Assembly: GCA_043719295.1 (NCBI GenBank)
Contig: JAYSUD010000005.1
Span: 98,077-162,076 of the forward strand
Reading direction: 5' to 3'
Source of the DNA: a bacterium
Lineage (GTDB): Bacteria > Patescibacteriota > Minisyncoccia > Phycocordibacterales > UBA918
Length of the DNA: 64,000 nucleotides
In this document: piece by piece, positions 1-64,000 of the stretch
Numbering within the stretch: the first letter of the stretch is position 1
How the letters are laid out: each line of letters begins with the position of its first letter
Notes under the pieces: generated by a model
Database searches by the model: none
Told to the model about the DNA's origin: nothing
The model's input: only the letters and a program-made list of their open reading frames with translations
Made by a program: the position numbers and the translations under genes

Positions 1-35
1 CTTACAAATGATATGACGTGATCCATACAAATACT

Positions 36-458
36 TCAATTACTTTCAACATACTTTTTAAAATTGTCTAAAATTGATTGCCAGCCATTTTTTTGCATCT
101 CAAGTGGATTTTCATCTTCAGGGTCAAAGGTTTCTGTAACAGTGGTTACATCACCTTCTTCTTCAAAAGAAATTACGACGGTTCTTCCTCCCTCAAGCGT
201 ATAGGAAATTTTCTCATTTGGAACAACTTCTGTGTAGACTCCATTAAAGTCGAACCCAGCACTGCCATCTTTTGCTTCCATTCTTGTCACAAATTTTCCT
301 CCAATTTTTAGGTCATTTTCTGCGTACGGTGCGTGCCAATCATCTGAAGCAAATACCCATTGTGTAATATGTGACGGCTCTGTCCAACATGACCAAACAC
401 TTCCAACTGGTGCATTGACTGTGATTTTTACCGTAATTTTTTCTTGCATGGTATGCAT
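36..458 (-). CDS. SRPBCC/AHSA1 (activator of Hsp90 ATPase-like, START/Bet v1 fold) domain protein
   Basis: 140-aa ORF; sequence pattern typical of the AHSA1/SRPBCC superfamily (ITQW..., GGKF, mixed beta-rich); terminal gene of the minus-strand block. Confidence 0.55.
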   Translation of the reverse strand: MHTMQEKITVKITVNAPVGSVWSCWTEPSHITQWVFASDDWHAPYAENDLKIGGKFVTRMEAKDGSAGFDFNGVYTEVVPNEKISYTLEGGRTVVISFEEEGDVTTVTETFDPEDENPLEMQKNGWQSILDNFKKYVESN

Positions 459-464
459 CTTAAT

Positions 465-992
465 TTATATAGCAACTTCGATAATCTCTCCATCTCCAAT
501 TGATGCTGGCAAAGGAATATTGAGATGTCGGAGAATCACTTTGATTGAGCCACCGTGACCGAGAATAATAATAGTTTGATTTGGCAAACTCGTGATATGT
601 AAAAATGTCTCTAATACTCGGTTAGTAAAATCGATCCACGACTCCCCTTCAGGGTCAGTATTTGTATAGTCTTTGTGAAGCTCTACCACTTCTGGATACT
701 TCGCTAGAGCTTCAGTTTTTGTAAGTCCACCAAGTACTCCATAATTTCGTTCACGTAAACCGTCAAGAACTTCAATCTGTGTTTTTAAAACAGTATTGAT
801 AATTTCTGAAGATTCTTGTGCGCGGATAAGCGAGCTTGAGAAAATTGCATCAACAGATACGCCTTCAAGTTTTTCTGCGGTTTCTTTAAGCTGTTGCACC
901 CCTTTCTCGGTGAGATGGTCATCATAAAATCCTCCATATCGGTCTTCAAGGTCACCAGTTGTTTCACCATGGCGGATGAGTAGGATTTTCAT
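465..992 (-). CDS. histidine phosphatase (phosphoglycerate mutase-like) family protein
   Basis: N-terminal LIRHGET catalytic RHG motif; 175 aa. Confidence 0.7.
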   Translation of the reverse strand: MKILLIRHGETTGDLEDRYGGFYDDHLTEKGVQQLKETAEKLEGVSVDAIFSSSLIRAQESSEIINTVLKTQIEVLDGLRERNYGVLGGLTKTEALAKYPEVVELHKDYTNTDPEGESWIDFTNRVLETFLHITSLPNQTIIILGHGGSIKVILRHLNIPLPASIGDGEIIEVAI

Positions 993-1332
993 ACATAATT
1001 ATATTAGCACGGGTTCTAAGACGGGAATCTCTTTCCCTACGGGAATGGTATGCCTTTTGGATGGATTGGTACGCTTCGCTTCCAATCCATCACAAAAGCC
1101 TTTCGAGTCCCTTTTTGGATGTGTCCGACACATCCAAAACTCTCGCTCGTAACATAAAATGGCCGTTGCTGTGGCAACGACCATTTTATTAACTGGTCAC
1201 GAGTTACTAACTATAATTGTTCGCTTCGCTCCAATTCAAGTAAGTACTCTCGACCCCGCCTCGACTGTCGCAAGCGACATGTCTATGGCTCGCAGTTAGG
1301 CACGGAAGCAAAGCAGTTTGCTTCCTAAAAAG

Positions 1333-1366
1333 AAAAACACAGTCTGACGAATGTGTTTTTCTTTTT
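1333..1366. terminator. rho-independent terminator hairpin (AAAAACACA...TGTGTTTTT) downstream of tRNA-Asp
   Basis: perfect 9-bp stem flanked by an A-run and a T-run, 10 nt from the tRNA 3' end. Confidence 0.6.
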
Positions 1367-1375
1367 ACCTAACTG

Positions 1376-1688
1376 CGCGAGAGACGGGACTCGAACCCGC
1401 AACCTCTGCCGTGCACTGAATTCATTATTTTCATAATGGCGTGGACTATATCTTTACCATGAGTCTTTCGACTGTTAGGTACCCCGGTATCTAGTCTCTA
1501 CGGCGCCCCCATACTATGTGTTTTTGTATATGGGGTTCCCTCGGTATTCGCATATCTAGTAGTGCTTATTGGGCACTATTTCAAACGACTTAGCCTTCAC
1601 CGATATCCCGGAGAGTTTCAATCCTAACTTTCGAAAGGAAAGCTGCACGTCTACAGGGCAGCGCTCTAACCAATTGAGCTACTCCCGC
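1376..1688 (-). tRNA. tRNA-Asp(GUC) interrupted by a ~239-nt group I-like intron in the anticodon loop
   Basis: 5' half (1653-1688; acceptor GCGGGAG, D-arm GCTC-AATTGGTTA-GAGC, anticodon stem CTGCC) and 3' half (1376-1413; GGCAG, variable AGGTT, T-arm GCGGG-TTCGAGT-CCCGT, acceptor CTCTCGC, discriminator G) are both canonical; splicing at 35/36 gives loop CTGTCAC and a T-arm identical to bacterial tRNA-Asp; 5' exon ends in U and intron ends in G; alternative junction 33/34 would give UGC. Confidence 0.6.
1414..1652 (-). other. putative group I intron (no internal ORF) inside tRNA-Asp
   Basis: 239-nt intervening sequence between canonical tRNA halves; boundaries U|...G| fit group I rules; size matches known tRNA group I introns. 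Confidence 0.45.
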
Positions 1689-2343
1689 AGTTCTTTATAA
1701 ACTCCTCAAAGACGACTTTTTTACGTCGTAAATGGAGTTTGTGAGGAACAGTATACATGATTTTATAAAGTTTCAAAGCGTCTTTAGTTGAGAGGATGAG
1801 TCGTGAATAATTAGCCATCTTTGGCGTATATATTCCCCCACCAATAATACCTCTTGATTGCAACACCATTCGCAAGGATAACAGATACTCGAGTGAACCC
1901 GAGGTGAATATCGATTGCAGTACTTTTGTTGGACTTTTTCGTTGCCTGTTAATAATTCCACTCCAGACATTACCGTCTCCATCAAAATAACCGCGCACAA
2001 AATCTCCAAAAAAATATTCTGGGACCTGCGGCAATTGCATACGCTTAGTTTTATTTGGGAATAAACCAATCTCACCTAAATCATAGAACCACTCCTTACT
2101 TCCAATTTGAATTCTGTATACACATCCAGTTAAGGACTTACGTCCTGAAAGTTTGTGATCAGACTGAAAACACTTTCTCATTGCAACTAATATATCTTTA
2201 TCTGCTGAATATACTGCGACAAAATGAGTGCCTCGCTTTGATTTGACTATATTCCCATCAGCATACATAAACCCTAAAATATAGGCCATGTCGGAAGACC
2301 AAATTTTAAAGAAATCTTTGTTGTATGTTTTAGATATTGGCAT
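1666..2343 (-). CDS. LAGLIDADG homing endonuclease (two-motif, single-chain)
   Basis: two LAGLIDADG-type motifs (LGFMYADGNI and RGYFDGDGNV); its 3' end overlaps tRNA-Asp exon 1 by 23 nt. Confidence 0.8.
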   Translation of the reverse strand: MPISKTYNKDFFKIWSSDMAYILGFMYADGNIVKSKRGTHFVAVYSADKDILVAMRKCFQSDHKLSGRKSLTGCVYRIQIGSKEWFYDLGEIGLFPNKTKRMQLPQVPEYFFGDFVRGYFDGDGNVWSGIINRQRKSPTKVLQSIFTSGSLEYLLSLRMVLQSRGIIGGGIYTPKMANYSRLILSTKDALKLYKIMYTVPHKLHLRRKKVVFEEFIKNCGSSSIG

Positions 2344-2395
2344 CGTGACAGTATATTATACTATACACAACGTGGCAGTTTTATGCATACTACAT

Positions 2396-3409
2396 TTATC
2401 TTCCTAAATGCTTTAATACTTTAAGATACAAATCCTCGACAATTTTTTCTTGTTCTTTTCCCATTTTTGAATAGTGATCTAAACCAGGCGCGGCATTAAT
2501 TTCAATAATCTTAAAGTTATCAATCTGTTGTTTTGTGATATCACCTTGTACTAAAATATCTACTCCGCATAAACGAAGTCCCATGTCTTTTGTAAGTGTA
2601 ATCGCTATCTTTTTAAATGAACTGTGGAGGGCTTTTGTTACATCAACTGATATGCCTCCGGTTGAAAGGTTTGCATTATCAAGTAAAGATACTGCTGTAC
2701 CTTTGGGTAACACAGAAGACGAGTCAAGCTTTAGTCGCTTAAGTTTTTGCAAAATTCGTGCATCGTTTGTTTTTATAACAGTATTGCGTTCTGCTTTTTC
2801 AAATGCTCTTTGTTTTTTTTCTAAAAGCTCAAAGATAGATGACTTTCCATCACCAACAATTGAAAGCGGAATCCGTCTGTATGCAGAAATAATTTCAGTA
2901 TCAAGAACTACAATCCGATAGTCGTCGCCTTGTATGTATGACTGTACCTGTACGAGATTATCAAAGGTAAAAATTTTAGTCACAGCTCCATAAAATTCTT
3001 TTTTGGTATGCACGAGCGTAACCCCAGAACCCTGACTTCCACTATTGGGTTTTACAATAACCGGAAAGCCAATCTTAACCGCATGCCTATACGCTGCATC
3101 AATATCTTCTTTCGGTGCACCGATAGTAACTCCCCAATGTTTTGAGAAAAATACCTTACTGTTTGGGATAACGGGGTACCCCAATGACTTCATAAAGAAG
3201 GTTGCATAGTCTTTGTCTTTTGCAATATCAGATGCCCCAACTGGATTAAGATCAAGCGTGTTAAAGCGGAAGTAGGAACGCTTTCCATTTTTAAAAGTGA
3301 TCTGTCCCGCAATTCTCCATGTAGGTTCTAAAAGAACCGATGCGCCAATAGAGGGAGCAATTTTTTTGATAATGCTCCCCAAAATAAATGATTCCCGTTT
3401 CTTTTTCAT
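2396..3409 (-). CDS. ATP-grasp ligase (RimK/glutathione-synthetase/cyanophycin-synthetase-like)
   Basis: ATP-grasp signature region (VIVKPNSGSQGSGV, EINAAPG) in a 337-aa ORF. Confidence 0.6.
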   Translation of the reverse strand: MKKKRESFILGSIIKKIAPSIGASVLLEPTWRIAGQITFKNGKRSYFRFNTLDLNPVGASDIAKDKDYATFFMKSLGYPVIPNSKVFFSKHWGVTIGAPKEDIDAAYRHAVKIGFPVIVKPNSGSQGSGVTLVHTKKEFYGAVTKIFTFDNLVQVQSYIQGDDYRIVVLDTEIISAYRRIPLSIVGDGKSSIFELLEKKQRAFEKAERNTVIKTNDARILQKLKRLKLDSSSVLPKGTAVSLLDNANLSTGGISVDVTKALHSSFKKIAITLTKDMGLRLCGVDILVQGDITKQQIDNFKIIEINAAPGLDHYSKMGKEQEKIVEDLYLKVLKHLGR

Positions 3410-3498
3410 AGCCGGATTACTGTAGCATTATTATTAGAATTTAAAAAAGTCTTCAATCCTTGACGTACTCTTCCCCGGAGAGCACTTCATCGACAGAC

Positions 3499-3525
3499 GA
3501 AAACCGCCAGAGGCGGTTTTCTTTT
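3499..3525. terminator. rho-independent terminator (AAAACCGCC-AGA-GGCGGTTTT) downstream of tRNA-Met
   Basis: 9-bp GC-rich stem followed by a T-run. Confidence 0.6.
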
Positions 3526-3526
3526 G

Positions 3527-3599
3527 TGTCGACGACAAGAATTGAACTTGTGACCTTTTCTTTATGAGTGAAATGCTCTACCAACTGAGCTACGCCGAC
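3527..3599 (-). tRNA. tRNA-Met(CAU), elongator-type (could alternatively be a lysidine tRNA-Ile2)
   Basis: hand-folded cloverleaf: acceptor GTCGGCG/CGTCGAC, D-arm GCTC-AGTTGGTA-GAGC, anticodon loop CTCATAA, T-arm ACAAG-TTCAATT-CTTGT, discriminator A. Confidence 0.75.
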
Positions 3600-3600
3600 A

Positions 3601-4272
3601 TTATTTACTTGCTTGTATGAGACCTAAAATTTTGTACCTCAATGTTGTACCACGAGCTACTCGTAATGCCAACACGCCGTAATAGGAATCATGATTTTCA
3701 TATATCTTTTTCGGACGGCCTTTGAGGAAAATAACTTTGTTAAATTGCTCTTTCGGGATTGATAGAAAATTAGACCAGAAAGTCATAATGACGCATTCAC
3801 GAGGTTTATGTATCTCTGATACATAAATATATGGTCGAAAATCAGACCTTTGCACCCCTAGTTGCTCAAACCAATTCCGAGCAAAAAGTATAACTGAAGG
3901 GTCAGAATTAACAAGAGCAGTACCACTCCCTCCTGCTTTAACACCCTCACCCCAGTACAACCCAATACCTAACATCAGTCTGTCACGTTTCGTCATTTTT
4001 CCAATTATAGCCTTTGCTTTATGCTCTTGTTCTAGGATATTTTCAATCTTTTTACGTCTATTTGATTCTGCTCCCATCATTCTACCTCTGTTTCCAGCTT
4101 TAATTTGTTGCAGTGTAAGTATTTCTCTTTGCGAATCAGAAAGCACTAAATCTCTACACCAAATACTCACTGAACTACTGGATACCCTAAGTCTCTTAGC
4201 TATCGCTTTAATACTCAGCCCATCAGTACGTAGATTTCTTGCAAGTAGTTTTTCTACACTTTTAGCCATCAA
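3601..4272 (-). CDS. HTH + degenerate LAGLIDADG-like (LYWGEG) homing-endonuclease-related protein
   Basis: N-terminal HTH (LSIKAIAKRLRVSSSSVSIW); C-terminal GIGLYWGEGvK...TALVNSD...ILFARNWFEQLGV parallels the I-CreI-type LAGLIDADG alpha-beta-beta-alpha core; stop codon abuts the tRNA-Met 5' end with a 1-nt gap; paralog at 46912-47569. Confidence 0.5.
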   Translation of the reverse strand: MMAKSVEKLLARNLRTDGLSIKAIAKRLRVSSSSVSIWCRDLVLSDSQREILTLQQIKAGNRGRMMGAESNRRKKIENILEQEHKAKAIIGKMTKRDRLMLGIGLYWGEGVKAGGSGTALVNSDPSVILFARNWFEQLGVQRSDFRPYIYVSEIHKPRECVIMTFWSNFLSIPKEQFNKVIFLKGRPKKIYENHDSYYGVLALRVARGTTLRYKILGLIQASK

Positions 4273-4366
4273 CTTACATTATACACTAAGGTTGGTTCAT
4301 TTATGCGTCAATACGTGGAGAACTTTATTGCAGGACAATCATTATCATCAATGTTGAGTCCCGTGT

Positions 4367-5047
4367 TTATTCTGGACACAGTACAGCTTCAGCTTCTTTA
4401 ATATGCTCTGGGTATCCGATAGGAAGCCATTTAGTTTGTTCAATAACCATCAAACGGTTGTCTTGCGTATAGGCAGTAAGCATATCTGTTGCATACAATT
4501 CTCCTGAAGGACTTACTGTAACGGTGTAGTTAAAAATTGACTGATCAGCAACAAATACTCCAGTATTAATCAGGTTTGATGGAGGAACTTCAGGTTTCTC
4601 AAGTATCTCTTTGAGTGTTCCGTCTTCATTAAGCACAAAGACACCAAACCGTTCGGGAGTATCACTGTGCGTACTTAAAATTGCATGGTCGTGACTTACA
4701 ATTTCCTGGAGCGCTTCTTTACCATGGATATCGTCAGCAAACATAAAAAGAAACTTCCCTGTTACAAGATTTTTTGCACACATAAGAGCATCTCCAGTTC
4801 CCCCAGCACAATTTTCTTGGGTCACGTAGGTTACTTTCTTCCCAAGATATTCTGCCCCACAAAAAGTTTCAATTTGTTCTTTTTTATACCCTACAACTAA
4901 AATGAGTTCATCAATGCAAGACGGCAAAGCTTCAACCACGTGTTGCAAAATTGGTTTTCCACAAACAGGTATAAGCGGTTTTGGAATAGTATCGGTAAGT
5001 GGCCGCATACGCGTACCCTTCCCTGCACAGATAATAACGCATTGCAT
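4367..5047 (-). CDS. sugar-phosphate nucleotidyltransferase (GlmU-N/RmlA-like)
   Basis: N-terminal ICAGKGTRMRPLT nucleotidyltransferase motif. Confidence 0.7.
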   Translation of the reverse strand: MQCVIICAGKGTRMRPLTDTIPKPLIPVCGKPILQHVVEALPSCIDELILVVGYKKEQIETFCGAEYLGKKVTYVTQENCAGGTGDALMCAKNLVTGKFLFMFADDIHGKEALQEIVSHDHAILSTHSDTPERFGVFVLNEDGTLKEILEKPEVPPSNLINTGVFVADQSIFNYTVTVSPSGELYATDMLTAYTQDNRLMVIEQTKWLPIGYPEHIKEAEAVLCPE

Positions 5048-5058
5048 GGTAGGAATGT

Positions 5059-5757
5059 TTAGATTTCTTGATGCCGCGCTTCTTCAACGATAAACCGCGC
5101 ATTTGCATTTTCCACATCTGCAACTGTTGCAATAGGAATCCATCGATTTTGTTCAACAATCGCAATTGGATACTTCTGTGCATATCGTTCAATAACTTCA
5201 GTAAGGTAAAATTCTTCTTTAACCGGTGTCTCTGGATTGAACTCAAAGATGTGATGATCAAGAACCATCGCTCCCGTTGAAGCACAGTTACTTGGTGGGT
5301 GTTCTGGTTTTTCTATCATAAGCCCAAGTGTTCCATCTGGATTTCGAACAACAATTCCAAACTTTTCAGGATTATCAACTGAGGCAACAAGTAATGAGCG
5401 TGTGTATGAAGTTGCGCGCGCAAGATCTTCTTTCCCGTGAATATCGTCAGCAAACAGGAACAAGAAACGTCCCGTGATTAGGTCCTTACAAAGCCAAAGA
5501 GCTTTTGCAGTACCATTTTGTTCTTCTTGAACAATATACGTAACTTTTTTGCCATGAAACACAGGACCGCAGTATTCTTGAATCATGTGTCCTAAGTAGC
5601 CCGTAACAATAACAAGTTCATCAACTGAACTCGGAAGTGCCTCGACAATATGGTCGAGCAATGTTTTACCTCCCACTTGCACAAGTGGTTTTGGTAGGTT
5701 TTCTGTTAATGGCCGTAGCCGTGTTCCTTTCCCTGCAGCTAAAATTACGCATTGCAT
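5059..5757 (-). CDS. sugar-phosphate nucleotidyltransferase, tandem paralog
   Basis: ILAAGKGTRLRPLT motif; start moved to MQCVILAAGKG by alignment with the paralog. Confidence 0.7.
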   Translation of the reverse strand: MQCVILAAGKGTRLRPLTENLPKPLVQVGGKTLLDHIVEALPSSVDELVIVTGYLGHMIQEYCGPVFHGKKVTYIVQEEQNGTAKALWLCKDLITGRFLFLFADDIHGKEDLARATSYTRSLLVASVDNPEKFGIVVRNPDGTLGLMIEKPEHPPSNCASTGAMVLDHHIFEFNPETPVKEEFYLTEVIERYAQKYPIAIVEQNRWIPIATVADVENANARFIVEEARHQEI

Positions 5758-5995
5758 ATAATTACATTTATAACACACTTTTCAGATTATGCAACAATTA
5801 CCGTGAGTCAATTAGACATCTCGAATTTTAAGTGGTATTCTCTTTGTGCACTATTGAATATAGCGGGGTGAGAAAGCGAATACATGGAGCTTTCGTAAGA
5901 CTTTGACTGCTATTTTAAAAGGCTTGACCGAATTAAAATAGCGGCAAAGTGTAAAGATCCTGTAAGGATGAGGAGTGATGGGAGTATAATAATAT

Positions 5996-6066
5996 AGCGG
6001 GGTAGAGGAGTGGTACCTCGGGAGGCTCATAACCTCCAGACCCCGGTTCGAGTCCGGGCCCCGCAA
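5996..6066 (+). tRNA. tRNA-Met(CAU), initiator-like
   Basis: anticodon loop CTCATAA; 1:72 mismatch (A:A) and A11:U24, both initiator hallmarks; T-arm CCCGG-TTCGAGT-CCGGG. Confidence 0.65.
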
Positions 6067-6075
6067 CAAACATAT

Positions 6076-6101
6076 AAAAACACCTCTTGTGAGGTGCTTT
6101 T
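6076..6101. terminator. bidirectional rho-independent terminator (CACCTC-TTGT-GAGGTG)
   Basis: hairpin with an A-run upstream and a T-run downstream, between the tRNA (+) and the 3' end of the large minus-strand gene. Confidence 0.6.
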
Positions 6102-6107
6102 ATATAT

Positions 6108-9100
6108 TTACGGTACTTTCTTTAAGGCAGCTAACTTCGCTTGTAGTTCAGCGAGTAATGTAAGTAACTGCAATATTTTTGCCTGTAACACAAAGTTTGT
6201 TGAAGCCTGTGGAATAATAGAAGAAGATCCCTGCCCAGTTACTCTAGAACAATATACTTCGTTTAATTTAAGTCTCGTCTGTGGACCGACATTTCCGTAC
6301 CCGGTTGTTTGTGGAGTACCTGAAGTGATTATTCCGTACTTCAACTGAAAACGTTCAATTGCTTTTTGTGTCAGTAAACCATAAAAACCAGTGACTTCTT
6401 TTTCTGGATAAACTGCCGAATCAGTCCCAAGCATACGTTGTAGTTGTGAGACAGATGCTCCAGACATACCATAAGAAAGCGATGTAGTAAGTAGACACGA
6501 AGTGTTTAGAGGGATTGGAGTAATACTACGCACTGGCGTTATTGGCTTTATTATAGCAACAGCAGGAATAACTAATGGAGAACTAACAGATGTTGTGGCG
6601 ACAGTTTTCTTTTTACTGCTACTTCCCCCTCCACCACTACTTCCACCCCCACTTGATGCAGCTGCGGTTGTGGTAAACGTTTGATCTGAAGACATTTGTA
6701 GATTATTCGCAGCATCTCTTGAACGCACTCTAAAGTGGTACAGGGTGCTAGCAGTCAAACCACTAAGTGTCACAGTGTGACTTGTTACATCTGCAGTATC
6801 GAGCGTTGTAGATGCACTATAAGAAGACGATAAACCATAATTAATCTGACTGTCTCCGGCTTCATTAGTTGTCCAGGTTATTGTGGCACTTGTGTTCCCT
6901 GTTGATGAGGCGATGGCAGAGAGTATTGGGGAGGTATTATCGACTGTTACCACAAGAGTACTTGAAGTTGCATAATTATTTAATGTATCTCGCACGACTG
7001 CAAGAAGTGAGACTGAACCGTCTGTAAAAAGTGAGGTGTTTGCAAGGGTTGTGTAGGGAGCACTCGTATCTTCACTTCCAATATTTGTTCCATTAATTTT
7101 AAATTGAACTCCAGCTACTCCGATATTATCAGAAGCAGTTGCAGAAATAACGCTTGCTAACCCAGAGATGGTTGCACCTCCAGATGGACTTGTAATGGAT
7201 ACTGTTGGACTTGTTATATCAGCGACTGCAGTTGTTCTCATTGTGGTATCTCCAGAGAAAGTCACATTACCTGAGCTGTCTGCTGTTCTAATGCGGAAAT
7301 GGTATAGCGTACTTGGACTTAGGCTATTTATGACAACACTATGTGAAGTTACTAAAGAGGCATCAAGTGTCGTTGTGGCTCCGTATGCAGTTGTGGGGCC
7401 ATATGAAACCTGTGAGTTAGCTGCTTCATTAGTTGTCCAGGTTATTGTGGCACTTATGTTCCCTGTTGTGGAAGCAATTGCTGTAATAAGAGGAGCGGTT
7501 ATATCAGCACTACTTAGACGCTCGTACACTCCAAGGTCATACCGAGCACTCTGCGGTCGAGTCACCCCAATATAGTCATTTGTTACAAGGGCCGTGGTAG
7601 TACCGATATCAATTGCCGGTGAAGTTGTTGCCAGCAAAAAATTGAGTGCGGAAGCAAGAATAAATTGTGGATCTACACTGATAGAGTTAGCTTCGAGCGC
7701 CGGGTAGGCCACTCTAAAATTAGCGAGGTTAGTATAAAATGTACCTGAAGTCACTCCCCAATGGAACATGTTTGTCACAGTCGGCTGTGTTGAATAATAT
7801 AAGTTATAGTCAGCAATAGTTGACGTTGCAGCTTGTCCCGTCACACGCAATCCTGATACATCATTTGCCTGGTAGATGATGTTGTTTTTGATTATTGTAT
7901 CGTATGCCTGATCTAGAACTGAAATACCTCCATGGTTACCAACAACTGATGTAGCAGAATTATAAATAACATTATTGAGTATTTGGTTTCCATATACCGA
8001 CGTCTCAACAGCATCAATGGTGTTTGATTGCACCACAATTGATGCGCCATACATATCAAAGAAAATATTATTACGTATGATGTTGAAGTCTGAACCTCGA
8101 GAAACATGAAATCCAGTTCCACCAACTCCGTTAGCACGAAATGTTAATCCACAGCTATTTTGTTCAAGAATATTATTGTCACTTAATGATCCGACATACA
8201 CACAAGAATCTCGTAAGTTATAAAATGTATTACGACGAATAGTATTGTTGTCATTCCCAACATACCCACACCCTCCGTCCCCACACAAGTTAATACCATT
8301 ACCTGCAGCTACTCCCAAACCAGTAATTGTATTATCAACAACGATATTATTGTCACTACCGTTTTCAAAGCGCAGACCACCACCAAAGTCACGTTGGTTA
8401 CGTAGGAGCTGGTTGTTGCTTATAGTACTTGAAGACGCACGATGCAAGTACACACCACTCCCAAAATTGTCAACAATATCTGCATTTTGTACAGTGATGT
8501 TTGAAGAAGTTGCGATGACGTATGCACCATCAAGACCCCCGGCACCGTCGTTGTACTTGACCGCAATATCATCAAATACCAAATATTGCTTATTTACGAT
8601 TAAGAAACCTTCATTCCAAAATGGAATATCAATTGTCTTGGTACTAGGATTACTACTATCACTGGTTCGAATATATAAGATATCACCAACGCTATCGTAG
8701 TAGTACATGCCGGCAGTTAACGAAGTGGGCGAACTTCCCGTAGCCATACGAGCATTATTTTCAAAAATATTGTTAGGATCACCAGTTACGTTAATCATTT
8801 TGTACGTATTGGAAGGACCCGCTGCCACAAACGCACCAATGGAACTTGTTGCAACTCTGACATCGTCAATATACAACGTTGAGCCAGCTGCTGCTACAGC
8901 CGTACCCGAAGTACCACCTCCCCATTCAGCACGCCCAATTGTTGTGGTACTCGTATTGTAGGTAAACACTGAACCGGTACTTGAGCTATTAAGCCACATC
9001 TGTGCGCCACCGGTTACCGCATCGCCACCTTTATAACGGTACTCAAGGAGATACCACGTATCAGGAACAATTGAACCAGCAACAGTTGTACCGAAAATGC

Positions 9101-10004
9101 CCGTAAGACCTGTTGCGGGATTAAATGCACGACCACGAAGATAGAACTGATTAGAGGCATTTTGTAATAGCTCTACAGAACCACGACTGTTACTTGAATC
9201 AACTCGAAGATTCATAATGATTTGTCCCACATCATTTGCGATAATATTATAATCACTGTCGATTCTAAAATACATTCGTTGATAGACATCAGCTGAAGGT
9301 GTTGTGAGCGTTGTTGCAACTCGTGCGTTTCTGTTGGTACCACCAAACGTCGCAGCTAGCGCATAGTCGCCATTATTCTTCGTTGTTGCTTGAATGAGAA
9401 GTGTATTCCCAGCATCAACAGTATCACCAGCACCTGCATTATAATTTTGGAATGTGCTGTCATTGTTTTCAAAACCATCGGTAAAAAGTCCTGTTGAGGC
9501 TTCAGTAGAGGCCAAGGATGCAAAACCAGTTCCTAAAATTGCAGCACTGACAATAGGCACTTCACTTTGGTAACTTTGGTAGGTAATCGGACTTCCGTTT
9601 GTACCTGAGTTAGTTGGTGTAACCACCTCTCGATACGTTCCTCCACGAATATTAATAGTGTCTCCTGCTACCGCTGAACTTGCTGCTTTTTGGACGGTAC
9701 ACCATGGAGCACCAAGTGATGTTCCGAGTGCCACATCTGAACACGTCCCTCCGATACTATTACCGTCTACATAATATGTAGCAGCATGTACGGTGGCACT
9801 TGATATAGATAAACTTACGCTGTAGAACAAAATAAAAGCTATCAGATATAGAAATTTATATTTTCGTATTCTATATAATGGGAAGTGAAATGAGTACATA
9901 TACAGGTAATTGTATATGTACGATAGAAGGTGGTAAAGCAAAAGTATGCACAAAATATACTCAATTGAAGCACATACACTACATTCCAAATTCTTTAAAA
10001 ACAC
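6108..10004 (-). CDS. large secreted cell-surface protein: parallel beta-helix (pectate-lyase-like) repeats, two fibronectin type III domains, Gly/Ser linker, C-terminal peptidoglycan-binding domain
   Basis: N/D-rich beta-helix repeats (NNIIYQAND, NNTITG...); FN3-like ITWTTNEA...LYHFRIR x2; SSGGGSSGGGGSSS linker; PG_binding_1-like LQRMLGTDSAVYPEKEVTGFYGLLTQKAIERFQ; signal peptide likely starts at internal Met (~9899, MYSFHF...VHA). Confidence 0.7.
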   Translation of the reverse strand: MFLKNLECSVCASIEYILCILLLYHLLSYIYNYLYMYSFHFPLYRIRKYKFLYLIAFILFYSVSLSISSATVHAATYYVDGNSIGGTCSDVALGTSLGAPWCTVQKAASSAVAGDTINIRGGTYREVVTPTNSGTNGSPITYQSYQSEVPIVSAAILGTGFASLASTEASTGLFTDGFENNDSTFQNYNAGAGDTVDAGNTLLIQATTKNNGDYALAATFGGTNRNARVATTLTTPSADVYQRMYFRIDSDYNIIANDVGQIIMNLRVDSSNSRGSVELLQNASNQFYLRGRAFNPATGLTGIFGTTVAGSIVPDTWYLLEYRYKGGDAVTGGAQMWLNSSSTGSVFTYNTSTTTIGRAEWGGGTSGTAVAAAGSTLYIDDVRVATSSIGAFVAAGPSNTYKMINVTGDPNNIFENNARMATGSSPTSLTAGMYYYDSVGDILYIRTSDSSNPSTKTIDIPFWNEGFLIVNKQYLVFDDIAVKYNDGAGGLDGAYVIATSSNITVQNADIVDNFGSGVYLHRASSSTISNNQLLRNQRDFGGGLRFENGSDNNIVVDNTITGLGVAAGNGINLCGDGGCGYVGNDNNTIRRNTFYNLRDSCVYVGSLSDNNILEQNSCGLTFRANGVGGTGFHVSRGSDFNIIRNNIFFDMYGASIVVQSNTIDAVETSVYGNQILNNVIYNSATSVVGNHGGISVLDQAYDTIIKNNIIYQANDVSGLRVTGQAATSTIADYNLYYSTQPTVTNMFHWGVTSGTFYTNLANFRVAYPALEANSISVDPQFILASALNFLLATTSPAIDIGTTTALVTNDYIGVTRPQSARYDLGVYERLSSADITAPLITAIASTTGNISATITWTTNEAANSQVSYGPTTAYGATTTLDASLVTSHSVVINSLSPSTLYHFRIRTADSSGNVTFSGDTTMRTTAVADITSPTVSITSPSGGATISGLASVISATASDNIGVAGVQFKINGTNIGSEDTSAPYTTLANTSLFTDGSVSLLAVVRDTLNNYATSSTLVVTVDNTSPILSAIASSTGNTSATITWTTNEAGDSQINYGLSSSYSASTTLDTADVTSHTVTLSGLTASTLYHFRVRSRDAANNLQMSSDQTFTTTAAASSGGGSSGGGGSSSKKKTVATTSVSSPLVIPAVAIIKPITPVRSITPIPLNTSCLLTTSLSYGMSGASVSQLQRMLGTDSAVYPEKEVTGFYGLLTQKAIERFQLKYGIITSGTPQTTGYGNVGPQTRLKLNEVYCSRVTGQGSSSIIPQASTNFVLQAKILQLLTLLAELQAKLAALKKVP

Positions 10005-10617
10005 GCTCGTACATTACCATCGCTTCTTTTACCACTTTATGAGTAAGTACAAAATCTGATCCCCCATGCGCTATTTGATTGCGAATACGATGTGCTTGCC
10101 ATGCGTCGTCAATTGTAGCAAACGAACGTATGTTTGAACTTTTTAATTTTTCTCCGATAGTTGCACCTACATACCCGGCTTTTTCAAGTGTTCGTTCAAG
10201 TAATACGTCAGCCTCAATAATGGCAAATTTCCAGTCACTTGGGTTCAATGACTCAAGGTGCTTTTGTACATTGTCCCATCTATTTGTTTCAACATGCCCC
10301 CCATTAAGCTCCTGCCAGAGATGTTCTTGTCTATGTATATCTTTTTCTTCATCTTCCCCCATCTCACTTGCTCGAATATACGCGTAGATAATACCAGCAA
10401 TAAAGAGTGCCGACAGTGCAAATGCGATAATCGAGTACATCGTCCATATCTGGAGAAAGAAAGCAGTAACGGAGTTGAGTGTTGTATCGCTTCCTGACAG
10501 TGAATCATAGAGCTGTTTAAAAACATTGGTATCAAGACCATAGGAAGTATATTCTATATCATTTGCATCTTGAGGCATACAAAGCTTTAAATTCTGCGAT
10601 CTTTTTCGTTGGAACAA
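9979..10617 (-). CDS. membrane-anchored hypothetical protein with HEPN-like Rx4HG motif
   Basis: one TM helix (MYSIIAFALSALFIAGIIYAYI) then ~130-aa domain containing RIRNQIAHGG. Confidence 0.35.
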   Translation of the reverse strand: MFQRKRSQNLKLCMPQDANDIEYTSYGLDTNVFKQLYDSLSGSDTTLNSVTAFFLQIWTMYSIIAFALSALFIAGIIYAYIRASEMGEDEEKDIHRQEHLWQELNGGHVETNRWDNVQKHLESLNPSDWKFAIIEADVLLERTLEKAGYVGATIGEKLKSSNIRSFATIDDAWQAHRIRNQIAHGGSDFVLTHKVVKEAMVMYERVFKEFGM

Positions 10618-10883
10618 AAAATTTGTTCGTCACTGTATTAAACAACTTCCTACGAAGCTGTCTACTCAATGGACTATTCTTCACTTCGATACGAATAGTC
10701 TCATTGAGTCTTGCGAAGTGATACAAATCACTTCTCACACCTCCTCACAAATTTTTGCTCTTTCAACTGAAACTGTATAGGTTGTATGATATTTAAAAAA
10801 TATCGACAACCTTTTACATAATAACATTAAGTTATTATGTAACCTCAAATCTCATCAGAATTTAAAGCTTTGTATGTGAGGTG

Positions 10884-12296
10884 CTACTTTTGATCATCGT
10901 AGATTTTCTTTCCGATGTCAAAGAGGCGTGCATCACCACCATGTGGTCCTATATATTGTACCCCAACAGGGAGACGAACTCCGTCACGTTGTACCACACA
11001 AGAAGGAATTGAAATTGCAGGGACTCCCGCAAGATTCACAGGAACGGTAAAAATATCTGCTTTATACATCGAAAGTAAATCTTTCTTTTCTCCAAACTTA
11101 AAAGCAGGAATTGGTGAAGTTGGAGTTAGGATAAGATCAACGGTTTTGAAAACACTGTCCAACTCTTCACGCATCATCTGGCGCACTGCTTCTGCTTTTG
11201 CATAATAGGCGTCATAGTACCCCGAGGAAAGGACATAGGTGCCAAGTAAAATCCGGCGCTTCACTTCAGGACCAAAACCTTGTGCTCGAGTTTTTTCATA
11301 CACATCAAGAAGTGTCTCTCCATCTACGCTAAGTCCATACCGCATTCCATCGTATCGCGCTGTGTTTGATGAGACTTCAGCAGGGATAGAGATATAGTAT
11401 GCTGCTAAACCTTTCTCAAAAAGCGGAAGTGCAATATCGACAACGGTGTAACCCTCACTTTTTAGAAAAGAAACATGTGCCTCAAATGCTTCCATTACGT
11501 CAGCATCAATCCCCTCTTTCAAGAAATCTTTTGGAATACCAATAGTGTACGTTTCTTTTAACGGCACTTCTTTGTACGTATCATGCGCTATAGTAGTAGC
11601 ATCCATGGCGTCAAGTCCTTCTATGACACTGTGTACTAGCTCTGCATCAGCAACTGAGGTTGTAAGTGGCCCCGCTTGATCAAACGACGAACCCATCGCC
11701 ATAAGTCCACAACGTGAAACGGCACCATAGGTTGGCTTAAATCCAATAAGACCACAGAAACTTGCTGGCTGACGGACTGATCCTCCAGTATCTGTTCCGA
11801 TAGCAACAGGTACAGCTCCCATAGCAACCGCCGCAGCAGAGCCTCCTGAAGAGCCTCCAGGAACACGCGTGGTATCAAGAGGGTTTTTTGTTGGACCAAA
11901 AGCTGAGTTCTCTGTTGAAGATCCCATCGCAAACTCATCGAGGTTAGTTGAACCAATAAGTATTGCCCCAGCTTCTTTTAGGCGAGTAATGATTGTTGCG
12001 TCGTACGTTGCCGTATAGTTCTCAAGAATTTTTGAACCTCCTGTCGCTTTCTTACCTTGTATTAAGATGTTGTTTTTTATAGCGATTGGTACACCAAGAA
12101 GCGCTGGTGTATTTTGACCTTCAGTTTTAAAACGTTCTGTCGCAACTTCCGCCTCCACAAGCGCATCGTGATACACATCTAAAAAAGCATGAATGTCACC
12201 ATCCTTTTCTTTGATAATTTGAAGTGAGTCTGTTACTGCCTGAAGAGGTGTATACGAACCATCAATAAATTTTGTACGTAATTGTGAAATAGTCAT
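10884..12296 (-). CDS. gatA: Glu-tRNA(Gln)/Asp-tRNA(Asn) amidotransferase subunit A
   Basis: amidase signature GGSSGGSAAAVA; ATG 1 nt after the gatC stop. Confidence 0.9.
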   Translation of the reverse strand: MTISQLRTKFIDGSYTPLQAVTDSLQIIKEKDGDIHAFLDVYHDALVEAEVATERFKTEGQNTPALLGVPIAIKNNILIQGKKATGGSKILENYTATYDATIITRLKEAGAILIGSTNLDEFAMGSSTENSAFGPTKNPLDTTRVPGGSSGGSAAAVAMGAVPVAIGTDTGGSVRQPASFCGLIGFKPTYGAVSRCGLMAMGSSFDQAGPLTTSVADAELVHSVIEGLDAMDATTIAHDTYKEVPLKETYTIGIPKDFLKEGIDADVMEAFEAHVSFLKSEGYTVVDIALPLFEKGLAAYYISIPAEVSSNTARYDGMRYGLSVDGETLLDVYEKTRAQGFGPEVKRRILLGTYVLSSGYYDAYYAKAEAVRQMMREELDSVFKTVDLILTPTSPIPAFKFGEKKDLLSMYKADIFTVPVNLAGVPAISIPSCVVQRDGVRLPVGVQYIGPHGGDARLFDIGKKIYDDQK

Positions 12297-12297
12297 A

Positions 12298-12588
12298 CTA
12301 GTCTTGTTGCAGAATTTTCTTAACTTGTACATGCTTCCCACTCACTTTTGGAGCTTCATGCAATAGAGCATCAGTGTATCTTCCCGCTTCGACGGTAACG
12401 ACGTCATCTCGAAAAATATTGTACCGCGCACCAACTTTTTTACTAAGCTTCATGTCGGCTGTTATCGAATTGATGTCACTTACGTATGAAAGTACCGACT
12501 CAATATCAGCTTTAAGTGATTCTGCTTCCTTATCATCAATGCCAATGCGGGCCAAACGTGCGAGGTGTAAAATATCTTCTTTTTCCAT
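12298..12588 (-). CDS. gatC: Glu-tRNA(Gln)/Asp-tRNA(Asn) amidotransferase subunit C
   Basis: 96-aa GatC-like sequence directly upstream of and overlapping gatA. Confidence 0.8.
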   Translation of the reverse strand: MEKEDILHLARLARIGIDDKEAESLKADIESVLSYVSDINSITADMKLSKKVGARYNIFRDDVVTVEAGRYTDALLHEAPKVSGKHVQVKKILQQD

Positions 12589-12643
12589 GTTGGATATACT
12601 AGCATAATGAGCTTTTAACGGCGAACAAAGAAATCAGACTTGG

Positions 12644-14680
<2,037 letters not shown>

Positions 14681-14737
14681 CTACTTGGTATAGAGGGTGA
14701 TTGCAATGACGGGGAGAGGTGATTTTGTGGGGGGGGA

Positions 14738-15306
14738 AATATAGTTATACCTAAAGATTGGAGTACCCTAGACAGGACGCAAACGTACACAACGAAGCAG
14801 GGGTAGTCTTTGCTAAGAAATGCTTACAAAGGCGGGGTTATCTAAGAGTTCGAGACGTCCAGCAGTTTCTCACTCGTTTGCTTATTTCAAGCAAGACACC
14901 AGCACATTTTCTCTCCCGTAGGTCGAAAATGTTGGGTGTTTGCATAAGGCACCTGATTTTTAACGACCGAAGGGAGTGTAAAAATGGATGTACTCTTGTG
15001 GTGGAAATATAGTCATTACTGCTGACAGAGTTAACTGGGACTTTAGAGACGTCCAGCGGTTTTCGCTGAACGATACTATAAGCACAGCTAACGCTGAGGC
15101 TTATAGTATCGTTCTCGGACAGCGCGAAAACCGGGACGGAAGTTCGCTATTGTCGCTACTGCTGACAGAGTTAACTGAAACTTTAGAGACGTCCAGCGGT
15201 TTCTCACTCGTTTGCTTATTTCAAGCAAGACACCAGCACATTTTCTCTCCCGTAGGTCGAAAATGTTGGGTGTTTGCATAAGGGAAATATAGTCGTCGCT
15301 TTGCGA
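14738..15306. repeat. repeat-rich intergenic leader: two ~98-bp direct repeats (14852-14949, 15186-15283), two ~45-bp direct repeats (15017-15060, 15157-15201), a ~78-nt hairpin (15053-15130) and three GGAAATATAGT boxes
   Basis: direct sequence comparison; lies between the ligA start and the 3' end of the minor pilin gene. Confidence 0.7.
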
Positions 15307-15318
15307 CTCTTTATTTCC

Positions 15319-15948
15319 CTAAAATTCCACTGTCAGCTCGCGTTGGATGGTGAAGATGCTGTTGCCGATGTCTGCGCATACTCGGTTATAGCCTCGAGAT
15401 ACAATGATGGTGCATAGATTACCAGCTTCACATGTCTTCCCTCCTCCATTACCAATTCCTTTGTTTATGTCTGTAAAATCATGTGCAACAATCCCAGCAG
15501 CAGTTGTTGGTTGCATGATATACATATCCACTTCACTACAGCGATCATCAGCAGGATTTACCGAAGTTGCACCCCAAGTAAATCTATACGTAAAAACATC
15601 TATAAACCCTCCCACTACTGGTGTTCGTTGCGCATATGTTTTTGAATCTTGAGAGCCTCCAAAACAGGAGATGGTAGGATCAGTGCGGTTTGTGACAAAG
15701 TCTGGTTCAGCCGAATTTTCATACCGCCAATACCATAAACAATCAACACCTGCATGAGCAGCTTGGAAGGCAATTTCTGATTCACGTGCAGTAGAGGCAA
15801 GGTTAATTTGACTTACTGACACATGAAGCAAGGAAACACCAATAGCAAGCACAACACTCGAAATAATGATAGAAAGCAACAGTGCAAATCCACTTTGATT
15901 GTTTTTATTTTTTAGAGTTGCAGTATGCATATGTTTATAAATCTTCAT
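15319..15948 (-). CDS. type IV pilin-like minor pilin/pseudopilin (atypical, no Glu5)
   Basis: prepilin-like N-terminus NQSGFALLLSIIISSVVLAIG. Confidence 0.5.
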   Translation of the reverse strand: MKIYKHMHTATLKNKNNQSGFALLLSIIISSVVLAIGVSLLHVSVSQINLASTARESEIAFQAAHAGVDCLWYWRYENSAEPDFVTNRTDPTISCFGGSQDSKTYAQRTPVVGGFIDVFTYRFTWGATSVNPADDRCSEVDMYIMQPTTAAGIVAHDFTDINKGIGNGGGKTCEAGNLCTIIVSRGYNRVCADIGNSIFTIQRELTVEF

Positions 15949-16573
15949 AGATATTGAATAAACTTGTCTGCAAAACAACACTTTGTGTTGTACCTCCAAG
16001 ATACGTAGTGTTCCAACTTACCTCAACAGATACCAAAACTTCATCTGTACCTTGCCTAGTCAATTTAATAGCACGAGTGTAGGCAGTTGGAAGACCCCCA
16101 GCGATGTTATGGGTATACAGACTTGCAGTATTTGCAGCAGAAGTACGTATTCTCATTCTACATGGATTAATAACAGAAGTTGCAACAGTACAAATAAAGT
16201 CGTTGTTATTTAGAAGTGTAACATCTCTAAAATCAATACCACATCCATAGGGATTTCCTGCAGTAGGAAAACAGTTAAACGGCAAAGCACTGTTGCTATC
16301 TCCTGCAGGAGGGGTTGTCCATACCCAAGGATCTGGGCCCGGACCAGGGGTATTGTATGCTACCAATGCGTATTCATTTCGAATTATATTTACAGCAGTA
16401 ATCCCCTCTTGTGCAAGGAAAAAAGCTGTTGTTTGCTGGCGTGCATACTGTGCTGTTTGAATACTTTTTGCAGCAATAGTTAATGGACCTACAATTGCTA
16501 GCATTAAAATTGATATCGCAATTAATACCTCTACAAGTGAATATCCTTTTTCTGTTTTTGTTATCGTGTACAT
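15935..16573 (-). CDS. minor pilin with prepilin-type N-terminal cleavage/methylation domain
   Basis: KG|YSLVEVLIAISIL class III signal. Confidence 0.65.
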   Translation of the reverse strand: MYTITKTEKGYSLVEVLIAISILMLAIVGPLTIAAKSIQTAQYARQQTTAFFLAQEGITAVNIIRNEYALVAYNTPGPGPDPWVWTTPPAGDSNSALPFNCFPTAGNPYGCGIDFRDVTLLNNNDFICTVATSVINPCRMRIRTSAANTASLYTHNIAGGLPTAYTRAIKLTRQGTDEVLVSVEVSWNTTYLGGTTQSVVLQTSLFNIYEDL

Positions 16574-16574
16574 A

Positions 16575-17195
16575 CTAAATATCAAGGAGTTGTTGCGTTA
16601 CCGTGGTCTGTATGCTAAATGCTGCAGGCGGAACATTGTCATCATCTTTTGCATAACCCTCAACATAAATAGTTACACGAGGTTGTACCAAATCACCAGC
16701 AGTAGAACCATTAACTTCAAAACGCAGGAATGTAATCAGTGTATTCGGTGAGGTAACAGAAATCCATGAACCATTTCCAAGTCTACGTTCAATGGCGTTT
16801 GCATTAAGTCGAAATGCAATTCGATCTCCAAAAACTCCATTGGTTAAACTCTGCCCTCCCTCATTGAAGCTCAAAGCACGTCCATCGGCAGAGCCTGAAG
16901 TGCAATCATTTCGTGTTGTTCCTGAAGTTGTCAGTGAAGCTACGCTACCACAATAGTAATCAGACCCTGTACGTATGTCACGAGTCATACTATCAAGCGT
17001 ATACGTTATATTGGTCATAACTTCTTGCATGTTCCGCGCACGAGCATTTGCGTCTATAAGCACCAAAAGTGATCCCACACTGATGGTAACAACAACCGTA
17101 AAAATAGAAAGTGAAACGAGTACTTCTATCAATGAAAAACCTTTCTTTTGACTTAAAGCTTCGTGCATCATTTTTGAAAAATTAAAATATGTCAT
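16575..17195 (-). CDS. minor pilin with prepilin-type N-terminal cleavage/methylation domain
   Basis: KKG|FSLIEVLVSLSIF. Confidence 0.65.
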   Translation of the reverse strand: MTYFNFSKMMHEALSQKKGFSLIEVLVSLSIFTVVVTISVGSLLVLIDANARARNMQEVMTNITYTLDSMTRDIRTGSDYYCGSVASLTTSGTTRNDCTSGSADGRALSFNEGGQSLTNGVFGDRIAFRLNANAIERRLGNGSWISVTSPNTLITFLRFEVNGSTAGDLVQPRVTIYVEGYAKDDDNVPPAAFSIQTTVTQQLLDI

Positions 17196-17812
17196 GGCAG
17201 ATTTTCAACACTCATTTGGCCTGATGCTGAAACGCGTACAATTTTTGAAGCTGAAACATCAGCAATACTAGAAATATAAACAAGTGCAGTTTGGACATTA
17301 GCTACAGTTGGACCAGTGCTATAAAACGCAGCATCAAAATCAGGACGTTCAAACGTGACTGCGAGGGTAGTAACATCAGTTGCACTACCACCACAAGCAC
17401 TAATTGCTCCCGTTGAGACGCACATACGACTTATAACAAAACGAGGATCAACAATTGTTGGGCCACCTATTTCTTCACCAGCATTATAATGCGCAGGGAC
17501 GTCAGCATCACCAACATCTTGAAAGAGTAAGTATTGAGTTGGGAGACTCATATTAAAATACAACCCATACTCCTCTCTGAAGTTGTTGTTTTTACCTTTT
17601 GAACTAATGGCAAGTGATTGTGTCTCTCTTAGATCAAACGCTGTCTTGTACGCTTGACTCGTGAGTAACACCGAACTGTTAAAAGACGAATACTGGACGA
17701 GCACAATTCCTGTTACTAAAACAACAATGGTGATAGTCACCATAAGCTCAACAACGGTAAAACCACTTTTTTTAAAACGTAGCCATTTATTGTTTGAGAT
17801 AGGATTGACCAT
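17192..17812 (-). CDS. minor pilin with prepilin-type N-terminal cleavage/methylation domain
   Basis: KSG|FTVVELMVTITI. Confidence 0.6.
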   Translation of the reverse strand: MVNPISNNKWLRFKKSGFTVVELMVTITIVVLVTGIVLVQYSSFNSSVLLTSQAYKTAFDLRETQSLAISSKGKNNNFREEYGLYFNMSLPTQYLLFQDVGDADVPAHYNAGEEIGGPTIVDPRFVISRMCVSTGAISACGGSATDVTTLAVTFERPDFDAAFYSTGPTVANVQTALVYISSIADVSASKIVRVSASGQMSVENLP

Positions 17813-17816
17813 AGAG

Positions 17817-18647
17817 TTAAAAAAGTTTTGCGATGATTGAAAGTACGTCTGTCTGCATGAAGAACACAATCACAAACGCAATAAGCATAAACGGAGCGAA
17901 TGGAACTTCACTCTTCATTGTAATGGGTATTTGTAAAAATGACATCTGATTTTTCCCCTTTTCCAATATTTTTTGAATGACAATGAGTGCAATACTCAAA
18001 ATCGCTCCAATCCAAAATGAAAATACCACAAACGAAAACGCACTTAGAGGTAGAAGCATAAGGCCAAGCGGAAACGCAAGTTTCACATCCCCAAGACCAA
18101 TCCATCGTCCTTTTGATACAAGCCAGAGTGTAAGATAAAACAGTGTCGCTCCAAATCCTGCAATAAGGTGTGGGATGAGACTTAAAAGTGAAGATGCTAC
18201 GTACGCCTCATAGCCTACATACAAACTTGCACACAAGAAGACTGCAACCACAAACTCGTTTGGAATAATCATATGGCGCATGTCATAGGCCGCAATTACC
18301 ACAAGAAATGATGCGAGCGTTAGTCCAAATGCTAGAAAGAGTAACGATGGCGAAGAAAGGTACACAAGCATAAAGAGCCCTGCTGTTGTTAGCTCCATCA
18401 GGAGTAACCGCATAGGAATAAACGCATCACACGACTTACACTTCCCTTTTAACAGGACGTATGACAACAGTGGAAATAACTCGTACCATGAGAGCGTATG
18501 GCCACACGACATACACCGTGATCTACCATTAATTGATTTTCCCGTATGGAAACGGCAAACAATAACGTCGAGGAAACTCCCCATAATGAGACCAAGGATT
18601 GCTGTCAGAAAAAGCATATAATACGTTGGCAAAAGTGACATCAGTTC
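17817..18647 (-). CDS. pilD: prepilin peptidase (A24 family)
   Basis: CxxC...CxxC zinc cluster (CMSCGH...CKSCD) and multi-TM peptidase A24 core; start trimmed so it does not run into the upstream terminator. Confidence 0.85.
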   Translation of the reverse strand, partial: ELMSLLPTYYMLFLTAILGLIMGSFLDVIVCRFHTGKSINGRSRCMSCGHTLSWYELFPLLSYVLLKGKCKSCDAFIPMRLLLMELTTAGLFMLVYLSSPSLLFLAFGLTLASFLVVIAAYDMRHMIIPNEFVVAVFLCASLYVGYEAYVASSLLSLIPHLIAGFGATLFYLTLWLVSKGRWIGLGDVKLAFPLGLMLLPLSAFSFVVFSFWIGAILSIALIVIQKILEKGKNQMSFLQIPITMKSEVPFAPFMLIAFVIVFFMQTDVLSIIAKLF

Positions 18648-18708
18648 CATATTGCATAATTGTACACCATGCATAGAGATACAATACCACTTATTAAAAT
18701 AGTAATAT

Positions 18709-18739
18709 AAAAAATCCTGCACAAGTACAGGATTTTTTT
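18709..18739. terminator. rho-independent terminator after pilin gene (ATCCTG-cacaagta-CAGGAT + T-run)
   Basis: hairpin flanked by an A-run and a T-run. Confidence 0.55.
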
Positions 18740-18757
18740 GAACAGGCTCTAACTATT

Positions 18758-19171
18758 TTATGGGCAGAGGGTATTTGATGAAGGAAGAGTACCTGATGGT
18801 GATGTAGTTGAAGTACCGAGACTATCCATACAGATAAATCCACCCGTCTTTAGTGGTCCAGCAAAGACCCACTCATCAGCATCGTTTTCGTTACAATATG
18901 GTGCTGCTACTTTTAAGGTAATGTCAGCAATAATTTGGAGTATGTTTGCATTTGTACAAAGATTATCATAACTTACTGTACCGTCTGCCTTACTCCCAAA
19001 AATGTTTGCTTGTGCTCGTGCGTTATTAACAGATGCCTGGACTGATGCGTCAGTGCCTTTTTCACGTGCAGTAGACAATGATGCCAACACTACAGAGGCC
19101 AAGATTCCGATAATAGCGATAACCACCAAGAGTTCGATGAGGGTGAAACCTCGTTGTGCGAATTTGTTAAT
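18758..19171 (-). CDS. pilA: type IV major pilin (PilA-like)
   Basis: MINKFAQRG|FTLIELLVVIAIIGILASVVL prepilin N-terminus; C-terminal Cys pair. Confidence 0.8.
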   Translation of the reverse strand: MNKFAQRGFTLIELLVVIAIIGILASVVLASLSTAREKGTDASVQASVNNARAQANIFGSKADGTVSYDNLCTNANILQIIADITLKVAAPYCNENDADEWVFAGPLKTGGFICMDSLGTSTTSPSGTLPSSNTLCP

Positions 19172-19233
19172 CATAGATAAAGTATACCTCTGTGTCACCT
19201 ATCGATTTATACACTTTGGGGAAAACTGTGCTA

Positions 19234-19267
19234 CAAAAAAACTCCCAGCGGGAGTTTTTTTGTTTTG
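19234..19267. terminator. bidirectional rho-independent terminator (ACTCCC-agc-GGGAGT)
   Basis: A7 run, hairpin, T7 run. Confidence 0.6.
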
Positions 19268-19281
19268 TAGTACAATCTTGG

Positions 19282-19722
19282 TTATGGACAGGTTGCTCCT
19301 GATGGAGCTGTGTACCCAGTTGTATATGTTTTAGAAGTTCCAGTACTGTCAGAACAAATACCAGAACCACTAGTAGTCACAAGTGGTGTTGCCAAAACCC
19401 ATGATGTAGCTGCTGGTGTACAAGTTACAACATTACTTGTGCCATTCTTTGCTTCCATATCAGCAACAATAGCTGCTCCTTGACCATTGGTACAAACGTT
19501 AGCGCCAGAAGCGTTATAAATAACTGTACCATTAGGTTGATTACCGACAATTTCTGCATTCGCTCTGAAGTTACTTAGCCCAGCTTGAAGCGCAGCATCC
19601 GTTCCTTTACTTCGTGCAGTAGACAATGATGCCAACACTACAGAGGCCAAGATTCCGATAATAGCAATAACCACCAAGAGCTCGATGAGGGTGAAACCTC
19701 GTTGTGCAATTTTTTTAATCAT
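19282..19722 (-). CDS. pilA: type IV major pilin paralog (PilA-like)
   Basis: MIKKIAQRG|FTLIELLVVIAIIGILASVVL; ~95 nt of the 5' coding region is near-identical to the neighbouring pilin. Confidence 0.8.
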   Translation of the reverse strand: MIKKIAQRGFTLIELLVVIAIIGILASVVLASLSTARSKGTDAALQAGLSNFRANAEIVGNQPNGTVIYNASGANVCTNGQGAAIVADMEAKNGTSNVVTCTPAATSWVLATPLVTTSGSGICSDSTGTSKTYTTGYTAPSGATCP

Positions 19723-19915
19723 ATCGTACTTATTTTTTAAAACACTAATTTGTGTGTACCGTATTCAGACATCAGCTGAGGTGTCTTAATTCGGTTATCA
19801 CACAGTGATTCACCAACGTGAATATATACAGTATACGCCCTCCTTCAAAAGAAAAGGCAACCGTATGTGGAGAAATGGTTATTTCTTTTCTCATATTCAC
19901 TCATTAGTACAGAGG

Positions 19916-20245
19916 TTATAATAATCCTAATTGAGTACGCAACGCTTGTTCAATTCCGAGCATATCAAGTGAATGCACCTCTGTGTACTTTTTAATAAGT
20001 TTTTCTTTACTCACCGTTGTTAATTGATTAGTCATCGCTTTACCTTTTTTATCTAACACGTTAATTAGTGCTTCCCCAGGAAAAATTCGATCAGTATTGG
20101 ATGTTAGTGGCACAACTTGAAATCGATCAATGTGGGCATTTGAAATATTATTACTCATAATAACTGCAGGTCGTGTTTTTTGAATTTCAGAGCCAATACT
20201 TTGCTCGAAGTTTACCCACCAGACTTCACCACGCATAGGTGTCAT
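19916..20245 (-). CDS. MazF/PemK-family type II toxin endoribonuclease
   Basis: GEVWWVNF...RPAVIMSNN MazF/PemK signature. Confidence 0.75.
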   Translation of the reverse strand: MTPMRGEVWWVNFEQSIGSEIQKTRPAVIMSNNISNAHIDRFQVVPLTSNTDRIFPGEALINVLDKKGKAMTNQLTTVSKEKLIKKYTEVHSLDMLGIEQALRTQLGLL

Positions 20246-20259
20246 ATAATTTATTTAGG

Positions 20260-20514
20260 TTAAGAAGCCCAATTATTTTCATCAACAATGGGTTCTTGTG
20301 TGCCTTCAATCCACTCTTTTGCATCGCGGTTGTAGGCAATATCAGCAGCCATAGCTTTATAACCAGCTTCTAGGTCACTTAGAACTACATGTGGACGTGC
20401 TAGAGAACTAAGGTATGTTCCCATCCCCCGTGCACCAAATTTAGCCAACAGACCTAAATAGACTTGTCGATCAAGCATCAAGGTGACTTTCTGCTTTGCA
20501 ATTTTAGTATTCAT
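20260..20514 (-). CDS. putative antitoxin cognate to MazF-like toxin
   Basis: 84-aa ORF immediately upstream in the same operon; RHH-like N-terminus. Confidence 0.4.
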   Translation of the reverse strand: MNTKIAKQKVTLMLDRQVYLGLLAKFGARGMGTYLSSLARPHVVLSDLEAGYKAMAADIAYNRDAKEWIEGTQEPIVDENNWAS

Positions 20515-20580
20515 AATACGTAATAGTATACGTATTAATAATTACTGTCAATATAATGTCCCCACCTTGCACATCTAGTA

Positions 20581-20844
20581 TTAAAGCTTTACATGCTTAT
20601 GGAGAATTGAAGAAATGAGTGTTTGATAGGGAATACCTTCACGAGCTGCTGAAGCTTTGATCTTATTATAACTTTTCTCTGTTAACCGAATACTGATTGT
20701 TCTTGTTTTCTCGAGGGTATAGCGTGCAGCGGCAGCGTACTTAATTTTTTCAGCCTCAAGATCAGCCACAGGTGTATACTCACCCCGCTCGAAAGCGTCT
20801 TCAATTTCTTGTTCTTCAGGAGTTAATGCGAATTTATCTTTCAT
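20581..20844 (-). CDS. BrnA-family antitoxin
   Basis: C-terminal GIPYQTLISSILHKHV matches the BrnA (COG3514) signature. Confidence 0.6.
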   Translation of the reverse strand: MKDKFALTPEEQEIEDAFERGEYTPVADLEAEKIKYAAAARYTLEKTRTISIRLTEKSYNKIKASAAREGIPYQTLISSILHKHVKL

Positions 20845-20857
20845 ATATAAATGTTAA

Positions 20858-21121
20858 TTACTTTAAATACTTCTTTGTTGCGACTCTACTTGGATATACT
20901 GTCTTCAAGAAAAATTTTTCATCATCTTCCACAAACGGAACCTCGTATATATACCCATCAATATTTATAATAAATATCTTTTGATGCTCATATGGTGGAT
21001 GATTATCTACAATATCTAAATAATCACCCTGTTCAATATATGTCACACACAAATTGAACGAGATATCTCTATTCTCAATGAGCCACTGATTTTTTTCTTC
21101 ATTCCAATCAAAGTACTTCAC
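20858..21121 (-). CDS. BrnT-family toxin (DUF497/COG2929 ribonuclease)
   Basis: FDWNEEKNQWLIENRDISF BrnT-like N-terminus, upstream of brnA. Confidence 0.65.
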   Translation of the reverse strand: MKYFDWNEEKNQWLIENRDISFNLCVTYIEQGDYLDIVDNHPPYEHQKIFIINIDGYIYEVPFVEDDEKFFLKTVYPSRVATKKYLK

Positions 21122-21204
21122 ATTAATATTCTATACAATGTATATCAAATGTCAACATGATCTCATGAAAAGAGCTGAAAACCATACAAATGAGCTACAC
21201 CCTG

Positions 21205-22413
21205 TTAGATAGTATTAGTAAGGTTGTAAATTGGCATCAGAACTGATGCGAGCAAGATTCCAACTCCGAGTCCAAGCATTACAATCATCACTGGTTCAAT
21301 AAGGCCAATAAGCGTGTCTACTGCGTTATCAACTTCACGTCGATAGAACTTAGCTAGGGTATTTAAAATCTCAGGTAAGTTTCCTGTCTCCTCCCCTACT
21401 TTTGCCATTTGGGCTAGAACTCCAGGTATCTCAGGATACTCACCGATAGTATCAGCAAACGAACGGCCCCCTTTTACTTCTAAGAGTGTGAACATGAAAA
21501 TCTCTTTGTATACTTCGTTATCAACGACGTCTGCAGTTACTTCAATTGCTTGCACCATTGAGATTCCACTTGCAAGCATTGTTGCTAAGTTGTCACAAAT
21601 ACGGGTGAGGTAGAGTTTACGATTTAAGTCACCAATATACGGAATAGAAATCTTAAACTCATCGTACGCTCGTCGCCCGACGTCTGTTTTAAGAAACCTG
21701 AAGAGAAAGAACCCACCAATTGCCATCACCACAAGAATCACACCAATGTAGTTAGCGAAGAAATTTGATATTGCAAGCACAATCCGTGTGTAGATAGGAA
21801 GCTCTTGCCCAGAGTCTATCAGAATCTGACTAATACGAGGGATCACCATTGTGAACATGAGCCCCATTACCGCGACAAACGTACCAACAACAAACGCTGG
21901 ATACACCATCGCATTTTTGGCCTTTGTCACTACTTGATAGGTACGATCAAGGTAGTCTGCAAGATAGTTAAATGATTTTTCAAGTGATCCTGTTTCCTCT
22001 CCTGAACGAACCATGCTTACGTAGAACGTCGAGAAAATCTCTGGGTGTGCAGATAGTGCACGCGAAATAGAACTTCCCGCCTGCAGTTCGTCCCCAATAG
22101 TAGTTAAGACCGACTGGAGTTGTTTATTTTCTGACTCAGTTGCAAGGAGGCGGAAGATACGCAACGCTGAAACTTGTGCTTCAAAGAGTGTCGCCATCTG
22201 TCGAGACAAAATCACCACATCTTTATTCGATACACTATTAAACCAGTCAAATTGAATGTTAAGAATCGAATTTTTTTCTTCAACCGGATCAATAGCAACA
22301 ACTGTATATCCACGTTTTTGAACCGTGACAATGGCAGCATCAATGTTACTTGCTTCTACCGTTCCTTCTCGCGAAGCGTTATGTTGATCAATTGCTTTGT
22401 AGTTAAAGAGCAT
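21205..22413 (-). CDS. pilC: type IV pilus assembly platform protein PilC (GspF family)
   Basis: 402 aa; duplicated T2SS-F domains with 3 TM segments. Confidence 0.85.
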   Translation of the reverse strand: MLFNYKAIDQHNASREGTVEASNIDAAIVTVQKRGYTVVAIDPVEEKNSILNIQFDWFNSVSNKDVVILSRQMATLFEAQVSALRIFRLLATESENKQLQSVLTTIGDELQAGSSISRALSAHPEIFSTFYVSMVRSGEETGSLEKSFNYLADYLDRTYQVVTKAKNAMVYPAFVVGTFVAVMGLMFTMVIPRISQILIDSGQELPIYTRIVLAISNFFANYIGVILVVMAIGGFFLFRFLKTDVGRRAYDEFKISIPYIGDLNRKLYLTRICDNLATMLASGISMVQAIEVTADVVDNEVYKEIFMFTLLEVKGGRSFADTIGEYPEIPGVLAQMAKVGEETGNLPEILNTLAKFYRREVDNAVDTLIGLIEPVMIVMLGLGVGILLASVLMPIYNLTNTI

Positions 22414-22694
22414 GTTAGATTTTATTATGAGCGAAGCGAATTATAAACATCTTACACCCTGCCCCATTTTTTGACGAGTCTTTATTGCAACAGTTTTCTA
22501 TTCGAGTATTCATATTTGAAACATTCATTGGTGTAAAAAGAGAAAATGGGGCGGGTAAATTCGAGCATCTGCATTTTCTTTCGTTTTACTCATAAAATAA
22601 TAGAGCCTATTTACTACCAAGTGAGCGAGCAAAGTAGAAAACATTCTTGTTTTCTTCTTTTAAGCGATCGCAGGTAGAAAGATTGTTCATACTC

Positions 22695-23765
22695 TTACAT
22701 CAGTCGTTCAAGTCCTTTTGGATTAACCGAGTATGCAAATGCATTCTCAACGGTGATTACACCCTTTTGTACCATCTGTACCAGTGATCTATTCATGTCA
22801 ATCATACCATGCTCAAGACCTGTCTCAATAATAGTCTGCACTTCATGGGTTCTGTTTTCACGAATCAAGTTTGCAACCGCACTATTGTTGATAAGGAGTT
22901 CGTATGCAGGAACGAGTCCACCAGAAATAGACGGAATCAGACGCTGTGAAAAGATTCCCGTAAGTGATCCTGCAAGCTGTGCCCGAATCTGTCCTTGTTG
23001 GGCTGCTGGAAATGAGTCAATGATACGATCAATTGTTTGTGCAGCGTTGTTAGTATGAAGTGTTGAAAGTACCAAGTGCCCCGTTTCTGCTGCGGTAACT
23101 GCAGTTGCAATAGTTTCTGCATTACGCATTTCTCCAACTAAGATAACATCAACGTCCTGTCGGAAGACAGCAGTAAGCGCGGTTTGAAAACTGTCGGTAT
23201 CAACTCCTACTTCTCGTTGCACAATAAGCGATTTCTTTGGTTCGTAAATATATTCAATTGGATCTTCGATAGTCACAATGTGCTGCGCGAAATTTTGATT
23301 AATGAGCTCAACCATTGAAGCAAGGGTGGTTGACTTCCCTTGCCCTACCGGGCCCACACAAAGGAAAAACCCCTGTGGTCGCTGTGTGAATGTCTCTAAG
23401 ATGCTCGGAAGCCCTAGCTCCTCAAGTGTTCGGATACTGTCAGGGATAAGTCGAAGTGCAATTGCTTTTGTACCATTTTGAAAAAAACCGTTACCACGAA
23501 ATCGAACTCCATCTTGGTGCGCATATGAAAAGTCCACTTCAAATGTTTCAAGGTAACTCTTGTACTTTTGTTCACTCATCAAGGTCCGAGCAAATCCATC
23601 AACGTCTTCATTGGTCAAAATTGGTTTTTTAATGAGTGGAATGAGTGAGCCTGTGATACGTACAATAGGATGTGAGCCTGTACTCAAGTGCAAGTCAGAG
23701 CCTTTTTCCGCATGAAGTATCTCAATAAGTTCTTTTAGTTCTCGTTTGTAATCAACTGATGCCAT
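22695..23765 (-). CDS. pilT: type IV pilus retraction ATPase PilT
   Basis: Walker A GPVGQGKST; Asp box, His box; ~355 aa, PilT-size. Confidence 0.85.
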   Translation of the reverse strand: MASVDYKRELKELIEILHAEKGSDLHLSTGSHPIVRITGSLIPLIKKPILTNEDVDGFARTLMSEQKYKSYLETFEVDFSYAHQDGVRFRGNGFFQNGTKAIALRLIPDSIRTLEELGLPSILETFTQRPQGFFLCVGPVGQGKSTTLASMVELINQNFAQHIVTIEDPIEYIYEPKKSLIVQREVGVDTDSFQTALTAVFRQDVDVILVGEMRNAETIATAVTAAETGHLVLSTLHTNNAAQTIDRIIDSFPAAQQGQIRAQLAGSLTGIFSQRLIPSISGGLVPAYELLINNSAVANLIRENRTHEVQTIIETGLEHGMIDMNRSLVQMVQKGVITVENAFAYSVNPKGLERLM

Positions 23766-23775
23766 ATAAATAAAA

Positions 23776-24138
23776 TTATGAAACAATGGTGTGCACTTTT
23801 GCTACTACTTCACTTGGAATTAAATCTGCTTTAATAATATACCCTACTGCGCCTTGTGCATATGCGGCGGTAATATCACTTTCTTCACCTTGGTTTGAAA
23901 GTACAATACATTTTGCACTTGGTGCAATATTTTTATCTTTTATCTCTTTTAAAAGCTCTACACCACTCATCCCTGGCATCACCATATCCATAATGATGAC
24001 ATCAAAGGCTTCAGAACCAAGTTGTAACAGCGCATGTTTGCCGTCTTCTGCACTCTTAACTTCATCTCCATATTCTGAAAATTTTGTTGCGTACATATCA
24101 CGCAAAAAGATGTCATCATCAACAAGTAAAATCTTCAT
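23776..24138 (-). CDS. single-domain response regulator (CheY/PilH-like receiver)
   Basis: MKILLVDDD...D54...K receiver-domain pattern; 120 aa. Confidence 0.75.
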   Translation of the reverse strand: MKILLVDDDIFLRDMYATKFSEYGDEVKSAEDGKHALLQLGSEAFDVIIMDMVMPGMSGVELLKEIKDKNIAPSAKCIVLSNQGEESDITAAYAQGAVGYIIKADLIPSEVVAKVHTIVS

Positions 24139-24147
24139 TACTGTGTA

Positions 24148-25971
24148 TTATACTTGAGTTAGATCTTCAATTGGTGAGTTATTGACAGGCACGACTTCTT
24201 CAAGCTCTTGATCCATCGCGTTTTCAAGTCCAATCTTTGTACCAAAGTTGTTAATTTCTTCGTACGGGATGACGTGATCAAGCGCCTTGATGATGGCATC
24301 TTCTTTCATGCTCATAAAACCATTTTTCCGAGCAATTGCGAGGATGTCTTCTTCAGATCCATTCTTGAGAATCTGTTCTTGGATTTCACTTGAGATTTCA
24401 AGTACCTCCATAACTGCAGAGCGGCCTTTTGTTCCTGAAGCACATCCTGACGTTGCTTCAGGATGCATGACTGACTTCCCTGTCGGAACTAAGTGTCGAT
24501 ATTTTTCTGGAAGTGTTTTGAACTCCTCATCAATCATCATTTGAAGTGACGTATCAACAGGAACTTCCTTACCTGTGTTAGGACATAAACGTCGTGCGAG
24601 TCGTTGCGCAATAGCAAGCTTCAACGTAGGTGCAATCAAATACGGATCAACACCCATATCAATCAAACGTGGCACAACTCCAATTGAGTTGTTGGTGTGA
24701 ATTGTTGAAAGTACCAAGTGCCCTGTAAGCGCAGCTTGTACCGCAAGTTGTGCTGTTTCTTTATCACGAATCTCTCCTACCATAATAACGTCGGGGTCTT
24801 GACGTAACGCACTTCGAAGTCCATTGGCGAATGTGTACCCAATCTCAGGACGGACTTGTGACTGACTTACTCCTTTGATGTTGTACTCAATAGGGTCTTC
24901 AAGCGAAAGTACGTTTTTTGAAACACAGTCAACTTCAGACAACATCGCATAGAGCGTTGTTGATTTACCACTTCCTGTTGGTCCCGAGATAAGGATTATC
25001 CCATACGGTTCTTTAAGCATTCTCCTAATAGTTTGAAGATTATGGGGTGAGATTCCTGTGTCTTCAAGCGTACTTACCCCTTTGATGTTATCAAGAATAC
25101 GCATTACCACTTTTTCACCATAGTTTGTTGGCAGAATTGATACACGAAAGTCAATCTTGCGACCATCAAACGTTGAGGAGAAACGCCCGTCTTGTGGCTT
25201 ACGCTTTTCATCAAGACGCATGGACGATAAAATCTTCACACGTGCAACAACAGCTGCTTGCACATTTTTTGGCAACTCAAGACTTTTCGCAAGAATACCG
25301 TCAACTCGAAATCGCACAACCACATTTGCATCAGTTGGTTCAATGTGAATGTCAGACGCTGCTCCATCAATCGCGTAACGCAAAATGGTTGCAACAATTT
25401 TTGTAACAGGAGCATCCTCTTTGATATGTTGCAGGTTTTCTTCTGCCTTAGCATCAATATCCTCGCCAGTTAATGCAGCGAGATCTTTATCACTCTTAGT
25501 TGTATCAAGTGATCCTAATGCCTCACCTATCTCTCCGCTTAGAGACTCATACGACTCTAGTACTTTTTCAATATCAGATTCCAATACAAATACCAGCTTA
25601 GAAGGTAGATCATACTGCAGACTAATAAAGTTTAAGACCTCACGGACTTTTAAGTTATCCGGGTTGTTTGCCCCAATGATAAGTACACTATCTTCGATTT
25701 TAAGGGGTACAATCTGATAATGTCGAGCAGACTCTTCAGGTAAGTATTGCAATATCTCATGGGGAACCGACTCATCTTTTCCAATTAAGTATCCAGGTAC
25801 ACCAAACTCTTCGGCAAATGCATTGAGTACAACTTCTTTTGGCACCTCTTTCTGCAAAAGAGCTCTCTCAAGAGAAAAACCTAAATCGTTACTTTTAGCA
25901 CCAATCTCCAAAGAATCTTCTTCTGTTATTGCGCCCGATTGTAAGAGACGTTCGAGTACATCCATACACAA
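24148..25971 (-). CDS. pilB: type IV pilus assembly ATPase PilB (GspE family)
   Basis: Walker A GPTGSGKST; tetracysteine motif; N-terminal GSPII domain. Confidence 0.85.
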   Translation of the reverse strand: MCMDVLERLLQSGAITEEDSLEIGAKSNDLGFSLERALLQKEVPKEVVLNAFAEEFGVPGYLIGKDESVPHEILQYLPEESARHYQIVPLKIEDSVLIIGANNPDNLKVREVLNFISLQYDLPSKLVFVLESDIEKVLESYESLSGEIGEALGSLDTTKSDKDLAALTGEDIDAKAEENLQHIKEDAPVTKIVATILRYAIDGAASDIHIEPTDANVVVRFRVDGILAKSLELPKNVQAAVVARVKILSSMRLDEKRKPQDGRFSSTFDGRKIDFRVSILPTNYGEKVVMRILDNIKGVSTLEDTGISPHNLQTIRRMLKEPYGIILISGPTGSGKSTTLYAMLSEVDCVSKNVLSLEDPIEYNIKGVSQSQVRPEIGYTFANGLRSALRQDPDVIMVGEIRDKETAQLAVQAALTGHLVLSTIHTNNSIGVVPRLIDMGVDPYLIAPTLKLAIAQRLARRLCPNTGKEVPVDTSLQMMIDEEFKTLPEKYRHLVPTGKSVMHPEATSGCASGTKGRSAVMEVLEISSEIQEQILKNGSEEDILAIARKNGFMSMKEDAIIKALDHVIPYEEINNFGTKIGLENAMDQELEEVVPVNNSPIEDLTQV

Positions 25972-26259
25972 TTAATTTACTTCAAATGGGTTTTGACTTC
26001 CAACTGGTTCAGCGCTTACGTTAGGTGTAACATTCTTTAGCGAAGCAAAACGGGGATCATAAAATATTTCGCCATTGAGCTCAACTGCCGATAATTCATT
26101 AAGACGACTCAAGATTTGGGCACTTTCAATTTCAAGATTATCTGCAAGAGGACTAGTAGTAAGTGTTGCCAGAGAATTTTGCTTGTAGAGGTAATAGCCA
26201 AGTGCAACAGTCCCCACAAGGCCTAAGAGTATAAATAAGTTTTTAAGTAATGAAGTCAT
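25972..26259 (-). CDS. hypothetical small membrane protein in the PilP position of the pilMNOP operon
   Basis: single TM; location only. Confidence 0.3.
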   Translation of the reverse strand: MTSLLKNLFILLGLVGTVALGYYLYKQNSLATLTTSPLADNLEIESAQILSRLNELSAVELNGEIFYDPRFASLKNVTPNVSAEPVGSQNPFEVN

Positions 26260-26263
26260 ATGA

Positions 26264-26914
26264 TTATGATGAGGGAGTAAGACCAAATGCGCGAAGTGTT
26301 AATTCAAAGTTATACTCACCATTTTTTCTACTTTGTGTCTCTGTGTTTGCGCCAGTTTGGCCACCTCCCGTTGCGGGCTTGAGAGTGAATTCAACAACTT
26401 CGAGCAATGCAGGATTAGCTTCAATTTGCGCGAGTGCATTTTTCATGTCTTCATAAGAACTTGAAAACATCACTTTGATGTCGCGTGAATAGATGCCTGA
26501 TGTAATAGTTGGCTTCACTGTCTCCATAACAGTACCATCAGCATTGTATACAATCTCTTCTTCTACTGATGCTTCAGAGAAGGGTGCAATTTCTTCAGCA
26601 ACAGTCATCGACGTAGGAAGTATGTTTGTTCCAAGAAGGATACTTTCAAGGTCGTGCATAATCGCAATCTCATCAATAGAGAGTGGAATAAATTTCTCAA
26701 GTGATACTAATCCTTCTTGTGGAAATGACTCTTTGGTTGCAAGGAGCTCCTGAAGCCGTTCGTTATATTGTGAAGCTTTATCTACCGCATCGCTATATTT
26801 AAAGATATCGTCTTGAATTGCTTTAGTATCTTCAAACTTTGGCATGACATAGGTAAATATGATGACACATGCTGCGCCAATGAGTACCACCTGCATGAGT
26901 AATGAGTATTTCAT
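26264..26914 (-). CDS. PilO-like pilus assembly protein
   Basis: N-terminal TM plus coiled-coil, operon position after PilN-like. Confidence 0.5.
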   Translation of the reverse strand: MKYSLLMQVVLIGAACVIIFTYVMPKFEDTKAIQDDIFKYSDAVDKASQYNERLQELLATKESFPQEGLVSLEKFIPLSIDEIAIMHDLESILLGTNILPTSMTVAEEIAPFSEASVEEEIVYNADGTVMETVKPTITSGIYSRDIKVMFSSSYEDMKNALAQIEANPALLEVVEFTLKPATGGGQTGANTETQSRKNGEYNFELTLRAFGLTPSS

Positions 26915-26918
26915 ATAG

Positions 26919-27674
26919 TTATTGTATGCTTGTGTCTACCTCTGAGGTTGTGTCAGTTGACACATTGTCAGTAGAATCAGTACTATTTTGTTCTGCAGAA
27001 TCAGAAGTAGTGTCTTGATTTTGTTCTACTGTTACATCGCTATTTTCTACTACTTGTGGAGCATAGTTCACTAATGTAGGGTCAATGTCAGAAGAAATTT
27101 CAAATGCAATTACAGGATCATCTTGCGTTTCTCTTTGACCGTCTTTCTCAACATCGTCTGATACTTCACCAGCTATTTCTACCTTAGTGAAGGTGGCTTG
27201 AGCCAAGACAGGGTTTAAATCAAGTACTTCCCGTTGGAAGAGTACGCTATTGAAACTTCTTGCTTCACCTTTAAGTGTGATTAGAGGCGCAGCGTCGCTC
27301 ACTCGTTTGTAATCAAAAGAAGTTAGGGTTAAAGATTCAAGTGCACTATTTTCAATGGCACCAAAAATACGCGGAAGTGAGATATGCGCATCCATCTTTG
27401 CTTCTGCAGTATTAATAAGTTGCTCAAGTCGTAGAACACTTTCAATTTCACCTTGTCCAAACTTACTCTGTTCCTGGGTAAGTTTCGTCTTTTCTACATT
27501 TACTTTTGCCTCAAGCGTGTAGGTGTATAAGAAGACTGCTGCTGCAGATACGATTGCCCCAAAGAATAAAACATACGCAACGTACGAGAGTATATATATT
27601 TTACGTACACCTCGATTTTGTACGTTACCTTGCGTTGGACGCTTGGGTATAAAAGAAGTATTTTGAGGGTTCAT
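26919..27674 (-). CDS. PilN-like pilus assembly protein
   Basis: N-terminal TM plus coiled-coil downstream of pilM; acidic S/T-rich tail. Confidence 0.5.
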   Translation of the reverse strand: MNPQNTSFIPKRPTQGNVQNRGVRKIYILSYVAYVLFFGAIVSAAAVFLYTYTLEAKVNVEKTKLTQEQSKFGQGEIESVLRLEQLINTAEAKMDAHISLPRIFGAIENSALESLTLTSFDYKRVSDAAPLITLKGEARSFNSVLFQREVLDLNPVLAQATFTKVEIAGEVSDDVEKDGQRETQDDPVIAFEISSDIDPTLVNYAPQVVENSDVTVEQNQDTTSDSAEQNSTDSTDNVSTDTTSEVDTSIQ

Positions 27675-27735
27675 ATTCTCTCTTAGTATACGTGAGCATA
27701 CTTACATCATAGTTTCATCTGTGTGGATAAGAGCG

Positions 27736-28824
27736 CTACTGTTCAAATGATTGAAGTGCTGCTCCAAGTGCAACTGTAAACACAGGGGCAATGGAAGTGA
27801 GTGTATCTTCCATAAATGCCGGATATGCAATTTTATTAAACGGATTAGTGATTTCTACTTGTGCATCAAGTGCATACGAAAGTAAGGGGACAAAATCAGT
27901 GTGTAGTGATGCTCCGCCAGTTGCAACAACACGACTCACCTTCTTTCCTGTTCGTGTTTGATACTGATCAAGTACACGTTTGAACTCTTGGAACGTACGG
28001 TCAAAAGCGGTACTCATAATTTTTTTAATCAATTGGCCGTCTTCACTTTGCCCATCTGCGCTCCGTTTAATATTTTCAGCATCTTCAAATGAAATATTTT
28101 TCTGTTTGGCAAGTGAGGAAGTTACGTACGACCCTCCAGTTTGGACCCTATGGATTCTGCATAAAAAACCACCCTCAGCGATGTATAGCTTGCTTGTTTT
28201 AGCTCCAATATCAATAACAGCAATGGAACTATCAGAGTCTTTTGTTACTGCCCGCAATGTACTGAAAATCTCAAGCTCAGAACGTCGTGAAGCCATGGAA
28301 ACGGATTCTCCGAGCGCATTCATTTCCCGAAGTGCTTCGTTTAAGATTGCGACAAGAAGTACCTCGCGGGTTAAATTATCTTTTTTTCCTTCTTGAGCCA
28401 ATTCTGACCACTCAAGCGCGACATCAGTAAGTGGCACGGGGATGTATTTCCGTGCTTCAACATGAACACGAGGAGTAATATCTTCCCCCGCTTTTGCTTG
28501 GAGTGGAATAATCGTGACAAAACTATCAGATAGTGGTAACGCAAGTGCGCCTGTTTTTGCAGTAACTCCTGACTCACGAAGCACGTCAACAAGCGCTTCG
28601 ATGCGCTTTTGAAGTGGCAACTTCACTGCATTTCCTAATCCCGATTCACCATACGGACCAAGTTGTAATTCACCATAGGTTGATAATGAAAGCACACCCT
28701 CACTCTTTTCTACTTCAACAACTTTAATTGAAGATGAACCAAAATCAATCCCAACCACCTTAGAAGCAAGTGGTGGAGTCACTTTAGAAACAGATGAAAA
28801 AACTTTTTTGAAATCAAACGCCAT
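27736..28824 (-). CDS. pilM: type IV pilus assembly protein PilM (actin-like ATPase)
   Basis: VVGIDFGSSSIKVV actin-fold phosphate-1 motif. Confidence 0.8.
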   Translation of the reverse strand: MAFDFKKVFSSVSKVTPPLASKVVGIDFGSSSIKVVEVEKSEGVLSLSTYGELQLGPYGESGLGNAVKLPLQKRIEALVDVLRESGVTAKTGALALPLSDSFVTIIPLQAKAGEDITPRVHVEARKYIPVPLTDVALEWSELAQEGKKDNLTREVLLVAILNEALREMNALGESVSMASRRSELEIFSTLRAVTKDSDSSIAVIDIGAKTSKLYIAEGGFLCRIHRVQTGGSYVTSSLAKQKNISFEDAENIKRSADGQSEDGQLIKKIMSTAFDRTFQEFKRVLDQYQTRTGKKVSRVVATGGASLHTDFVPLLSYALDAQVEITNPFNKIAYPAFMEDTLTSIAPVFTVALGAALQSFEQ

Positions 28825-28850
28825 ACTGCTCTTATTCTAGCATCATCTCT

Positions 28851-29483
28851 ATGTATACTTATAGTATGAAAAAGCTCTACCTGAGGATACTTGATGTGCT
28901 ATTTCCGCAAGGAGATGATGAGAAACTTCTTGCGCGCACAACAAACGAGCACTTTATTCAAAAATTCCTCCATGCAAAAGAAGATACTGTAGTCTATCTC
29001 TCTTCATTTAAAGATCTTCAGATACGCGCTGCGCTACACCTAAATAAGTTTCATAAAAACACCCGTGCCCGAGAGCTACTTGCACAACTGTTGACTTTGT
29101 ACCTAACGCAACTACCAAAGAAAGAGTACCTTCTGATACCCATTCCCCTTTCAAGCAAGCGAGAACGTAAACGAGGATATAATCAAGTAACCATCATTGC
29201 AGAAGCAGCACTTTTACAGTGCAACCTGCCTGTACATCTGACAACACATATCTTACAAAGAAACCGTGATACTAAACCACAAACTTCACTTCATAAAGAG
29301 GCTCGACTTACAAATCTCGCTGGTGCATTTTCTGTCTCGCAAAAAGAAAGTCAAAGCCTAAAGGGTGCACACATCATTTTACTTGATGACGTTACTACAA
29401 CAGGAGCAACGTTACATGAAGCAAAAGCTGTGCTTTTGCTTCATCATCCTTCTTCGGTTACGTGCGTTGCTATTGCCCGGTAA
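28851..29483 (+). CDS. comFC: ComF-family phosphoribosyltransferase-domain competence protein
   Basis: PRTase motif ILLDDVTTTGATL. Confidence 0.75.
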   Translation: MYTYSMKKLYLRILDVLFPQGDDEKLLARTTNEHFIQKFLHAKEDTVVYLSSFKDLQIRAALHLNKFHKNTRARELLAQLLTLYLTQLPKKEYLLIPIPLSSKRERKRGYNQVTIIAEAALLQCNLPVHLTTHILQRNRDTKPQTSLHKEARLTNLAGAFSVSQKESQSLKGAHIILLDDVTTTGATLHEAKAVLLLHHPSSVTCVAIAR

Positions 29484-29741
29484 TGTTGGTTTATACCATG
29501 GCACACGTGTTGGTTGTGCAACAAAAATTTTTATTCATCTTACAGAAAGTAGGTCTTATAAAATATTTTTTGCACGCCTCCTATTACACTCAGTGTATAG
29601 ACCCAGCAAAATCCTAAAACTTGTAAAAGTGAGTGCAATTCGAGACGCACAAACAAAATAGGACGAGTCGTACGCATAGTACGGTGAGGAGTATTTTCGT
29701 GCAGTGTAACGAAGAAGTGTACCGCTTTTACAAGTTTTATA

Positions 29742-30014
29742 TTACTCAATAATAGAAGCCATTACTGCCTGAATCATATTTCCGGTTTGTGGCGATACGG
29801 CGAAATGGAGCGTGAGCGAAGTAATGAGTGCCACAAGGACAGTTGCGCCAAGTGCCGTCCCCATTCCACGGATAAACCCATGGACAAAAATAAACCCAAG
29901 TGAGTTTTGACGTCGAAGTGCGATATCAATCTCAGCAAGAACTGGTTCTAAATTATTTTCAGTCTTCTTTTTTTGCATACACAGATGATACCATTTGATT
30001 TTGTAATACCGCAC
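29742..30014 (-). CDS. hypothetical small membrane protein
   Basis: ORF only. Confidence 0.25.
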   Translation of the reverse strand: MRYYKIKWYHLCMQKKKTENNLEPVLAEIDIALRRQNSLGFIFVHGFIRGMGTALGATVLVALITSLTLHFAVSPQTGNMIQAVMASIIE

Positions 30015-30092
30015 ACAATTTTTTAGGAGGTGTGGAAAGAGAAAATGAGCTGTCTGTGTATACCCTTTCCTATTGATACAATATAATGTACC

Positions 30093-30650
30093 TCAAACAA
30101 CATCAACCAACTCAGGGAATGCATCTGTGCCCATTTCGATTGTAATGTAATGCCCATGATTGGGTAATTCAGTCACTTTGCAATCTAATTTTGTAGTGAT
30201 TATATTTCTGCTTGTTGTACCATCCTTATCTTCAGTATTAGAGGAGAATACAATTCTTTCACCAACTCTTTCTTTTATGCTTTCATCAATTTTAAAATTG
30301 TAAAAATCTTGAATAGACTTACTATCACTTTTGGTGACAAAATTTGGTGCAACCATAATTAGCTTAGCAATGGATATTTTAGTTTCTCCAAGCCACCGCA
30401 CCAGAAACGCACATCCTCGACTATGCCCAATGAGCACTGAATCTTCATCTACTCTATATTTTTCAAACTCAGTTTTCCATTCTGCATATTCACAATTCCA
30501 AGGATTCGGCATTGATGGAGTAATAGTGATTATCCCATTGCTTTCAAGTTTAGATTTAACCCATGGTAACCAATACATTGTATGAATATGATGAGGTGTT
30601 TCTTCCTTATCAGATAGAGGTCCCCCGTGAATGATAATGCAGGTTTTCAT
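30093..30650 (-). CDS. alpha/beta hydrolase (YdeN/RBBP9-like serine hydrolase)
   Basis: GHSRG nucleophile elbow. Confidence 0.6.
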   Translation of the reverse strand: MKTCIIIHGGPLSDKEETPHHIHTMYWLPWVKSKLESNGIITITPSMPNPWNCEYAEWKTEFEKYRVDEDSVLIGHSRGCAFLVRWLGETKISIAKLIMVAPNFVTKSDSKSIQDFYNFKIDESIKERVGERIVFSSNTEDKDGTTSRNIITTKLDCKVTELPNHGHYITIEMGTDAFPELVDVV

Positions 30651-30762
30651 GTACGAATTAGTGTAGCAAAATTCTGGAAGATGAGGGAATTTCTACCCTT
30701 ACAGGGTCAGTACCCCGATTGGATATTTTAGTTCGCTTCGCTCCTAAACTATCTCAATCTGG

Positions 30763-30875
30763 CTTCGAATCCCTCCGCACGTGACATTTAGTCACGTGCT
30801 CATCTTCCGCGAACAAAATATGCGCCCTTGTGGGGCGCTATTTTGAATCGCGGAAGATGAGGGATTCGAACCCTC
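30763..30875. repeat. extended inverted repeat: inverted copy of the 3'-terminal ~25 nt of tRNA-Ser(ACU) (30763-30775 + 30799-30811) facing the tRNA 3' end (30849-30875), with two nested hairpins
   Basis: reverse-complement comparison of the flanks. Confidence 0.7.
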
Positions 30876-30937
30876 GAAGGATTTAACTCCTTGGCAGTTT
30901 AGTAAACTGCTGCTTTCAGCCACTCAGCCAATCTTCC
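30851..30937 (-). tRNA. type II (Ser-like) tRNA with anticodon ACU (loop TTACTAA)
   Basis: 87 nt; acceptor GGAAGAT/ATCTTCC, 3-bp D-stem GCT/AGC, long variable arm (AAGGA-GTTAAA-TCCTT), T-arm GAGGG-TTCGAAT-CCCTC, discriminator G; anticodon stem GCAGT/ACTGC. Confidence 0.65.
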
Positions 30938-31151
30938 AATATATTCGCTTCGCTCAAATTGTAACCCTACGGGAGGATTAACTTCGTGTCTGCCACGCAG
31001 ATGAATCTGCGGTAAAATATGAAGAAGTTCATATTGAACCCACGGAGCCAATCTTCCACAGGCGGGGGTATTATAGACTGAAATTGGTTTGTTTCAAAAT
31101 ACATAGTTCGGTGCGATAATGGTGTCCTGAATTCCTTATCTCTACTTATAT

Positions 31152-32642
31152 ATGTACAGCACCTTAAAACAATACTTTGGATACGATACGTTTCGACCGT
31201 TACAGAAAGAAGTTATAGACAAGGTAATGGAAAAAGAAGATTGTTTGGTACTTATGCCAACAGGTGGTGGGAAATCACTTTGTTTTCAATTGCCTGCATT
31301 ACTCCAAGAAGGGATAACTATTGTTGTGTCGCCACTTATTTCTCTCATGAAAGATCAGGTAGATGCACTTTTGGGGTATGGGATTAGTGCGGCACTTTTA
31401 AACAGTTCGCTAACGGGAGAACAGATGCATGAGGTTATAGAAAAGGCAAAAAACGGAAGTATCAAAATCCTCTATGTTACCCCTGAGCGTTTAGCACTTG
31501 TCCAATTTGAAGCTATTTTGCACACTTTAGATATTAGTTTGTTTGCCATTGATGAAGCACACTGCATCTCAGAGTGGGGTCATGACTTTAGACCAGACTA
31601 TCGAAACCTAAAGTCACTTAGACAAAAGTTCCCAAGCGTCCCCATCATTGCACTTACCGCTACCGCAACTCCAAAGGTGCGCGATGATATTGTGCGACAA
31701 CTTGCACTTCCTTCTCCCCACATCTTTACCTCAAGTTTTAATCGACAGAATCTTTCGTATGAAGTGCTCCCAAAAAAAGATTCTTTTGGTACTATCCTTT
31801 CTCTTATATCCCTCTACAAAGACGAAAGCATCATCATTTATTGTTTCTCTCGTAAGGACACGGAGACTATTACGGACAAACTTCAAGCTCAAGGATATAA
31901 CGCGGGTGCATATCACGCAGGACTGTCCTCAGACAAACGCCGCGATAACCAAGAAAAATTTATTCATGACGATATTCAAATCATGGTAGCAACCATTGCT
32001 TTTGGTATGGGGATTGATAAACCCGATGTGCGGCTTGTTATTCACCATAGCTTACCTAAGTCTATAGAAGGCTATTACCAAGAAACGGGTCGTGCGGGGC
32101 GTGACGGACTTCCTTCGCGGTGTGTATTGTTATTTTCAACCGCTGACAAATTTAAACAAGACTACTTTATAAACCAACTACGCGAGAGCGAAGAAAAAGA
32201 GCAAGCGCAACAAAACCTCGACCAATCAGTGACCTATGGGACACTAAGCGGGTGTAGGCGTAAATTTTTGCTTCAATATTTTAATGAACGGTATGAGGAA
32301 CATAACTGCGGCAATTGCGACCGTTGTGTTACTCCTACTCCTTTAACAGTACATAAACTCAAATCGAAAAAAAGTGTTGCGCAAGCTGCATCAGTATTCA
32401 CTGACAATGCACACTACGACACCTCACTGTTTGAGGTCTTGCGACAAGTACGTACGAGCGAAGCCTCACGTCGCGGAGTTCCCCCCTATATTGTGTTTGG
32501 CGATAAAACACTCCATGAAATGGCATTGCATAGACCACAAAGTGATGAGGACTTTTTAAACATTAACGGTGTAGGTGAAAAAAAGTTAACCCAGTTTGGA
32601 GAGATTTTCATGAGTGCTATCAGGCAACATACTGCTCCATAG
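31152..32642 (+). CDS. recQ: ATP-dependent DNA helicase RecQ
   Basis: Walker A PTGGGKS; DEAH box (AIDEAHCISEWGHDFRPDY); RQC Cys cluster. Confidence 0.85.
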   Translation: MYSTLKQYFGYDTFRPLQKEVIDKVMEKEDCLVLMPTGGGKSLCFQLPALLQEGITIVVSPLISLMKDQVDALLGYGISAALLNSSLTGEQMHEVIEKAKNGSIKILYVTPERLALVQFEAILHTLDISLFAIDEAHCISEWGHDFRPDYRNLKSLRQKFPSVPIIALTATATPKVRDDIVRQLALPSPHIFTSSFNRQNLSYEVLPKKDSFGTILSLISLYKDESIIIYCFSRKDTETITDKLQAQGYNAGAYHAGLSSDKRRDNQEKFIHDDIQIMVATIAFGMGIDKPDVRLVIHHSLPKSIEGYYQETGRAGRDGLPSRCVLLFSTADKFKQDYFINQLRESEEKEQAQQNLDQSVTYGTLSGCRRKFLLQYFNERYEEHNCGNCDRCVTPTPLTVHKLKSKKSVAQAASVFTDNAHYDTSLFEVLRQVRTSEASRRGVPPYIVFGDKTLHEMALHRPQSDEDFLNINGVGEKKLTQFGEIFMSAIRQHTAP

Positions 32643-32737
32643 AAAAATCGCCCAAAGATACACAGAGGGCGACTAGGTATGTTGCCCCATCTATGCGATG
32701 GGACAACAGTGATTGTTGAGACTATTCTTTGCAGTCT

Positions 32738-33988
32738 TTACGGCAAGGGAGCATGGGGATGCCATCCCAAAAGGAACAGTGTCGAGAACCCGGCCACATA
32801 CGCTACAGGAATCGGCCAAGATTCGCGGAGAAACAACTTAGTATTCCGCATATCTGGGTTGTCTTTGGCAACTGCAACCCCAGCAGAAGATCCAAACCAC
32901 ATCATCGAACCACCAAACCCCACAGCATATGCAAGCCATCCCCAATCGTATCCGCCTTGATCAAGCGCGAGCTTGGTAAGCGGAATATTGTCGAAGATTG
33001 CTGATACAAATCCGAGCACGAGGACTGTGAATTCTGAAGCTTTTGGTAATTCCTCAACAGGCATCAAGCTTGCAGAAAGTACCAACGCAAGCAAGAAACT
33101 TGCGTTAAGGGTAGCGTGTGGAACTTTTTTCCATGATGGCGCGCGGAGAAGTGCTGTTACGATGATAACCGTCCACAAGCCTAAAGCAGGCAGACCCCAC
33201 TGTATGTTCCCCACAACAACGCCAACGAGCATTGCAATCACAATCAATATTCTTGTGTAGTCAGCAGAAACATCCTCAGATACAACATTTCGCATTCTCA
33301 CAATCGGCTGATACCGATGTTGAGCAATTGATAGCGGAATGCCAAACATGCAAAGTGCAGTAATAGCTGGCAAAAATGCGTGAGTGACATCTTTCCAGTT
33401 GACCCCTGCAATCCACATCATAGTTGTAGTTGTGTCACCAACAACGCTACCTGCCCCACCAGCATTACTCGCTGCAACAATAGCAGCGAGGTATCCAACA
33501 CGAATCTTTGCATTAAACACCACTATTGCTAGTGAGGCTCCAATCATTGCCGCAGCAATATTATCAAGAAAGACTGATAGCGTGAAAATAAGGCACAAAA
33601 GCACGAACGGCCCTTTCCAACCATCGGGCAAATACGCAGAAACCTTCAGAGATAGACGAGACTTTTCAAAATGATCAGCCATCAACTCAAAGCCAACAAG
33701 TAGCCCGAGCAGATTTACAAGAAGTAATGCTTCATGCTCAAGGTGCAAAATAAGCGACATGTTGGTAAACGCTGCTTTGTAACAGATAATCACCAGAAGT
33801 CCACAAAATGCTACTTTGAGATGGTGCGAACTGTATCGCAAAAGTGCTACCAGCATGAGGCCGAAGAGCAGAAATTCAATGAAGAGTGGCACGTGAGGCC
33901 TCCTTTGGTTATGGGGATGACGAAGTACAAAAAGAGCAACTTTCTTCGGAAAGCTCTTTTCCGCAAAGGTTGAAACCTTAACACTCAA
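32738..33988 (-). CDS. ArsB/NhaD-family ion transporter (permease)
   Basis: ~12 TM helices, 416 aa; family call from general resemblance. Confidence 0.5.
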   Translation of the reverse strand: MSVKVSTFAEKSFPKKVALFVLRHPHNQRRPHVPLFIEFLLFGLMLVALLRYSSHHLKVAFCGLLVIICYKAAFTNMSLILHLEHEALLLVNLLGLLVGFELMADHFEKSRLSLKVSAYLPDGWKGPFVLLCLIFTLSVFLDNIAAAMIGASLAIVVFNAKIRVGYLAAIVAASNAGGAGSVVGDTTTTMMWIAGVNWKDVTHAFLPAITALCMFGIPLSIAQHRYQPIVRMRNVVSEDVSADYTRILIVIAMLVGVVVGNIQWGLPALGLWTVIIVTALLRAPSWKKVPHATLNASFLLALVLSASLMPVEELPKASEFTVLVLGFVSAIFDNIPLTKLALDQGGYDWGWLAYAVGFGGSMMWFGSSAGVAVAKDNPDMRNTKLFLRESWPIPVAYVAGFSTLFLLGWHPHAPLP

Positions 33989-34069
33989 AACTAACTTTGT
34001 ACAGGAAGACGTACCCGAGTGGTGTTGCTATGATTTTAAGGAAGATTACAAATCTATATCACTTAGCAT

Positions 34070-34504
34070 ATGTCAAAAGTAAGTATTTATCTAAATTTCA
34101 ATCGTACGACCGAAGAAGCATTTTTGTTTTATCAATCAGTCTTCAAAACTGAATTCCAAGGTGGAATTAGTCGTATGGGTGAAGTGCCTCCAAGTGACGA
34201 CATTCCTAAGCTTGCTGATGAAGACAAAAACCTCGTCATGCACGTGGCCCTCCCCCTTTTAGGAGACTTTGTACTCATGGGAACAGACTCACCTGAATCC
34301 ATGGGTTTTACCGTTATCAAAGGTAACAACGTGTATATCAACCTTCAACCTGACACTAGAAGTGAAACACAAAGACTCTTTATGGAACTAAGCCAAGGTG
34401 GCACTATTGAAATGGAACTTCAAGAAATGTTTTGGGGAGATTATTTCGGCTCTCTTACCGATAGATTTGGAGTTAAGTGGATGTTTAATTGTGAAGAAAA
34501 ATAA
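34070..34504 (+). CDS. VOC-family (PhnB/glyoxalase-like) protein
   Basis: PhnB-like 3-demethylubiquinone-9 methyltransferase-type domain pattern. Confidence 0.55.
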   Translation: MSKVSIYLNFNRTTEEAFLFYQSVFKTEFQGGISRMGEVPPSDDIPKLADEDKNLVMHVALPLLGDFVLMGTDSPESMGFTVIKGNNVYINLQPDTRSETQRLFMELSQGGTIEMELQEMFWGDYFGSLTDRFGVKWMFNCEEK

Positions 34505-34507
34505 TAT

Positions 34508-34909
34508 ATGAAAATAATCAATATACTTTTTAAAATTGTTTTCGGTCTTATCGTTGCATTACCAATTCCAGGTGCGCTCGGCATCTTTCCTCCTCCAACA
34601 AGAGATCTCTACAACACGCAAGAGGCGTTCGATTTTATTCTTGCTCTCATGAACGTTGGGTACATTACGTCAATCATGGCCGTTGTATGTAGTATCATTT
34701 TGTTTTTGATGCTAACAAAACGTATGGCTTTTGCATCACTTTTAATTCTCCCCATTACTGTAAACGTTGTTGCATTCCATGCGGTTATTGACGGTGGATT
34801 GTTTACAAGTGGTGCGGTACTCGGAAATATTATGCTTGCACTAAACATCTACTTCCTCTGGCAAAGTCGTGAGGTATACAAGACGCTGTTAGAGAAGCGC
34901 CCAGTGTAG
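34508..34909 (+). CDS. hypothetical membrane protein (4 TM)
   Basis: ORF with hydrophobic helices. Confidence 0.35.
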   Translation: MKIINILFKIVFGLIVALPIPGALGIFPPPTRDLYNTQEAFDFILALMNVGYITSIMAVVCSIILFLMLTKRMAFASLLILPITVNVVAFHAVIDGGLFTSGAVLGNIMLALNIYFLWQSREVYKTLLEKRPV

Positions 34910-35046
34910 GTTACATGTCGAAGCTGGATACTATGAAAATGCATCAAACCCAAGGCATTGCCTTGGGTTTGATGGTTGCGGAGGGAATTTCGGTCATTAC
35001 ATGACCAGTATCTGTTGTCGCTCTTTTTCCAAAAGAGCTGGCAACA

Positions 35047-35142
35047 GCTTCGAATCCCTCCTTTTCTCGCAAATGCAACAAAACCCAAACAAAGCTTTGG
35101 CTTTGTTTGGGTTTTGGCATTTGCGGAAAAGGAGGGATTCGA
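35047..35142. repeat. ~45-bp near-perfect hairpin whose outer arms are the tRNA-Ser(GCU) 3' end (35125-35142) and its inverted copy (35047-35064)
   Basis: reverse-complement comparison; inner arms cgcaaatgcaacaaaacccaaacaaagc / gctttgtttgggttttggcatttgcg. Confidence 0.7.
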
Positions 35143-35209
35143 ACCCTCGAGGGTTATTCACCCTACTTTCTTAGCAAGAAAGCACAATCGGCCTCTCTGA
35201 CACTTTTCC
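35124..35209 (-). tRNA. tRNA-Ser(GCU), type II
   Basis: 86 nt; acceptor GGAAAAG/CTTTTCC, anticodon stem CTTTC/GAAAG loop TTGCTAA, variable arm AGGGT-GAATA-ACCCT, T-arm GAGGG-TTCGAAT-CCCTC; D-arm irregular in hand fold. Confidence 0.6.
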
Positions 35210-35226
35210 TTATTCGACATAATACG

Positions 35227-36216
35227 TTATTTCAAGTACCTTTTCAAATGCTTTGGATTATGAGTTCCAATTTCTTTCATGTACCGAGCAACATCGTGGA
35301 TTGCATCAATACGAACATTGGTTCCACTACATGTGGCAGTACTCCCGAATCGATGCAGAATAAATAACACCTCGTTTCGAAGCGGTTTTGAAGCGGAAGA
35401 AAAACATAATTTCTTATATTGATACTCCTTACCTCCTACTTTATATTTATGGAGATACACTGAACCATCTGTATCCATTAATCCTCGTAGACATGCCGAG
35501 GAATATTCTTCATTTTCTAAAATCCATGCAGGGATATGTACCTGCTGTTTCACTTTGTTACCTATAACGAGTCCTAGGGATACAAGAAAGATGACTGCCT
35601 TTTTCCGTGCCAAAACAATACTATGTGCATGTGCATCTTTACGAACATACACACTTGGCATCACCCCAAATAATTTTTGCATCAATGATTTAACAAACAA
35701 CCCATATTCAAAATCATCAACAGAATGTAAAGTGACCGACACCTGATACTGTGTCAGTCCTCCATCGCCAAGCATGATGCCTATAAATTCAGCAAGTTTA
35801 TTATTTCTCACTGGTATACAAATATTTTTTGTAAAAAAATCTGCTATTTCAGTTTTTCCGCCATTATCAAACCATCTACGCCAACTCTCTTTGCGCACTG
35901 TTTCATTCACAGGAACTCTGCCATACTTTTTCATTACTGCGGAAGAACCTGCTAAACCAGCCCGACTAGTATGCTCATAGCGATTAATTTGACAGACTCT
36001 TGGGACAAGCATATTGGCTTCTTTTGCGAGCAAAACTAGACTCTCATATGGCATCATAGTTTTACCTAACTTCCATCCACGAATTGTACGGTCCGAACAA
36101 TTGCAAATTTTTGCCATACGACCTACTGATACTTTATCGCATGCTTTTGACATCCACAGGGCTTGTTTTTCTATCGAAGCAAACTTTGCTTTTTTATCTA
36201 CTAAAGAATCTATCAT
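35227..36216 (-). CDS. LAGLIDADG homing endonuclease (two-motif) with N-terminal HTH
   Basis: motifs EFIGIMLGDGGL and LRGLMDTDGSV; HTH near the N-terminus; directly upstream of tRNA-Ser(GCU). Confidence 0.8.
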   Translation of the reverse strand: MIDSLVDKKAKFASIEKQALWMSKACDKVSVGRMAKICNCSDRTIRGWKLGKTMMPYESLVLLAKEANMLVPRVCQINRYEHTSRAGLAGSSAVMKKYGRVPVNETVRKESWRRWFDNGGKTEIADFFTKNICIPVRNNKLAEFIGIMLGDGGLTQYQVSVTLHSVDDFEYGLFVKSLMQKLFGVMPSVYVRKDAHAHSIVLARKKAVIFLVSLGLVIGNKVKQQVHIPAWILENEEYSSACLRGLMDTDGSVYLHKYKVGGKEYQYKKLCFSSASKPLRNEVLFILHRFGSTATCSGTNVRIDAIHDVARYMKEIGTHNPKHLKRYLK

Positions 36217-36255
36217 GTTTCCATTATACTACATAGAATGCTATAATATTATTTT

Positions 36256-37563
36256 ATGTCTAACTATCCTCTCTTTTATCGACTTCTTGCAAACCATCTT
36301 GTGGCGAACATTACAAACATGTTTGTTTGGTTTGCACTTACTTTTTGGGTATTTATCGAGACGCAATCAGTATTGGTAACTTCTTGGATAGCGGGGATTT
36401 TTGCAATCTTAAGTCTCTTTGGAGGTTTTATATTTGGTCCAATTGTTGATCATGAACGAAAAAAAACAGCAATGCTACATTCAAGTATTATTTCGCTTAT
36501 CTTTTTTACCCTTGCAAGCATCTTTTACTACACAGTCGGACCCGAGGCGTTTATTGATACTACTTCCTACGAGCTCTGGCTCTTTGTTACATTAGTACTT
36601 ATAGGTACCGTTGCAGGCAACTTACGAACCATTGCCCTTTCAACTACCGTTACCATGCTCTTTACCGAAAACCGTGACAAGGCAAATGGACTTGTTGGAG
36701 CAACACAAGGAATCACCTTTGCGTTCACGTCGGTGTTAAGTGGACTTGCTATTGGTTTTTTAGGCATGGAATTTTCACTCTACGCGTCGGTTGTTGCAAC
36801 AGTACTCGTACTGCTCCATTTACTCTTTTTCATCTCGCTTCCTGAGCCGTCAATTGTCCATCTTGAAGAAAGTGCTAAACCAAAAAAAGTTGACTTGCGA
36901 GGTACGATGCTTGTTGTATTAGCAATCCCTGGGTTGCTCGGACTCATTTTCTTCAATACGGTAAACAACTTTTTAGGTGGAGTTTTTATGGCACTTATGG
37001 ATGCGTACGGACTGTCCTTGGTGTCAGTTCAAACATGGGGCTTCATGTGGGGAGTTATGAGTATTGCGATGATTGGAGGGAGTATCTATGTAACTAAGTA
37101 CGGGGTTGGTACTTCACCTCTACGTCGAATTATGGTTTTAAACATTGTCATGTGGGGATCGTGTATGCTATTCCCTATTCAAGCATCAATTCTATTTTTG
37201 GCGGTTGGCATGTTTATTTGGATGTTGTTATCACCTATGATTGAAGCCGCTGAACAAACAGTCATGCAAGCGATTGTCCCCTTTGAACGACAAGGTCGCG
37301 TATTTGGACTTGCACAAAGTATTGAAAGCATGGCGTCACCAATTACTACTTTTTTCATCGGCCCTATAGCGCAACTTATCTTTATACCGTTTATGACTAC
37401 AGGTGCGGGAGTAGTACTTATTGGAGATTGGTTTGGCACCGGCATAGACAGAGGAATTGCCTTGGTGTTTATCCTCGCTGGATTCTTGGGTGTAATCGCT
37501 ACACTTTTCGCTTGGTATTCAAAGTCATTTAAAAAACTTTCTGAACACTATACGGAACTGTAA
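36256..37563 (+). CDS. MFS transporter
   Basis: 12 TM helices, 435 aa. Confidence 0.75.
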   Translation: MSNYPLFYRLLANHLVANITNMFVWFALTFWVFIETQSVLVTSWIAGIFAILSLFGGFIFGPIVDHERKKTAMLHSSIISLIFFTLASIFYYTVGPEAFIDTTSYELWLFVTLVLIGTVAGNLRTIALSTTVTMLFTENRDKANGLVGATQGITFAFTSVLSGLAIGFLGMEFSLYASVVATVLVLLHLLFFISLPEPSIVHLEESAKPKKVDLRGTMLVVLAIPGLLGLIFFNTVNNFLGGVFMALMDAYGLSLVSVQTWGFMWGVMSIAMIGGSIYVTKYGVGTSPLRRIMVLNIVMWGSCMLFPIQASILFLAVGMFIWMLLSPMIEAAEQTVMQAIVPFERQGRVFGLAQSIESMASPITTFFIGPIAQLIFIPFMTTGAGVVLIGDWFGTGIDRGIALVFILAGFLGVIATLFAWYSKSFKKLSEHYTEL

Positions 37564-37716
37564 ACACGCAAAAGCAGTATGCAATTATGCTCGTAGTGTT
37601 TGCTTAAAAAGTTCAAATACGAGGCGGCCAAAGAAATTTTTACGAGGTGTACGATGTAGTACATTGAGAAAAAATTTCTGTAGGCCAACAAAGTAGTTGG
37701 GATTTTTAAGCAAGTA

Positions 37717-38955
37717 CTACTTAATTACACTCGCAACTGCCTTCATTAACCCCTCCTGCATCACACTCGGAATAATTAACTGCGGAGTGGGTTTTTTAAT
37801 AAGTCCCGAAATCTTCTTTGCGGCAAGGAGTTTCATTTCATCAGTAATTTTTGTTACTCCTCTATCAAGCGCACCTCGAAAGATTCCAGGAAACGCGAGT
37901 GAATTGTTTACCTGATTTGGATAGTCACTTCGGCCTGTTGCTATCACATACGCTCCCGCTGTCTTCGCGTCATCAGGTTTGATTTCAGGTACAGGGTTTG
38001 CAAGTGCAAATACAATTGGTTTCTCTCCCATTTCTTCAATATGGTGTTTGGTAATAGTCCCAGGACCCGATACACCAATAAGTACATCAGCACCTTTAAT
38101 TGCATTTAGCACTTCGCCACTTTTTTTCTCTTTGTTTGTCAATTTTGCAAGTTCTTTTTTGTATGGAATTAATCCCGTACGTCCTTCATAGATAAGTCCC
38201 GTACTATCAGAGATAATCACGTTTTCAATTCCTGCTTTTAGGAGCAAGCGTGCAATAGCGGTTCCTGCAGCACCAGCACCAACAATAACAACCTTCAGTG
38301 ACTCCATCTTTTTCCCAACTACCTTTGACGCATTGATAAGACCTGCCAAAACCACAATTGCGGTTCCGTGCTGATCGTCATGCATCACAGGAATAGAAAG
38401 TTCTTCTTTTAAGCGTCGCTCGATTTCAAAACAACGAGGTGCCGAGATATCTTCAAGGTTAATACCTCCAAAGCCTGGTGCAATGGCTTTGATAGTTTTA
38501 ATGATTTCTTCTGTATCTTGTGTAGCAAGTACAATTGGAAATGCATCAACATTTCCCATCTCTTTAAAAATCGAACACTTACCTTCCATAACAGGCAACG
38601 CTGCAATCGGACCAATGTTTCCAAGACCCAAAACCGCTGACCCGTCACTGATAACCGCGACAGTATTCCGGACAATAGTGTACTCTCGGGCATCTTGAGG
38701 ATTTTTTGCTAAATGTACTGACACCGCACCAACTCCTGGGGTGTACATCGTACTCCATTGTTCACGGTTAGTTAGTTTTCCTTTACTTACAATCTCAATT
38801 TTCCCTTTAAGTTTTTTATGAAGCGCCAACGCAAGTGCGTTATAGTCTTTCTTTTTTTGTACCGGAGTAACTTTTTTAGCTATAGCTGTTTTCTTTGATA
38901 CAGCAACACTTTTTTTAGTGGCAACTTTTTTTAACTTTTGTAGAGGCTTTGGCAT
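37717..38955 (-). CDS. NAD(P)-dependent malic enzyme
   Basis: malic-enzyme NAD-binding VIVGAGAAG plus catalytic region; Lys-rich N-terminal extension. Confidence 0.85.
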   Translation of the reverse strand: MPKPLQKLKKVATKKSVAVSKKTAIAKKVTPVQKKKDYNALALALHKKLKGKIEIVSKGKLTNREQWSTMYTPGVGAVSVHLAKNPQDAREYTIVRNTVAVISDGSAVLGLGNIGPIAALPVMEGKCSIFKEMGNVDAFPIVLATQDTEEIIKTIKAIAPGFGGINLEDISAPRCFEIERRLKEELSIPVMHDDQHGTAIVVLAGLINASKVVGKKMESLKVVIVGAGAAGTAIARLLLKAGIENVIISDSTGLIYEGRTGLIPYKKELAKLTNKEKKSGEVLNAIKGADVLIGVSGPGTITKHHIEEMGEKPIVFALANPVPEIKPDDAKTAGAYVIATGRSDYPNQVNNSLAFPGIFRGALDRGVTKITDEMKLLAAKKISGLIKKPTPQLIIPSVMQEGLMKAVASVIK

Positions 38956-39204
38956 GGAAATTAAAGAACAAATTTAAAATAAAATAATACCGACAGTATA
39001 CTCCAAAGGAAATTAGTACGCGACAATGTATAAAAATACACCATACATGAAAACAACCTTTGATCGCTTTCATCCTTAAATAAAGGTAAGCAACAAAGGT
39101 TGGTGTTCTAAGCGTAAGCTTGCGATAGGGACGGCCGTGAAGGCCGCCCCTCGTCATAATTTGGAAAGATCATGTCGGATCGCGTATATGCAGATTCGGC
39201 ATGT

Positions 39205-39562
39205 TCAGGTCGCCAGGATTTCGGCAGCGCGTGTTGCAAGCTTGGCGGATGTTGCCAGCGGGACGGTCGTATCATCAATCGACATTTTGCCCTTCAGATC
39301 GGTATCAACAGCAGTTGCACCGCGATTCATGCCTTCAGGATGCATTGCGATTTTCCGCATCGGGTCGGTCGTCAGGCCACCAAGGGTCGCACCGGTGTCG
39401 GTGGGTGCATATGTTGCCGATTTTGCGAAAATGCAGCCGGGCAGATCAGGTGCCGAATGTGCGCGCTTGTCTACAACGGAACCACGCAGCGCATCTGGCG
39501 GGCTGGCGACGATCATAGCACCGACTGCACACAGCGCAGTCGAGCAAGAGAAGTTTCTTCAT
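39205..39562 (-). pseudogene. small secreted protein gene with a +1 frameshift after codon 7
   Basis: AGGAGA RBS + ATG (39562) encodes MKKLLLL, then reading shifts to the frame encoding TALCAVGAMIVASPPDA...; the fused product has a textbook signal peptide; GC-rich. Confidence 0.45.
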
Positions 39563-39812
39563 CTCAAGTCTCCTCGTTAGCCGAAATCGTCATTGACGAA
39601 ATCCGGCTGGTTTCAGTTATAGCCCTCCCTATCGGGACGACTGTTTCCAGTTATACCCCCAACTCCCCAAATTCACAAGCCCCCTTGTGTATATTCAAAA
39701 AGCTCCAATCAAAATTGATGGAGCTAGTGTCACTTGTACTCTACAATGGGTACCTTTTTATTTCTTTAGTTTAAATGAACAAACTTAAAACTACAAAGAA
39801 CAAAACTCACTT

Positions 39813-39847
39813 GTCGGCGGGACTGTCGCCCCGCCGTGCAGTTTTTT
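39813..39847. terminator. GC-rich hairpin (CGGCGGG-actgtcg-CCCGCCG) followed by T7
   Basis: seen on plus strand between two minus-strand island genes. Confidence 0.4.
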
Positions 39848-39853
39848 TCAACC

Positions 39854-40390
39854 TCAGTTACCGCCTTTTGCCCGATGGAAACCCCCGCCACCTCTGGCGC
39901 GATTGCCTTTACCAGAACGGCCACCTTCGTAGCCTCTGATCAAAGCGCCTTCCCCTTTGCCCGGCAATGGCTTCGGCCGATGCACTGACAATATCAAGTC
40001 GCCTGGAATATGTGTGGAATGGATCTTCATCCCGTGAAGCATCGTTTCACCAGAAAAATTCGGGTGAGTATCCTCGACCACAATGGCATCATCAATGTTG
40101 GCAAATGGATCAATCTGATCAAGGTCAAGTTGCCCAGATAGGCCATACTCACCCTCAGACATCCCAAAAATGAATTCAAAGCTGAGAAGTTCGAGCAGTC
40201 CACCCAAATCGTCGATCACAATAATATGTCGGTTCGAGTTAAGACGTTCTGCATTCAAAATGAAAAGATCAGCGTCTTCATCGTCATCGATATGACCTGC
40301 TTCAAGCATGTTGGCACAAGCGCAATCTGGACCTAAGCCCTTGTCACAGTTTGCACGTATTTCGTCAGCTCGCTTTTGTCTCGTCTGCAT
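39854..40390 (-). CDS. hypothetical acidic protein with C-terminal Gly/Arg-rich (RGG-like) tail
   Basis: start at MQTRQKR with an AAGGG RBS; GC-rich codon usage; no recognisable family. Confidence 0.4.
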   Translation of the reverse strand: MQTRQKRADEIRANCDKGLGPDCACANMLEAGHIDDDEDADLFILNAERLNSNRHIIVIDDLGGLLELLSFEFIFGMSEGEYGLSGQLDLDQIDPFANIDDAIVVEDTHPNFSGETMLHGMKIHSTHIPGDLILSVHRPKPLPGKGEGALIRGYEGGRSGKGNRARGGGGFHRAKGGN

Positions 40391-40779
40391 GATACCGCCC
40401 TTTAATGTTTCAGTTTCCGCTTTCGTTGCGGAAAAAAACAATACCATATAAAATGATTTTGTACAGGATTCCTATGTTCGGTCTCTTAAAACCAACATAA
40501 TTTCTATATCTAATGTGGGGTCTCGTAAACCCCACATTAAGATTTTTTGCGGTGCAGTCGTCTTAATATATAAAACAAAGCCCACATAATCGCGGACGAT
40601 TTGCGGGCAGGTGGACTATCAAAATATACTGATAGTGAATTTAATTTTTTGGTTCACATGAACCGAAGAACAAAGTGATAACTGGTTAAGAACAGTTTGG
40701 TCGGGGCGGCAGTGACACGCCGCCCCTTCCTTTCGCTCCGACGCTTTGAGGGGGCGTCATCACACCGGAACGAAATTCA

Positions 40780-41300
40780 TCACGCCGCTTCAGCCAACAA
40801 CAGGTCAAGCTCTTTGGCGAAGATGGGCCAGAGGTTGGTTTTGCCATCGGTTGGTTCGAGCCCAAGGATGGTTTTCATCACATCAGCCATATCTTGCGAC
40901 ATGCACCCGACAGTGTTTATGGTAATCCCGCCCTGTTGCAACAGTTCGCCATCTGCGTCGACCATGATGAACGTATTCGGTTCGCCCAATTGCACATTGC
41001 TGAGCAGGTCGATGTCGAAGTCGGTATCGTCAAGAATCTGCGTGATTTTGACCTTGTCGGAAACCGACAGATCTTCAAAGACGATTTCGGCCTTGACCAG
41101 CATTGCCGGATGGGATTCGGTCTTTGCCATCAGTTCAAATTGGCCTTTGATCTTGGCGCCAGAAAGACTGGTGGTGTGCAAAGGATTATTGATAGCGCTC
41201 ACGAGCATGGGCTGAGCCTTCCCGAACAGGTCGGGCATGCCCATGATCAACGCTGCCATAACTGGTGCCTGCACGAAAATCTGCTTTGGTGTGTTCATTG
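40780..41300 (-). CDS. hypothetical protein (GC-rich island)
   Basis: AAGGA RBS 9 nt before the MNTPKQ start; 173 aa. Confidence 0.4.
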
Positions 41301-41458
41301 GTCGAGTCCTTTTTTTGGGCTTTTGCCCGTGGATTGACTCAAAGAGATTGCCAAAGCAACCTCCCTGAGCCGGAGAAATATAACACACCTTATGTAAAAC
41401 ACAAGGTGTGATTTAGGGTTAGTGAATACGTAAACTCTGAACTTTCGGCCTTTTAAAA

Positions 41459-41818
41459 TCAACCAACTTTTGAAAAATTGAAATCAATTTTTTTTCCACT
41501 CTCTTCATCACTTTGTTCAGGTCGACTTTCTAAATAAAAAATGGGTTTACCCATATTAAAACCTTTGGACACATAAAATTCTCCGTTCCCCATTGGCCCA
41601 GTTATGGAAACTCGAACTTCGCTGCCTGAAGCAGTTTCAATTACTTCAATGGTATGTACTGAAGAGTCACGTTCGTACATATTTCCTTCAGCATATATAC
41701 CTGAAATCTGAACCTGAACGTTTTGTCCTGGAATTTTGAAAACTGATTTTATTCTTTCACAGAATTCTGAAGCTGTTTCTGGCTTTTTTTCTGGAGTTGG
41801 TATTGTGGGCGATTCCAT
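41459..41818 (-). CDS. hypothetical protein
   Basis: 119 aa from MESPTIP; hairpin plus T-rich tract downstream. Confidence 0.35.
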   Translation of the reverse strand: MESPTIPTPEKKPETASEFCERIKSVFKIPGQNVQVQISGIYAEGNMYERDSSVHTIEVIETASGSEVRVSITGPMGNGEFYVSKGFNMGKPIFYLESRPEQSDEESGKKIDFNFSKVG

Positions 41819-42249
41819 ATTCGTACAATAGTGCCACACTAACTCCAAACTTAAAAGCATCCCTAGGGTCACCCTCGAGATTGATTGCACAATCCTAGGA
41901 GTACCCTAGGGATGAAGCTTAACCAATAGGAATTAAAACAACAAAACCGCAGGTTTCGAGTCTTAAAAAAGAAAAGAAAAATGCGGTTAACGAATGGGTG
42001 GAATCAAACTAAATTTTGATTATGTGGTGAGTTCAAAGAACGATTGTTTAAAGTCACTTGGCTAAAACATAAGCCAGAAAAGAACTTGGTCATTGCGTCA
42101 GCAAGCCAATTTGCGGGTCGAGCCCTGTTTCATTCGCCAATCTGGCTACGAAACGACAAATTGTCGTGCTTCTTCAAAAGTAAACCTCTGAAGATATATA
42201 AAGTGTATACCTGTCTTTAAATTCCGCAAGTACCCTATAGGGCGAGGAT

Positions 42250-42633
42250 TTACCTCGCCCTACCTAGACGTACACTTCCTGTGCAAGAACTCTCTGCTTT
42301 TGAGACTGCGAATGTGGCAACAATCGCTTCAATCAAACATGAATCCAACTGTTGACGATTCAAATCTTCAAATACCATTTCATACCAAACAAGATGTACG
42401 GCACTTTCAAGACTCTGTTCACCACCTAAGTACGCTTCAAGCTTGCCACAGACACGGCACGAATGTGCCGATTCAATCATCTTGCTTGACCATATACATA
42501 ATGGCCCGCAAGACTGAGCCTTAATTTCGTTCTGCAGAGCAAGATAACGAGGTCTTCTTGAAAACAATAGCATCTCCTTCCTAAAGAAACATAGGACTTT
42601 CCCTGTCCTCTCAGCACCAGTAGCTTCAGACAC
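42250..42633 (-). CDS. hypothetical Cys-containing protein
   Basis: ORF only; CxxC pair. Confidence 0.2.
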   Translation of the reverse strand: MSEATGAERTGKVLCFFRKEMLLFSRRPRYLALQNEIKAQSCGPLCIWSSKMIESAHSCRVCGKLEAYLGGEQSLESAVHLVWYEMVFEDLNRQQLDSCLIEAIVATFAVSKAESSCTGSVRLGRAR

Positions 42634-42922
42634 AACAGCGTCCTTTTGGTGGACTCTTTAAAGCAGAGAGCATAAATAGGCTTAAGTCTCCACCAACATC
42701 CGCAAGACTAAGGCCAATTGCGGAAGTAATTCCGAGCGGCGGAACCGTCGACGTTTGAGCAGATATCCTATTGTTGCAGACTCTCCCCTTTATCAACCCC
42801 CGTATTGCATCACCAGTTGGACAAGTTCTATCTCCCTTCATGACCTACCTCCCTTTCTAATGTGGTCAAAAGCAACTGTACACAAAAGCGGAGCTTCGTG
42901 CAATTTGTTACTATTAACACCT

Positions 42923-45115
42923 ATGCAACCCCAAGACGAACTTACTAAACACTTCCGTATTGATGCGCCACACATTAAGGCACTAAAGAAACTTGGTGTA
43001 GCTTCCGTCAGTGACTTGCTCCACCACTTACCTGCGCGATATGAAGACGTAAGCGATATCCAGTCGGTAGGTGGACTTCAAAAAGATCAAGAAGCAATTG
43101 TGTTTGGGCAACTGTCGGGACTGAAGCTCCGTAAAGCGTGGAAAAGTAAACGGCCGATTGCTGAGGGGTACATTGAAGATGGGTCGGCTAAAATTAAAAT
43201 CATGTGGTTTAACCAGCCATACTTAGCAAAGATGTATAGCGACGGCATGTATGTAAAGATTGTAGGGAAAGTTACCGGAAGTGAAGGAAAACTGTACATC
43301 GCAAACCCCGAAGTTGAAAAACTTGATTCACTTCCGGTTGATCGTCATGATTCAATTTTTCGTAATACTGAAAACCTCGACGACACAATTTATCCCGTTT
43401 ATCGAGAGAGTAAGGGAGTAACGAGCAAGTGGTTTTACCATACGGTTTTGAAGTGTTTTGAAAAAGGAATTCTTGAAACTCTTGAAGATCCTATTCCAAG
43501 CGAAATTCTCAAACGCTATAACCTCCCCGATTTAAAAACAGCACTTGTGTGGATTCACTCACCAAAAAAAGCTGATCATGCACAAAGCGCACGAAAGCGT
43601 TTTGCATTTGAAGAAGTTTTTTATATTCAAATTCAAAACGCAGAATCTCGTAAAGAAGCCAACGCCGCAACAACCTACCAATTCAAAACAGACAAGGCGC
43701 ATCTTAACGCATTTACTGAACGGTTCCCCTTTGAGTTAACAAAAGCTCAAAAGACTTCTATTGATACCATCTTAGAAAACTTCAACGGCAACTACGCAAT
43801 GTCCCGATTGCTTGAGGGGGATGTGGGAAGCGGGAAAACAGCAGTTGCAGCAACAACCGCGTATGCCGTTGCAACGTCTCGCCCACCTGAGGGTACTAAA
43901 GCAATTGAGAAAGGAACGCAGGTTGCCTTCGGCAACTTACAAGTAGCCTACATGGCACCAACGGAGATTTTGGCAAAACAACACTTTGAAAGTTTTATTG
44001 AATACTTCAAACATCTCCCTATTTCAATTGGCCTTATCACCGGAAGTGGTTGTCAAAAGTTTCCGAGCAAAAGTGATCCAAGTAAACCAACTAACATAAG
44101 TAAGGCACAGCTGTTGAAGTGGGTTAAAAACGGCGAGATACCAATTTTGATTGGAACGCATGCTCTCATCTATAAGAGTGTTGAATTTAAACATTTAGCA
44201 TACGTGATTATTGACGAGCAGCATCGATTTGGAACCAACCAGCGTAAGGCCCTCGCAAAGAAAGATGCGCGGATGCCCCACCTCTTATCGATGACTGCAA
44301 CCCCAATTCCCCGTACACTTGCCTTAACCATTTACGGCGACCTCGACATTACGCTTCTTGATGAAATGCCAAAAGGACGCAAGCCAGTGATTACAAAAAT
44401 CATCGGGCCCGGTCAAGAAAAACCAATGTATGAGCACGTCAGAGAAGAACTTAAAAATGGCCGACAAGCCTACGTCATTTGTCCCCGCATTGATGAACCA
44501 GACCCGGAAAAAGAAAATGCATTTAACTTAAAGAGTGTCAAAGCAGAAGCATTACGATTGCAGAAAGATGTGTTTCAGGAGTACGTTATCGGAGTGATGC
44601 ATGGGAAAATGACGCCAAGTGAGAAAGATAAAGTGATGGCAGAATTTTACGCACACAAAATTGACGTGCTTGTTGCAACATCAGTAGTTGAAGTTGGAGT
44701 GAATGTACCAAACGCAACCAACATTATCATAGAAGGAGCAGAACGTTTTGGACTTTCACAACTCCATCAACTCCGAGGACGAGTAATCCGTGGGACACAC
44801 CAACCATACTGCTTTGCGGTAAGCGAAAGTAAAAGTGAGAAAACTAAAGAACGTCTGAAGGCCCTCACTACCGCAAAAAATGGATTTGAACTTGCCGAAT
44901 ACGACCTTACCTTTAGAGGTGGAGGTGAACTCTATGGAGCAAAACAGTCAGGGCTTTCTGATTTAGGTATGGAAGCAATCAAAAATTTAAAACTTGTTGA
45001 AGCGGCACGAACTGAATCGTACAAACTTGTTGATGACAATAAAAACCTTTCAGAAACTCATCCTCAGATTGCGAAGCGTGTTCTTCTCTTGGGAGAAAGA
45101 CTGCACATGGAGTAG
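42923..45115 (+). CDS. recG: ATP-dependent DNA helicase RecG
   Basis: wedge domain plus SF2 helicase motifs (GDVGSGKT, DEQHRFG); start set at MQPQDEL to match the RecG N-terminus (LLHHLPARYED). Confidence 0.85.
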   Translation: MQPQDELTKHFRIDAPHIKALKKLGVASVSDLLHHLPARYEDVSDIQSVGGLQKDQEAIVFGQLSGLKLRKAWKSKRPIAEGYIEDGSAKIKIMWFNQPYLAKMYSDGMYVKIVGKVTGSEGKLYIANPEVEKLDSLPVDRHDSIFRNTENLDDTIYPVYRESKGVTSKWFYHTVLKCFEKGILETLEDPIPSEILKRYNLPDLKTALVWIHSPKKADHAQSARKRFAFEEVFYIQIQNAESRKEANAATTYQFKTDKAHLNAFTERFPFELTKAQKTSIDTILENFNGNYAMSRLLEGDVGSGKTAVAATTAYAVATSRPPEGTKAIEKGTQVAFGNLQVAYMAPTEILAKQHFESFIEYFKHLPISIGLITGSGCQKFPSKSDPSKPTNISKAQLLKWVKNGEIPILIGTHALIYKSVEFKHLAYVIIDEQHRFGTNQRKALAKKDARMPHLLSMTATPIPRTLALTIYGDLDITLLDEMPKGRKPVITKIIGPGQEKPMYEHVREELKNGRQAYVICPRIDEPDPEKENAFNLKSVKAEALRLQKDVFQEYVIGVMHGKMTPSEKDKVMAEFYAHKIDVLVATSVVEVGVNVPNATNIIIEGAERFGLSQLHQLRGRVIRGTHQPYCFAVSESKSEKTKERLKALTTAKNGFELAEYDLTFRGGGELYGAKQSGLSDLGMEAIKNLKLVEAARTESYKLVDDNKNLSETHPQIAKRVLLLGERLHME

Positions 45116-45167
45116 GAAAACAAACATAATTCGACGGTATATTAAAACACGCGTATACTTGCACTCT

Positions 45168-45797
45168 ATGACTACAAAAGAATCACTGGCGTGGAGATAC
45201 GCAACACAACAATTTGATCTAACTAAGACAATCCCTGAAGATGACTTAACGTACATTCTTGAAGCAGGCAATTTGAGCGCAACCGCATATGGACTCCAAC
45301 CATTTTTATTTGTGGTTGTAACCGATCAAGCAAAAAAAGATGCACTTATCCCTGCTGCATACAATCAAGAACATGCGGGTAAAAATAGTGCACTTATTGT
45401 GCTTGCAGTACGTACTGATGTTGATGAGGCATACATAACTGAATACTCAACACGTATTGAAACTATTCGAGGTTTACCCGAAGGAACAGTAGACGGATTC
45501 AAACAAGCAATGATGAATGATCTACCTAACCGAACGCCAGAAGCACGACTCACCTGGTCACAAAAGCAGGCATACATTGCACTTGGTACACTGATGGTAG
45601 CAGCTTCAGAAAGAGGGGTTGATAATCATGCGATGGAAGGATTTAACCCCACTTCCTTTAATGAGATTTTAGGACTGGATGCACTCAATCTTCATGCAAC
45701 CGTCATCCTTGCTCTCGGCTACCGATCAAGTGAAGACCAAACACAACACTATGCAAAAGTACGTAAACAACTTGATGACATTGTAGTACGAATGTAA
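45168..45797 (+). CDS. nitroreductase-family oxidoreductase
   Basis: nitroreductase-fold pattern; start at MTTKESLAWRY. Confidence 0.7.
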   Translation: MTTKESLAWRYATQQFDLTKTIPEDDLTYILEAGNLSATAYGLQPFLFVVVTDQAKKDALIPAAYNQEHAGKNSALIVLAVRTDVDEAYITEYSTRIETIRGLPEGTVDGFKQAMMNDLPNRTPEARLTWSQKQAYIALGTLMVAASERGVDNHAMEGFNPTSFNEILGLDALNLHATVILALGYRSSEDQTQHYAKVRKQLDDIVVRM

Positions 45798-45889
45798 CCC
45801 CCACAACTAAGTTAGTTTGCATACTCAGAAAACCGGCTTCATGTCGGTTTTTCTTTATCTTAAAACTTGCTACAGTTACTCTATACTCT

Positions 45890-46615
45890 ATGTTTGATTT
45901 CCTTATTCGGGCACTTACCCACCCTCATGACTACATCACGATGTTTAATAAACACGTTATTACTCTTACACAAATTATTCAAGAGTCTCCAACTATCTAT
46001 TCTTTTATTTTTACTCACAAAAAACCTCTTTCATGGAAAGCAGGACAACATGCAATCTTCTATTTCCCCCATACAAAAATTGCCGGTAAGGTATGGCGAC
46101 CTTTTTCAATTGCATCATCGTCACATGAAGGCGTTATCCGTATAAGTACCATAATCACAAATACACCAAGTGATTTTAAGAGACAGTTACTATTGCTCAC
46201 CCTTGGTGACACACTCATGATGAATGGTCCATTTGGAGAATTCCATATTTCAAATGAAATACATCAGATTGTCGGAGTTGCAGGAGGAATCGGTATCACC
46301 CCTTTTCGGGCGATACTCACGGATATCTCACTTGGAATTATTACTGATACAAAAATTGCCCTTATTTATTCAGCAGTTGATACGTATACCTACAAACAAG
46401 AAATCGATATGCTCGCGCAACACCCATCAATTGAAGTCATCTATACGAAGACACCAGAAGAAGTAAACAAGGCTCTTGATGCACAGGTGGCACTCCACCA
46501 AAATAGTGCAGAGTACTTCATCTCAGGGTCACCTCGGATGATTGGTGCAATTAAAAAGTCACTTAAAGAAAAGGGGGTGAAGAAAATCGTAAACGACCCA
46601 TTTAAGGGATACTAA
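45890..46615 (+). CDS. ferredoxin-NADP reductase-like FAD/NAD(P)-binding oxidoreductase
   Basis: RPFSIAS (RxYS FAD motif) and GGIGITP NAD(P) motif. Confidence 0.7.
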   Translation: MFDFLIRALTHPHDYITMFNKHVITLTQIIQESPTIYSFIFTHKKPLSWKAGQHAIFYFPHTKIAGKVWRPFSIASSSHEGVIRISTIITNTPSDFKRQLLLLTLGDTLMMNGPFGEFHISNEIHQIVGVAGGIGITPFRAILTDISLGIITDTKIALIYSAVDTYTYKQEIDMLAQHPSIEVIYTKTPEEVNKALDAQVALHQNSAEYFISGSPRMIGAIKKSLKEKGVKKIVNDPFKGY

Positions 46616-46688
46616 TTGCAACACAAACCACTTTTCTTTCAATTGAGCAGAATCAACTTTTACGGTATAGTTTGTACCGACCAACCAT

Positions 46689-46762
46689 CCGCCCTTAGCT
46701 CAGTTGGTTAGAGCATGGAGCTTATACCTCCAGGGTCCCACGTTCGAGTCGTGGAGGGCGGA
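46689..46762 (+). tRNA. tRNA-Ile(UAU)
   Basis: acceptor CCGCCCT/AGGGCGG, D-arm GCTC-AGTTGGTTA-GAGC, anticodon stem TGGAG/CTCCA loop CTTATAC, T-arm CCACG-TTCGAGT-CGTGG, discriminator A. Confidence 0.7.
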
Positions 46763-46911
46763 CAAAAATTGAATTCATATACAAAAATGGTCATTGGTTC
46801 GCACCACAAGAGTATTTCCGTTTTCTAATTCCTTTCAGTCATAAAAAAACTAGGTCAGTCCAAGAGGTCAGACACAGTATATCTCTTTTATATTTTGAAA
46901 AAAATCCTAGT

Positions 46912-47569
46912 CTAGGAATAGATACTTCGTAAGTATCGGATGCCTTCTATCACATATTCGTACATATCTCTATCGTGATATGAAACAACGCACGTACCGT
47001 AATTAAACATTCCTTTGTACGTCCTTGCTTCCGCAGAAGTATTTTTTACATACGTTTTATTAAAGTTTTGCATTGGTATACTTAGATGCTTACACCAAAA
47101 TTCTTTAAGCTCATCTTCATTTTGATTAGTATACGTATGTAGTTTAACTTTAAGTTCGTCCCTTAAGACACCCATATTTTCAAGCCACATGACAAAACAT
47201 TTTACAACAGCAGGATCTGAGTTAGTTAATGACGTCGTATATTCGGCTGATTTTGTACCTTCATCCCAATAAAGGTAAAAGCCTGCAATAAATTCAAGAT
47301 TTCTACTACAGGAAATGTCATGTGATACTTTTTTAAATACAACACTCCTCCTATCATCTTTTTTCTTCTGCATAGTCATTCGATATTTCTCAATTCGAAT
47401 CTCAGAATTCGCTCGTAATTCATTAATACGCTTTTTTTGAAAGTGGCATGTCACTTAACCATCCGCTAAGGGTACTTTTACTGATTCCTATTTCGGTTTT
47501 TATTTGAGAATAGCTCATCCCTTTCTTTCTTAAGGTAATTGCTTTTAGTTTATTTTTCGAACGTACCAT
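46912..47569 (-). pseudogene. frameshifted paralog of the HTH + degenerate LAGLIDADG-like protein
   Basis: HTH part (47423-47569) and LYWDEG C-terminal part (46912-47454) overlap by 32 nt in different frames; collinear with the intact 3601-4272 gene. Confidence 0.5.
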
Positions 47570-47728
47570 ACATATTATATAATTTACATTCCTTAGTTCG
47601 ATTATATCACACACCAAAACCTCACAACGACATATTATGAACATTGCCATTTCCCTGTTTTCCGTTAGACTACGCAACAGACTATCCGCCTAATTACTCA
47701 CACAGAGAAAACACAAGGAGAGTACACT

Positions 47729-48610
47729 ATGCCGAAAGAGATCTTTGACGTGGGCATCGCCGCTGGCATGCTCAAAAAAGCGAGCGACTTCAACAGGCGT
47801 GCACTTTCGAGTATCGCTTCAACAGCACTCGGCTCATTTACGCTTCTTTCGAGACAAGGAAACCCTGAGCCGAATTCGTACTGGGATGCAGCATCCAAAA
47901 CCGGGTTCAATGCCATTGGACTCAGGAACCAAAGCCTTACTACATTCTTCGAGGAAGATGCCCCTTTGCTTCGCAAACTCTTTGCGGAAACAGGCGCACA
48001 GGCCGACATCAGCCTCGCGCCAACCGAAAGTGGCGAACTGAAGAGAATGTGCCAAGTGCTTCGACAGCAACCAAGAATTCTCCCTATTCGCTTGGTTGAA
48101 GTGAACGCGGCATGCCCAAATCATCGTAAGGGCGAAAACCTGCAACCAATTCTCGCGTACGACCCTGTCGCGCTTGATGCACTTTTGATGGAGGCGAAGG
48201 ATTGCCCCTTCTCGATTTCACTCAAGATTGCTCCGGATACCAACGAGGCGACGCTCTTTGAAATCGTGCAACTTTGTGTCAAGTACGGTGTGTCCGAAAT
48301 TGTCTCGGGAAACACCCGTCGCACTGAGGCAGTCTGGAACGGGAAGTCTGTTCTCTCTGTTCCTTATGGAGGACTGTCAGGAGCACCTTTGTTTGACAAC
48401 GCGGTCGAACAGGTTGCAACCCTCAAGGCGATGATTGAGGCACAGAGAAGTCTTATCAAGGTTCGTGGAATCGGTGGAATCTTCACACCCGAAGATATCG
48501 CAATCATGCGCAATGCGGGTGCAGATAGTGTAAGCGTCGCATCACTGTTCTACTTCGGTGGCGGGTGGGACGCAGTTGCCGATCTTTCTACAAGCTTCAA
48601 TCTACGCTGA
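47729..48610 (+). CDS. pyrD: dihydroorotate dehydrogenase-family protein (class 1-like)
   Basis: EVNAACPN active-site motif and TIM-barrel flavin-binding pattern; GC-elevated. Confidence 0.7.
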   Translation: MPKEIFDVGIAAGMLKKASDFNRRALSSIASTALGSFTLLSRQGNPEPNSYWDAASKTGFNAIGLRNQSLTTFFEEDAPLLRKLFAETGAQADISLAPTESGELKRMCQVLRQQPRILPIRLVEVNAACPNHRKGENLQPILAYDPVALDALLMEAKDCPFSISLKIAPDTNEATLFEIVQLCVKYGVSEIVSGNTRRTEAVWNGKSVLSVPYGGLSGAPLFDNAVEQVATLKAMIEAQRSLIKVRGIGGIFTPEDIAIMRNAGADSVSVASLFYFGGGWDAVADLSTSFNLR

Positions 48611-48777
48611 AGCAAAACACATGTTCACGGTGGGCGTTTAGGCGCCCACCTGTACAACACTGCTCTTCACCCACACTTTCCCTACAGCTTCCCTGTTAGG
48701 GAATTTTTTGTTATGGTACAGGCGGACGTTTTTTTGACACGACCCTGTTTCGCATCAACAACTAGAGAGGACAAACA

Positions 48778-49827
48778 ATGACGCAAAGTCTCACAATACG
48801 CAGACCTGACGATCTCCATCTCCATCTTCGTGACAAAGAGATGCTTGAAAGAATTCTTCCTGAGAGTGCTCGTCACTTTAGGCGAGCACTTATCATGCCG
48901 AACCTCGTACCTCCTGTTGTGACAGAGGCAGAGGCAGTTGCCTATCATCAACGAATTTTGGCAGCATTGCCAAAAGGAGCAGAATTCACTCCTTTGATGA
49001 CGGTGTATTTGACTGAACACACTAACGCAAACGACGTTGCTCGTGCCTATGCAAATGGCAACATACGTGCGGTGAAGCTTTATCCAGCCGGTGCCACCAC
49101 AAACAGCCATGGCGGAGTTGGCAACTTCGACAACGTCCAAGGTGTCTTGGAAAAAATGAATGAAGTTGGCATCCCACTTTGTGTTCATGGCGAGGTTACT
49201 GATCCAGCGGTTGATATCTTTGATCGTGAGGCAGTTTTCATCGACAAGGTGCTTGAACCTTTGCGACAGAGAAATCTTGGACTTAAAGTCGTAATGGAGC
49301 ATATCACGACTGAAGACGCTGTGGATTATGTGAAAGATAATGACGGCGACAATCTTGCTGCCACCCTTACCACCCATCATCTCATCATCAATCGGAACCA
49401 CTTGCTAGTTGGAGGAATTAAACCCCACTACTACTGCTTGCCAATTGCAAAACGTGAAAAGCACCGCCTTGCACTTGTGAAGGCAGCGACATCAGGCGAT
49501 CCAAGATACTTTCTTGGGACAGACAGTGCACCGCATTTCGACAGTCTCAAGGAACACGCATGTGGATGTGCCGGTTGCTTCACTGCAACCAATTCCATCT
49601 CAATTCTTGCACATGTGTTCGAGAAGGAAAATGCACTACTGAAGCTAGAGGACTATACCTCACGTTTCGGTGCCGAATTCTACGGACTTCCACTGAATGA
49701 GGGGACTTTGACCCTGATGAAGGAAGAGGCTCAGGTCATCTATCCAAGCAAGATTCTGATTGCTGGTGGCGAATCGGTGACGGTCTTTGATCCAGGATTT
49801 CCAATCCATTGGCGTGTTGAGGCATAA
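48778..49827 (+). CDS. pyrC: dihydroorotase (class II, E. coli-type)
   Basis: [12 protein letters not shown]-terminal metal-binding motif; 349 aa. Confidence 0.85.
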
Positions 49828-49869
49828 TACTGGAATATTTTGCACTTGCAGAATATTTCAAAACGCGGG

Positions 49870-49903
49870 CTGTGAAAATTGGCCCGCGTTTTTCTATGTC
49901 TGC
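49870..49903. terminator. rho-independent terminator after pyrC (ACGCGGGC...GCCCGCGT + T-run)
   Basis: 8-bp GC stem, then TTTTT. Confidence 0.6.
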
Positions 49904-49983
49904 GTTATTTAATATTGTTTTTACCCACACACAAAAAAGCGGCCAAAGGCCGCTTTTAATTTTTGGAATGTACTACCTACTAG

Positions 49984-51402
49984 CTAGTTACTTTGAAATA
50001 AACTTGCACTTGAAGGGTTCGTGACAGCAATGGTCTTTGTGTATGTTTTAGGAGCTCCAGTATTTTGCAAGAGATTGAGGGTTACCGTGTACCTTCCTGC
50101 TCTTGCATAGGTGTGTACGCGCGTTACTTCAGTAATTGCTAGTGTACACGCAAGTTGTGTAGACGCAGCTACTTTATCTTCTCCAGTGCCATCACCCCAC
50201 GTAATCGCATATCCCTGACAACCATTAGTTAACGAAAATTTTGCAGTTGCTGTAAGTCCTGTAACCGCAACAGCAAGTTCTTGTGTTGATGAGGCCACTT
50301 TCTTTACAACTTCCCAACTTCCATTTCTACAAACGTATGAACGGTCAGAGCTTAAATAACGATTTGAAGTAAATCCACTATTGCTTGTACGTGTCTCACC
50401 CTCTTGATAGGTTTGACGGTCATTGGTACATACACGAGCTTTTTTAGCTAACGCAATGAGCTTTGCAATATCACCAGTGTATCCACTATCTCTAAAAGCA
50501 CTGTCTCTGTTAGCATCTGTACATCCACGACTAACACAAACACTCACAACCACCTGTGTTCTATTTTTAAGCTTAATAGTGTATACCGCAGGCCCGTCAA
50601 AAAGTGTTTTTGATGAATCAAGTGTCACTGAAGCAACATCATCAAATCCATATGTAGTAGAGACTGAAGTCGCAAGAGCTAACAATGCATCAATATTTCC
50701 TGTGTAACCCGTTGCTTTCACTTGGTTTTCAAAAGCACCAAGTGGGGTAAAGCCTCTTTTAAATGTATGCACTTTCCCACTCTTAAGTGTAACGGTATAG
50801 AGCGTGTATTCATCATCAATTGCTAGCGGTATTGGGTCAACTGATTTTTTTGTTACTGATTGTACATCAGCAAGTGTGTAACTTTTGACTTGAGGATTAC
50901 ATTGTGCCTTCATTTTTTCACGGGTATTTTGTCCAAAAACACCATACCCAGTAGTAGCTGGTGTACCAGAGGTCACCACTCCGTTTGCTTTCTGCCAATT
51001 CTGTACAGCCCGTTCTGTTGATGGTCCATAAAAACCAGTAATACTTCCGTGTGAATAATGACCAGTTTTAGTAAGATAACTTTGCAATTTTCCTACTTCA
51101 CCACCTGAAGTTGCGTCAGTAGACCCAAGTTTTAGAGTTCGTGTGAGTGGAGTACAAGCTCCTGATGGTGTAGAACTCGCATTTCCAATATGTGCAGTAT
51201 CTTTTTGTAGTAACGCAATTTGAGCCATCAGATCTTTAATCATCTTTTCAAGGTTTGCAAGCGTGGTGGCTTGTGTTTGCGCTTGAGAAGTTGTCTGTAC
51301 CTGTGCTTGTGCTGGCAAGGAAAACGCCAACAGGACTACTGTTGCAAGAAAACAACTTGCGAGCACTGTCCGCATCTTGTTTGTATTAAATACTTTGTGA
51401 TT
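49984..51402 (-). CDS. secreted protein with peptidoglycan-binding (PG_binding_1-like) domain and C-terminal domains of unknown function
   Basis: signal peptide (MRTVLASCFLATVVLLAFSLPAQA); LQSYLTKTGHY...GFYGPSTERAVQNWQ PG-binding pattern. Confidence 0.55.
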   Translation of the reverse strand, partial: NHKVFNTNKMRTVLASCFLATVVLLAFSLPAQAQVQTTSQAQTQATTLANLEKMIKDLMAQIALLQKDTAHIGNASSTPSGACTPLTRTLKLGSTDATSGGEVGKLQSYLTKTGHYSHGSITGFYGPSTERAVQNWQKANGVVTSGTPATTGYGVFGQNTREKMKAQCNPQVKSYTLADVQSVTKKSVDPIPLAIDDEYTLYTVTLKSGKVHTFKRGFTPLGAFENQVKATGYTGNIDALLALATSVSTTYGFDDVASVTLDSSKTLFDGPAVYTIKLKNRTQVVVSVCVSRGCTDANRDSAFRDSGYTGDIAKLIALAKKARVCTNDRQTYQEGETRTSNSGFTSNRYLSSDRSYVCRNGSWEVVKKVASSTQELAVAVTGLTATAKFSLTNGCQGYAITWGDGTGEDKVAASTQLACTLAITEVTRVHTYARAGRYTVTLNLLQNTGAPKTYTKTIAVTNPSSASLFQSN

Positions 51403-51574
51403 CATATACTGTGTGTAATAAATTTTAAATAAATTGAAATGGCACCGGCAGCAAGCCGATGCCTCCATCCATATATGGTAACACCAAAAAATACCCAAAA
51501 GAATTGTCATGGGGACATAATAAAAAGTAAGATGTCCAACACCTTACTTTTTATTGCATCCCTTAGTAAAAACT

Positions 51575-53647
51575 TTAAGCCAAAGCCTTTGTCGGATCAC
51601 CCGCTTTTTCTTCCGCTATTCGCGCATCTCGATACACATCATTTATTGGAACTCCTTCGGCCTTTAACAAAATTTCATACGCTTCACGTTCAAGTGTTTC
51701 AACTTCAAATAGTCTCTGAGAAATCACGTCGAGTGCAGGGCGATACTTTGTGAGGATTTCACGAGCTTTTTCTTTTCCATCTTCAATGATTTTGTTTACC
51801 TCGTCATCAATAGTCTTTGCAATCTGCGGTGAATATCCTCTATCTTCGCTCATACCTCCACCAAGCATCCTTCCTCCAGTTCCCTCAAATGCGATAGGTC
51901 CAAGCGGCGACATTCCGTATTTTGTCACCATATCGCGTGCTAGGTTTGCTACAACTTGTAAGTCGTTTGAAGGTCCAGTAGTTAAGTCATCGAAAACCAT
52001 TTGCTCAGTAACGTACCCTCCAAGTGTCATTGCAATATCATCAAGAAATTCTTTACGTGTATGCATTTTTCGATCTTCGTCTGGCAGTTTAAGTGTGTAT
52101 CCCGCAGCTCGTCCTCGAGAAATAATTGAAATTTTCTGTACAGGATCAGCGTATGGTAATACCGAAGCTACAAGTGCGTGCCCCACTTCGTGGTACGCGG
52201 TAACAAGGCGTTCTTTCTTTGAAAGCACGTGGCTTTTTCGTTCAGGACCTAACATCACTTTTTCAATAGAACGAATTAAGTCAAACTGCCCTACTGTCTT
52301 TCGCTTTTCACGCGCTGCTAAAATCGCACCTTCATTCATGAGTGAATACAAATCTGCTCCTGAGAACCCTGGTGTTCGTTGCGCAATAATCTCTAAGTTC
52401 ACATCATCTTGTAGAGGTTTTGTGCGTGCATGCACTTCAAGAATTGCTTTACGATCGTGACGATCGGGCAAGTCAATGGTGACCCGTCGGTCAAATCGCC
52501 CTGGACGTAATAGCGCTGGGTCAAGTACATCAGGACGGTTTGTTGCAGCCATCACAATCACTTTTGCATTTGGTTCAAATCCATCCATCTCAACGAGAAT
52601 TTGGTTAAGTGTTTGTTCACGTTCATCGTTGCCTCCCCCAATTCCTGTTCCTCGCACGCGTCCGACCGCATCAATTTCATCAACGAAAATAATCGACGGT
52701 GCAGACTTTTTTGCCATCTGGAATAAATCCCGCACTCGAGAAGCACCTACACCAACAAACATTTCTACGAACTCAGAACCCGAAATTGAGTAAAATGGAA
52801 CACCTGCTTCACCTGCTACCGCACGTGCAAGCAAGGTTTTTCCTGTTCCTGGTGCCCCCATCATCATGACACCCTTTGGAATTTCAGCACCAATGTCCAA
52901 AAACTTCTTCGGATTTTTTAAGAAATCAACAATTTCTTCAAGTTCCTGTTTTGCCTCTTTTGCACCAGCAACATCTTTAAAGGTAACTTTCTTTGAAGTG
53001 TCGTTTGGATCGATAAATCGTGCCTTACTTGCTCCAAAACTCATCGCCTGCATTCCTGCTCCTTTAACAGAGCGAGTGAAAAACCAGATAATAATTCCTA
53101 AGAAAAGGAGTGGGAAAATAAATGGAGCTGCATTTGAAAGCCAGTATGAAAAGCCAGTTTCATTCTGCACATCAATTTTTACCGCATTAAGTTGATCGGT
53201 AGTAACTCCGAGTGCCACAAGTGTTTCGGTAACTGCAGCATCTCGTTCTTTTTTTGCAGTACCTTTAGTCTTAGTTGCGTCAGTATACTCAACTTCAAGC
53301 TCAGCTCCACGCACAACAATTTTTGCAACCTCCCCTTTCTTTACTTGCTGTGCAATCTCAGATACTGCAAACTCTTCTGACTTTACTTGTCTATCTACTA
53401 CGTACGAATATGCGGCAGTAATAAACACCAACAGAAGTACAGTTGAAAGAATATTGTTCCAAAAATTACCCGGACCAATAGGCATGTTTTTTCCAACCCC
53501 TTTTCCATTCTTAAGCATTGGCATTTTAATACCCTTCTTTGCACTTCCTTTTTTAACTTCTTTAGACACCACTTCAACATTCTCCTTTTCTACAGGAGTT
53601 GTTGTGGTCTCTTCATTAATTTCCTCGTTTTTTTGGTTCTCTGACAT
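51575..53647 (-). CDS. ftsH: ATP-dependent zinc metalloprotease FtsH
   Basis: AAA Walker [18 protein letters not shown] zinc motif, N-terminal TM pair. Confidence 0.9.
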
Positions 53648-53712
53648 AGAGTGTCATTATACAGAAATGAGGCTATTTGGCGAGTAATTTGATATAGTTG
53701 GGATAATAAAAT

Positions 53713-54159
53713 ATGAGCGCATACATTAGTAATAAAAAGGCATCGTTTAACTTTGAACTCCTTGAAACCTTTGAGGCAGGAGCGGTGCTTTTTGGGTATG
53801 AGGTAAAGTCCATTCGCGCAGGTAAAGGAAAGCTTGAAGGAGCTCACGTGGTTATCCGAGGTGGTGAGGCATTTTTGGTAGGTGCTTCAATCACCGCTTT
53901 TCAGCCTGTAAATACTCCAAAAAGTTATGATCAAGAACGTGCACGAAAACTTCTTTTGTCTAAAAAAGAACTCCAGGTTCTTGAACGTCAAAGTGAGAAT
54001 GCTGGCTTGACAATAGTGCCATTAAAGTGGTATAATAGTGGACGCAATGTAAAGCTTGCAATTGCTATCGGCCGTGGTAAAAAGAAGGTCGATAAACGTG
54101 AAGCGCTCAAGGAGCGTGACACAAAAAGAGAAATCAATCGTACCTTGAAAGAACAATAG
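53713..54159 (+). CDS. smpB: SsrA-binding protein SmpB
   Basis: SmpB pattern (NKKASFNFELLE...GxEVKS); tmRNA follows. Confidence 0.85.
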   Translation: MSAYISNKKASFNFELLETFEAGAVLFGYEVKSIRAGKGKLEGAHVVIRGGEAFLVGASITAFQPVNTPKSYDQERARKLLLSKKELQVLERQSENAGLTIVPLKWYNSGRNVKLAIAIGRGKKKVDKREALKERDTKREINRTLKEQ

Positions 54160-54236
54160 AATCTTCGCTACAGTGAGATGGGTTCACATTCGGTGGCACA
54201 TCAAAAAATCAAACAACAAGTTGAGGGCAGTGACTA

Positions 54237-54476
54237 ATGGCTGATATCGTAATACTCCAATTCGGGACAAAACGTGATCCCGAAACAGAGCAAAAGCAGA
54301 TAGAACTGCTGACAAAACGGGTCTTGAATGAGATCTACAAAGGCAGAGTTGCAGAAATGCTCTCTGATATGCGGCACGACACTTTTAAAGGTGAATGCTC
54401 GCACTTGAAGCTGTGGCTCCAAGAAAAACTTGAGGTAGTTCAAGTTTCAAGACCAGTTCGCGTACTAATACAGTAA
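54237..54476 (+). CDS. hypothetical 79-aa ORF inside an inverted-repeat-bounded element
   Basis: GAGGG RBS; bounded by 16-bp inverted repeats at 54167-54182 and 54518-54533. Confidence 0.25.
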   Translation: MADIVILQFGTKRDPETEQKQIELLTKRVLNEIYKGRVAEMLSDMRHDTFKGECSHLKLWLQEKLEVVQVSRPVRVLIQ

Positions 54477-54590
54477 GCGAACGAGAGGAACGACTCGAGC
54501 AGTATCCTGCCGTTCCTCCCATCTCACTGCAGCGAATATTAATTTAGATACAAACCGGTGGTCATATGACCCCAAAAAAGGGAGAGAACT

Positions 54591-54758
54591 ATGCTGTACA
54601 ATGACCCGACTCTGATGATTGTAGTAATGGCGATACTGTATATCCCCATTGCAATTTTTTTCACAATTCTCGGATTCAGACTACTACTTTGGAGACGAGC
54701 AAAAAAGCACGTCCCCCGGCGGACACTATATAAGTCCGCCCCATCATTTTGTATCTAA
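54591..54758 (+). CDS. hypothetical 55-aa single-TM small protein
   Basis: strong RBS AAGGGAGAG 6 nt upstream; not in the ORF track (<60 aa). Confidence 0.3.
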   Translation: MLYNDPTLMIVVMAILYIPIAIFFTILGFRLLLWRRAKKHVPRRTLYKSAPSFCI

Positions 54759-54887
54759 ACAATATACGCACACTATCCCCTGAAAATTTTTAAATTCAAT
54801 TTGAAAATTGTAAGAGACTTACAACTTGTACGTCATGATGTATGTACAACCTTCCCATTGAGTATTTAAGCTATTTGAATTTTCAAT

Positions 54888-55280
54888 GGGGATGCTAGGC
54901 ATCGACGGTTAGTCCCTGCTGTTGTGTGCAGTGTCAAAAGAGCATGTGGATTTGTAAAAATACATGCAACACTTACGTGCTAAGAATAACGTAGTAAGTC
55001 CATACTTCTCGAAGTTGGATCTCGTACCCGCTCTCGCGTAACCCGCGACGGCCGGTCGACATTGTTTCTCTTGAGGTTTCATAGAGAGAATTGCAGTGTA
55101 ATAAAAATGAAACTTGAAAGTAGTACCCCTTCCTAGTACTACTTAGACCTTCTTAGGAATCGAGAGTGTACGATTTTGTTTATCTTATACGTCCACCCTT
55201 TAAATCAAAAGAAATACTACACACTGTAGACGCGCGATAGCAACCTAATTCGGACGTGGATTCAATTTCCACCATCTCCA
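54888..55280 (+). ncRNA. ssrA: tmRNA (ssrA), one-piece
   Basis: 5' GGGGATGCTAGGCATCGACGG (conserved TCGACGG); 3' tRNA-like end GTGGA-TTCAATT-TCCAC + CATCTCC + A; G3:U70 alanine determinant; candidate tag ORF (A)KNNVVSPYFSKLDLVPALA* at 54979-55041. Confidence 0.8.
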
Positions 55281-55574
55281 CAATTTAAAAATCTGCACAC
55301 ATTTTTCGTGGGCGATTTTTATTTGTGGAGATGGTGAACAGGCAAACTGCTTTGCCTGTGTGAAATTGAATCAAGCGGAAGCATGTTGCCTTGCAACAGC
55401 TGAGCTCGGGGAGGAAGTTCTTAGTAATTTAGGAACGAAGTGAACTTAAGTACTTAGAAACTTGACCCTTCAATTTCCACTATCTCCACCGACACATAAA
55501 ATCACTCAGATCCATGAGTGGTTTTATGTTTTATTTGGCACGGTGACCCACGGAAGTATGTCATACTTATATAT

Positions 55575-56336
55575 ATGCAAACTGAATCTTTTTACTATAA
55601 AAAAGGAACTGCGGTTCCATTTGCGCTTGCCATTGCAGGGATCGTAAGCACTCTTACAGTTGCTGGATTAATGGCAAATTCTTTTAGTGCATATCCTCAA
55701 GCGGACATGAGAACAGAGGCTGATCTCAAAACACGAACTATTGGTGAGACGTTTCAAGTGAAGTTGGTTGTAGAGTCATCAGTACCTGTCAATGCCTTTT
55801 CTGGAGATTTGTCATTTAATACAGATGTGCTCACTGTTGAGCGAATTGATTACAACATCTCTATTGCAGACTTGTGGGTAAAAGAACCTTGGTACAGTAA
55901 CGGTGACGGGACCATTCACTTTGCAGGAGGCACCACAAAACAAGGAGGTTTTACAGGAACTGACACCCTCTTAACTATTACCTTTACAACACGTAAAGAA
56001 GGTCAGGGATTTATTGGAATTAATAATGCACGCATCTTACAGCACGATGGACTTGGGACAGATACAAAACTTAAAGAATCATTTGATATGCTCTTTGTTG
56101 TACAAAATTCTGCAACAAATACTATTGATATCTTACGAAAGACAGATCCAAAAAGTACTTGGTACGCCGTACAAAAAGATAAACCAACAACAGATCTGAA
56201 CAAAGATGGAGCACAAACAATTATTGATGTAAGTATTTTTATGATGCACACGGTTCGCCAGAATATGCAGTCTGACTTTAATCAAGATGGGGTCGTAGGA
56301 GCAGCTGATTTAAGTATCTTAATGGGAAAAGAGTAA
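55575..56336 (+). CDS. secreted cohesin-like domain protein with C-terminal dockerin (type I) repeat pair
   Basis: signal/TM start; C-terminal DLNKDGAQTIIDV...DFNQDGVVGAADLSIL Ca-binding dockerin repeats. Confidence 0.55.
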   Translation: MQTESFYYKKGTAVPFALAIAGIVSTLTVAGLMANSFSAYPQADMRTEADLKTRTIGETFQVKLVVESSVPVNAFSGDLSFNTDVLTVERIDYNISIADLWVKEPWYSNGDGTIHFAGGTTKQGGFTGTDTLLTITFTTRKEGQGFIGINNARILQHDGLGTDTKLKESFDMLFVVQNSATNTIDILRKTDPKSTWYAVQKDKPTTDLNKDGAQTIIDVSIFMMHTVRQNMQSDFNQDGVVGAADLSILMGKE

Positions 56337-56373
56337 TAAAAGAAACTGTTGATACAGTGCTACACTGATACGT

Positions 56374-56727
56374 ATGAAAACATACACGGGAAGTTGCCAC
56401 TGCAAGAAGGTGCGGTACGAAGTCGATATTGAACATCTGAAGGAAGTTATATCTTGTAATTGCTCTATCTGTTCTAAGCGAGGATGGTTGCTTACCTTTG
56501 TACCAAAAGCTTCATTTAGACTTATTACAGGTGAAGATGAACTTACAGACTACCAGTTTAATAAACATCTCATTCACCATCTGTTCTGTACCACCTGTGG
56601 CACCGCTTCATTTGGAACTGGAAGCGATGGTCAAGGTAACGAATCTATCGCAATCAACGTCCGTTGCCTTGATGATGTAGACATTGATTCCCTGGTAATT
56701 TCCAAATACGACGGTAAGAATATATAA
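56374..56727 (+). CDS. GFA-family (CENP-V/glutathione-dependent formaldehyde-activating-like) zinc protein
   Basis: CxC...CxxC...CxxC Cys pattern of GFA/DUF636. Confidence 0.7.
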   Translation: MKTYTGSCHCKKVRYEVDIEHLKEVISCNCSICSKRGWLLTFVPKASFRLITGEDELTDYQFNKHLIHHLFCTTCGTASFGTGSDGQGNESIAINVRCLDDVDIDSLVISKYDGKNI

Positions 56728-56730
56728 CGT

Positions 56731-56756
56731 AAAAAACTCCCTTAGGGAGTTTTTTA
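56731..56756. terminator. bidirectional terminator (AACTCCC-TTAG-GGAGTT)
   Basis: A-run, hairpin, T-run between convergent genes. Confidence 0.65.
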
Positions 56757-57221
56757 TTCTTTTTCTTCGCTTTGACTTATTGCTTCAAGCACGCGCATAT
56801 ACGCAAGAAAATCAAGTGGCGACACACCCGTAATCCATGTTCTACTTACCACCCGAAGTTTACGTTCGATAGTTACAACCAATGATGATCCCTCTTTAGT
56901 GAGGTGTATATTCTTTGCTCGTGAATCAACGTTACTTTTTTCAATGGTAACAAGTCCTCTTTTTTGGAGCTCAGCAATAATTCTTGTTACAAAAGGAGGC
57001 TTCACACCAAGTGCATCTGCAATGTCTATCAAATATAACGTCTCTTCACTTGTTTCATACAATATACCCAACAGTGCCCAATCTACCGTTGATAAATCAT
57101 ACACAGAAAGAAATGCTGTTGTTTTCTTTTTAAGAATACGATAACTCTTAGCCTGTAAGAGGCCAATCGAGTACGTTGAAAACTTTTTTTTGTAGGAAAT
57201 GAGACGTTTTATGAGATTCAT
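56754..57221 (-). CDS. MarR-family transcriptional regulator
   Basis: winged-HTH MarR pattern (DIADALGVKPPFVTRIIAELQKRGLV). Confidence 0.75.
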   Translation of the reverse strand: MNLIKRLISYKKKFSTYSIGLLQAKSYRILKKKTTAFLSVYDLSTVDWALLGILYETSEETLYLIDIADALGVKPPFVTRIIAELQKRGLVTIEKSNVDSRAKNIHLTKEGSSLVVTIERKLRVVSRTWITGVSPLDFLAYMRVLEAISQSEEKE

Positions 57222-57355
57222 AGTTTTGTATACCCACTAGTATATTGCCCTTTCTTGAAATATGCTATACTAAATTTACTTAACTTAGTTAAGTAAAGGT
57301 ACTCCATGGCTTTACCTATTGGTAGTACAGATTTATTTAATATAAAAAAATACAT

Positions 57356-57973
57356 ATGAAAAATAATGGATTGATTATCGGAATTATTGGAGTGATTATT
57401 CTTGGAGTCTTAGTGTATATGTTCTCAAATAATGATGCTGAGATACAAAATACAACAGTAAACACACAAACGCCACCGGTAACACAGAATAATACAGCAC
57501 CAACAACAAATACACCTGAAGAAACAGGCGTAATGGTTGGAGGTGCAATGATGCTCCCAAGTCTTGATATTGTAGATAATGCTGCTAAAGCAAAAAATGT
57601 AACAACTGTCGTAGCGGCTGTAACTGCTGCAGGACTTGTTGATACACTTAAGGGTCCTGGACCGTTTACTGTATTTGCACCAAGTAACACTGCGTTTGAA
57701 AAGTTGCCCGCAGGTACTGTTGACACACTTCTTAAACCTGAAAACAAAACAAAGTTATCAGAAATACTGACCTATCACGTAGTTGCAGGAAGATACACCA
57801 CAGCCGACCTCAAGGATGGACAAGTATTAGAAACTGTTAATGGACAAGATATCACCATCAAAAAGGTCGGTAACAAAATTACTGTTAATGGATCTGCTAT
57901 GGTAGAAACAGCAGATGTGATTTCAAGTAACGGTGTCACGTTCGTAATTGATACTGTACTAATGCCGAAGTAG
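57356..57973 (+). CDS. fasciclin (FAS1) domain protein, secreted/anchored
   Basis: FAS1 motifs TVFAPSNTAFEKL and LTYHVVAG; N-terminal TM. Confidence 0.75.
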   Translation: MKNNGLIIGIIGVIILGVLVYMFSNNDAEIQNTTVNTQTPPVTQNNTAPTTNTPEETGVMVGGAMMLPSLDIVDNAAKAKNVTTVVAAVTAAGLVDTLKGPGPFTVFAPSNTAFEKLPAGTVDTLLKPENKTKLSEILTYHVVAGRYTTADLKDGQVLETVNGQDITIKKVGNKITVNGSAMVETADVISSNGVTFVIDTVLMPK

Positions 57974-57997
57974 TTAGTTGTTAAGAACCCTACACAT

Positions 57998-58029
57998 AAA
58001 AAGAAGACTCCCTAGGGAGTCTTCTTTTT
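57998..58029. terminator. bidirectional terminator (AGAAGACTCCC-TAG-GGAGTCTTCT)
   Basis: perfect 11-bp stem with A/T runs. Confidence 0.65.
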
Positions 58030-58050
58030 ATGTGTATTACTAGACATTAT

Positions 58051-58662
58051 CTATACTTCTTTTGTATCAACGTTCTTGAATGTCACCACACGATAAAAAT
58101 AAATGCCGAAGAACGTGAAGATGATCCCGTTTGATATAAAGTCGATATATACTGACATAGTTTCATACTGACTCTCAAGTACATACCCTAAGAAAAGAAG
58201 CATCGATGTCCAGATAGTGGTACCGAAAAAAGAGTAGAGCACAAAACGGCCAAACGGCATTCGCGCAATTCCTGCAGGCACAGAGATGAGTGTTCTAACA
58301 GTAGGCATGATACGCCCGAAGAATACCGCAAGGTGTCCATGTTTACTAAACCATGTTTGTGCAGCATCAATGTCATCGGCAGATACCGTCATCACTCTTC
58401 CATATTTTAAAGAAAGTTTTTTTAGTCGTGGTACGCCATAGAGACGTCCAAGAAAGTACCACGGAATACAACCGACAAGTCCCCCACTTATTGTTGCTAT
58501 CAATACTCCAATGATATTAAGTTCTCCTTTTGCCGCAGCAAACCCTGCAAGTGGAATAACTAACTCAGAGGGAATTGGCGGAAAAAGGTTTTCTAATACC
58601 ATTAGAAAAAAAATCCCTAAATACCCTCCTGCTTCAATAATGTATAAAATCCATTCAAACAT
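58051..58662 (-). CDS. DedA/VTT-domain membrane protein
   Basis: DedA SNARE-associated pattern (GxxxxP...E...R). Confidence 0.75.
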   Translation of the reverse strand: MFEWILYIIEAGGYLGIFFLMVLENLFPPIPSELVIPLAGFAAAKGELNIIGVLIATISGGLVGCIPWYFLGRLYGVPRLKKLSLKYGRVMTVSADDIDAAQTWFSKHGHLAVFFGRIMPTVRTLISVPAGIARMPFGRFVLYSFFGTTIWTSMLLFLGYVLESQYETMSVYIDFISNGIIFTFFGIYFYRVVTFKNVDTKEV

Positions 58663-58739
58663 ATGTACGTATTATGGCTCTTAGTATAACAGTATGGTCA
58701 GGTCAAAAATGAACAACTCCCCATCTATCCTGATAGAAG

Positions 58740-59144
58740 CTACTTATAACAAGCGATAAGTGACGCACCTTCTAGTACCGATGGTGTTGCACCTGCCATA
58801 ATTTCTGCTACACGGGCTTTCCCTACTTTTGCTTCTGCACAGGCAATCATCGCTGGAGTTAATGTAGCTTCATCAGGGTTAAGGCCGAACGATTCAAGCA
58901 TTTTTTTCTGACCTGATGACAGGCCACTTTGTGAACTTGAATCTCCTTGTGCAGGTACATCACTTTGCCCAACATTATTTACACCACTTTGTTGAGTATT
59001 TTCTGAGCTATTTTGTTTTAGCATATCCGAGGTATCGTCTGCAATTGAATTGAGCCTGGTTTCTATCCCTGACCTTCCAAGAACAAACCCTATAGCTAAA
59101 GCTAAGAGAACCACACATACCCATCCAACAATTTTTATATTCAT
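58740..59144 (-). CDS. hypothetical membrane-anchored protein
   Basis: N-terminal TM then Ser/Gln-rich linker and a small C-terminal domain. Confidence 0.3.
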   Translation of the reverse strand: MNIKIVGWVCVVLLALAIGFVLGRSGIETRLNSIADDTSDMLKQNSSENTQQSGVNNVGQSDVPAQGDSSSQSGLSSGQKKMLESFGLNPDEATLTPAMIACAEAKVGKARVAEIMAGATPSVLEGASLIACYK

Positions 59145-59253
59145 CACTACAGTATACTCCTCTTTTAATCTCATTTTCTGGATAGGTATTACCCCCTCTT
59201 TCCCACAAAATCATAACGTTGATTTGGGTACTCTTTGCTATACTGTTCCAACT

Positions 59254-59670
59254 ATGCTTGATGATTCATACAGACCAGAGGTAAAAGTAAAGAAAAGTTC
59301 TGCTGGACTTGGCCTTTTTGCAAATGAAGATATTAAAAAAGACCAACTTGTTATTGAGTACACTGGTGAACGCATTACTGAAGCTGTCGCAAATAAACGA
59401 GGTGGTCGCTATCTCTTTGAAGTTACCGATGACTTAGTTATTGATGGTAAGGGGCGAGAAAACAAAGCTCGCTACATTAACCATGCCTGCAAACCTAATT
59501 GTGAAGCAGAGCATGATGAAGATGAACATCGAATCTACATCCGTGCATGCAAAAATATTAAGAAAGGTGACGAACTTTCATACAATTACGGAAAGGTGTA
59601 CATGAAAGAAATCATTGGACCTGAGGGTTGCTTGTGTACCACCTGTACTGCAAAGAGTTTGAAAAAATAA
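59254..59670 (+). CDS. SET-domain protein (putative lysine methyltransferase)
   Basis: INHACKPNC (NHSCxPN) and ELSYNYG (ELxxDY) SET signatures plus post-SET Cys cluster CLCTTC; start at MLDDSYRPE. Confidence 0.7.
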   Translation: MLDDSYRPEVKVKKSSAGLGLFANEDIKKDQLVIEYTGERITEAVANKRGGRYLFEVTDDLVIDGKGRENKARYINHACKPNCEAEHDEDEHRIYIRACKNIKKGDELSYNYGKVYMKEIIGPEGCLCTTCTAKSLKK

Positions 59671-59718
59671 AAACAAAGATGCAATTGTCTCTTTGTTTTT
59701 ATTTTATATACGCGGTAT

Positions 59719-60243
59719 CTACTCAGTAATTGGTTCTGCTTCAGCACTCACTTCTGTTGATGGAACTGTCTCAGCTGACGATGTTGACGAAGCAGATACA
59801 GATGCCGAACTTGACGAAGTGTCGTCTGTTGATGTGGCTACGGGAACAGCGACCTCTGGAGCTGCCTGTCCCATTCCAACAAGCCCACCATTTGGTGCAC
59901 CTGCACCTGCTTGTTCAATTGGTACAGACTGTAAGGCAGCTTGCTCGTCGCCAGTTGCGTTTTGCTTTCGATCGCGGATTGTGTTTTCAACGCTAAGCTG
60001 TCCCGTATCTGAAAAACCTATTAAGGCTGAGGCCCCCATAACCAAGAGAAACAAGGTGAAGCCGACAATAAGAACTTTAGGAGAACGTCTAGTTTTTGAT
60101 GCGACAACCACTGTTTTTACTGGAGCTTTTCTTGTTGTAGTACGAACTGGTTTCGCTGCAGAAGAAGAACCAGATACCGTTTTAGTGGTTGTCCGACGTA
60201 CTACTTTTTTTGCGGTTGTTTTACGAACTACTTTCTCTGTCAT
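59719..60243 (-). CDS. hypothetical protein: basic K/R/T-rich N-terminus, one TM, acidic Ser-rich C-terminus
   Basis: ORF only; the overlapping plus-strand ORF looks spurious. Confidence 0.35.
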   Translation of the reverse strand: MTEKVVRKTTAKKVVRRTTTKTVSGSSSAAKPVRTTTRKAPVKTVVVASKTRRSPKVLIVGFTLFLLVMGASALIGFSDTGQLSVENTIRDRKQNATGDEQAALQSVPIEQAGAGAPNGGLVGMGQAAPEVAVPVATSTDDTSSSSASVSASSTSSAETVPSTEVSAEAEPITE

Positions 60244-60648
60244 AGAAAAAAGGTGTATCGTAATTGTAGCATCATCTCTTCTATTTTATTTTCTTTTTTA
60301 CGCATTTATACACACATTGAATCTCTATAATTTTTAGAAACTCATTTGCATTATTTAAAAAAGTGATCAGTTGTGTCTAAAGGTGTGGTCTTTGTTTTTA
60401 GCCATATCTGTGGTACATTGCATGTATCAACAGTTAGTGCTGTGAGGTGTACAAAGTGAGGGCTTCGTATACGCTAGGACAAACGAAAATGGCACACTTC
60501 TTCGTTGTACTACACAAAATAATCCTCGATGTACAACAACGTACACCTCGTTTTATTTTGTTTGTACGTCTCGAATTGCACTCATTTTCATTTGTCCTAC
60601 ATAGACCAGGAGTTCCCGCTCCGCCAATTATAAAATAAGATCATCTAC

Positions 60649-61323
60649 TTGATAACAGAACGCAAACAATATAGCCAGAAAGATAAAACTCGAATTAACC
60701 ATGCCATTCGTGCAAAAGAACTGCGCGTCATTGGGTCACAAGGAGAGAATCTTGGTGTTATTACTGTAGAAGAAGCACTTAAAGAAGCAGATCGGGTAAA
60801 CCTTGATCTTATTGAAATTTCTCCAAACGCCAAACCTCCTGTTGCGAAGATTATGGACTTCGGTCAATATCGCTACGAAACAAAGCGAAAGGCAAACGAA
60901 GTAAAGCTAAAATCACACGTCACAGAGACTAAGAGTGTCCAAGTAAAGATTGGAACCGGTGAACACGATCAACAGCTCAAAGCCAAGCGTTCAGCAGAAT
61001 GGCTCAACGAAGGCCATCGAGTAAAAGTAGACCTATTCCTCTCAGGGAGATACAAGTACATGGAACAAGGGTTCCTTAAAGAGCGACTCGAGCGTTTCTT
61101 GAAGATTATCCCTGCCGAGTACAAGCTTGCAGATGAAATCAAAAAAAGTCCTAAAGGATTCAGTGTGACCCTTGAACGTGTCGGAAAAAGTGTCAAAGCA
61201 CCGAAGATTATTAAGGAAAGTGATGTTGTAAAAGCTGAGGTACCAGAAGAAACAACAACAGAAACTGTTTCCAAATCAAAGAAAAAGACCCTCGACGAGC
61301 TACTCGATCTCGGAATGGTGTAA
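60649..61323 (+). CDS. infC: translation initiation factor IF-3 (non-ATG start, TTG)
   Basis: RINHAIRAKELRVIG...ISPNAKPPVAKIMDFG IF-3 N and C domains; Lys/Glu-rich C-terminal extension. Confidence 0.85.
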   Translation: MITERKQYSQKDKTRINHAIRAKELRVIGSQGENLGVITVEEALKEADRVNLDLIEISPNAKPPVAKIMDFGQYRYETKRKANEVKLKSHVTETKSVQVKIGTGEHDQQLKAKRSAEWLNEGHRVKVDLFLSGRYKYMEQGFLKERLERFLKIIPAEYKLADEIKKSPKGFSVTLERVGKSVKAPKIIKESDVVKAEVPEETTTETVSKSKKKTLDELLDLGMV

Positions 61324-61521
61324 CATAAACGCGTTTTTTAAGCCCATCTGCGTCGTTGCCTGCGTCATAAAAAAGTTCAACGTACTCAATGTACGTCTCA
61401 CATTTTTATTCCTTGTCGCCTCGCATCTGAACCTAAAAACCACGTTTATAGAAATTAAGTGGACAAATTGAGCAGAATACGCTATAGTTCTCCCACTTTT
61501 TGCCTTATAAAGTCAATTATT

Positions 61522-61713
61522 ATGAAAACAAACAAGTCATATACCAAACGTCTGAAAGTAACTAAAAACGGTAAGATTATTGCTCGAAAAGCAGGTCAAA
61601 ACCACTTTAATGCACGACAGACTGGACAACAGCGACTTCGCCGAAAGCGAACACAGCTCTTGAACCTTTCAAAGAGAATTACCCGTCGTTTCCTTCCAAG
61701 TACCGGTGCGTAA
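61522..61713 (+). CDS. rpmI: 50S ribosomal protein L35
   Basis: MKTNKSYTKRLKVTKNGKI... L35 pattern; start at internal Met. Confidence 0.8.
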   Translation: MKTNKSYTKRLKVTKNGKIIARKAGQNHFNARQTGQQRLRRKRTQLLNLSKRITRRFLPSTGA

Positions 61714-61747
61714 GCGTTTATCAGTTAATTAATCTAATACCAATACT

Positions 61748-62092
61748 ATGTCACGAGTAAAAGGAGGAATCATGGCCGCAAAACGCCGCCGAAATATCCT
61801 CGAACAAGTAAAAGGCTACCGATTCGGTCGTGGAACCAAGAAGCGACAAGCACGTGAAGCTATCTACCATGCACAACTGCACTCTTTTGCGCACCGTAAA
61901 GATAAAAAGAATGACTTCCGTCGACTTTGGATCTCACGAATCAACGCAGCACTCCAAGGACACGAAATGAAGTACAGCATCTTCATCAATACGCTATTAA
62001 AGAAAGAAATCAAACTCGACCGAAAGGTACTTGCAACACTCGCAAACGAACGCCCAGAAGCATTCAACCGAGTAATCGCGCAGGTTAAATAA
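61748..62092 (+). CDS. rplT: 50S ribosomal protein L20
   Basis: MSRVKGG...FRRLWISRINAA L20 signature. Confidence 0.9.
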   Translation: MSRVKGGIMAAKRRRNILEQVKGYRFGRGTKKRQAREAIYHAQLHSFAHRKDKKNDFRRLWISRINAALQGHEMKYSIFINTLLKKEIKLDRKVLATLANERPEAFNRVIAQVK

Positions 62093-62109
62093 TTCACTTC
62101 TAACGATAT

Positions 62110-62146
62110 AAAAAGCAACATCCTTTGGGATGTTGCTTTTTATTTT
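62110..62146. terminator. rho-independent terminator after rplT (AGCAACATCC-TTTG-GGATGTTGCT + T-run)
   Basis: 10-bp stem plus TTTTT. Confidence 0.65.
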
Positions 62147-62170
62147 ATTGGTTTTTCTCTTTGACTCATT

Positions 62171-63532
62171 TCAGAACTCAATCTCCACTTCTTGATTGAG
62201 ACTTGGCGCAACTGCGTTAAGTCCTAGGTAATCTCGCAAACGTTGGACTAAAAACAATGACGATTTCTCTTCACCCATAGTGACGAAGATTTGTTTTGCT
62301 TTATCTTTACCCCCTGCCACAGTTTCAAGTAATTGGTCACGGTCGGCGTGGCCTGAAAATCCACGTATCATAGCAATCTCAGCTTTTACTTTTACAAACT
62401 CCCCATCAATATTTACCTTCTTCGCACCGTCACTTAAAATGCGCCCAAGACTTCCAAGTGCCTGATATCCCACAAGTAACACTGTGGTGTTTTTGTCATC
62501 GAGGTAGTTCTTCTCGTGCATACGAATTCGCCCTCCGTGACTCATGCCACTTCCTGCGATAATTATCTTTGCTCCTTTGTGGTTTTTTATTTCTTGTGAA
62601 TCTTTAACTCCTTTAGTGAACGATAGTCCCTCAAAATCGAAAATATCATCACCTGCTTTAATCTGTTCTTGTACTTCAGTCTTTAAGTACTCAGTATATT
62701 TTCGATAGACATCGGTGACCGTAATGGCTAAGGGCGAATCTAAGAAAACCGGCAGGGGTTCAATGAGTCCTTGCTCTACCATGTTGTTTATTTCAAGGAG
62801 CATCCCTTGAGTACGCTCAAGTGAAAAAGCTGGAATAATGAGTGTTCCCCCTCTTTTCTGTGTGGCGACAATATACTGCTGTAAAAGTGAAGAGCGTTCT
62901 TTTACTTCTTCGTGCACACGGTCACCATAGACACTTTCCATGACCATGTACTCATACTCACTTGGGATAACGGGTGCGTTTAGAAGTGGTTGCGGGATAT
63001 TTCCTATGTCTCCAGTAAATACAATCTTCTTTCCTTCCTTTTGTAGATGTACCATCCCTGAACCAAGAATGTGTCCTGCATCGGTGTAGTGCATAGTAAC
63101 ACCATCTTTGAGGGTAACTTCTTCATTATATGAGACACGTCGCCAAAGCGTTACTGCCATATCAATATCTTCAGTGCCATAAATCACTTTACTTCCATAT
63201 TTTTCTTTTTCATATTCCATTACCTTGAGTGCGTCGCGGAGCATAATGTGTGCCAAGTCAAAGGTTGGAAACGTGGAATAAATAGTTCCTCTAAAGCCAT
63301 CTTTTACCAGTTTCGGGATACGACCAATGTGGTCAGCGTGTGCGTGAGTAACCAATAAGAAATCAATGTCAGCTGGATTATAGACAAATGGAAGCGCGTT
63401 ACTTTCTTGTACAAACCGATCTCCTTGCACCAGTCCACAATCAACTAAAATTGCAACGTTCCCTGTATCAAGTAAAAAGTTAGCCCCTGTTACACTCCCT
63501 ACTCCTCCATAAAAACCCAATGTTGATGACAT
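62171..63532 (-). CDS. beta-CASP metallo-beta-lactamase-fold ribonuclease (RNase J-like)
   Basis: HAHADH MBL motif plus beta-CASP region; 453 aa. Confidence 0.7.
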   Translation of the reverse strand: MSSTLGFYGGVGSVTGANFLLDTGNVAILVDCGLVQGDRFVQESNALPFVYNPADIDFLLVTHAHADHIGRIPKLVKDGFRGTIYSTFPTFDLAHIMLRDALKVMEYEKEKYGSKVIYGTEDIDMAVTLWRRVSYNEEVTLKDGVTMHYTDAGHILGSGMVHLQKEGKKIVFTGDIGNIPQPLLNAPVIPSEYEYMVMESVYGDRVHEEVKERSSLLQQYIVATQKRGGTLIIPAFSLERTQGMLLEINNMVEQGLIEPLPVFLDSPLAITVTDVYRKYTEYLKTEVQEQIKAGDDIFDFEGLSFTKGVKDSQEIKNHKGAKIIIAGSGMSHGGRIRMHEKNYLDDKNTTVLLVGYQALGSLGRILSDGAKKVNIDGEFVKVKAEIAMIRGFSGHADRDQLLETVAGGKDKAKQIFVTMGEEKSSLFLVQRLRDYLGLNAVAPSLNQEVEIEF

Positions 63533-63538
63533 GCGCTA

Positions 63539-63916
63539 TTATTTTAAATTACGTAAACTAGAACCTACATAATACCCTACCACTGCACCACATAAGCCCA
63601 TGAGCATATCGAGTACTGTGTCAGAAACAAAGGTGTCTTCAATAGGCACGCCCGCAAAGTATTCAAAAACCTCCCAAGCTACTGCTGTAAGTAACACAAA
63701 GAAAACAATCTTAGAGAGGGTAAGTAAACTGCTTTTGATAATACGCAAATCAGCAAGCGTAAATAAACCGAGCGCAACAACTACTCCACCAAACAAATGC
63801 ATTGCAATATCAAACCACCAGAAGTGCCAATACAATGACAGTGTTAGGGCAATTTGATGCAATACCGCAAGCATTGAAAATGCTATGAGAAAAAAGGTTG
63901 TCGTAATCTGTACCAT
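63539..63916 (-). CDS. hypothetical membrane protein (4 TM)
   Basis: ORF only. Confidence 0.3.
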   Translation of the reverse strand: MVQITTTFFLIAFSMLAVLHQIALTLSLYWHFWWFDIAMHLFGGVVVALGLFTLADLRIIKSSLLTLSKIVFFVLLTAVAWEVFEYFAGVPIEDTFVSDTVLDMLMGLCGAVVGYYVGSSLRNLK

Positions 63917-64000
63917 GTTCTCATTCTACCATACGAAAAAATGTGTAAAATAAGGAGCGTAGCGAATATATTTTTCATACGTATAATTTTTTATTTCTAA

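Follow-up and report, generated by a model that had tools for sequence, protein, structure and literature searches.

Hairpin units behind tRNA and tmRNA genes of a Patescibacteria lineage carry an inverted copy of the gene's 3′ end

Introduction

The 3′ ends of tRNA and tmRNA genes are classic landing sites of mobile DNA, and the players known to use them are kilobase-sized and bring their own integrase. Much shorter repeats occupy the same position in E. coli: the 178-bp tyrT repeats (rtT RNA), of about 180 bp per unit, stand in tandem directly behind a tRNA gene and each contain its last ~19 nt. Patescibacteria have tiny genomes and are thought to depend on DNA uptake.

Here we describe the tRNA-Ser(GCU) gene of a Patescibacteria contig and the non-coding units that follow this and other tRNA-type genes in the window, by which we mean the whole stretch of 64,000 nucleotides that was analysed. 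What is new, compared with the systems above, is an enzyme-less family of 130–175 bp that rebuilds the tRNA end, adds a terminator and carries an inverted copy of the landing site. We found no description of such tRNA-end hairpin elements in the searchable literature.

Results

A palindrome rooted in the tRNA-Ser(GCU) gene

The locus is composed of the following features, listed with their coordinates in the window:

35247-35219, minus strand: promoter-like site of tRNA-Ser(GCU) (promoter scan)
35123-35209, minus strand: tRNA-Ser(GCU) (ARAGORN; Rfam tRNA, 44.9 bits)
35126-35143, minus strand: S0, the outer left arm of the palindrome, equal to tRNA positions 54-71, sequence TTCGAATCCCTCCTTTTC
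35079-35116, minus strand: hairpin (a), a 17-bp stem with a CAAA loop, followed by TTGCATTT; terminator-like in the consensus scan
35049-35066, minus strand: IR, an exact Watson-Crick inverted copy of S0, GAAAAGGAGGGATTCGAA, 18 nt
35049-35143, no strand assigned: the whole palindrome S0-(a)-IR, 95 nt, with 44 pairs, one 2-nt bulge and one mismatch
35012-35048, minus strand: hairpin (c), GCTGTTGCC-AGCTCTTTT-GGA-AAAAGAGC-GACAACAG, a conserved and covarying module of the family
34987-35011, minus strand: hairpin (d), ATACTG-GTCAT-GTA-ATGAC-CGAAAT, with a conserved ACTG linker, GTA triloop and GAAAT tail
34978-34986, minus strand: DR, a partial direct copy of the tRNA end, TCCCTCCGC (sequence comparison)
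34942-34974, minus strand: distal terminator-like hairpin, whose 16-bp arms occupy 34942-34957 and 34959-34974 (terminator scan: 15 pairs and a 3-nt loop)
34980-35058, minus strand: match of the covariance model R1, covering the end of IR, (c), (d) and the start of DR (75.2 bits, E 2e-15)

The encoded gene lacks the CCA. S0 spans the T-loop, the 3′ strand of the T-stem and six acceptor bases, and its inverted copy follows beyond hairpin (a), whose arms (35079-35095 and 35100-35116) are complementary at 17 of 17 positions. The mismatch of the palindrome falls opposite C72. Folded as DNA, the 95 nt reach −50.5 kcal/mol (z = −15.6 against shuffles), with equal folding of both strands; the 286-nt region around them, folded as RNA, gives z = −14.6. 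The chance expectation of an 18-mer inverted match inside 300 nt is about 1e-9. The first-pass annotation of this DNA had reported an exact 18-nt inverted copy of the tRNA end, complementary arms between the two copies and a near-perfect hairpin of ~45 bp, all of which hold, the copies being 35049-35066 and 35126-35143; only the positions that it gave to the arms, 35047-35064 and 35125-35142, are shifted by 1–2 nt.

Judged from its sequence, hairpin (a) looks like a probable terminator of the tRNA-Ser(GCU) gene. It is homologous to the hairpin (a) found behind other tRNAs in the comparison loci L001, L005, L029, L031, L034 and L036; these loci, numbered with an L throughout, were drawn from RecQ relatives (Patescibacteria) and from metagenome contigs matching an internal motif. 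We rejected an intrinsic terminator as the whole explanation of the palindrome: the inner 17-bp hairpin with its T-run fits, but the outer 18-bp arms extend past the T-run and into the mature tRNA.

Two conserved hairpins, (c) and (d), lie between the inverted and direct copies and were absent from the first description. At the right end, TCCCTCCGC and the CGAAAT tail of (d) together make up the right-end motif of the family, CCGAAATTCCCTCC. The string taken earlier for a degenerate direct copy at ~34977-34992 is present (34978-34993), but it has only TCCCTCC..GC in common with the tRNA-Ser(GCU) end. Because CCGAAATTCCCTCC is identical to the right-end motif of the units behind tRNA-Tyr in L001, we regard it as an element-borne family motif and not as a decayed copy of the local tRNA. 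The hairpin that follows had likewise been seen, but with 12 bp at 34949-34973 it had been drawn too small. It resembles a terminator, because CATTTT follows on the tRNA strand, is 74% identical to hairpin (a) across 35 nt, and is probably an older trailer hairpin.

Altogether, the best-supported reading of the sequence is that the tRNA-Ser(GCU) palindrome would represent the left junction with a non-coding hairpin element of ~145 bp.

Sister units in the window

Units bearing an IR stand behind four of the seven tRNA-type genes of the window, those of tRNA-Ser(GCU), tRNA-Ser(ACU), tmRNA and tRNA-Asp; the 3′ sides of tRNA-Met1, tRNA-Met2 and tRNA-Ile were inspected and carry no comparable feature. 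The sister units and two related modules are:

30676-30849, minus strand: sister unit behind tRNA-Ser(ACU) (R1, 92.4 bits)
55282-55489, plus strand: sister unit behind tmRNA (sequence comparison)
1020-1375, minus strand: two units behind the intron-containing tRNA-Asp (R1, 89.5 bits)
30938-31057, minus strand: related module on the 5′ side of tRNA-Ser(ACU), in the interval from promoter to tRNA, flanked by the 12-nt direct repeat GGAAGATTGGCT
5860-5995, plus strand: (c)(d)-like module upstream of tRNA-Met2 (R1, 35.7 bits), flanked by the direct repeat ATAGCGGGGT

Behind tRNA-Ser(ACU) the IR is in two halves, 30799-30812 and 30764-30775, split by the hairpin CACGTGAC-TAAAT-GTCACGTG with an overlap of 3 nt (GAG), and a 13-nt direct copy lies at 30676-30688. 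In the tmRNA unit the halves 55325-55336 and 55360-55372 enclose an inserted hairpin (55337-55359), and the direct copy occupies 55469-55489. The second unit behind tRNA-Asp also has a split IR, together with (c), AGGCTTTTGTG..CCAAAAGGC, and (d).

The first-pass annotation had proposed the same architecture at all three of these genes. We located both inverted halves and a direct copy behind tRNA-Ser(ACU) and behind tmRNA. At tRNA-Asp, where the layout is more complex, the likeness stands in part, in that a unit with a split IR is there; GGGGTCGAGAG, which makes up part of what was previously taken for the inverted copy, is instead a conserved motif of a third unit type, present also in L005, L024 and L033. 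The G.U-compatible changes at tRNA-Asp, once considered as evidence for RNA, were withdrawn on the same ground. A chance palindrome would have had no counterpart at other tRNA genes or in relatives; the layout recurs in both, at the four loci of the window and behind Tyr, Ser(ACU/GCU/UGA), Asp and Arg tRNAs of relatives. The Patescibacteria setting proposed earlier agrees with the RecQ relatives (best match 80% identity, a Kaiserbacteria MAG).

In the two modules on the 5′ side, the flanking direct repeats of 10–12 nt equal the 5′ end of the tRNA, and there is no inverted copy. By GC skew, three of the four arrays of the window are co-oriented with replication and the tmRNA array is head-on, a distribution that is uninformative.

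Recurrence in relatives and anatomy of the family

The RecQ relatives have the same layout behind tRNA-Tyr (L001), behind both Ser tRNAs (L005) and behind tRNA-Ser(GCU) (L024). Over L001, L005, L024 and L029-L037, IR-bearing units follow Tyr, Ser(ACU/GCU/UGA), Asp and Arg tRNAs. A metagenome scan with the internal motif returned nine contigs, and in the eight of these that bear a tRNA gene, for a Ser(UGA/ACU/GCU) or an Asp tRNA, the match is always on its downstream side; one more unit stands behind tRNA-Arg in L033. Some 30 terminator-bearing tRNAs inspected in other relatives have nothing comparable. Covariance model R1 has 36 matches in 541 kb, nearly all immediately downstream of tRNAs. 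Among the loci compared, the unit family thus sampled appears confined to one Patescibacteria lineage.

Most units measure 130–175 bp, are without coding capacity and share an identical module order, which on the tRNA strand reads S0, (a), IR, (c), (d), DR and then the next hairpin. The stem of hairpin (a) extends outward into the S0:IR pairing. IR inverts tRNA positions 54 to about 71-74. It either runs unbroken for 18 nt or is divided by a small hairpin, in which case there is an overlap of 3 nt and the break falls where the acceptor stem meets the T-stem or where the T-stem meets the T-loop. In most units it matches the local tRNA at 12 of 12 positions of the T part and at 6–7 of 7 of the acceptor part. 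The ungapped T-part score drops to 8–11 of 12 in units that are degenerate or have their IR split by a hairpin, and the acceptor part to 4–5 of 7 in three degenerate units.

The hairpin modules are homologous across differing tRNAs and tmRNA. Hairpin (c) is long, with the apex GAGCGAAGCGAA or the variants CCGAAGG and ACGAAGT; hairpin (d) consists of ACTG, a 5–6-bp stem, a GTA loop and GAA(A)T. The triloops, GAA in (c) and GTA in (d), are conserved, and the unpaired linkers and loops ACTG, GTA, GAGCGAAGCGAA and GAAAT are common to several tRNAs and genomes. Direct copies of 13–22 nt occur in most arrays: DR is perfect in L005, L029, L030, L033 and L036, partial in the window and in L001, and degenerate at tRNA-Ser(GCU). 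Some direct copies, for example in L005, begin with GTT. Simple S-loop-S′ palindromes with no further modules are present in L036.

The fold is identical in all 11 units first examined. An alignment of 19 sequences has 20 consensus pairs, 18 of them with compensatory changes, and 95.7% of its cells are paired, a value to which controls with shuffled or slid partners come nowhere near.

Two further candidates were set aside here. A classical MITE does not fit, since the inverted and direct repeats vary with the host tRNA and the repeat length is 10–22 nt; (c)(d) taken alone as a MITE that duplicates TTCGAA finds no support in the 5′ modules or in the GAAAT variant. A hammerhead-like CUGA...GAAA in (d) was compared by eye, and its core positions misfit.

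Apparent insertion and turnover, and cargo

Behind tRNA-Asp in L030, a unit of 175 nt separates the tRNA from an AGTTAG-terminator trailer; in the window, the same trailer directly adjoins tRNA-Asp. We count this comparison for insertion, as a putative filled site against an empty one. Behind identical Ser tRNAs, the type and order of units differ among L005, L029 and L036. Modules are also mosaic: between the Ser(ACU) and Ser(GCU) units of L005, the inserted hairpin and (d) are identical, and (c), (a) and IR differ. S, hairpin (a) and IR seem to travel together, because the IR of L032 matches the upstream and not the downstream direct copy.

Units stand in tandem, and cassettes of cargo end in (a)-IR-(c)-(d)-DR at three loci. 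In L029 the tRNA is separated from this series by a pseudogenised AbiJ-like ORF; in L012 the cargo is a 2.6-kb segment with an ABC exporter, and unit ends form its bounds; in L001 two genes are followed by a degenerate unit 3 kb behind tRNA-Tyr. Given the tandem units and the genes enclosed by them, the tRNA end acts as a site to which cassettes attach.

Two observations bear on the role of the inverted copy. IR is not required for every insertion, because the 5′-side modules have direct repeats and no inverted copy. In the lineages of the window and of L001 the distal direct copy is degenerate and the IR perfect, a combination that a simple IR:DR recombination site does not predict.

Presence or absence among strains was sought through exact matches to neighbouring proteins in two Logan runs; the contigs retrieved, which come from the same organism, end inside the arrays and are otherwise identical, and no such polymorphism emerged. 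A tandem duplicate in L035 is located at the end of its contig.

DNA-level and RNA-level signals

The covariation of the 19-sequence alignment is nearly pure Watson-Crick: 97 double changes stand against 5 one-sided G.U changes, and A.C cells (6) and G.U cells (5) are about equally common. IR is the exact complement of the tRNA 3′ strand even where the tRNA itself has a wobble. Opposite the U4.G69 wobble of tRNA-Tyr it carries C; at G3.U70 of tmRNA it reads GGAGATG, against GGGGATG in the tmRNA 5′ end. The Watson-Crick base at both places led us to reject a pseudo-tRNA, or a tandem duplicate of the tRNA 5′ half, as the origin of IR. The loop motifs GCGAAGC, CCGAAGG, ACGAAGT and x-GTA-x are of the d(GNA) mini-hairpin type, and GCGAAGC and CCGAAGG are known to form DNA mini-hairpins of extraordinary stability where single-stranded DNA is primed (PMC13037366, PMC3201870). 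We therefore lean towards an element that acts at the DNA level.

It is possible, if improbable, that the element works as RNA, the IR of read-through transcripts pairing with the 3′ half of the tRNA or with the distal direct copy. IR would then tie up the read-through precursors or tag them, for instance for RNase III; or IR and DR would form a tRNA-like acceptor/T minihelix, and cleavage there by RNase P and RNase Z would free a small RNA or punctuate the co-transcribed cargo mRNAs. The IR:DR stem does mimic the acceptor and T stems, and the hairpin of the split units sits exactly at the 7/49 junction, the exit point of the D and anticodon arms. However, such a mimic would lack the Ala identity of tmRNA, because IR removes the wobbles, and in the lineage of the window the distal direct copy that it needs is degenerate. 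All hairpin modules belong to the tRNA strand and have a terminator-like hairpin at their end, and the S0:IR hairpin is used in the MFE of the full read-through RNA; yet the strong terminator look-alike (a) precedes IR, so most transcripts should stop upstream of it.

Strand comparisons give this RNA reading some further weight: the tRNA-sense strand is better folded than the antisense strand, as RNA, in 10 of 15 arrays (G.U pairs 78 against 45), and in clean hairpins G.T mismatches outnumber A.C by 8:2. As a test of RNA against DNA, we consider the outcome mixed and weak. The pattern of covariation and the lost wobbles speak against RNA, as do the triloops, which are of the DNA mini-hairpin type and not GNRA tetraloops. 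Rfam offers no family either: in a scan of the whole window at the gathering threshold only tRNA, tmRNA and a group I intron pass, and an E-value scan of 34850-35260 returns, beyond the tRNA, only generic long-hairpin or miRNA-like noise.

Searches for enzymes and carriers

A Pfam scan of ~100 ORFs around the arrays and cargo found no integrase, transposase, HUH protein or reverse transcriptase. Phage_integrase has no match in the ORFs in and around the arrays and cargo cassettes; neither IntI with an adjacent attI nor Xer is seen in the window or the compared loci, and no Y1 HUH transposase (TnpA) or RAYT in the 64-kb window and flanks of up to 21 kb. Two ORFs gave weak matches to IS110 domains (E 3e-4), most likely two housekeeping RuvX proteins that share a common fold. 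LAGLIDADG ORFs lie upstream of some tRNAs and have no consistent link to the arrays.

The four family motifs have 0 matches in 2.9 million viral contigs, a type of collection with few Patescibacteria elements, and BLAST of the units against phages and plasmids returned no match, in collections equally poor in such elements.

These results weigh on the possibility that the units are integrase scars, attL/attR remnants of phages or islands whose attB ran from the T-loop to the 3′ end of a tRNA or tmRNA gene, the hairpins and IR being attP arms. The duplicated segment, T54 to the 3′ end, does correspond to the T-loop sublocation, which the part of PMC9897764 that cites Williams 2002 gives as classical for tRNA and tmRNA integration targets. 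Tandem repeats of the ssrA end that flank islands are already known (PMC3146451) and count for the same origin, as do the cargo between the repeats, including the defence-type AbiJ gene, and the tendency of distal copies to be more degenerate. But no integrase stands in or beside any array or cargo cassette, and the viral, phage and plasmid searches are empty. Non-coding units of 130–175 bp with a fixed order are not expected from random internal deletions, and modules occur at tRNA 5′ ends too. Nor is an exact inverted copy of the core known as a trait of attP sites that target tRNA genes. We judge a scar origin slightly less probable than action as RNA.

Least probable of the alternatives is a by-product of replication, in which template switching at terminator hairpins and at the T-loop TTCGAA, followed by self-correction of hairpins, would build the palindromes with no selection: the direct-inverted-direct pattern, whose junctions fall on a hairpin and on the self-complementary TTCGAA, fits two switches, the Watson-Crick-only covariation with G.U as frequent as A.C is expected from hairpin-templated correction, and the equal folding of both palindrome strands and the module-free palindromes of L036 agree, but this leaves unaccounted for the conserved unpaired motifs shared across tRNAs and genomes, the homology of modules that stand behind unrelated tRNAs and tmRNA, the confinement to one lineage when ~30 terminator-bearing tRNAs of relatives lack the feature, and the perfect distal IRs beside degenerate direct copies in L001 and L034.

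Discussion

Our preferred explanation, which we put at slightly under an even chance, is a family of non-autonomous, modular insertion elements at the ends of tRNA and tmRNA genes that act as folded single-stranded DNA, with IR matching the target. From the anatomy and the DNA-type signals, the element probably has a single-stranded DNA form; we infer its mobility and the role of IR as a target-matching arm.

Each 3′ unit supplies a terminator hairpin for the tRNA, an IR, two triloop hairpins and a direct copy, more or less complete. IR would pair with the 3′ end of the tRNA gene across hairpin (a), or with the distal direct copy across (c)(d), and so build a duplex or junction where the element enters or leaves; the cuts would be made by a recombinase or nuclease whose gene lies elsewhere in the genome. 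The logic would be akin to that of integron attC, of CTX-phage attP and of the ends of IS608. The tRNA remains intact, because its 3′ end is duplicated. Against the insertion element stand the lack of an enzyme among the ~100 neighbouring ORFs, the 5′-side modules that have no inverted copy, the degenerate distal copies beside a perfect IR, the weak outcome of the strand test and the head-on tmRNA array; nor does this explanation account for how an arm of 18–21 nt comes to match a new tRNA.

A bolder form of this explanation is nucleic-acid-guided insertion, in which the target complement of 18–21 nt and the enzyme-recruiting hairpins would direct the placement of a single-stranded DNA element and its cargo, the arm being repeatedly rewritten. 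We think it unlikely. If it is true, this would be a naturally programmable mobile element with no recognisable transposase nearby.

The units matter on several counts. They can frame cargo genes, a defence gene among them. If IR is a target-matching arm, it would be a new and possibly programmable way to specify an integration site, and the arrays would form a cassette platform in Patescibacteria. Even as selfish hairpins only, the arrays break short-read assemblies, give false positives for tRNA fragments and flag variable regions of the genome.

Comparison with known systems

The units resemble tRNA and tmRNA integration by tyrosine integrases in the target, which runs from the T-loop to the 3′ end, in its duplication as a direct repeat and in the regeneration of the tRNA; they share with the corresponding islands the tandem accretion at one gene and cargo of defence type. 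They differ in their size of 130–175 bp and in having no integrase; in the exact inversion of the target that they carry, together with an unvarying set of small hairpins; and in their modules at tRNA 5′ ends and the absence of any viral or plasmid counterpart among those searched.

As in retroviruses and LTR retroelements, where the primer-binding site pairs with the 3′ portion of one particular tRNA, the complement here is of 18 nt. However, it stops before the tRNA 3′ terminus and omits the CCA, so IR cannot position the tRNA 3′-OH as a primer, and we rejected a primer-binding site on this ground; unlike in LTR retroelements, no reverse transcriptase was found.

The E. coli tyrT/rtT repeats are likewise tandem units directly behind a tRNA gene that carry its 3′ end. 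They are known from a single locus, with no inverted copy described, and a permissive Rfam scan gave no match to rtT.

With the PATEs derived from IS200/IS605, and with REP/REPIN sequences and their RAYT, the units share the character of short, non-autonomous hairpins of single-stranded DNA, whose sites are read by internal base pairing. Known guides of IS200/IS605 elements have 4–5 nt and pair non-canonically; here there are 18–21 Watson-Crick pairs and the target is duplicated. Of the traits of that family, hairpins are present, and a target-like sequence occurs twice, as a duplication or as the end of the element.

Integron attC sites and the folded attP of CTX phage are also imperfect palindromes with conserved structure and free sequence, and a fold of one DNA strand is presumed here as it is there. 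The stacking of cassettes at one point, some with an ORF and a site (L029, L012, L001) and many others with no ORF, recalls integron arrays, including those that lack an integrase. Unlike attC, the units do not keep the conserved AAC/GTT triplets, and their IR ends in TTCGAA followed by A or G. No IntI or Xer was seen; the arms copy the end of the host tRNA and not a generic core, and the attachment point is a tRNA gene.

Fragmentation and binning of contigs with hairpin arrays

Assemblies are fragmented by the tRNA-end hairpin elements: short-read contigs of the window's organism (Logan contigs L038-L041, from SRR22198340 and SRR23617205) break within the arrays, at or beside the inverted copies of tRNA 3' ends. 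The related contigs L003, L005 and L012, whose record titles read Azotimanducaceae, Acidimicrobiales and Patiriisocius, bear Patescibacteria-type RecQ, tRNA-Ser(ACU) and hairpin arrays, and were probably mis-binned.

Palindromes and motifs in related loci

Two palindromes of the related locus L036 have no adjoining tRNA. Each joins the 3' half of a T-arm to its own inverted copy (GTTCGAATCCCTTAGCG-TCCA-ACGCTAAGGGATTCGAAC) and is preceded by a conserved ACCGGTTATCGGTAGA motif.

L036 8510-8560 and 5290-5330, minus strand: orphan palindromes

The cargo genes enclosed by hairpin units are framed by two more conserved non-coding motifs, the second of which is directly followed by the next ATG.

L029 3750-3830, L012 4480-4540, L036 5380-5450: post-ORF motif, AATAA.ACTAA...CCTTGACCA / GGTTCTA.CTCGAG..AGCCCGC
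L024, L029, L012, L032, right after the direct copy: hairpin motif, ATCATCGAGCTAGC.CGAGACA

An array different in kind lies behind tRNA-Ser(ACU) of L016, a relative devoid of the hairpin-element family. After each of its hairpins, such as GAGCGAAGCTCG and GGAGCCGAAGGCGACT, comes CCTCCGC, which makes up the final 7 nt of that tRNA.

L016 13357-13560, plus strand: array of four short hairpins

Hairpin modules, ORFs and an intron at tRNA genes

In the window, family hairpin modules also occur on the 5' side of tRNA-Ser(ACU) and tRNA-Met2, bounded by directly repeated stretches of the tRNA's 5' end (12 and 10 nt, respectively) and lacking an inverted copy.

30938-31057, minus strand: module between promoter and tRNA-Ser(ACU)
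5860-5995, plus strand: module upstream of tRNA-Met2

tRNA-Asp and tRNA-Ser(GCU) are each preceded by a LAGLIDADG-like ORF that terminates at the 5' end of the tRNA gene or within it, and a weakly related HTH ORF (~25% identity) stops 2 nt upstream of tRNA-Met; such ORFs are absent beside the hairpin arrays of the other loci. In tRNA-Asp(GUC), which received no ARAGORN call, a group I intron, scored at 51.1 bits with Rfam, splits the anticodon loop.

1376-1690, minus strand: tRNA-Asp(GUC), intron 1422-1669
1666-2343, minus strand: LAGLIDADG-like ORF at tRNA-Asp
35227-36216, minus strand: LAGLIDADG-like ORF at tRNA-Ser(GCU)
3601-4269, minus strand: HTH ORF

Unusual tRNA genes

30850-30937, minus strand: tRNA-Ser(ACU)
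46689-46763, plus strand: tRNA-Ile, anticodon UAU

The ACU anticodon on tRNA-Ser is unusual among bacteria; several contigs of related Patescibacteria (L005, L016, L019, L024, L029, L035 and L036) conserve the gene, adjoining tRNA-Ser(GCU) or close to it. Instead of a tRNA-Ile with UAU, most bacteria employ a lysidine-modified CAU tRNA.

What the first reader, a model, noticed from the sequence alone, without database searches (positions are those of the whole stretch)
35124..36216. Four of six tRNA genes sit next to a LAGLIDADG-type homing endonuclease gene
The pattern is seen at four loci. tRNA-Asp (1376-1688) has a two-motif LAGLIDADG ORF (1666-2343) overlapping its 5' exon. tRNA-Met (3527-3599) is abutted, with a 1-nt gap, by an HTH + degenerate LAGLIDADG-like ORF (3601-4272). 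tRNA-Ser(GCU) (35124-35209) has a two-motif LAGLIDADG+HTH ORF 18 nt upstream (35227-36216). tRNA-Ile(UAU) (46689-46762) has a frameshifted paralog of the degenerate family 150 nt downstream (46912-47569). In three cases the HE gene is co-directional and directly 5' of the tRNA, not inside an intron. This suggests free-standing homing endonuclease genes that use conserved tRNA genes as homing sites or travel as an HE+tRNA cassette. This arrangement is much less well documented than intron-encoded HEs.
Basis: partly seen in the sequence, partly recalled or inferred. Interest (0 to 1): 0.8.

Follow-up and report, generated by a model that had tools for sequence, protein, structure and literature searches.

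The report
Homing nuclease genes parked beside tRNAs
In this small-genome bacterium (Patescibacteria), four genes for "homing" DNA-cutting enzymes each sit directly against a particular tRNA gene. In hundreds of related genomes each enzyme family is tied to one tRNA type yet is present or absent between close relatives, which suggests tRNA genes serve as landing sites for selfish genes, an arrangement I found described nowhere.

Summary
The window is a Patescibacteria (Paceibacteria/Kaiserbacteria-like) chromosome with six tRNA genes. Four of them abut an HTH+LAGLIDADG(-like) ORF.

- The focal ORF3 family is followed 20-30 nt later by tRNA-Ser(GCU) in 75 of 80 species genomes.
- The ORF2 "LYWGEG" superfamily abuts or overlaps a tRNA in 73 of 81 copies. 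Its subfamilies are specific for tRNA-Met, Ile(UAU) or Lys(CUU).
- The ORF1 family sits against tRNA-Asp.

The genes behave as mobile elements.
- The closest relative (94% malic enzyme, about 83% DNA identity) has the same locus without ORF3. Homology breaks 2 nt before the tRNA.
- ORF3 similarity disagrees with host-gene similarity.
- Empty sites, 3'-end relics, internal deletions and frameshifts (ORF4 here) occur.
- All four intron-containing tRNA-Asp alleles carry ORF1 upstream, against 5 of 35 intron-less alleles.

The catalytic acidic residues are retained.

Best reading: these are free-standing LAGLIDADG homing endonuclease genes specialised on the 5' boundary of specific tRNA genes. They often supply the tRNA promoter or borrow their stop codon from the tRNA. 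Cleavage activity is inferred, not shown. No paper describing this arrangement was found.

The parts
35227..36216 (-). ORF3: a 329-aa protein with an N-terminal HTH and two LAGLIDADG domains (motifs FIGIMLGDGG and LRGLMDTDGS). It is a free-standing homing endonuclease gene.
   Evidence: Pfam LAGLIDADG_3. Both catalytic Asp residues are invariant in 25 homologues. The AF2 model has pLDDT 90, and the Foldseek top hit is I-Tsp061I at E=2.8e-11. Homologues sit upstream of tRNA-Ser(GCU) in 75 of 80 loci.
35123..35209 (-). tRNA-Ser(GCU), the partner and presumed homing target of ORF3.
   Evidence: ARAGORN. Colinear homology with the HE-less relative L162 resumes at 35211, 2 nt before the tRNA 5' end.
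35212..36254 (-). The ORF3 cassette (about 1 kb). In L162 it is replaced by about 218 nt of unrelated DNA. By eye, the left junction lies about 10-15 nt upstream of the ORF3 ATG.
   Evidence: blastn of the window against L162 gives 82-84% identity on both sides and a break exactly here. No ORF3 relic is detectable in the L162 or L164 gaps.
35219..35247 (-). Promoter-like site for tRNA-Ser (TTGAAA-17-TATTAT). Its -35 box lies inside the His-Leu-Lys codons of the conserved ORF3 C-terminus NPKHLKRY.
   Evidence: Promoter scan. The same layout occurs in 41 of 76 loci against 0.4% of shuffled sequences.
35079..35116 (-). Intrinsic terminator hairpin (17-bp stem) directly after tRNA-Ser(GCU). It is followed by an inverted copy of the tRNA 3' end (35050-35078).
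1666..2343 (-). ORF1: a 225-aa two-motif LAGLIDADG endonuclease gene (motifs LGFMYADGN and VRGYFDGDGN). Its last 23 nt and its stop codon lie inside tRNA-Asp exon 1.
   Evidence: Orthologues abut tRNA-Asp in L095, L123, L127, L140, L088, L131/132, L118 and L090.
1376..1688 (-). tRNA-Asp(GUC), interrupted between positions 35 and 36 by a 239-nt group I intron (1414-1652) that has no ORF.
   Evidence: Rfam RF00028, 51.1 bits. Exon reading. This intron class is described in PMC13011429.
3601..4269 (-). ORF2: a 222-aa protein with an HTH, a helical linker and a single LAGLIDADG-like domain (GLYWGEG). It ends 1 nt before tRNA-Met.
3527..3599 (-). tRNA-Met(CAU), probably the elongator. It is the partner of ORF2.
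46912..47569 (-). ORF4: a frameshifted pseudogene of the tRNA-Ile(UAU)-specific subfamily of the ORF2 superfamily (motif LYWDEG).
   Evidence: Its nearest relative is in L147 (52% identity), which also has tRNA-Ile antisense at its 3' end.
46689..46763 (+). tRNA-Ile(UAU), convergent with ORF4 across a 148-nt spacer.

Best explanation
The four ORFs are free-standing homing endonuclease genes (HEGs), meaning they lie outside any intron or intein. They belong to three related HTH+LAGLIDADG families that have specialised on tRNA genes of Patescibacteria.

Each family or subfamily is tied to one tRNA species: ORF3 to Ser(GCU), ORF1 to Asp (rarely Leu(UAA)), ORF2 to Met, and ORF4-type genes to Ile(UAU). 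Sister subfamilies go with Lys(CUU), His and Gly(UCC).

Inferred mechanism:
1. The enzyme recognises DNA at or inside the conserved tRNA gene of an HEG-less chromosome and makes a double-strand break.
2. Repair from an HEG-bearing copy, acquired by DNA uptake, copies the HEG into the position directly 5' of the tRNA.

Because tRNA genes are conserved across species, and often flank the HEG on both sides in tRNA clusters, they provide both a portable target and homology arms.

After insertion the element is woven into tRNA expression. ORF3 carries the tRNA-Ser -35 box in its last codons and the -10 box in the 20-30-nt spacer. Many ORF1 and ORF2 members have no stop codon of their own and terminate inside the tRNA.

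ORF1 probably also mobilises, or is protected by, the ORF-less group I intron at position 35/36 of tRNA-Asp (collaborative homing).

What is shown: fold and motifs, tRNA linkage, tRNA-type specificity, presence/absence polymorphism, decay products, and disagreement between HEG and host-gene similarity. What is inferred: cleavage, the target site, and the repair and transfer route.
For: Identity as endonucleases:
- Pfam LAGLIDADG_3 hits for ORF1 and ORF3.
- Invariant catalytic Asp in both ORF3 motifs across 25 homologues.
- Catalytic motifs kept in ORF1 relatives.
- E/D kept in LYWGEG in 24 of 24 ORF2 relatives.
- The ORF3 model matches I-Tsp061I, intein endonucleases and I-DmoI.

Linkage to tRNA genes:
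- 75 of 80 ORF3 loci have tRNA-Ser(GCU) on the same strand, mostly 20-32 nt downstream. Three of the other five are contig ends.
- 73 of 81 ORF2-superfamily ORFs have a tRNA between -45 and +170 nt of their 3' end. Nearest sequence neighbours share the tRNA type in 64 of 67 cases.
- Other tRNAs in the same loci have no such neighbour: 21 Arg(GCG), 14 Cys and 9 Glu.

Mobility:
- L162 (malic enzyme 94% aa identity, DNA 82-84% identity and colinear) lacks ORF3. Homology breaks at the MFS start codon and 2 nt before the tRNA, and no relic remains.
- L164 (malic enzyme 82%) also has tRNA-Ser(GCU) without ORF3.
- ORF3 identity to the window is 67% in L002 (malic 73%) but only 48% in L166 (malic 85%). 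That is no closer than in distant hosts (malic 60%, ORF3 50%).
- tRNA-Met and tRNA-Asp are 41-54 nt apart in about 19 loci, but 730-1700 nt apart with an ORF1 gene between them in others.
- L027 has an ORF1-type gene between tRNA-Cys and tRNA-Leu(UAA), which are adjacent in L021, L022 and L081.

Decay stages:
- ORF4 is frameshifted.
- The L079 ORF3 is split, and L054 has a degenerate C-terminus with the tRNA reduced to a remnant.
- The L138 ORF2 has an internal deletion that removes LYWGEG.
- Relics of the ORF1 3' end lie before tRNA-Asp in L108/110, L124 and L125.

Intron link:
- 4 of 4 intron-containing tRNA-Asp alleles have ORF1 upstream, against 5 of 35 intron-less alleles (Fisher p=0.0015).
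Against: - No cleavage data exist, and I could not infer a target sequence.
- Self-immunity is unexplained: an intact tRNA sits next to the HEG. Sequences upstream of the tRNA in empty alleles are not conserved, so a site centred on the junction would have only one conserved half.
- ORF3 is unusually well preserved for a selfish gene. Mean pairwise identity is about 48%, like RecG and IF2 in the same loci. Only 2 of 80 copies are damaged, and identity correlates moderately with neighbour-gene identity (Spearman 0.4-0.7). This fits some vertical inheritance or host-level selection.
- The unbiased occupancy sample is tiny: 5 empty tRNA-Ser(GCU) sites and 1-2 occupied.
- The loci are metagenome-assembled, so mis-binning is possible.
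- The LAGLIDADG fold of ORF2 is not established. Foldseek found nothing with E<0.1, and the only Pfam signal is one sub-threshold hit.
Confidence: 0.7

Rival explanations
1. Domesticated LAGLIDADG/HTH proteins. On this view ORF3 in particular is a host factor, such as a tRNA-gene-specific transcription regulator or a processing or maintenance factor. It would be kept next to its tRNA by function and by the shared promoter, and would no longer be a mobile element.
For: ORF3 is as conserved as RecG and IF2, is nearly always intact, and is single-copy per locus. The tRNA-Ser promoter is embedded in its 3' codons in 41 of 76 loci. Upstream synteny is conserved within clades (PilMNO-ComF, IF2-RbfA, RecG, malic enzyme). 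There is a precedent in WhiA, a LAGLIDADG+HTH transcription factor, which appears among the structural matches.
Against: The catalytic acidic residues are invariant, unlike in WhiA. Close relatives manage without the gene (L162, L164), with no relic and a normal tRNA-Ser(GCU). ORF3 similarity is discordant with host similarity. The sister families show classic gain, decay and loss. One regulator per tRNA would be odd in a genome of about 1 Mb.
Confidence: 0.15
2. An HEG+tRNA cassette moves as one unit. On this view the tRNA gene next to the HEG is imported with it and replaces the resident copy, and the tRNA is cargo or an immunity allele rather than the target.
For: The intact HE+ alleles of the window's clade (window, L002, L010) share the anticodon-stem variant CTTTC/GAAAG. 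The HE-less or pseudogene alleles (L162, L164, L079) have other stems. L095 (ORF1+) and its relative L093 (ORF1-) share 79% DNA identity up to the tRNA-Met 3' end but carry different tRNA-Asp sequence types. Co-conversion of flanking markers is expected in intronless homing (my own knowledge of T4 Seg enzymes).
Against: The window and L162 tRNA-Ser genes are identical apart from four substitutions (two compensatory pairs) in the anticodon stem. tRNA-Asp 'type B' occurs both with and without ORF1. The sample sizes are anecdotal. This is a refinement of the main model rather than an alternative to it.
Confidence: 0.1
3. No tRNA targeting. On this view tRNA flanks are simply permissive 'safe havens' or recombination hot spots where any insertion survives, so HEGs accumulate there passively, as integrases and islands do.
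For: The 3' side of tRNA-Ser(GCU) is indeed a hot spot. Large serine recombinase genes occur there in 11 loci and small GIY-YIG genes in 9, and there are att-like repeats of the tRNA 3' end.
Against: Passive accumulation does not predict the observed one-to-one match between protein subfamily and tRNA type (64 of 67). It does not predict the fixed orientation and the 0-30-nt or overlapping junction at the tRNA 5' end. It does not predict the absence of these genes next to 21 Arg(GCG), 14 Cys and 9 Glu tRNAs in the same loci.
Confidence: 0.05

Closest known systems
Free-standing homing endonucleases in phage tRNA clusters: T4 SegB (GIY-YIG) and the T5 tRNA-region HNH enzymes ('intronless homing')
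   Same: The HEG lies outside any intron, sits between tRNA genes, and promotes preferential inheritance of the tRNA region by cleavage plus co-conversion. (My own knowledge of Brok-Volchanskaya et al. 2008; SegB and tRNA context also in PMC13096335 and PMC2988022, listed.)
   Different: Here the enzymes are LAGLIDADG with an N-terminal HTH, and they are in cellular chromosomes of Patescibacteria, not phages. They are docked at the exact 5' boundary of one tRNA, with 3' overlap or promoter sharing. They have radiated into subfamilies, each specific for a tRNA type and each found in hundreds of species.
Collaborative or trans homing: F-CphI with the psbA intron of cyanophage S-PM2; T4 mobE with the defunct I-TevIII/nrdB intron (PMC2790892)
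   Same: A free-standing HEG sits next to a gene that carries an ORF-less group I intron. The intron co-occurs with the HEG (4 of 4 intron+ tRNA-Asp alleles) and could interrupt the target site and so give immunity.
   Different: The host gene is a tRNA (intron at 35/36) in a bacterium. ORF1 also occurs next to intron-less tRNA-Asp (5 loci), so the intron is not obligatory. Whether cleavage occurs at the intron insertion site is untested.
Group I introns at position 35/36 of tRNA-Asp/Asn in Patescibacteria (Nakagawa et al., mSystems 2026, PMC13011429)
   Same: The tRNA-Asp intron in the window is of exactly this class.
   Different: That study looked for HEGs only inside introns and concluded mobility is limited. 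The flanking free-standing LAGLIDADG gene is not mentioned.
Intron- and intein-encoded LAGLIDADG enzymes: archaeal I-Tsp061I and I-DmoI, VMA inteins, and the rRNA-intron HEGs of Patescibacteria
   Same: Same fold and catalytic motifs. These are the best structural and sequence matches of ORF3. LAGLIDADG HEGs are known in Patescibacteria rRNA introns (cited in PMC13011429).
   Different: The genes here are not embedded in an intron or intein. They have an added N-terminal domain of about 130 aa (HTH plus linker), and their partner is a tRNA gene flank.
WhiA (domesticated LAGLIDADG + HTH transcription factor)
   Same: It combines a LAGLIDADG scaffold with an HTH. It is among the structural matches of both ORF3 and ORF2.
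   Different: WhiA has lost the catalytic residues, has its HTH at the C-terminus, and is vertically inherited. Here the acidic residues are invariant, the HTH is N-terminal, and the gene is absent from close relatives.
tRNA-gene-targeted insertion by other mobile elements: yeast Ty3 and Dictyostelium TRE retrotransposons upstream of tRNA genes; integrases at tRNA 3' ends
   Same: They use tRNA genes as conserved, harmless landing sites in compact genomes. Ty3 inserts within a few nt of the tRNA 5' end (my own knowledge).
   Different: The machinery is entirely different: Pol III factor tethering or site-specific recombination, against a presumed double-strand break and gene conversion.

Membership tests
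LAGLIDADG endonuclease fold (ORF3, ORF1) | Two LAGLIDADG motifs, each ending in a catalytic Asp/Glu | tested here: met
   ORF3 has IMLGDGG and LMDTDGS, with D151 and D250 invariant in 25 sequences. ORF1 has FMYADGN and YFDGDGN, conserved in 10 relatives.
LAGLIDADG endonuclease fold (ORF3, ORF1) | Significant match to a curated LAGLIDADG profile | tested here: met
   PF14528 LAGLIDADG_3 scores 35.9 and 35.8 bits against a gathering score of 22.5. The PDB profile search hits VMA intein endonucleases and I-Tsp061I.
LAGLIDADG endonuclease fold (ORF3, ORF1) | Tandem alpha-beta-beta-alpha-beta-beta-alpha core | tested here: met
   The ORF3 AF2 model has pLDDT 90. Foldseek gives I-Tsp061I at E=2.8e-11 (TM 0.74 on the target), followed by intein endonucleases, I-AniI, I-OnuI and I-DmoI. 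ORF1 was not modelled.
LAGLIDADG endonuclease fold (ORF2/ORF4 'LYWGEG' superfamily) | LAGLIDADG-type core and motif | tested here: inconclusive
Free-standing (intronless) homing endonuclease gene | The ORF lies outside any intron or intein | tested here: met
   All four ORFs lie in intergenic positions. ORF1 is upstream of the tRNA-Asp exon, not in the 239-nt intron.
Free-standing (intronless) homing endonuclease gene | Presence/absence polymorphism at the same site in related genomes, with defined boundaries | tested here: met
   ORF3: window against L162 and L164. ORF1: tRNA-Met/tRNA-Asp spacers of 41-54 nt against 730-1700 nt; L027 against L021, L022 and L081. ORF4 type: 0 of 5 tRNA-Ile(UAU) genes occupied in the ORF3-selected loci.
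Free-standing (intronless) homing endonuclease gene | Evidence of a homing cycle (intact, degenerate and lost copies) and horizontal transfer | tested here: met
   Pseudogenes and relics. ORF3 and host identity are discordant.
Free-standing (intronless) homing endonuclease gene | Site-specific cleavage of the HEG-less allele and gene conversion | not testable with these tools
   This needs an in vitro cleavage or genetic assay.
Collaborative homing (free-standing HEG + ORF-less group I intron) | The HEG is adjacent to the intron-containing gene and co-occurs with the intron | tested here: met
   4 of 4 intron+ tRNA-Asp alleles have ORF1 upstream against 5 of 35 intron-less alleles, p=0.0015. 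Caveat: intron+ alleles with very different introns could have been missed in loci not scanned with Rfam.
Collaborative homing (free-standing HEG + ORF-less group I intron) | The endonuclease cuts the intron-less allele at or near the intron insertion site, and the intron confers immunity | not testable with these tools
   Not tested. The existence of ORF1+ intron-less alleles argues that the intron is not the only source of immunity.
WhiA-like domesticated LAGLIDADG regulator | Loss of catalytic acidic residues, and universal vertical inheritance | tested here: not met
   The residues are invariant. The gene is absent from close relatives.

The most novel reading that the evidence does not exclude
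These are not merely parasites. They form a phylum-wide, tRNA-type-specific partnership in which the endonuclease gene has become part of the tRNA expression unit. ORF3 supplies the tRNA promoter. ORF1 and ORF2 members take their stop codon from the tRNA's U8-A9-G10, so RNase P cleavage of the co-transcript would create a non-stop mRNA and throttle the nuclease. On this reading the enzymes drive gene conversion of tRNA genes, and of ORF-less tRNA introns, across Patescibacteria populations that take up foreign DNA. That would be a gene-drive-like system maintaining or exchanging essential tRNA alleles, built in part on a previously unrecognised single-domain 'LYWGEG' branch of LAGLIDADG enzymes.
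Probability: 0.2. Interest if true: 0.85.

Novelty: new variant of a known kind. Interest (0 to 1): 0.72.

Why it matters
- **New niche for homing endonucleases.** The niche is the exact 5' boundary of specific tRNA genes in cellular chromosomes. It is populated by large, conserved families. At least 528 species genomes hold an ORF3 relative. The LYWGEG profile finds 377 representative clusters at E<=1e-30 and 3165 at E<=1e-10.
- **tRNA intron mobility.** It gives a concrete, testable explanation for how the abundant ORF-less group I introns in Patescibacteria tRNA genes could still move, contrary to the published inference of low mobility.
- **Annotation.** The LYWGEG family is currently annotated only as 'HTH domain protein'.
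- **Enzyme resource.** It offers many natural meganuclease scaffolds whose targets are probably short, conserved, predictable sequences (tRNA genes).
- **Genome assembly.** It flags tRNA flanks as hot spots that fragment Patescibacteria assemblies.

Tried and rejected
- **Phage origin.** megablast of 10 kb against phage records found nothing, and the gene content is a bacterial chromosome. Rejected.
- **ORF3 as a universal housekeeping gene of Paceibacteria.** This was my working idea. I rejected it after finding HE-less alleles in the closest relatives and host/HEG discordance.
- **ORF3 relics in the empty alleles.** A maximum-sensitivity six-frame hmmsearch found none.
- **tRNA-Ser(GCU) differences between HE+ and HE- alleles.** I looked for sequence features that could explain immunity. 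There is no consistent difference across clades, only an anecdotal anticodon-stem variant in the window's clade.
- **NCBIfam.** It only gave sub-threshold hits to intein-containing proteins.
- **Foldseek for ORF2.** Uninformative.
- **Pfam on ten distant LYWGEG members.** It gave HTH hits plus one sub-threshold LAGLIDADG_3 hit.
- **Empty tRNA-Met sites for ORF2.** I could not obtain an unbiased sample, because no tRNA-Met genes occur in loci selected independently of ORF2.
Full report
**What the window is.** GC content is about 41%. The genes include GatA, LigA, RecQ, RecG, FtsH, a type II/IV secretion ATPase and a tmRNA, so this is a bacterial chromosome, not a phage. Homologues of its proteins come from Paceibacteria/Parcubacteria metagenome-assembled genomes. 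The nearest genome locus is a 'Ca. Kaiserbacteria' bin.

**Checking the observation.** ARAGORN and Rfam give five tRNAs and a group I intron. ORF1 and ORF3 pass Pfam LAGLIDADG_3. ORF2 and the N-terminal piece of ORF4 show only an HTH. ORF4 is a frameshifted paralogue of ORF2. The gaps are: a 23-nt overlap for ORF1/tRNA-Asp, 1 nt for ORF2/tRNA-Met, 17 nt for ORF3/tRNA-Ser(GCU), and 148 nt convergent for ORF4/tRNA-Ile. Chance placement is about 2e-6.

**The focal pair, ORF3 and tRNA-Ser(GCU).**
- ORF3 has more than 1200 homologues of 329-333 aa at 40-85% identity. Both catalytic Asp residues are invariant.
- In 80 loci from one-genome-per-species contigs (528 confirmed relatives), 75 have tRNA-Ser(GCU) on the same strand, typically 20-32 nt downstream. 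Three of the exceptions are contig ends. One (L054) has a degenerate C-terminus and only a tRNA remnant.
- The tRNA's promoter is built into the ORF. The -35 box TTGAAA/TTGAGA is the His-Leu-Lys/Arg codons of the conserved C-terminus NPKHLKRY, and the -10 box lies in the spacer. This holds in 41 of 76 loci against 0.4% of shuffles, and is seen in the window at 35247-35219.
- A strong terminator follows the tRNA.
- The AF2 model (pLDDT 90) is a two-domain LAGLIDADG fold. Its best match is archaeal I-Tsp061I, and it carries an extra N-terminal domain of HTH plus helices.

**Is ORF3 a fixed host gene or mobile?** At first it looked fixed. Upstream synteny is conserved within clades (PilMNO-ComF, IF2-RbfA, RecG, malic enzyme), and it is as conserved as RecG and IF2. 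I therefore sampled loci independently of ORF3, through its neighbour, the malic enzyme gene.
- The closest relative, L162 (malic enzyme 94% aa), is colinear with the window at 82-84% DNA identity. It has about 218 nt of unrelated DNA where the window has the 1-kb ORF3 cassette. Homology stops at the MFS start codon and resumes 2 nt before the tRNA. No relic of ORF3 is detectable.
- L164 (malic 82%) also has tRNA-Ser(GCU) without ORF3.
- L166 (malic 85%) has an ORF3 only 48% identical to the window's, while the more distant L002 (malic 73%) has one at 67%. ORF3 in far more distant hosts (malic 60%) is at 50%.
- Three more empty tRNA-Ser(GCU) sites occur in loci chosen through ORF2.

So ORF3 is patchy among relatives and its history differs from the host's. 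This is the behaviour of a homing element that always lands at the same place.

**The ORF2/ORF4 superfamily.**
- ORF2 relatives (222-237 aa) share HTH, a helical linker, and G-L-Y-W-G-E-G followed by NSDP.
- In 80 metagenome loci, orthologues are followed by tRNA-Met within a few nt. More distant paralogues are followed by tRNA-Ile(UAU), Lys(CUU), His or Gly(UCC).
- Overall, 73 of 81 ORFs have a tRNA at -45 to +170 nt. About half overlap the tRNA and stop inside it. The nearest sequence neighbour has the same tRNA type in 64 of 67 cases.
- The window's ORF4 groups with L147, which also has tRNA-Ile antisense at the ORF's 3' end.
- L138 carries an ORF2 with the LYWGEG core deleted.
- A profile search finds 377 representative clusters at E<=1e-30 and 3165 at E<=1e-10.

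**ORF1 and tRNA-Asp.**
- ORF1 relatives abut or overlap tRNA-Asp in nine further loci.
- About 19 loci have tRNA-Met and tRNA-Asp only 41-54 nt apart, with no ORF between them.
- L108/110, L124 and L125 keep only the last codons of the ORF in front of the tRNA.
- A related gene sits between tRNA-Cys and tRNA-Leu(UAA) in L027. These two tRNAs are adjacent in L021, L022 and L081.
- All four distinct intron-containing tRNA-Asp alleles (window, L131/132, L118, L090) have ORF1 upstream, against 5 of 35 intron-less alleles (p=0.0015).
- The published survey of these 35/36 introns looked for endonuclease genes only inside introns and inferred low mobility. It does not mention flanking genes.

**Mechanism proposed.** These are free-standing LAGLIDADG homing endonuclease genes that use specific tRNA genes as conserved targets and, in tRNA clusters, as homology arms. 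They insert at the tRNA 5' boundary and then share signals with the tRNA (promoter, stop codon). ORF1 may mobilise or be shielded by the ORF-less intron. Cleavage, target site and immunity are inferred, not shown. ORF3's high conservation leaves room for some host-level role.

**Comparison with what is known.**
- Closest in logic: T4 SegB and the T5 tRNA-cluster enzymes, and collaborative homing (F-CphI, mobE; PMC2790892).
- Closest in fold: archaeal intron and intein LAGLIDADG enzymes.
- The differences here are the LAGLIDADG+HTH architecture, cellular Patescibacteria hosts, exact docking at tRNA 5' ends, and tRNA-type-specific radiations.
- Three full-text searches found no description of this arrangement.

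**Verdict.** It is a new variant of a known kind, of good interest.

Noticed in passing
window 30850-30937 (-); also L003, L010, L022, L054, L064, L142, L154: A second AGY-type tRNA-Ser has anticodon ACU (loop uuACUaa, so A at position 34). It is conserved across several Patescibacteria lineages and often lies next to or divergent from tRNA-Ser(GCU). A34 is unusual in bacteria outside tRNA-Arg(ACG).
   Followed up: partly
window 35050-35122 and 30790-30849; L162 3885-4060: After each tRNA-Ser there is a terminator hairpin followed by an inverted copy of the tRNA 3' end. L162 also has a direct partial repeat of the tRNA 3' end about 150 nt downstream, which looks like an att scar. Large serine recombinase genes lie antisense directly 3' of tRNA-Ser(GCU) in 11 loci, and small GIY-YIG genes in 9. 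The 3' side is therefore a separate integration hot spot.
   Followed up: partly
window about 31040-31063 (-): A partial copy of the 5' end of tRNA-Ser(ACU) (GGAAGATTGGCTCCGTGGGTTCAA) lies about 110 nt upstream of the gene. It may be a footprint of an earlier insertion or deletion at that tRNA's 5' boundary.
   Followed up: no
L096 1348-1620, L102 645-843, L135 5699-5885: The initiator tRNA-fMet genes carry group I introns in L096 and L135 (read from sequence); L102's intron host was not read but is presumably the same. In each, an LYWGEG-family ORF lies immediately divergent or adjacent. L096 and L102 define a further subfamily (52% identical to each other).
   Followed up: partly
window 1666-1688; many loci: ORF1- and ORF2-family ORFs frequently lack their own stop codon and terminate inside the tRNA. 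The stop is often the universal U8-A9-G10 read as TAG, and the C-termini read ...GVAQVVRA or ...CGSSS. RNase P processing of a co-transcript would leave a non-stop mRNA. A tmRNA gene lies at 54888-55281.
   Followed up: no
window 46689-46763 (+): tRNA-Ile with anticodon UAU is present here and in many related loci. This implies AUA is decoded without a lysidine-modified tRNA-Ile2. In the window and in L147 this tRNA is inverted relative to the usual HEG-then-tRNA orientation.
   Followed up: partly
L095 against L093; tRNA-Asp table: Two related genomes (79% DNA identity through ORF2 and tRNA-Met) carry different tRNA-Asp sequence types downstream. One has ORF1 and the other does not. This hints that the tRNA gene itself may be exchanged together with the endonuclease gene.
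   Followed up: no
L167 3508-6321: RecG in this relative is 937 aa against about 730-780 aa elsewhere, and it carries a PDDEXK_3 domain hit. This may be another nuclease insertion in a housekeeping gene.
   Followed up: no
(P0479, P0481, P0494): Some LYWGEG-family proteins are about 530-560 aa with two or three matched stretches. They look like tandem fusions of the single-domain unit, which parallels the dimer-to-monomer evolution known for LAGLIDADG enzymes.
   Followed up: no

Follow-up and report, generated by a model that had tools for sequence, protein, structure and literature searches.

Genes and signals between recG and the malic-enzyme gene

Between recG and a malic-enzyme gene, in the 64-kb stretch of DNA from a tiny uncultured bacterium analysed here (the window), lies a patch of orphan genes of about 3.9 kb, filling the gap between the two (about 3.97 kb). 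The pair is divergently transcribed, the malic-enzyme gene (37717-38955) from the minus strand and recG from the plus strand, its true start at 42923, and all the ORFs between them run in the malic-enzyme direction. The first-pass annotation named both flanks correctly and reported five minus-strand ORFs, which are indeed present and have no match in Pfam, PHROGs, NCBIfam, or PADLOC. Two of the lengths it gave (119 and 127 aa) are exact; those given as 179 and 173 aa measure 178 and 172, the stop codon apparently having been counted. A further ORF of 71 aa (42626..42841, minus), between ORF5 and the start of recG, is called as a gene on a Logan contig, and its coding status is uncertain. The stretch does not align with strain C, where a different ORF of 103 aa sits.

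ORF3 (40780..41298, minus), an acidic protein of 172 aa with a GC3 of 0.66, is a real coding gene, because its predicted structure is confident (AF2 pLDDT 89.7) and its dN/dS is 0.29-0.44 (dN 0.5-0.6), with divergence extending over the entire protein. The predicted structure has no match among the structures searched, and the model does not suggest a signal peptide. No homologue was found outside the clade, a search of 1.84 billion proteins yielding only five representatives of the family, and all members of the ORF3 or ORF1 family with flanking genes on their contigs belong to the clade. Judged by these searches, ORF3 founds a tiny, clade-restricted new protein family. Upstream of it (41299..41410, minus) are a promoter-like element, TTGTGT-16 nt-TGT-TATATT (41377-41404), a 5' stem-loop (41361-41375), and an AAGGA ribosome-binding site. 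The core of this region is nearly invariant across six lineages (alignment A3), and in strain C the gene behind this region shows no similarity to ORF3 that could be detected. It probably acts as the ORF3 promoter. About 50 nt 3' of ORF3 is a GC-rich 8-bp hairpin (40703..40726), and the region downstream of the gene is 80% identical in relative B.

ORF1 (39205..39562, minus; GC 0.58, GC3 0.56) was described earlier as a small secreted protein. It is a Sec-type gene, and its alleles in relatives B, C, and D are intact (108-122 aa) and carry a signal peptide, but in this genome it is inactivated by a frameshift. The ATG at 39562, served by a GAGGAG ribosome-binding site, opens a frame of 38 codons (MKKLLL...), and the main frame of 103 aa (39516-39205) is a different one, without signal peptide. 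The same sequence is found in Logan contig L001. The alleles (GC3 0.56-0.76) have a hypervariable centre and a C-terminal module common to three of the four. No homologue was found outside the clade, the family amounting to four clusters in 5.8 billion proteins.

ORF1 is also a recombinant mosaic. In its 5' part B and D are 83-87% identical and the window genome and B 40-65%; in its 3' part the window genome and B are 93.7% identical, and D is about 46% identical to either. The flank shared by the window genome and B, the malic-enzyme gene included, is only about 84% identical. The region upstream of ORF1 (39563..39696, minus), with TTGTGA-17 nt-TATAAC (39650-39678), a leader hairpin (39580-39607), and the GAGGAG site, is kept in B and D, and in the leader stem both sides have changed with pairing retained (alignment A4). 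This region, too, would act as a promoter. A terminator-like GC-rich hairpin, GGGGCGGCC-TTCAC-GGCCGTCCC, lies 3' of ORF1 (39128..39150, minus). Its counterpart in B (L084) has a perfect 9-bp stem, and the single position that has changed pairs as G-U on the minus-strand transcript only.

ORF2 (39854-40390, minus), 178 aa, acidic, with a Gly/Arg tail and its own ribosome-binding site, lies in a block of 813 bp (39694..40505, minus) that is absent from B and D. Where the window has 40506-39693, B has 18 nt (positions 6174-6192). Part of the block (39623-39803) matches, at 87%, a contig that shares its sample of origin with a contig of strain C (L086). ORF2 finds only itself among 5.8 billion clusters and nothing in IMG/VR, JGI metagenomes, or plasmids, and its AF2 pLDDT is 49.9. 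It is a candidate coding gene by its ORF length, ribosome-binding site, terminator, and codon-position GC. The terminator is a GC-rich hairpin inside the block (39815-39836, minus), one of two such hairpins reported earlier and confirmed here, the other being that 3' of ORF3. A perfect hairpin had been reported as well and does exist between ORF3 and ORF2, not with 9 bp at 40527-40552 but with 11-nt arms at 40511..40539 (TAATGTGGGGT / ACCCCACATTA). Its sequence is kept in B (L084 38-72, 94% identical).

The right half of the patch is native in composition. ORF4 (41459..41818, minus), an orphan protein of 119 aa with a GC3 of 0.22, is 91% identical in strain C and is also present in B. A -10-like hexamer stands a few nucleotides ahead of its ATG (upstream alignment A5), so its mRNA may be leaderless. 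Upstream of it is a cluster of palindromes centred on CCTAGG (41858..41914), in which three of the window's six CCTAGG sites fall within 49 nt. The cluster has about two sites in B (one exact), five in C, and two in D (AATCCTAGG-N6-CCTAGGATT), and is possibly an operator bound by a regulator. The palindromes noted in the first pass are there, CCCTAGGG twice (41861-41868, 41904-41911) and TAGGGCGAGG...CCTCGCCCTA (42238-42262, minus), the latter being the terminator hairpin of ORF5. Between lies a conserved non-coding spacer (41935..42230, minus; alignment A5) with a promoter-like element (42203-42230) and an intrinsic terminator (41935-41958). RNAalifold finds four pairs changed on both sides in only three sequences, and the spacer is a weak candidate for a small RNA. 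ORF5 (42250..42633, minus), 127 aa, GC3 0.37, contains a CxxxC...CxxC motif, which may be read as a zinc ribbon. Its likely start is MLLFSRR at 42573, giving 107 aa. From residue 22 onward the strain C copy is 63% identical to it; the copy in B is truncated.

The whole of 39120-42750 was at first taken to be foreign by its GC content. The sample count offered for this, 34 of 60 nt at 39181-39240, is reproduced, and both sliding GC and tetranucleotides single out the left of the patch: the most GC-rich 500-bp window of the 64 kb begins at 39101 (0.554; mean 0.413, sd 0.035), and 39001-41000 is the strongest tetranucleotide outlier among 2-kb windows (z=3.0). The claim holds from 39.1 to 41.3 kb (GC 0.492 over 39100-41310, 0.412 for the window) and fails for the right 1.4 kb (0.411 over 41311-42750, which is background). 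Raised GC is patchy, restricted to 39100-39560, 39800-40000, and 40700-41300, with AT-rich spacers and host-type promoters separating the GC-rich coding regions. Nor is this level of GC unique within the window: pyrD/pyrC at 47.7-49.8 kb attain 0.50-0.53. In codon composition, the left part is truly atypical. GC3 averages 0.334 in the genes of the window (sd 0.073), with host genes spanning 0.22-0.43, and reaches 0.66 in ORF3 and 0.56 in ORF1 (ORF2 has 0.45).

The same site in relatives

The closest matches to the flanks are in the Nomurabacteria-like Parcubacteria genome CP060229 (malic enzyme 71%, recG 74% identical), and by this similarity the host belongs with Nomurabacteria-like Parcubacteria and is no epibiont of the Saccharibacteria kind. 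Three Parcubacteria at a greater distance (L002, L003, L004) have recG and the malic-enzyme gene next to each other, with about 100-800 bp between them. The segment is thus an insertion relative to these outgroups, and it is specific to the clade. One of them, L002, is itself GC-rich (0.55-0.60) over part of this intergenic site, in a patch that overlaps a small ORF.

Five related lineages (B-F) carry variants at this site, and their content differs. B has ORF5-ORF4-ORF3-ORF1. C has the 103-aa ORF, then ORF5, ORF4, and, behind the ORF3 promoter, the unrelated gene. In D the series is an ORF of 128 aa, ORF3, ORF1, and a gene for an SH3-domain protein; ORF3 is joined by a VPLPA-CTERM protein in E and by an ORF of 108 aa in F. 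ORF3 is thereby present at the site in four related lineages and ORF1 in three, five lineages between them. The relatives' assemblies end at or within island genes. Between lineages, the malic-enzyme genes differ by a dS of 0.56-1.41, with dN/dS of 0.04-0.10. The VPLPA-CTERM protein of E (193 aa, L088 10805-11386) scores 26.0 bits against TIGR03370, whose cutoff is 25.35, and is 36% identical to a Haematobacter plasmid VPLPA-CTERM protein (E 4e-8), with a GC3 of 0.75. By this match the sole clue to a donor is alphaproteobacterial, and it comes from a different cargo gene. A serine recombinase occurs in E only, two genes from the island.

The locus was compared with known classes of element. 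As in a classical genomic island, content at a fixed site is present or absent, missing from L002-L004 and varying among the window genome and B, C, D, E, and F, but composition is atypical for 39.1-41.3 kb only, 41.3-42.75 kb being native. Neither in nor beside the island was an integrase, recombinase, or transposase found, the five ORFs lacking any Pfam, NCBIfam, or PHROGs match and the neighbours being an MFS protein, a LAGLIDADG-like protein, a nitroreductase, and an oxidoreductase. There are no convincing direct repeats or attachment sites around it, and tRNA genes come no nearer than 35.1 and 46.7 kb.

An integron cassette array is rejected: there is no integrase, ORF1, ORF3, and ORF4 have conserved promoter-like regions of their own, and no family of repeated imperfect palindromes occurs at the ends of island genes. 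So is a prophage or phage remnant, PHROGs giving nothing below E 0.09 and blastn no match to 50,697 phage records; IMG/VR scans and a BFVD fold search were negative as well. PADLOC models of known anti-phage defence found no family at E<=1 for the five ORFs. The ORFs scanned against Pfam contain no reverse-transcriptase domain, which speaks against the target of a diversity-generating retroelement, and 38.9-42.9 kb has no long pair of direct repeats. No ORF of the window matches a VPLPA-CTERM/PEP-CTERM sorted protein, only the 193-aa protein of relative E. A known structured RNA is likewise rejected, there being no match to an Rfam covariance model in 38900-42900 even at E<=1.

Origin of the islet

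I propose that the locus is a small, clade-specific, strain-variable accessory-gene islet, a recombination-driven hotspot seeded by old imports, and I give this slightly better than an even chance of being right. The islet appears to be a patchwork of orphan genes, seemingly transcribed separately, with promoter-like elements at ORF1, ORF3, and ORF4 and hairpins 3' of ORF1, ORF2, ORF3, and ORF5. ORF3 and ORF1 would already have been at the site in the clade's common ancestor, and most likely they were imported long ago from a GC-rich donor and have drifted only partly toward host composition. The site would have been remodelled in two ways. Alleles and segments would be swapped by homologous recombination between co-occurring strains, by way of the conserved flanks and promoters, and more cargo would be gained or lost. 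The 813-bp ORF2 block, in this lineage, looks like such a later gain. Several of the cargo genes at the site encode secreted or surface proteins, so the likely role would be one at the cell envelope or in contacts with partner cells or phages. The clearly foreign VPLPA-CTERM gene at the same site in E fits this proposal, and in Patescibacteria generally, genomic islands and horizontal transfer are reported to be common (PMC12455944).

There are difficulties with an old import. No donor was found, in searches that returned only the five clusters of ORF3 and the four of ORF1. Integrase genes, flanking repeats, and adjacent tRNA genes are missing, and the spacers and promoters between the GC-rich coding regions are AT-rich and of host type. 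Moreover, in all five of the ORF3 alleles checked, GC1 and GC2 are near native values, below what GC3 would predict by regression coefficients linking codon-position GC that Lawrence and Ochman reportedly gave in 1997. This is the opposite of what a fading foreign signature would give, and it fits a force that holds GC3 high.

Such a force is the basis of the strongest alternative, which I think unlikely though deserving of some weight: that the GC-rich genes are native, clade-restricted, and fast-evolving, their high GC3 actively maintained and no foreign remnant. Either selection on synonymous sites or GC-biased gene conversion at a hotspot of recombination could be the cause. It would account for the persistence of a GC3 of 0.66-0.83 in all six ORF3 alleles, though dS between them exceeds 1, for the confinement of GC-richness to coding regions and terminator stems amid native-looking promoters and spacers, and for the failure to find homologues outside the clade. 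Recombination at the locus is directly shown, and the GC-rich patch in L002 would be in keeping. But GC3 would have to shift by +0.35 to +0.5, and in bacteria the GC3 shifts put down to biased gene conversion amount to a few percent. Highly expressed genes of the window are only mildly raised (L20 0.43, IF3 0.37, as identified by sequence), and a foreign GC-rich gene does sit at the site in E. By my estimate, a GC3 that began at about 0.9 and simply decayed could still stand at 0.6-0.8 after 0.3-0.9 substitutions per site. A shade less probable again is the fuller version, that ORF3 and ORF1 form a fast-evolving module of the clade, with alleles exchanged between co-occurring Parcubacteria strains and GC bias actively maintained, and could serve strain recognition or partner-cell interaction.

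The first-pass annotation read the whole block, 39.1-42.75 kb, as a recent horizontal gain, possibly from a high-GC host such as an actinobacterium. In its favour, the segment is an insertion, its left part is atypical, and ORF1, ORF2, ORF3, and ORF5 are each a single-member cluster at 90% identity. For the 0.8 kb of the ORF2 block, which has no homologue and is absent from B and D, recent gain is plausible. It is contradicted for ORF1, ORF3, ORF4, and ORF5. Homologues of ORF3 and ORF1 with equal or higher GC3 (0.62-0.83) occupy the same site in related lineages, five between them, whose flanking genes differ by a dS of 0.6-1.4, and ORF4, ORF5, and the spacer are native in composition and conserved in relatives. 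The actinobacterial host has no support, because the idea was based on the biology of Saccharibacteria and this genome is a Nomurabacteria-like Parcubacteria; no homologue of ORF1, ORF2, or ORF3, actinobacterial or other, was found outside the clade. Taken as a whole, recent import is highly improbable.

Least credible of all is an artefact, be it a chimera made in assembly or binning or a run of GC-rich DNA that codes for nothing and whose ORFs are spurious. The GC-rich DNA does yield long ORFs on the plus strand as well (39172-39774, 40697-41215), the gene caller chose an antisense ORF on L001 and L082, and ORF2 lacks homologues and a good structure model, but for the locus as a whole the idea is refuted: the independent contig L001 is 100% identical over 37660-43342, reading through both boundaries, the same arrangement recurs in ENA, JGI, and Logan assemblies of other samples, ORF3 has a confident model and a dN/dS below 1, ORF1 alleles keep their signal peptide and mostly their C-terminal module, and Rfam finds nothing.

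Comparison with known systems and meaning

Streamlined free-living bacteria have flexible genomic islets, or hypervariable regions, between core genes, swapped by homologous recombination through their flanks. The present locus resembles them in its fixed site between housekeeping genes, in content that differs between close strains, in secreted or surface proteins and orphan genes, in mosaic alleles, in the breaking of metagenome assemblies at the site, and in having neither integrase nor attachment-site repeats. It differs in being very small (3.9 kb, five to six genes), in that part of its cargo is strongly GC3-rich throughout the clade, and in its conserved promoters, which stand before coding regions that have been swapped or are extremely diverged. 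Like integrase islands and integron arrays, it is of atypical GC, is present in some relatives and absent from others, and consists of small units of one gene each, but it has no integrase or recombinase, direct repeats, or adjacent tRNA, and each gene has a promoter-like region of its own.

Mosaic genes for surface or secreted proteins recombine by shuffling variable and conserved segments between alleles. ORF1, a predicted secreted protein, is like them in its signal peptide, allele-specific centre, and conserved C-terminal module, and in that pairs of alleles are similar in different segments. Unlike them, it is not accompanied by silent donor copies or repeats anywhere in the window, and it varies between strains rather than within one genome. 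A 2025 study in mSystems predicted islands in Patescibacteria with the IslandViewer4 web server and acknowledged unsampled donors as a limitation (PMC12455944). Host group, atypical composition, and unsampled donor are the same here, but this locus is defined by gene order in outgroups and sister strains, it is by a wide margin too old to be called "recent", and no homologue of its core genes was found outside the clade.

The class of islet is thus familiar, and the locus is a fairly ordinary member with a few odd details. Small variable islets are a store of strain-specific genes, often with surface functions, in streamlined CPR genomes, and this one has exact boundaries and six variants that can be compared. 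From it come a new protein family, whose confident predicted structure is unmatched among the structures searched, and the mosaic gene of a secreted protein. A further lesson is caution in calling islands by GC: here a high-GC signature lasts across a whole clade, and GC therefore says little about the date of transfer or the donor. Should the GC3 bias prove to be actively maintained, an ultra-small bacterium would offer, in this one compact locus, a natural test of biased gene conversion or of selection on synonymous sites.

Contiguity and composition of the island

Between the malic-enzyme gene (37717-38955, minus strand) and recG (plus strand, true start 42923) lie five minus-strand ORFs, ORF1 (39205-39562), ORF2 (39854-40390), ORF3 (40780-41298), ORF4 (41459-41818), and ORF5 (42250-42633), along with a doubtful 71-aa ORF (42626-42841). 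The first-pass annotation could assign none of the five to a family, and indeed none has a match in Pfam, PHROG, NCBIfam, or PADLOC. Nothing useful came from PDB sequence searches with ORF2, ORF4, ORF5, and the ORF3 profile, nor, for the island as a whole, from Rfam (gathering threshold or E<=1), from blastn against plasmids and phages, or from looking for paralogues in the window itself. Plus-strand ORFs at 39172-39774 and 40697-41215 were rejected as true genes, for the minus strand is favored by homologues, by the signal peptide, by how GC is distributed over codon positions, and by the AF2 model.

A chimeric assembly is dismissed. A Logan contig (SRR23617205) is 100% identical to the window from 37660 to 43342, spanning both junctions and carrying the same frameshift in ORF1, and the same arrangement is seen again in ENA, JGI, and Logan assemblies of other samples. 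The island is contiguous and no artefact. Many contigs of relatives stop at or within island genes, as is to be expected where strains differ. One ENA contig, carrying the ORF1 allele of related strain C, begins (nucleotides 1-16) with an apparent Illumina adapter remnant, GACGCTCTTCCGATCT, a contig-end artefact of the public assembly.

The island had been described as GC-rich from 39120 to 42750, an interval that measures 0.460 versus 0.412 for the window. The excess is real but confined to 39100-41310 (0.492), while 41311-42750 is at background (0.411). The count of 34 G+C in 60 nucleotides at 39181-39240 is exact. At 200-bp resolution, the GC-rich patches (39100-39560, 0.54-0.585; 39800-40000, 0.57; 40700-41300, 0.49-0.57) are divided by AT-rich spacers (0.36-0.40). 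The highest 500-bp GC content of the entire 64 kb begins at 39101 (0.554, z about 4), and 39001-41000 is the foremost tetranucleotide outlier among 2-kb windows (z=3.0). Against a mean GC3 of 0.334 (sd 0.073) over the 62 ORFs in the window, only ORF3 (0.66), ORF1 (0.56), and ORF2 (0.45) are atypical within the island, ORF5 (0.37) and ORF4 (0.22) not being so. Nor is the island's GC level unique in the window, since a second patch (47729-49827, 0.50-0.53) covers pyrD (dihydroorotate dehydrogenase, Pfam DHO_dh) and an adjoining dihydroorotase-like ORF (pyrC). Their GC3 values are 0.53 and 0.44, and that of the pyrD homologue in related lineage E is 0.57. This patch is probably another old import.

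Age of the GC-rich genes

The high GC content was first taken to suggest recent acquisition, possibly from an actinobacterial host. The choice of host rests on Saccharibacteria, which live on Actinobacteria, an argument that does not apply here, because the flanking genes are instead closest to those of Candidatus Nomurabacteria HK-STAS-PATE-25 (71% amino-acid identity for malic enzyme, 74% for RecG), then to those of other Parcubacteria. In three outgroup loci, L002 (Nomurabacteria), L003 (Adlerbacteria), and L004, only about 100-800 bp separate recG from its divergent neighbor, the malic-enzyme gene. Here the distance is 3.97 kb, and the island is an insertion at the level of the clade. The 770-bp spacer in L002 contains, within 9422-9700, a small GC-rich ORF of about 58 aa (local GC 0.55-0.60) with GC-rich hairpins behind it. 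It may be that the site attracts small GC-rich genes over the wider group.

All closer relatives have extra genes at the site, their content differing. Lineage B, whose two contigs (L087 and L084) were joined by a 30-nt overlap, has a truncated ORF5, ORF4, ORF3 (170 aa), and an intact ORF1 (119 aa). Lineage E (L088) has ORF3, then a 193-aa protein. In lineages C, D, and F the contigs span only part of the interval: C (L085/L086) shows a 103-aa ORF, ORF5, ORF4 (91% identical), and, behind a conserved ORF3 promoter, an undetectably related gene; D (L082) a 128-aa ORF, ORF3, ORF1, and a 432-aa SH3-domain protein; and F (L089) a 108-aa ORF, then ORF3. The gene behind the ORF3 promoter in C was rejected as an ORF3 homologue (no detectable similarity, hhalign probability 0.3%).

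It is these relatives that speak against recent acquisition. Among 1.84 billion proteins only 5 represent the ORF3 family, and among 5.8 billion the ORF1 family forms 4 clusters; every member whose flanking genes are visible on its contig lies in the recG/malic-enzyme neighborhood. There the homologues are as GC-rich as those in the window or more so (GC3 0.66-0.83 for ORF3 alleles, 0.62-0.76 for ORF1 homologues), with their own flanking genes at 0.30-0.41. The dS of malic enzyme between these lineages is 0.56-1.41. The GC-rich genes were thus present at the site before the lineages split.

Could they be an old import whose composition is simply fading? In all five ORF3 alleles checked, GC1 and GC2 fall below the values that regression on GC3 predicts, and the island spacers look native in composition. 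Both observations count against simple fading and leave room for a GC3 bias that is actively maintained, an idea I consider unlikely.

Probable exchange and gain within the island

ORF1, first described as a small secreted protein, is intact in lineage B but frameshifted here. Its ATG (39562) stands behind a GAGGAG ribosome-binding site, and the frame stops after 38 codons; the 103-aa ORF (39516-39205) is in a different frame and has no signal peptide. The gene is a mosaic. Over its 5' two-thirds, B and D are alike (83-87% identity) and this genome differs from both (40-65% identity to B, 43-60% to D), while over the 3' 135 alignment columns this genome and B are 93.7% identical and D stands apart (47% identity to B, 45% to this genome). 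This genome and B share only about 84% identity over the flank including the malic-enzyme gene, so exchange of the 3' segment was recent. The shared segment has too few differences to polarize substitutions. In strain C the center of ORF1 takes a third form.

ORF2 lies in an 813-bp block (40505-39694), extra relative to B and likewise absent from D, that also holds a GC-rich terminator and the ribosome-binding site of ORF2. At one end the block also occurs outside this genome, 39623-39803 being shared at 87% with a contig of 677 bp whose sample also yielded a strain C contig (L086). No ORF2 homologue was found in any collection searched, including tblastn against plasmids and scans of IMG/VR and JGI metagenomes. 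A single-sequence AF2 model (pLDDT 49.9) was of too low quality to search for similar folds. ORF2 is a putative, though plausible, protein-coding gene. It was tested for relatedness to ORF3 and found unrelated.

ORF3 is a real gene and evolves fast: its dN is 0.5-0.6, versus 0.04-0.10 for malic enzyme, and its dN/dS 0.29-0.44. Its conserved motifs include TDFD, GG(I/V)(T/P)I, and DGxTNLW. An AF2 model from five sequences (pLDDT 89.7, pTM 0.86) places the N-terminus within the predicted fold and so speaks against a signal peptide. No structural relatives of the model were found, and tblastn against plasmids and scans of IMG/VR and JGI metagenomes gave nothing useful. Four of the five ORF3-family proteins end in Ala-Ala. 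The window also carries smpB beside a full-length tmRNA (54888-55283, 107 bits; the pair at 53713-55283), which encodes the tag AKNNVVSPYFSKLDLVPALA; the likeness of the tag to the Ala-Ala ends may be coincidence.

In both ORF3 and ORF1, the coding region is less well conserved than the leader and promoter-like element in front of it. Just upstream of ORF4 is a cluster of CCTAGG-centered palindromes (41858-41914), with three of the six sites of the 64-kb window falling within 49 nt. In three relatives it sits at the corresponding position (e.g., L085 6263-6359 and L082 234-250), and it looks like a putative operator for some regulator. The ORF5-ORF4 spacer (41935-42230, minus strand) is conserved and non-coding, with a promoter-like element, several hairpins, and an intrinsic terminator at its end. 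A few changes in the hairpins are paired on both sides (among 3-4 sequences), and Rfam gave no match. The spacer is a candidate small RNA, though a weak one.

A probable accessory islet and its cargo

No integrase, attachment-site repeat, or adjoining tRNA gene was found at the island, nor any convincing target-site duplications or inverted repeats around it or the ORF2 block. Elsewhere in the window, a group I intron match (Rfam, 1422-1669; 51 bits, gathering score 50) sits right against an ORF (1666-2343) that carries a motif of the LAGLIDADG type, and in three stretches ORFs lie immediately beside a tRNA gene: 3526-4272 (tRNA-Met), 35123-36216 (tRNA-Ser-GCU), and 46689-47677 (tRNA-Ile-UAU). 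One of these ORFs (35227-36216) matches Pfam LAGLIDADG_3; two of the others have similar helix-turn-helix-like starts, as judged by eye. ARAGORN called unusual anticodons in tRNA-Ser (ACT, 30850-30937) and tRNA-Ile (TAT, 46689-46763). At gathering threshold, Rfam reported neither the latter nor tRNA-Ser at 35123-35209.

In lineage E, the slot adjoining the malic-enzyme gene (L088 10805-11386) encodes the 193-aa protein, a secreted type whose VPLPA-CTERM sorting signal passes the TIGR03370 cutoff and whose gene has a GC3 of 0.75. A plasmid of Haematobacter (Rhodobacterales) encodes another VPLPA-CTERM protein, to which it is 36% identical (E = 4e-8). The 16-kb locus shows no exosortase gene. 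As judged by this match, GC-rich foreign genes do land at the site, though the source of ORF1, ORF2, and ORF3 is not thereby identified.

The reading with the best support is that of a long-standing accessory islet driven by recombination. Imports from GC-rich donors would have seeded it, and exchange of alleles from strain to strain, with occasional gains such as ORF2, would later have remodeled it. The original observation is partly confirmed and its first interpretation partly supported. The class of feature is already known, genomic islands and horizontal transfer having been described as common in Patescibacteria (PMC12455944). Secretion signals or look-alike N-termini, judged by eye, occur in ORF1, the VPLPA-CTERM protein, the SH3-domain protein, and the 108-aa ORF of lineage F, and with several cargo genes so equipped, a role at the surface or in interaction would be the most likely one for the islet's cargo.

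Follow-up and report, generated by a model that had tools for sequence, protein, structure and literature searches.

When genomic islands and prophages enter tRNA and tmRNA genes by means of tyrosine integrases, the gene is duplicated in direct orientation from the T-loop to its 3' end, and the proximal copy makes the gene whole; tandem arrays are possible, and the gene content past the distal copy varies. The T-loop is reportedly a classical sublocation of such integrases. Variant forms of the tmRNA gene, in which extra sequence likewise joins the gene at the T-loop, include a group I intron in the T-psi-C loop and the circularly permuted two-piece tmRNA (PMC11915505). The sequence downstream of the tmRNA gene ssrA in the window, which is the whole 64-kb stretch of patescibacterial DNA analysed here, shares these island features, and its A-t1-A' junction (Table 1) resembles the junction of a permuted gene, whose order is acceptor 3' strand, spacer, acceptor 5' strand. 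A permuted two-piece tmRNA was ruled out by the contiguous standard gene (RF00023, model positions 1-374) and by the presence of A3, not G3, in the antisense arm, and a group I intron in the T-psi-C loop was ruled out because RF00028 gave no match there at E ≤ 1 and the tmRNA is uninterrupted.

The initial annotation proposed that the tmRNA 3' end is followed by an inverted and a direct copy, and this was borne out by the repeat search. The direct copies (55261-55281 and 55469-55489, 21 nt) are identical at 20/21 positions, versus 17/21 for the best of 20,000 mononucleotide shuffles over the 500 nt downstream, and none of the shuffles reached 20/21. The inverted repeat pairs 55270-55290 with 55316-55336 (21 nt, 90% complementary); its 14-mer, located within 100 nt, matched at 13/14 positions versus 12/14 in the best of 20,000 shuffles, and again the observed value was reached by none. 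The inverted copy had been placed at 55318-55333; it is real, but ATTTGTGGAGATGGTG lies approximately 3 nt away, at 55321-55336. A second inverted block (55259-55269 versus 55362-55372, 11/11), which had been overlooked, was also found, and the reverse complement of the tmRNA 3' end falls into two pieces, 55325-55336 and 55360-55372. The direct copies are 208 nt apart from start to start and enclose 187 nt, close to the 190 bp originally estimated, and no ORF cargo was found in this interior.

The repeats are, with high confidence, the arms of a conserved non-coding structured element, here termed E (55325-55490, ~166 bases), which lies directly downstream of ssrA and is flanked by t1, a hairpin that looks like a weak terminator, and by t2, a strong terminator.

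Table 1. Coordinates of the features at the ssrA locus and of related elements elsewhere in the window.
Feature	Position	Strand	Description and basis
smpB	53713-54159		Upstream of ssrA
tmRNA gene ssrA, standard one-piece	54888-55281/55283	+	ARAGORN; Rfam RF00023, 107 bits, model 1-374; tag AKNNVVSPYFSKLDLVPALA
A	55261-55281	+	Proximal copy: tmRNA T-loop, T-stem 3' strand, acceptor 3' strand, discriminator, C74 (TTCAATTTCCACCATCTCCAC); sequence, repeat search
t1	55282-55324	+	Trailer: A-run, imperfect GC hairpin, T-run; sequence
A'a	55325-55336	+	5' arm, first half, GTGGAGATGGTG; repeat search, fold, 9/9 complementarity
P2	55338-55359	+	9-bp hairpin with CTGC tetraloop, inserted in antisense arm; fold
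A'b (T')	55360-55372	+	5' arm, second half, complement of tmRNA T-loop and T-stem 3' strand; 11/11 repeat, 9/10 complementarity
P4	55374-55406	+	Hairpin with conserved purine-rich internal loop; fold, covariation helices 3-4, alignment
P5	55408-55468	+	Long hairpin, TGACC at end; fold, covariation helices 5-7, alignment
A2	55469-55490	+	3' arm, distal sense copy TTCAATTTCCACTATCTCCACC; repeat search, fold
t2	55494-55529	+	Strong intrinsic-terminator-like hairpin, 15 pairs, then T-run; terminator scan
E2, behind tRNA-Ser(ACT) (30937..30850)	30673-30810	-	Layout, fold, R2 covariance model
E3, divergent, behind tRNA-Ser(GCT) (35209..35123)	34962-35088	-	Mainly layout
E4', directly behind intron-split tRNA-Asp (1688..1375)	1183-1330	-	R1 95.5 bits; R2 113 bits
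E4, second in tandem behind E4'	1038-1146	-	R2 26.8 bits, E = 3.9e-6
Truncated member behind tRNA-Met (3599..3526)	3449-3495	-	Read from sequence
E-like element behind gatA terminators, no tRNA nearby	10651-10746	-	R2 21.1 bits, E = 2.4e-4

The 5' arm of E is antisense to the last 21 nt of the tmRNA, from the T-loop through C74, continues into the trailer, and is split by P2. Its first half is an exact complement of the acceptor 3' strand, the discriminator and C74, and carries an A where the tmRNA 5' strand carries G3, so that U70 is Watson-Crick paired. A2 pairs with both A'a and A'b, closing E (helices P1 and P3). The apex of the A/A' palindrome is t1, whose sequence looks like that of a weak intrinsic terminator; it was not called by a simple terminator scan, and its hairpins are cleaner in orthologues. 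The t2 hairpin is canonical, being GC-rich and followed by a T-run. The internal loop of P4 reads 5'-GGAA/UGAG-3' in the window and GNAG/YGAG in relatives, and the apical loop of P5, GGAACGAAGTGAA (motif at 55432-55445), is a member of the GAGCNNNGCGAA loop motif.

The segment 55322-55493 folds with -65.1 kcal/mol (z = -6.4), and the orthologue in the closest relative, L001, has the same architecture (z = -6.6). As RNA, the + strand folds 6.6 kcal/mol better than the - strand. With DNA parameters the fold is equally strong (z = -7.3), so that folding energy does not decide between RNA and single-stranded DNA. No match to Rfam 15 was found in 55284-55530 at gathering score or at E ≤ 1, no consistent boxes of box C/D, K-turn or hammerhead cores were found in the family alignment, and short ORFs across E, which might have encoded a small peptide, were not conserved between the window and L001. 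A literature search turned up no account of this element.

The R1 covariance model was run on the window and 80 smpB loci and returned 18 credible copies, each oriented like the tmRNA or tRNA gene upstream of it; the R2 model added L033, L049 and window copies. Covariance modeling placed E behind the tmRNA in no fewer than 12 further Paceibacteria genomes, where its strand is invariably that of the tmRNA; the SmpB proteins of these genomes are 48-78% identical to that of the window, a range that excludes an artefact of near-identical genomes. The initial annotation had suggested a comparison of the ssrA loci of relatives; among these, E is present at 12 of 53 tmRNA loci. A single contig with an identical SmpB protein ends where the tmRNA starts. 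Downstream of A2 the gene content varies, with a cohesin-like gene in the window and a toxin-antitoxin pair in L001 and L007, and synteny downstream of ssrA is not kept among relatives.

In the family alignment, which was fitted to the model and therefore leans towards structure, 94.7% of the cells pair, versus 38-47% in slid controls, and 47 of 51 pairs show double changes. Covariation of P2 and P4 was already seen in an independent MAFFT/RNAalifold run. All cells pair in P2 (100%), where 8/9 pairs have double compensatory changes; helix 6, within P5, has double changes in 17/17 pairs, and G-U and U-G combinations number 29 versus 4 for A-C and C-A. Between the window and L001 (SmpB 78% identical), E is 79.7% identical, compared with 73.2% for the tmRNA, 73.8% for smpB DNA and 70% for t1, whereas the flanks are at 50.7% (after E) and 54.1% (spacer between smpB and ssrA), shuffled E giving approximately 50%. 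This comparison places E under purifying selection.

These results bear directly on the suggestion that the repeats are the attL and attR of a deleted or decayed genomic island and enclose a leftover without function. A direct repeat that copies the tmRNA 3' end from the T-loop onwards is the classical signature of such an island, and the variable genes beyond A2 are what would be expected at an integration hotspot. The suggestion leaves the inverted arm and P2 unexplained, and it is contradicted by the strong fold and covariation, by the occurrence of E at the same place in the other genomes and of homologous cores behind other tRNA genes, and by the fact that no recombinase, integrase, transposase or reverse transcriptase was found among the 58 window ORFs that were scanned against Pfam. 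Since E is more conserved than the tmRNA while its flanks are at the level of random alignment, it is not a decaying scar, and we consider the island origin extremely improbable. The other term offered in the initial annotation, a miniature element, is a fair description.

The annotation had also pointed to the same layout at the tRNA-Ser and tRNA-Asp genes. It was indeed found at both tRNA-Ser genes and at tRNA-Asp, which is split by an intron and was missed by ARAGORN, and in truncated form at tRNA-Met, and the window holds 6-7 copies in 64 kb that have strongly diverged from one another. E2 (fold z = -6.5; R2 65.8 bits, E = 1.7e-18) has arms that are the complement and a copy of the tRNA-Ser(ACT) 3' end. 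E3 was assigned mainly by layout because its R2 score is weak (13.2 bits, E = 0.08); there, the tRNA 3' end, trailer and t1 form a near-perfect palindrome of ~45 bp with the 5' arm, and a second terminator resembling t1 comes after the distal copy, GAAATTCCCTCC. In E4' the arms are shifted onto the tRNA end and trailer (CAGTTAGGTAAAA / CCTAACTG / CAGTTAATAAAA), and the 5' arm of E4 is complementary to the acceptor and T-arm of tRNA-Asp. The tRNA-Met member consists of an antisense arm, a P2-like hairpin, a T-loop complement and then a T-run, without core or distal copy, and the gatA-linked element has P2-like and P5-like hairpins and a GTATCGAAGTGAA loop. The R2 scores of 134, 113, 66, 27 and 13 bits place the ssrA-linked copy (E1) far nearer to the L001 copy than to E2, E3, E4 and E4' in its own genome. 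Such greater closeness of orthologues than of paralogues is expected of old elements that are inherited vertically and not of an active repeat family. We have high confidence that E belongs to an old family in a clade of Paceibacteria, 110-190 nt in size, which is located behind tmRNA and stand-alone tRNA genes and whose arms are matched to their own upstream gene.

Other features were noted at these loci. The only RF00028 match (E ≤ 1) is in the tRNA-Asp intron, at 1422-1669, an intron site for which there is relevant literature (bioRxiv 10.1101/2025.07.03.662931). The tRNA-Ser 5' end is duplicated, and LAGLIDADG-type ORFs lie directly upstream of tRNA-Asp and tRNA-Ser(GCT). The one metagenome relative found (L081, at 45% identity) likewise precedes tRNA-Ser(GCT) and has no E, so that a link between LAGLIDADG and E was rejected; the linkage is to the tRNA.

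The inverted copy is the most constant feature of E and is complementary to the 3' end of its own tmRNA even where the direct repeat is missing, the matching persisting in four tmRNA-linked copies without A2 (L018, L022, L031 and L049). The T-loop/T-stem complement matched its own tmRNA at 9-10 of 10 positions in all 14 tmRNA-linked copies, which represent seven different T-arm sequences, and the acceptor variants CATCTCC, CACTTCC and CAGTTCC were met by GGAGATG, GGAAGTG and GGAACTG, respectively. Trailer pairs compensate as well (window CAC-AA/TT-GTG versus L001 CAC-GA/TC-GTG), and A3-U70 takes the place of G3-U70 in every tmRNA-linked copy. The idea that A' is a primer-binding site complementary to the mature CCA end was rejected, since A' matches the genomic trailer and not CCA. 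When whole read-through transcripts were folded, A' paired with A in four of four genomes; the tmRNA 5' acceptor strand paired with A2, G3-U70 included, in four of six, and the tmRNA T-stem 5' strand also did so in three of the six.

The likeliest role of E is that of an RNA module that acts in cis within the 3' trailer of stable-RNA transcripts, a reading to which we give slightly less than an even chance. The data establish the distribution, conservation, strand bias, anatomy, complementarity and covariation of E; transcription, read-through, processing, strand swap and benefit are steps that we infer, with moderate to low confidence in the mechanism. E would be copied into RNA in the tmRNA orientation when transcription from the strong promoter of ssrA or of the tRNA runs past t1, and it would act in cis. 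Transcripts that stop at t1 would be ordinary precursors; in those that read through, pairing of the antisense arm would start at the base of t1, run along the trailer and reach A, giving a hairpin of ~40 bp. A2, which keeps U70, would then either join the tmRNA 5' strand to make up the tRNA-like domain or pair with the antisense arm and close E, and the transcript would end at t2. In this way a stable-RNA gene under heavy transcription could obtain a 3' end that is defined and insulated, possibly with release of a stable E RNA, and the purine-rich motifs of P4 and P5 may serve as a surface for contact with protein or RNA.

This clamp-and-spare logic accounts neither for the conservation of P4, P5 and the loop motifs nor for their binding partner, and the spare-strand step cannot be general, because A2 is missing from the four tmRNA-linked copies named above and from the tRNA-Met copy. 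An RNA module is also hard to reconcile with the E-like copy behind gatA, where there is no tRNA, and with the window's own minimum-energy fold, in which the tmRNA 5' strand is not paired with A2. Furthermore, direct repeats of variable length (~13 to 52 nt), tandem arrays, the duplicated tRNA-Ser 5' end and the toxin-antitoxin pair that lies between repeats in L007 are traces such as insertion or recombination leaves, and the strong DNA fold is compatible with a single-stranded-DNA structure. To our knowledge, most bacteria handle tRNA and tmRNA 3' ends without any such module.

The main alternative is that E is an old miniature element of the insertion or integrative kind, non-autonomous and directed at the 3' end or the terminator of tRNA and tmRNA genes; we regard this as possible but on the unlikely side. 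A unit consisting of A, t1, A' and the core would insert in or next to the T-loop, supply a new 3' end and terminator, and displace A2 and t2. The A'/A hairpin, imitating the target, would serve as an attachment site in folded single-stranded form, in the manner of CTX-phage attP or integron attC, and a recombinase encoded elsewhere would act on it in trans. Consistent with this, every full copy is flanked by direct repeats of the local target with locus-specific lengths (21 nt at ssrA, ~26 nt at tRNA-Ser, ~13 nt of trailer at tRNA-Asp, and 40-52 nt, terminator included, at E3 and L021), and the repeats begin in the T-loop, like classical att duplications. Tandem arrays with one A-type copy per unit occur at L016, L019 and tRNA-Asp, the toxin-antitoxin pair of L007 is bracketed by ~110-nt repeats of t1-A'-P2-T', the distribution among relatives is patchy, and the core of the tmRNA-linked copy L016a resembles E4' more than E1. 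An integrated CTX-type element has its parts in the same order as A ... A'-loop-A2. The sequence GCGAAGC, which is present in many P5 loops, makes a very stable DNA mini-hairpin; together with the DNA fold, this fits a single-stranded attachment site.

A fixed passenger should decay, however, and E is conserved above the tmRNA between orthologues with randomised flanks; copies within a genome are far more diverged than orthologues between genera, the opposite of what an active repeat family would show. The arms always fit the resident gene, which would need either long co-evolution or a target-copying chemistry of a kind for which we know of no precedent. Terminal inverted repeats and a target duplication of fixed length are lacking, and the 58 window ORFs scanned include no recombinase, transposase or reverse transcriptase, despite the number of copies. 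Nothing similar was found in the mobile collections searched: BLAST of 55284-55530 against phage and plasmid collections gave no match, and R1 found nothing at E ≤ 0.1 in 712 kb of viral contigs. These were 80 loci taken from the at least 120 IMG/VR stretches that matched the pattern GTGGAGATG...GAATYGAA, and the pattern matches among the 80 look like chance.

Alternatively, E might be a trans-acting small RNA, either an auto-inhibited antisense regulator of its neighbour, with A' targeting the tRNA or tmRNA 3' end and A2 locking the molecule internally, or a mimic of the acceptor/T minihelix that could not be charged and would titrate tRNA-binding enzymes. In its favour, a perfect antisense stretch of 21 nt is kept by co-variation in every copy, and A3-U70 takes the place of the alanine identity pair G3-U70 in the tmRNA-linked copies, so that the helix is copied but would not be alanylated; the closing helix and terminator make a nuclease-resistant shape, and the conserved purine-rich loops could bind protein. 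Nevertheless, this possibility appears improbable. The discriminator and C74 are paired, leaving no free NCCA-type end, the T-loop copy is paired and not looped, and the arms of E4' are trailer-derived and not tRNA-like. Invasion of a folded mature tRNA by 21 nt would be kinetically unfavourable, and no promoter is visible between t1 and A'. A tRNA-like structure as such was rejected on the paired discriminator, C74 and T-loop copy (P3), on A3-U70 and on the lack of any match to a tRNA model.

Although Patescibacteria have tiny genomes with little spare DNA, a structured element of 110-190 nt is retained in this clade behind tmRNA and several tRNA genes, and it is no less tightly conserved than tmRNA. 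As an RNA module, E would add an RNA class that is missing from Rfam 15 and would point to an undescribed step by which stable RNAs are matured, terminated or quality-controlled in a large branch of uncultured bacteria. As a mobile element, it would insert site-specifically at tRNA genes with a minimum of parts, its arms being taken from the target. Direct repeats of tRNA and tmRNA 3' ends, as used for island calling, would give false island calls in these genomes.

It is conceivable, if rather doubtful, that E represents a new class of element, defined by an antisense arm that is functionally coupled to the 3' end of the upstream stable-RNA gene, in one of two forms. As an RNA device, it would give tmRNA and tRNA genes two interchangeable 3' ends, the arm clamping the proximal one in read-through transcripts and the distal one completing the tRNA-like domain, which would make it a mode of forming or controlling stable-RNA 3' ends not previously known in Patescibacteria; as an insertion element without protein genes, it would build its arms from the target, its folded attachment site being a copy of the tRNA 3' end. 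Neither form has a described counterpart. From the islands with which E shares the direct repeat, it differs in having no cargo and no integrase among the window ORFs scanned, in a 187-nt interior that is not neutral but covarying and under purifying selection, in an extra antisense copy split by a hairpin, and in the absence of the distal repeat from some copies.

The attP(+) site of CTX phage (XerCD) and the attC sites of integrons resemble E in having a target-like site followed by an inverted copy, a loop and a direct copy, in arms that imitate a double-stranded target, in conservation of structure above sequence, and in a strand-specific signal. Topology and strand bias of E fit such a folded-hairpin site. 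In contrast to these systems, E has no linked Xer or IntI-type enzyme among the window ORFs, its target is the tRNA or tmRNA 3' end and not dif or attI, and it persists at an orthologous position over deep divergence. R-box-like motifs (GTTAGGT/GCCTAAC) occur in E4' only and were judged coincidental.

Like REP/BIME mosaics and MITEs, E is multi-copy and intergenic, follows terminators and combines hairpin modules (P2, P4 and P5) in various ways, and one copy is unrelated to any tRNA. Membership in a MITE- or REP-like family was rejected, as the 6-7 copies are strongly diverged (R2 134 down to 13 bits) and have no terminal inverted repeats; target duplications are not of fixed size (13 to 52 nt), orthologues are conserved while copies in the same genome are diverged, and the arms are individually matched to the upstream gene. 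ROOL and GOLLD are likewise structured non-coding RNAs of obscure role that adjoin tRNA genes, and in the processing stems of rRNA operons flanking sequence likewise pairs with the end of a mature stable RNA. E has no Rfam match to these, is much smaller, and differs from them in having arms that are copied from its neighbour.

A standard, full-length tmRNA gene, preceded by ftsH and then smpB, was identified concordantly by ARAGORN and Rfam. The direct repeat of the tmRNA 3' end that the initial annotation had reported downstream was confirmed by a repeat search, which returned a 21-nt match (55261-55281 and 55469-55489, 20/21 identical) that encloses 187 nt, starts precisely at the first base of the T-loop and ends at C74. 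This repeat also withstood comparison with shuffled sequence, as the 500 nt downstream, shuffled 20,000 times, never equalled it and gave 17/21 as the best direct match. The inverted copy of the same end was real as well (55270-55290 and 55316-55336, 21 nt, 90% complementary; 13/14 observed versus 12/14 at best in the shuffles), but had been placed 3 nt off. A second inverted block, absent from the initial list, joins 55259-55269 with 55362-55372 at 11/11 positions. Immediately 5' of the tmRNA, a separate 16-nt inverted repeat (CCCATTGA...TCAATGGG) takes in the first three G of the gene and could be a leader hairpin bearing on tmRNA 5' processing.

The region between hairpin t1 and terminator t2, referred to as E, gave a predicted fold of -65.1 kcal/mol (z = -6.4) when 55322-55493 was folded alone. 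In this fold both halves of the antisense arm (A'a and A'b) pair with the distal sense copy A2, forming helices P1 and P3, and the 21-nt 3' strand is double-stranded throughout, with P2 branching off; what had been listed as an inverted copy and a direct repeat are thus the opposite strands of the helix that closes a single folded unit. The antisense arm carries A at the position where the tmRNA 5' end has G3, and it is the exact complement of the 3' strand and does not duplicate the 5' end of the tmRNA.

Features of E, its other copies and further loci in the window
Feature	Position (strand)	Description
smpB	53713-54159	
Inverted repeat 5' of tmRNA	54854-54890 (+)	16 nt
tmRNA gene (ssrA)	54888-55281/55283 (+)	standard, full-length
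t1	55282-55324	A-run, imperfect GC hairpin, T-run
E	55325-55490	
A'a	55325-55336	GTGGAGATGGTG; complementary to acceptor 3' strand, discriminator and C74
P2	55338-55359	hairpin, 9 bp, CTGC loop
A'b (T')	55360-55372	GTGAAATTGAATC; complementary to T-loop and T-stem 3' strand
P4	55374-55406	hairpin; internal loop purine-rich
P5	55408-55468	long hairpin; apical loop GGAACGAAGTGAA
A2	55469-55490	distal sense copy
t2	55494-55529	canonical terminator hairpin just past A2
E2	behind tRNA-Ser(ACT), 30937..30850	full layout
E3	behind tRNA-Ser(GCT), 35209..35123	tRNA end, trailer and t1 form ~45-bp near-perfect palindrome with antisense arm
E4' and E4	behind tRNA-Asp, 1688..1375	tandem; E4' arms moved onto tRNA end and trailer
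Truncated copy	behind tRNA-Met, 3599..3526	antisense arm, P2-like hairpin, T-loop complement, then T-run; nothing else
E-like element	10651-10746 (-)	match to covariance model R2; no tRNA adjoining
GAGCGAAGCGAA-loop hairpins, stand-alone	22428-22441 (+), 63954-63967 (+), 30943-30956 (-), 10651-10746 (-)	AT stem; loop core GCGAAGC
Type IV pilus/competence-like cluster	16575-28824 (-)	pilins, prepilin peptidase, PilC, PilT, PilB, PilM
Bacterial SET-domain protein gene	59050-59670 (+)	
beta-CASP/RMMBL RNase gene	62171-63532 (-)	RNase J or CPSF type

Relatives were compared as 8-kb loci around smpB, 80 of which came from an SmpB scan of representative genomes, nearly all of them Patescibacteria of the Paceibacteria/Parcubacteria type; the closest, L001, has an SmpB identity of 78%. 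A covariance model of E built from four copies (R1) and searched against the window and these 80 loci yielded 18 credible copies, every one directly behind an upstream tmRNA or tRNA and on its strand; unrelated viral contigs totalling 712 kb gave no R1 match. With a second model (R2), loci L033 and L049 were gained, as were the weaker copies in the window (E4, E3 and the E-like element). Among the 53 tmRNA loci whose downstream sequence was long enough, 12 carried E, with three further matches at loci whose tmRNA ARAGORN missed. Two loci (L016 and L019) have two tandem elements each, with a terminator hairpin and a copy of the A type in front of every one. HigB/Gp49-like toxin and XRE antitoxin genes lie behind the tmRNA-linked element in L007 (1860-2780) and L001 (6267-6910); the L007 pair is flanked by a ~110-nt direct repeat (CTCCACCA, t1, antisense arm, P2, T-loop complement), suggesting recombination at the element itself. 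Locus L032 contains, at ~4911-5400, an N-run between two ~100-nt copies of a segment comprising the tmRNA 3' end and downstream sequence, and a Logan contig with identical SmpB (L082) stops right at the tmRNA start; repeats at the ssrA locus probably break or collapse assemblies.

In the 14 tmRNA-linked copies, the T-loop/T-stem complement fits the tmRNA of its own genome at 9-10 of 10 positions, with seven T-arm versions represented among these tmRNAs, and the acceptor variants CATCTCC, CACTTCC and CAGTTCC are accompanied by the arms GGAGATG, GGAAGTG and GGAACTG, respectively. Where the proximal copy A (the tmRNA 3' end) and A2 differ, the antisense arm agrees with A (the C/T site of the window; the T-loop of L001 and L016a). 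In the trailer, which is unconstrained, the complementarity goes on, and changes on one side are compensated on the other (AA/TT in the window, GA/TC in L001). The arm match is kept throughout, but A2 is good (at least 17/21) in only seven of the 14 copies; three others have a partial A2 and four have none. The invariant relation is therefore that between the antisense arm and the 3' end of the preceding gene, and the distal copy is an addition that is frequent but dispensable.

In a model-guided alignment, which is biased towards the model, 94.7% of cells were standard pairs, compared with 38-47% when partners were slid by 1-3 columns, and 47 of 51 pairs had changed on both sides. In an earlier, independent MAFFT/RNAalifold run, P2 and the base of P4 already emerged, with numerous compensatory changes. 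The excess of G-U pairs (29) over A-C mismatches (4), an RNA fold 6.6 kcal/mol better on the + strand than on the - strand, and the constant orientation together suggest that the structure is read from the strand carrying the tmRNA. With DNA parameters the fold was equally significant; the analysis fixes the strand and is compatible with both RNA and single-stranded DNA.

Between the window and L001, identity was 79.7% in E, 73.8% in smpB DNA, 73.2% in the tmRNA and 70% in t1, compared with 54.1% in the smpB-ssrA spacer, 50.7% in the 60 nt after E and ~50% for shuffled E. Orthologues across genera were also much closer than copies inside this genome (R2 scores of 134, 113, 66, 27 and 13 bits), which is the pattern of old paralogues retained by selection, as opposed to an active repeat family or debris. 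E is very probably a selected structured element rather than island debris. The initial proposal of a residue of a decayed island was not borne out, given these identities and the orthologue pattern, and a plain island remnant fits less well and is highly improbable.

The recurrence of the layout noted at tRNA-Ser and tRNA-Asp was reproduced at both tRNA-Ser genes and, as a tandem pair, at tRNA-Asp; in the window, the element was not found behind tRNA-Met at 5996 or tRNA-Ile at 46689. The P5 loop motif GGARCGAAGYGAAC occurred eight times in the window with at most two mismatches, versus ~1 expected. The GAGCGAAGCGAA loop motif is ~8-fold enriched in the window, its stand-alone hairpins sitting in other intergenic regions and in part antisense to adjoining genes; possible roles are a protein site, a DNA mini-hairpin or an uptake-type signal.

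Several tRNA genes have further peculiarities. In addition to a normal tRNA-Ser(GCT), there is a tRNA-Ser at 30850-30937 (-) whose anticodon, ACT (A34), is unusual. Its 5' end is repeated over 16 nt (14/16 identical) at 31042-31057 (-), 105 nt upstream, with hairpins in between, one of which, with a GAGCGAAGCGAA loop, abuts the tRNA 5' end, and this side looks like an insertion or duplication too. The tRNA-Asp(GUC) at 1375-1688 (-), not detected by ARAGORN, is split after anticodon position 35 by a ~240-nt group I intron (RF00028 at 1422-1669), an insertion site (35/36) recently described for Patescibacteria (bioRxiv 10.1101/2025.07.03.662931). LAGLIDADG_3-domain ORFs at 1666-2343 (-) and 35227-36216 (-) end at or inside the 5' ends of tRNA-Asp and tRNA-Ser(GCT), and a third ORF, at 3601-4272 (-) before tRNA-Met, has the LAGLIDADG-like motif LGIGLYWGEG. 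The adjacency to tRNA-Ser(GCT) recurs without E in metagenome contig L081 (198-1289; 45% protein identity). Possibly, these ORFs encode homing endonucleases of the free-standing kind, or domesticated relatives of them, that are associated with tRNA genes.

In minimum-energy folds of transcripts running from the tmRNA through t2, which are thermodynamic predictions only, base-pairing between the antisense arm and the proximal copy is present in all four genomes folded. In four of six genomes the distal copy is then taken up by the tmRNA 5' acceptor strand, G3-U70 included, and in three of those four by the T-stem 5' strand as well; the window's own fold has no such strand swap. For transcripts ending at t1, three of six predicted folds had the normal acceptor stem.

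The best supported reading, adopted tentatively, makes E a conserved structured module that is encoded in cis, within the 3' trailer of stable-RNA genes. It was ranked first since it fits the orientation, strand bias, purifying selection, orthologue-over-paralogue pattern and antisense-arm co-variation; it leaves the conserved P4 and P5 loops unaccounted for. E would be transcribed from the upstream promoter via read-through of t1, with t2 terminating the transcript, and the three-partner arrangement of A, antisense arm and A2 would permit two outcomes. If t1 works, an ordinary precursor would result; upon read-through, the antisense arm would clamp the proximal 3' strand, and the distal copy would then complete the tRNA-like domain or close E.

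The main rival, an old miniature insertion or integrative element, is rather unlikely. The variable length of the flanking repeats, the tandem arrays, the patchy distribution, the duplicated tRNA-Ser(ACT) 5' end, the toxin-antitoxin pair between repeats in L007 and a topology identical to that of an integrated CTX-type folded attachment site speak for it, whereas the pattern of conservation speaks against it, as do the absence of matches in phage, plasmid and viral collections and the absence of any recombinase in the window. The two readings would be compatible had an insertion element become fixed at an early date and been co-opted since. An antisense or mimic RNA working in trans fits less well than the trailer module and is improbable.

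E matched no family in Rfam 15, and no description of it was found in the searchable literature. Like tRNA/tmRNA islands it has an att-like repeat, but no recombinase was found in the window. Its hairpins have the topology known from CTX attP and integron attC sites, and they are assembled as a mosaic as in REP/BIME elements, from which it differs in having neither terminal inverted repeats nor near-identical copies. Its attachment point is that of T-loop introns and permuted tmRNA genes (PMC11915505), but E has no group I core and the tmRNA gene here is intact and standard. From a tRNA mimic it differs in having neither a free CCA-type end nor a T-loop. E thus fell outside the defining tests of these systems, apart from the folded attachment sites, whose topology and strand bias it fits, with no recombinase found in the window. 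That it is something without precedent is doubtful, and it was rated as akin to tRNA-gene-associated insertion or repeat structures.
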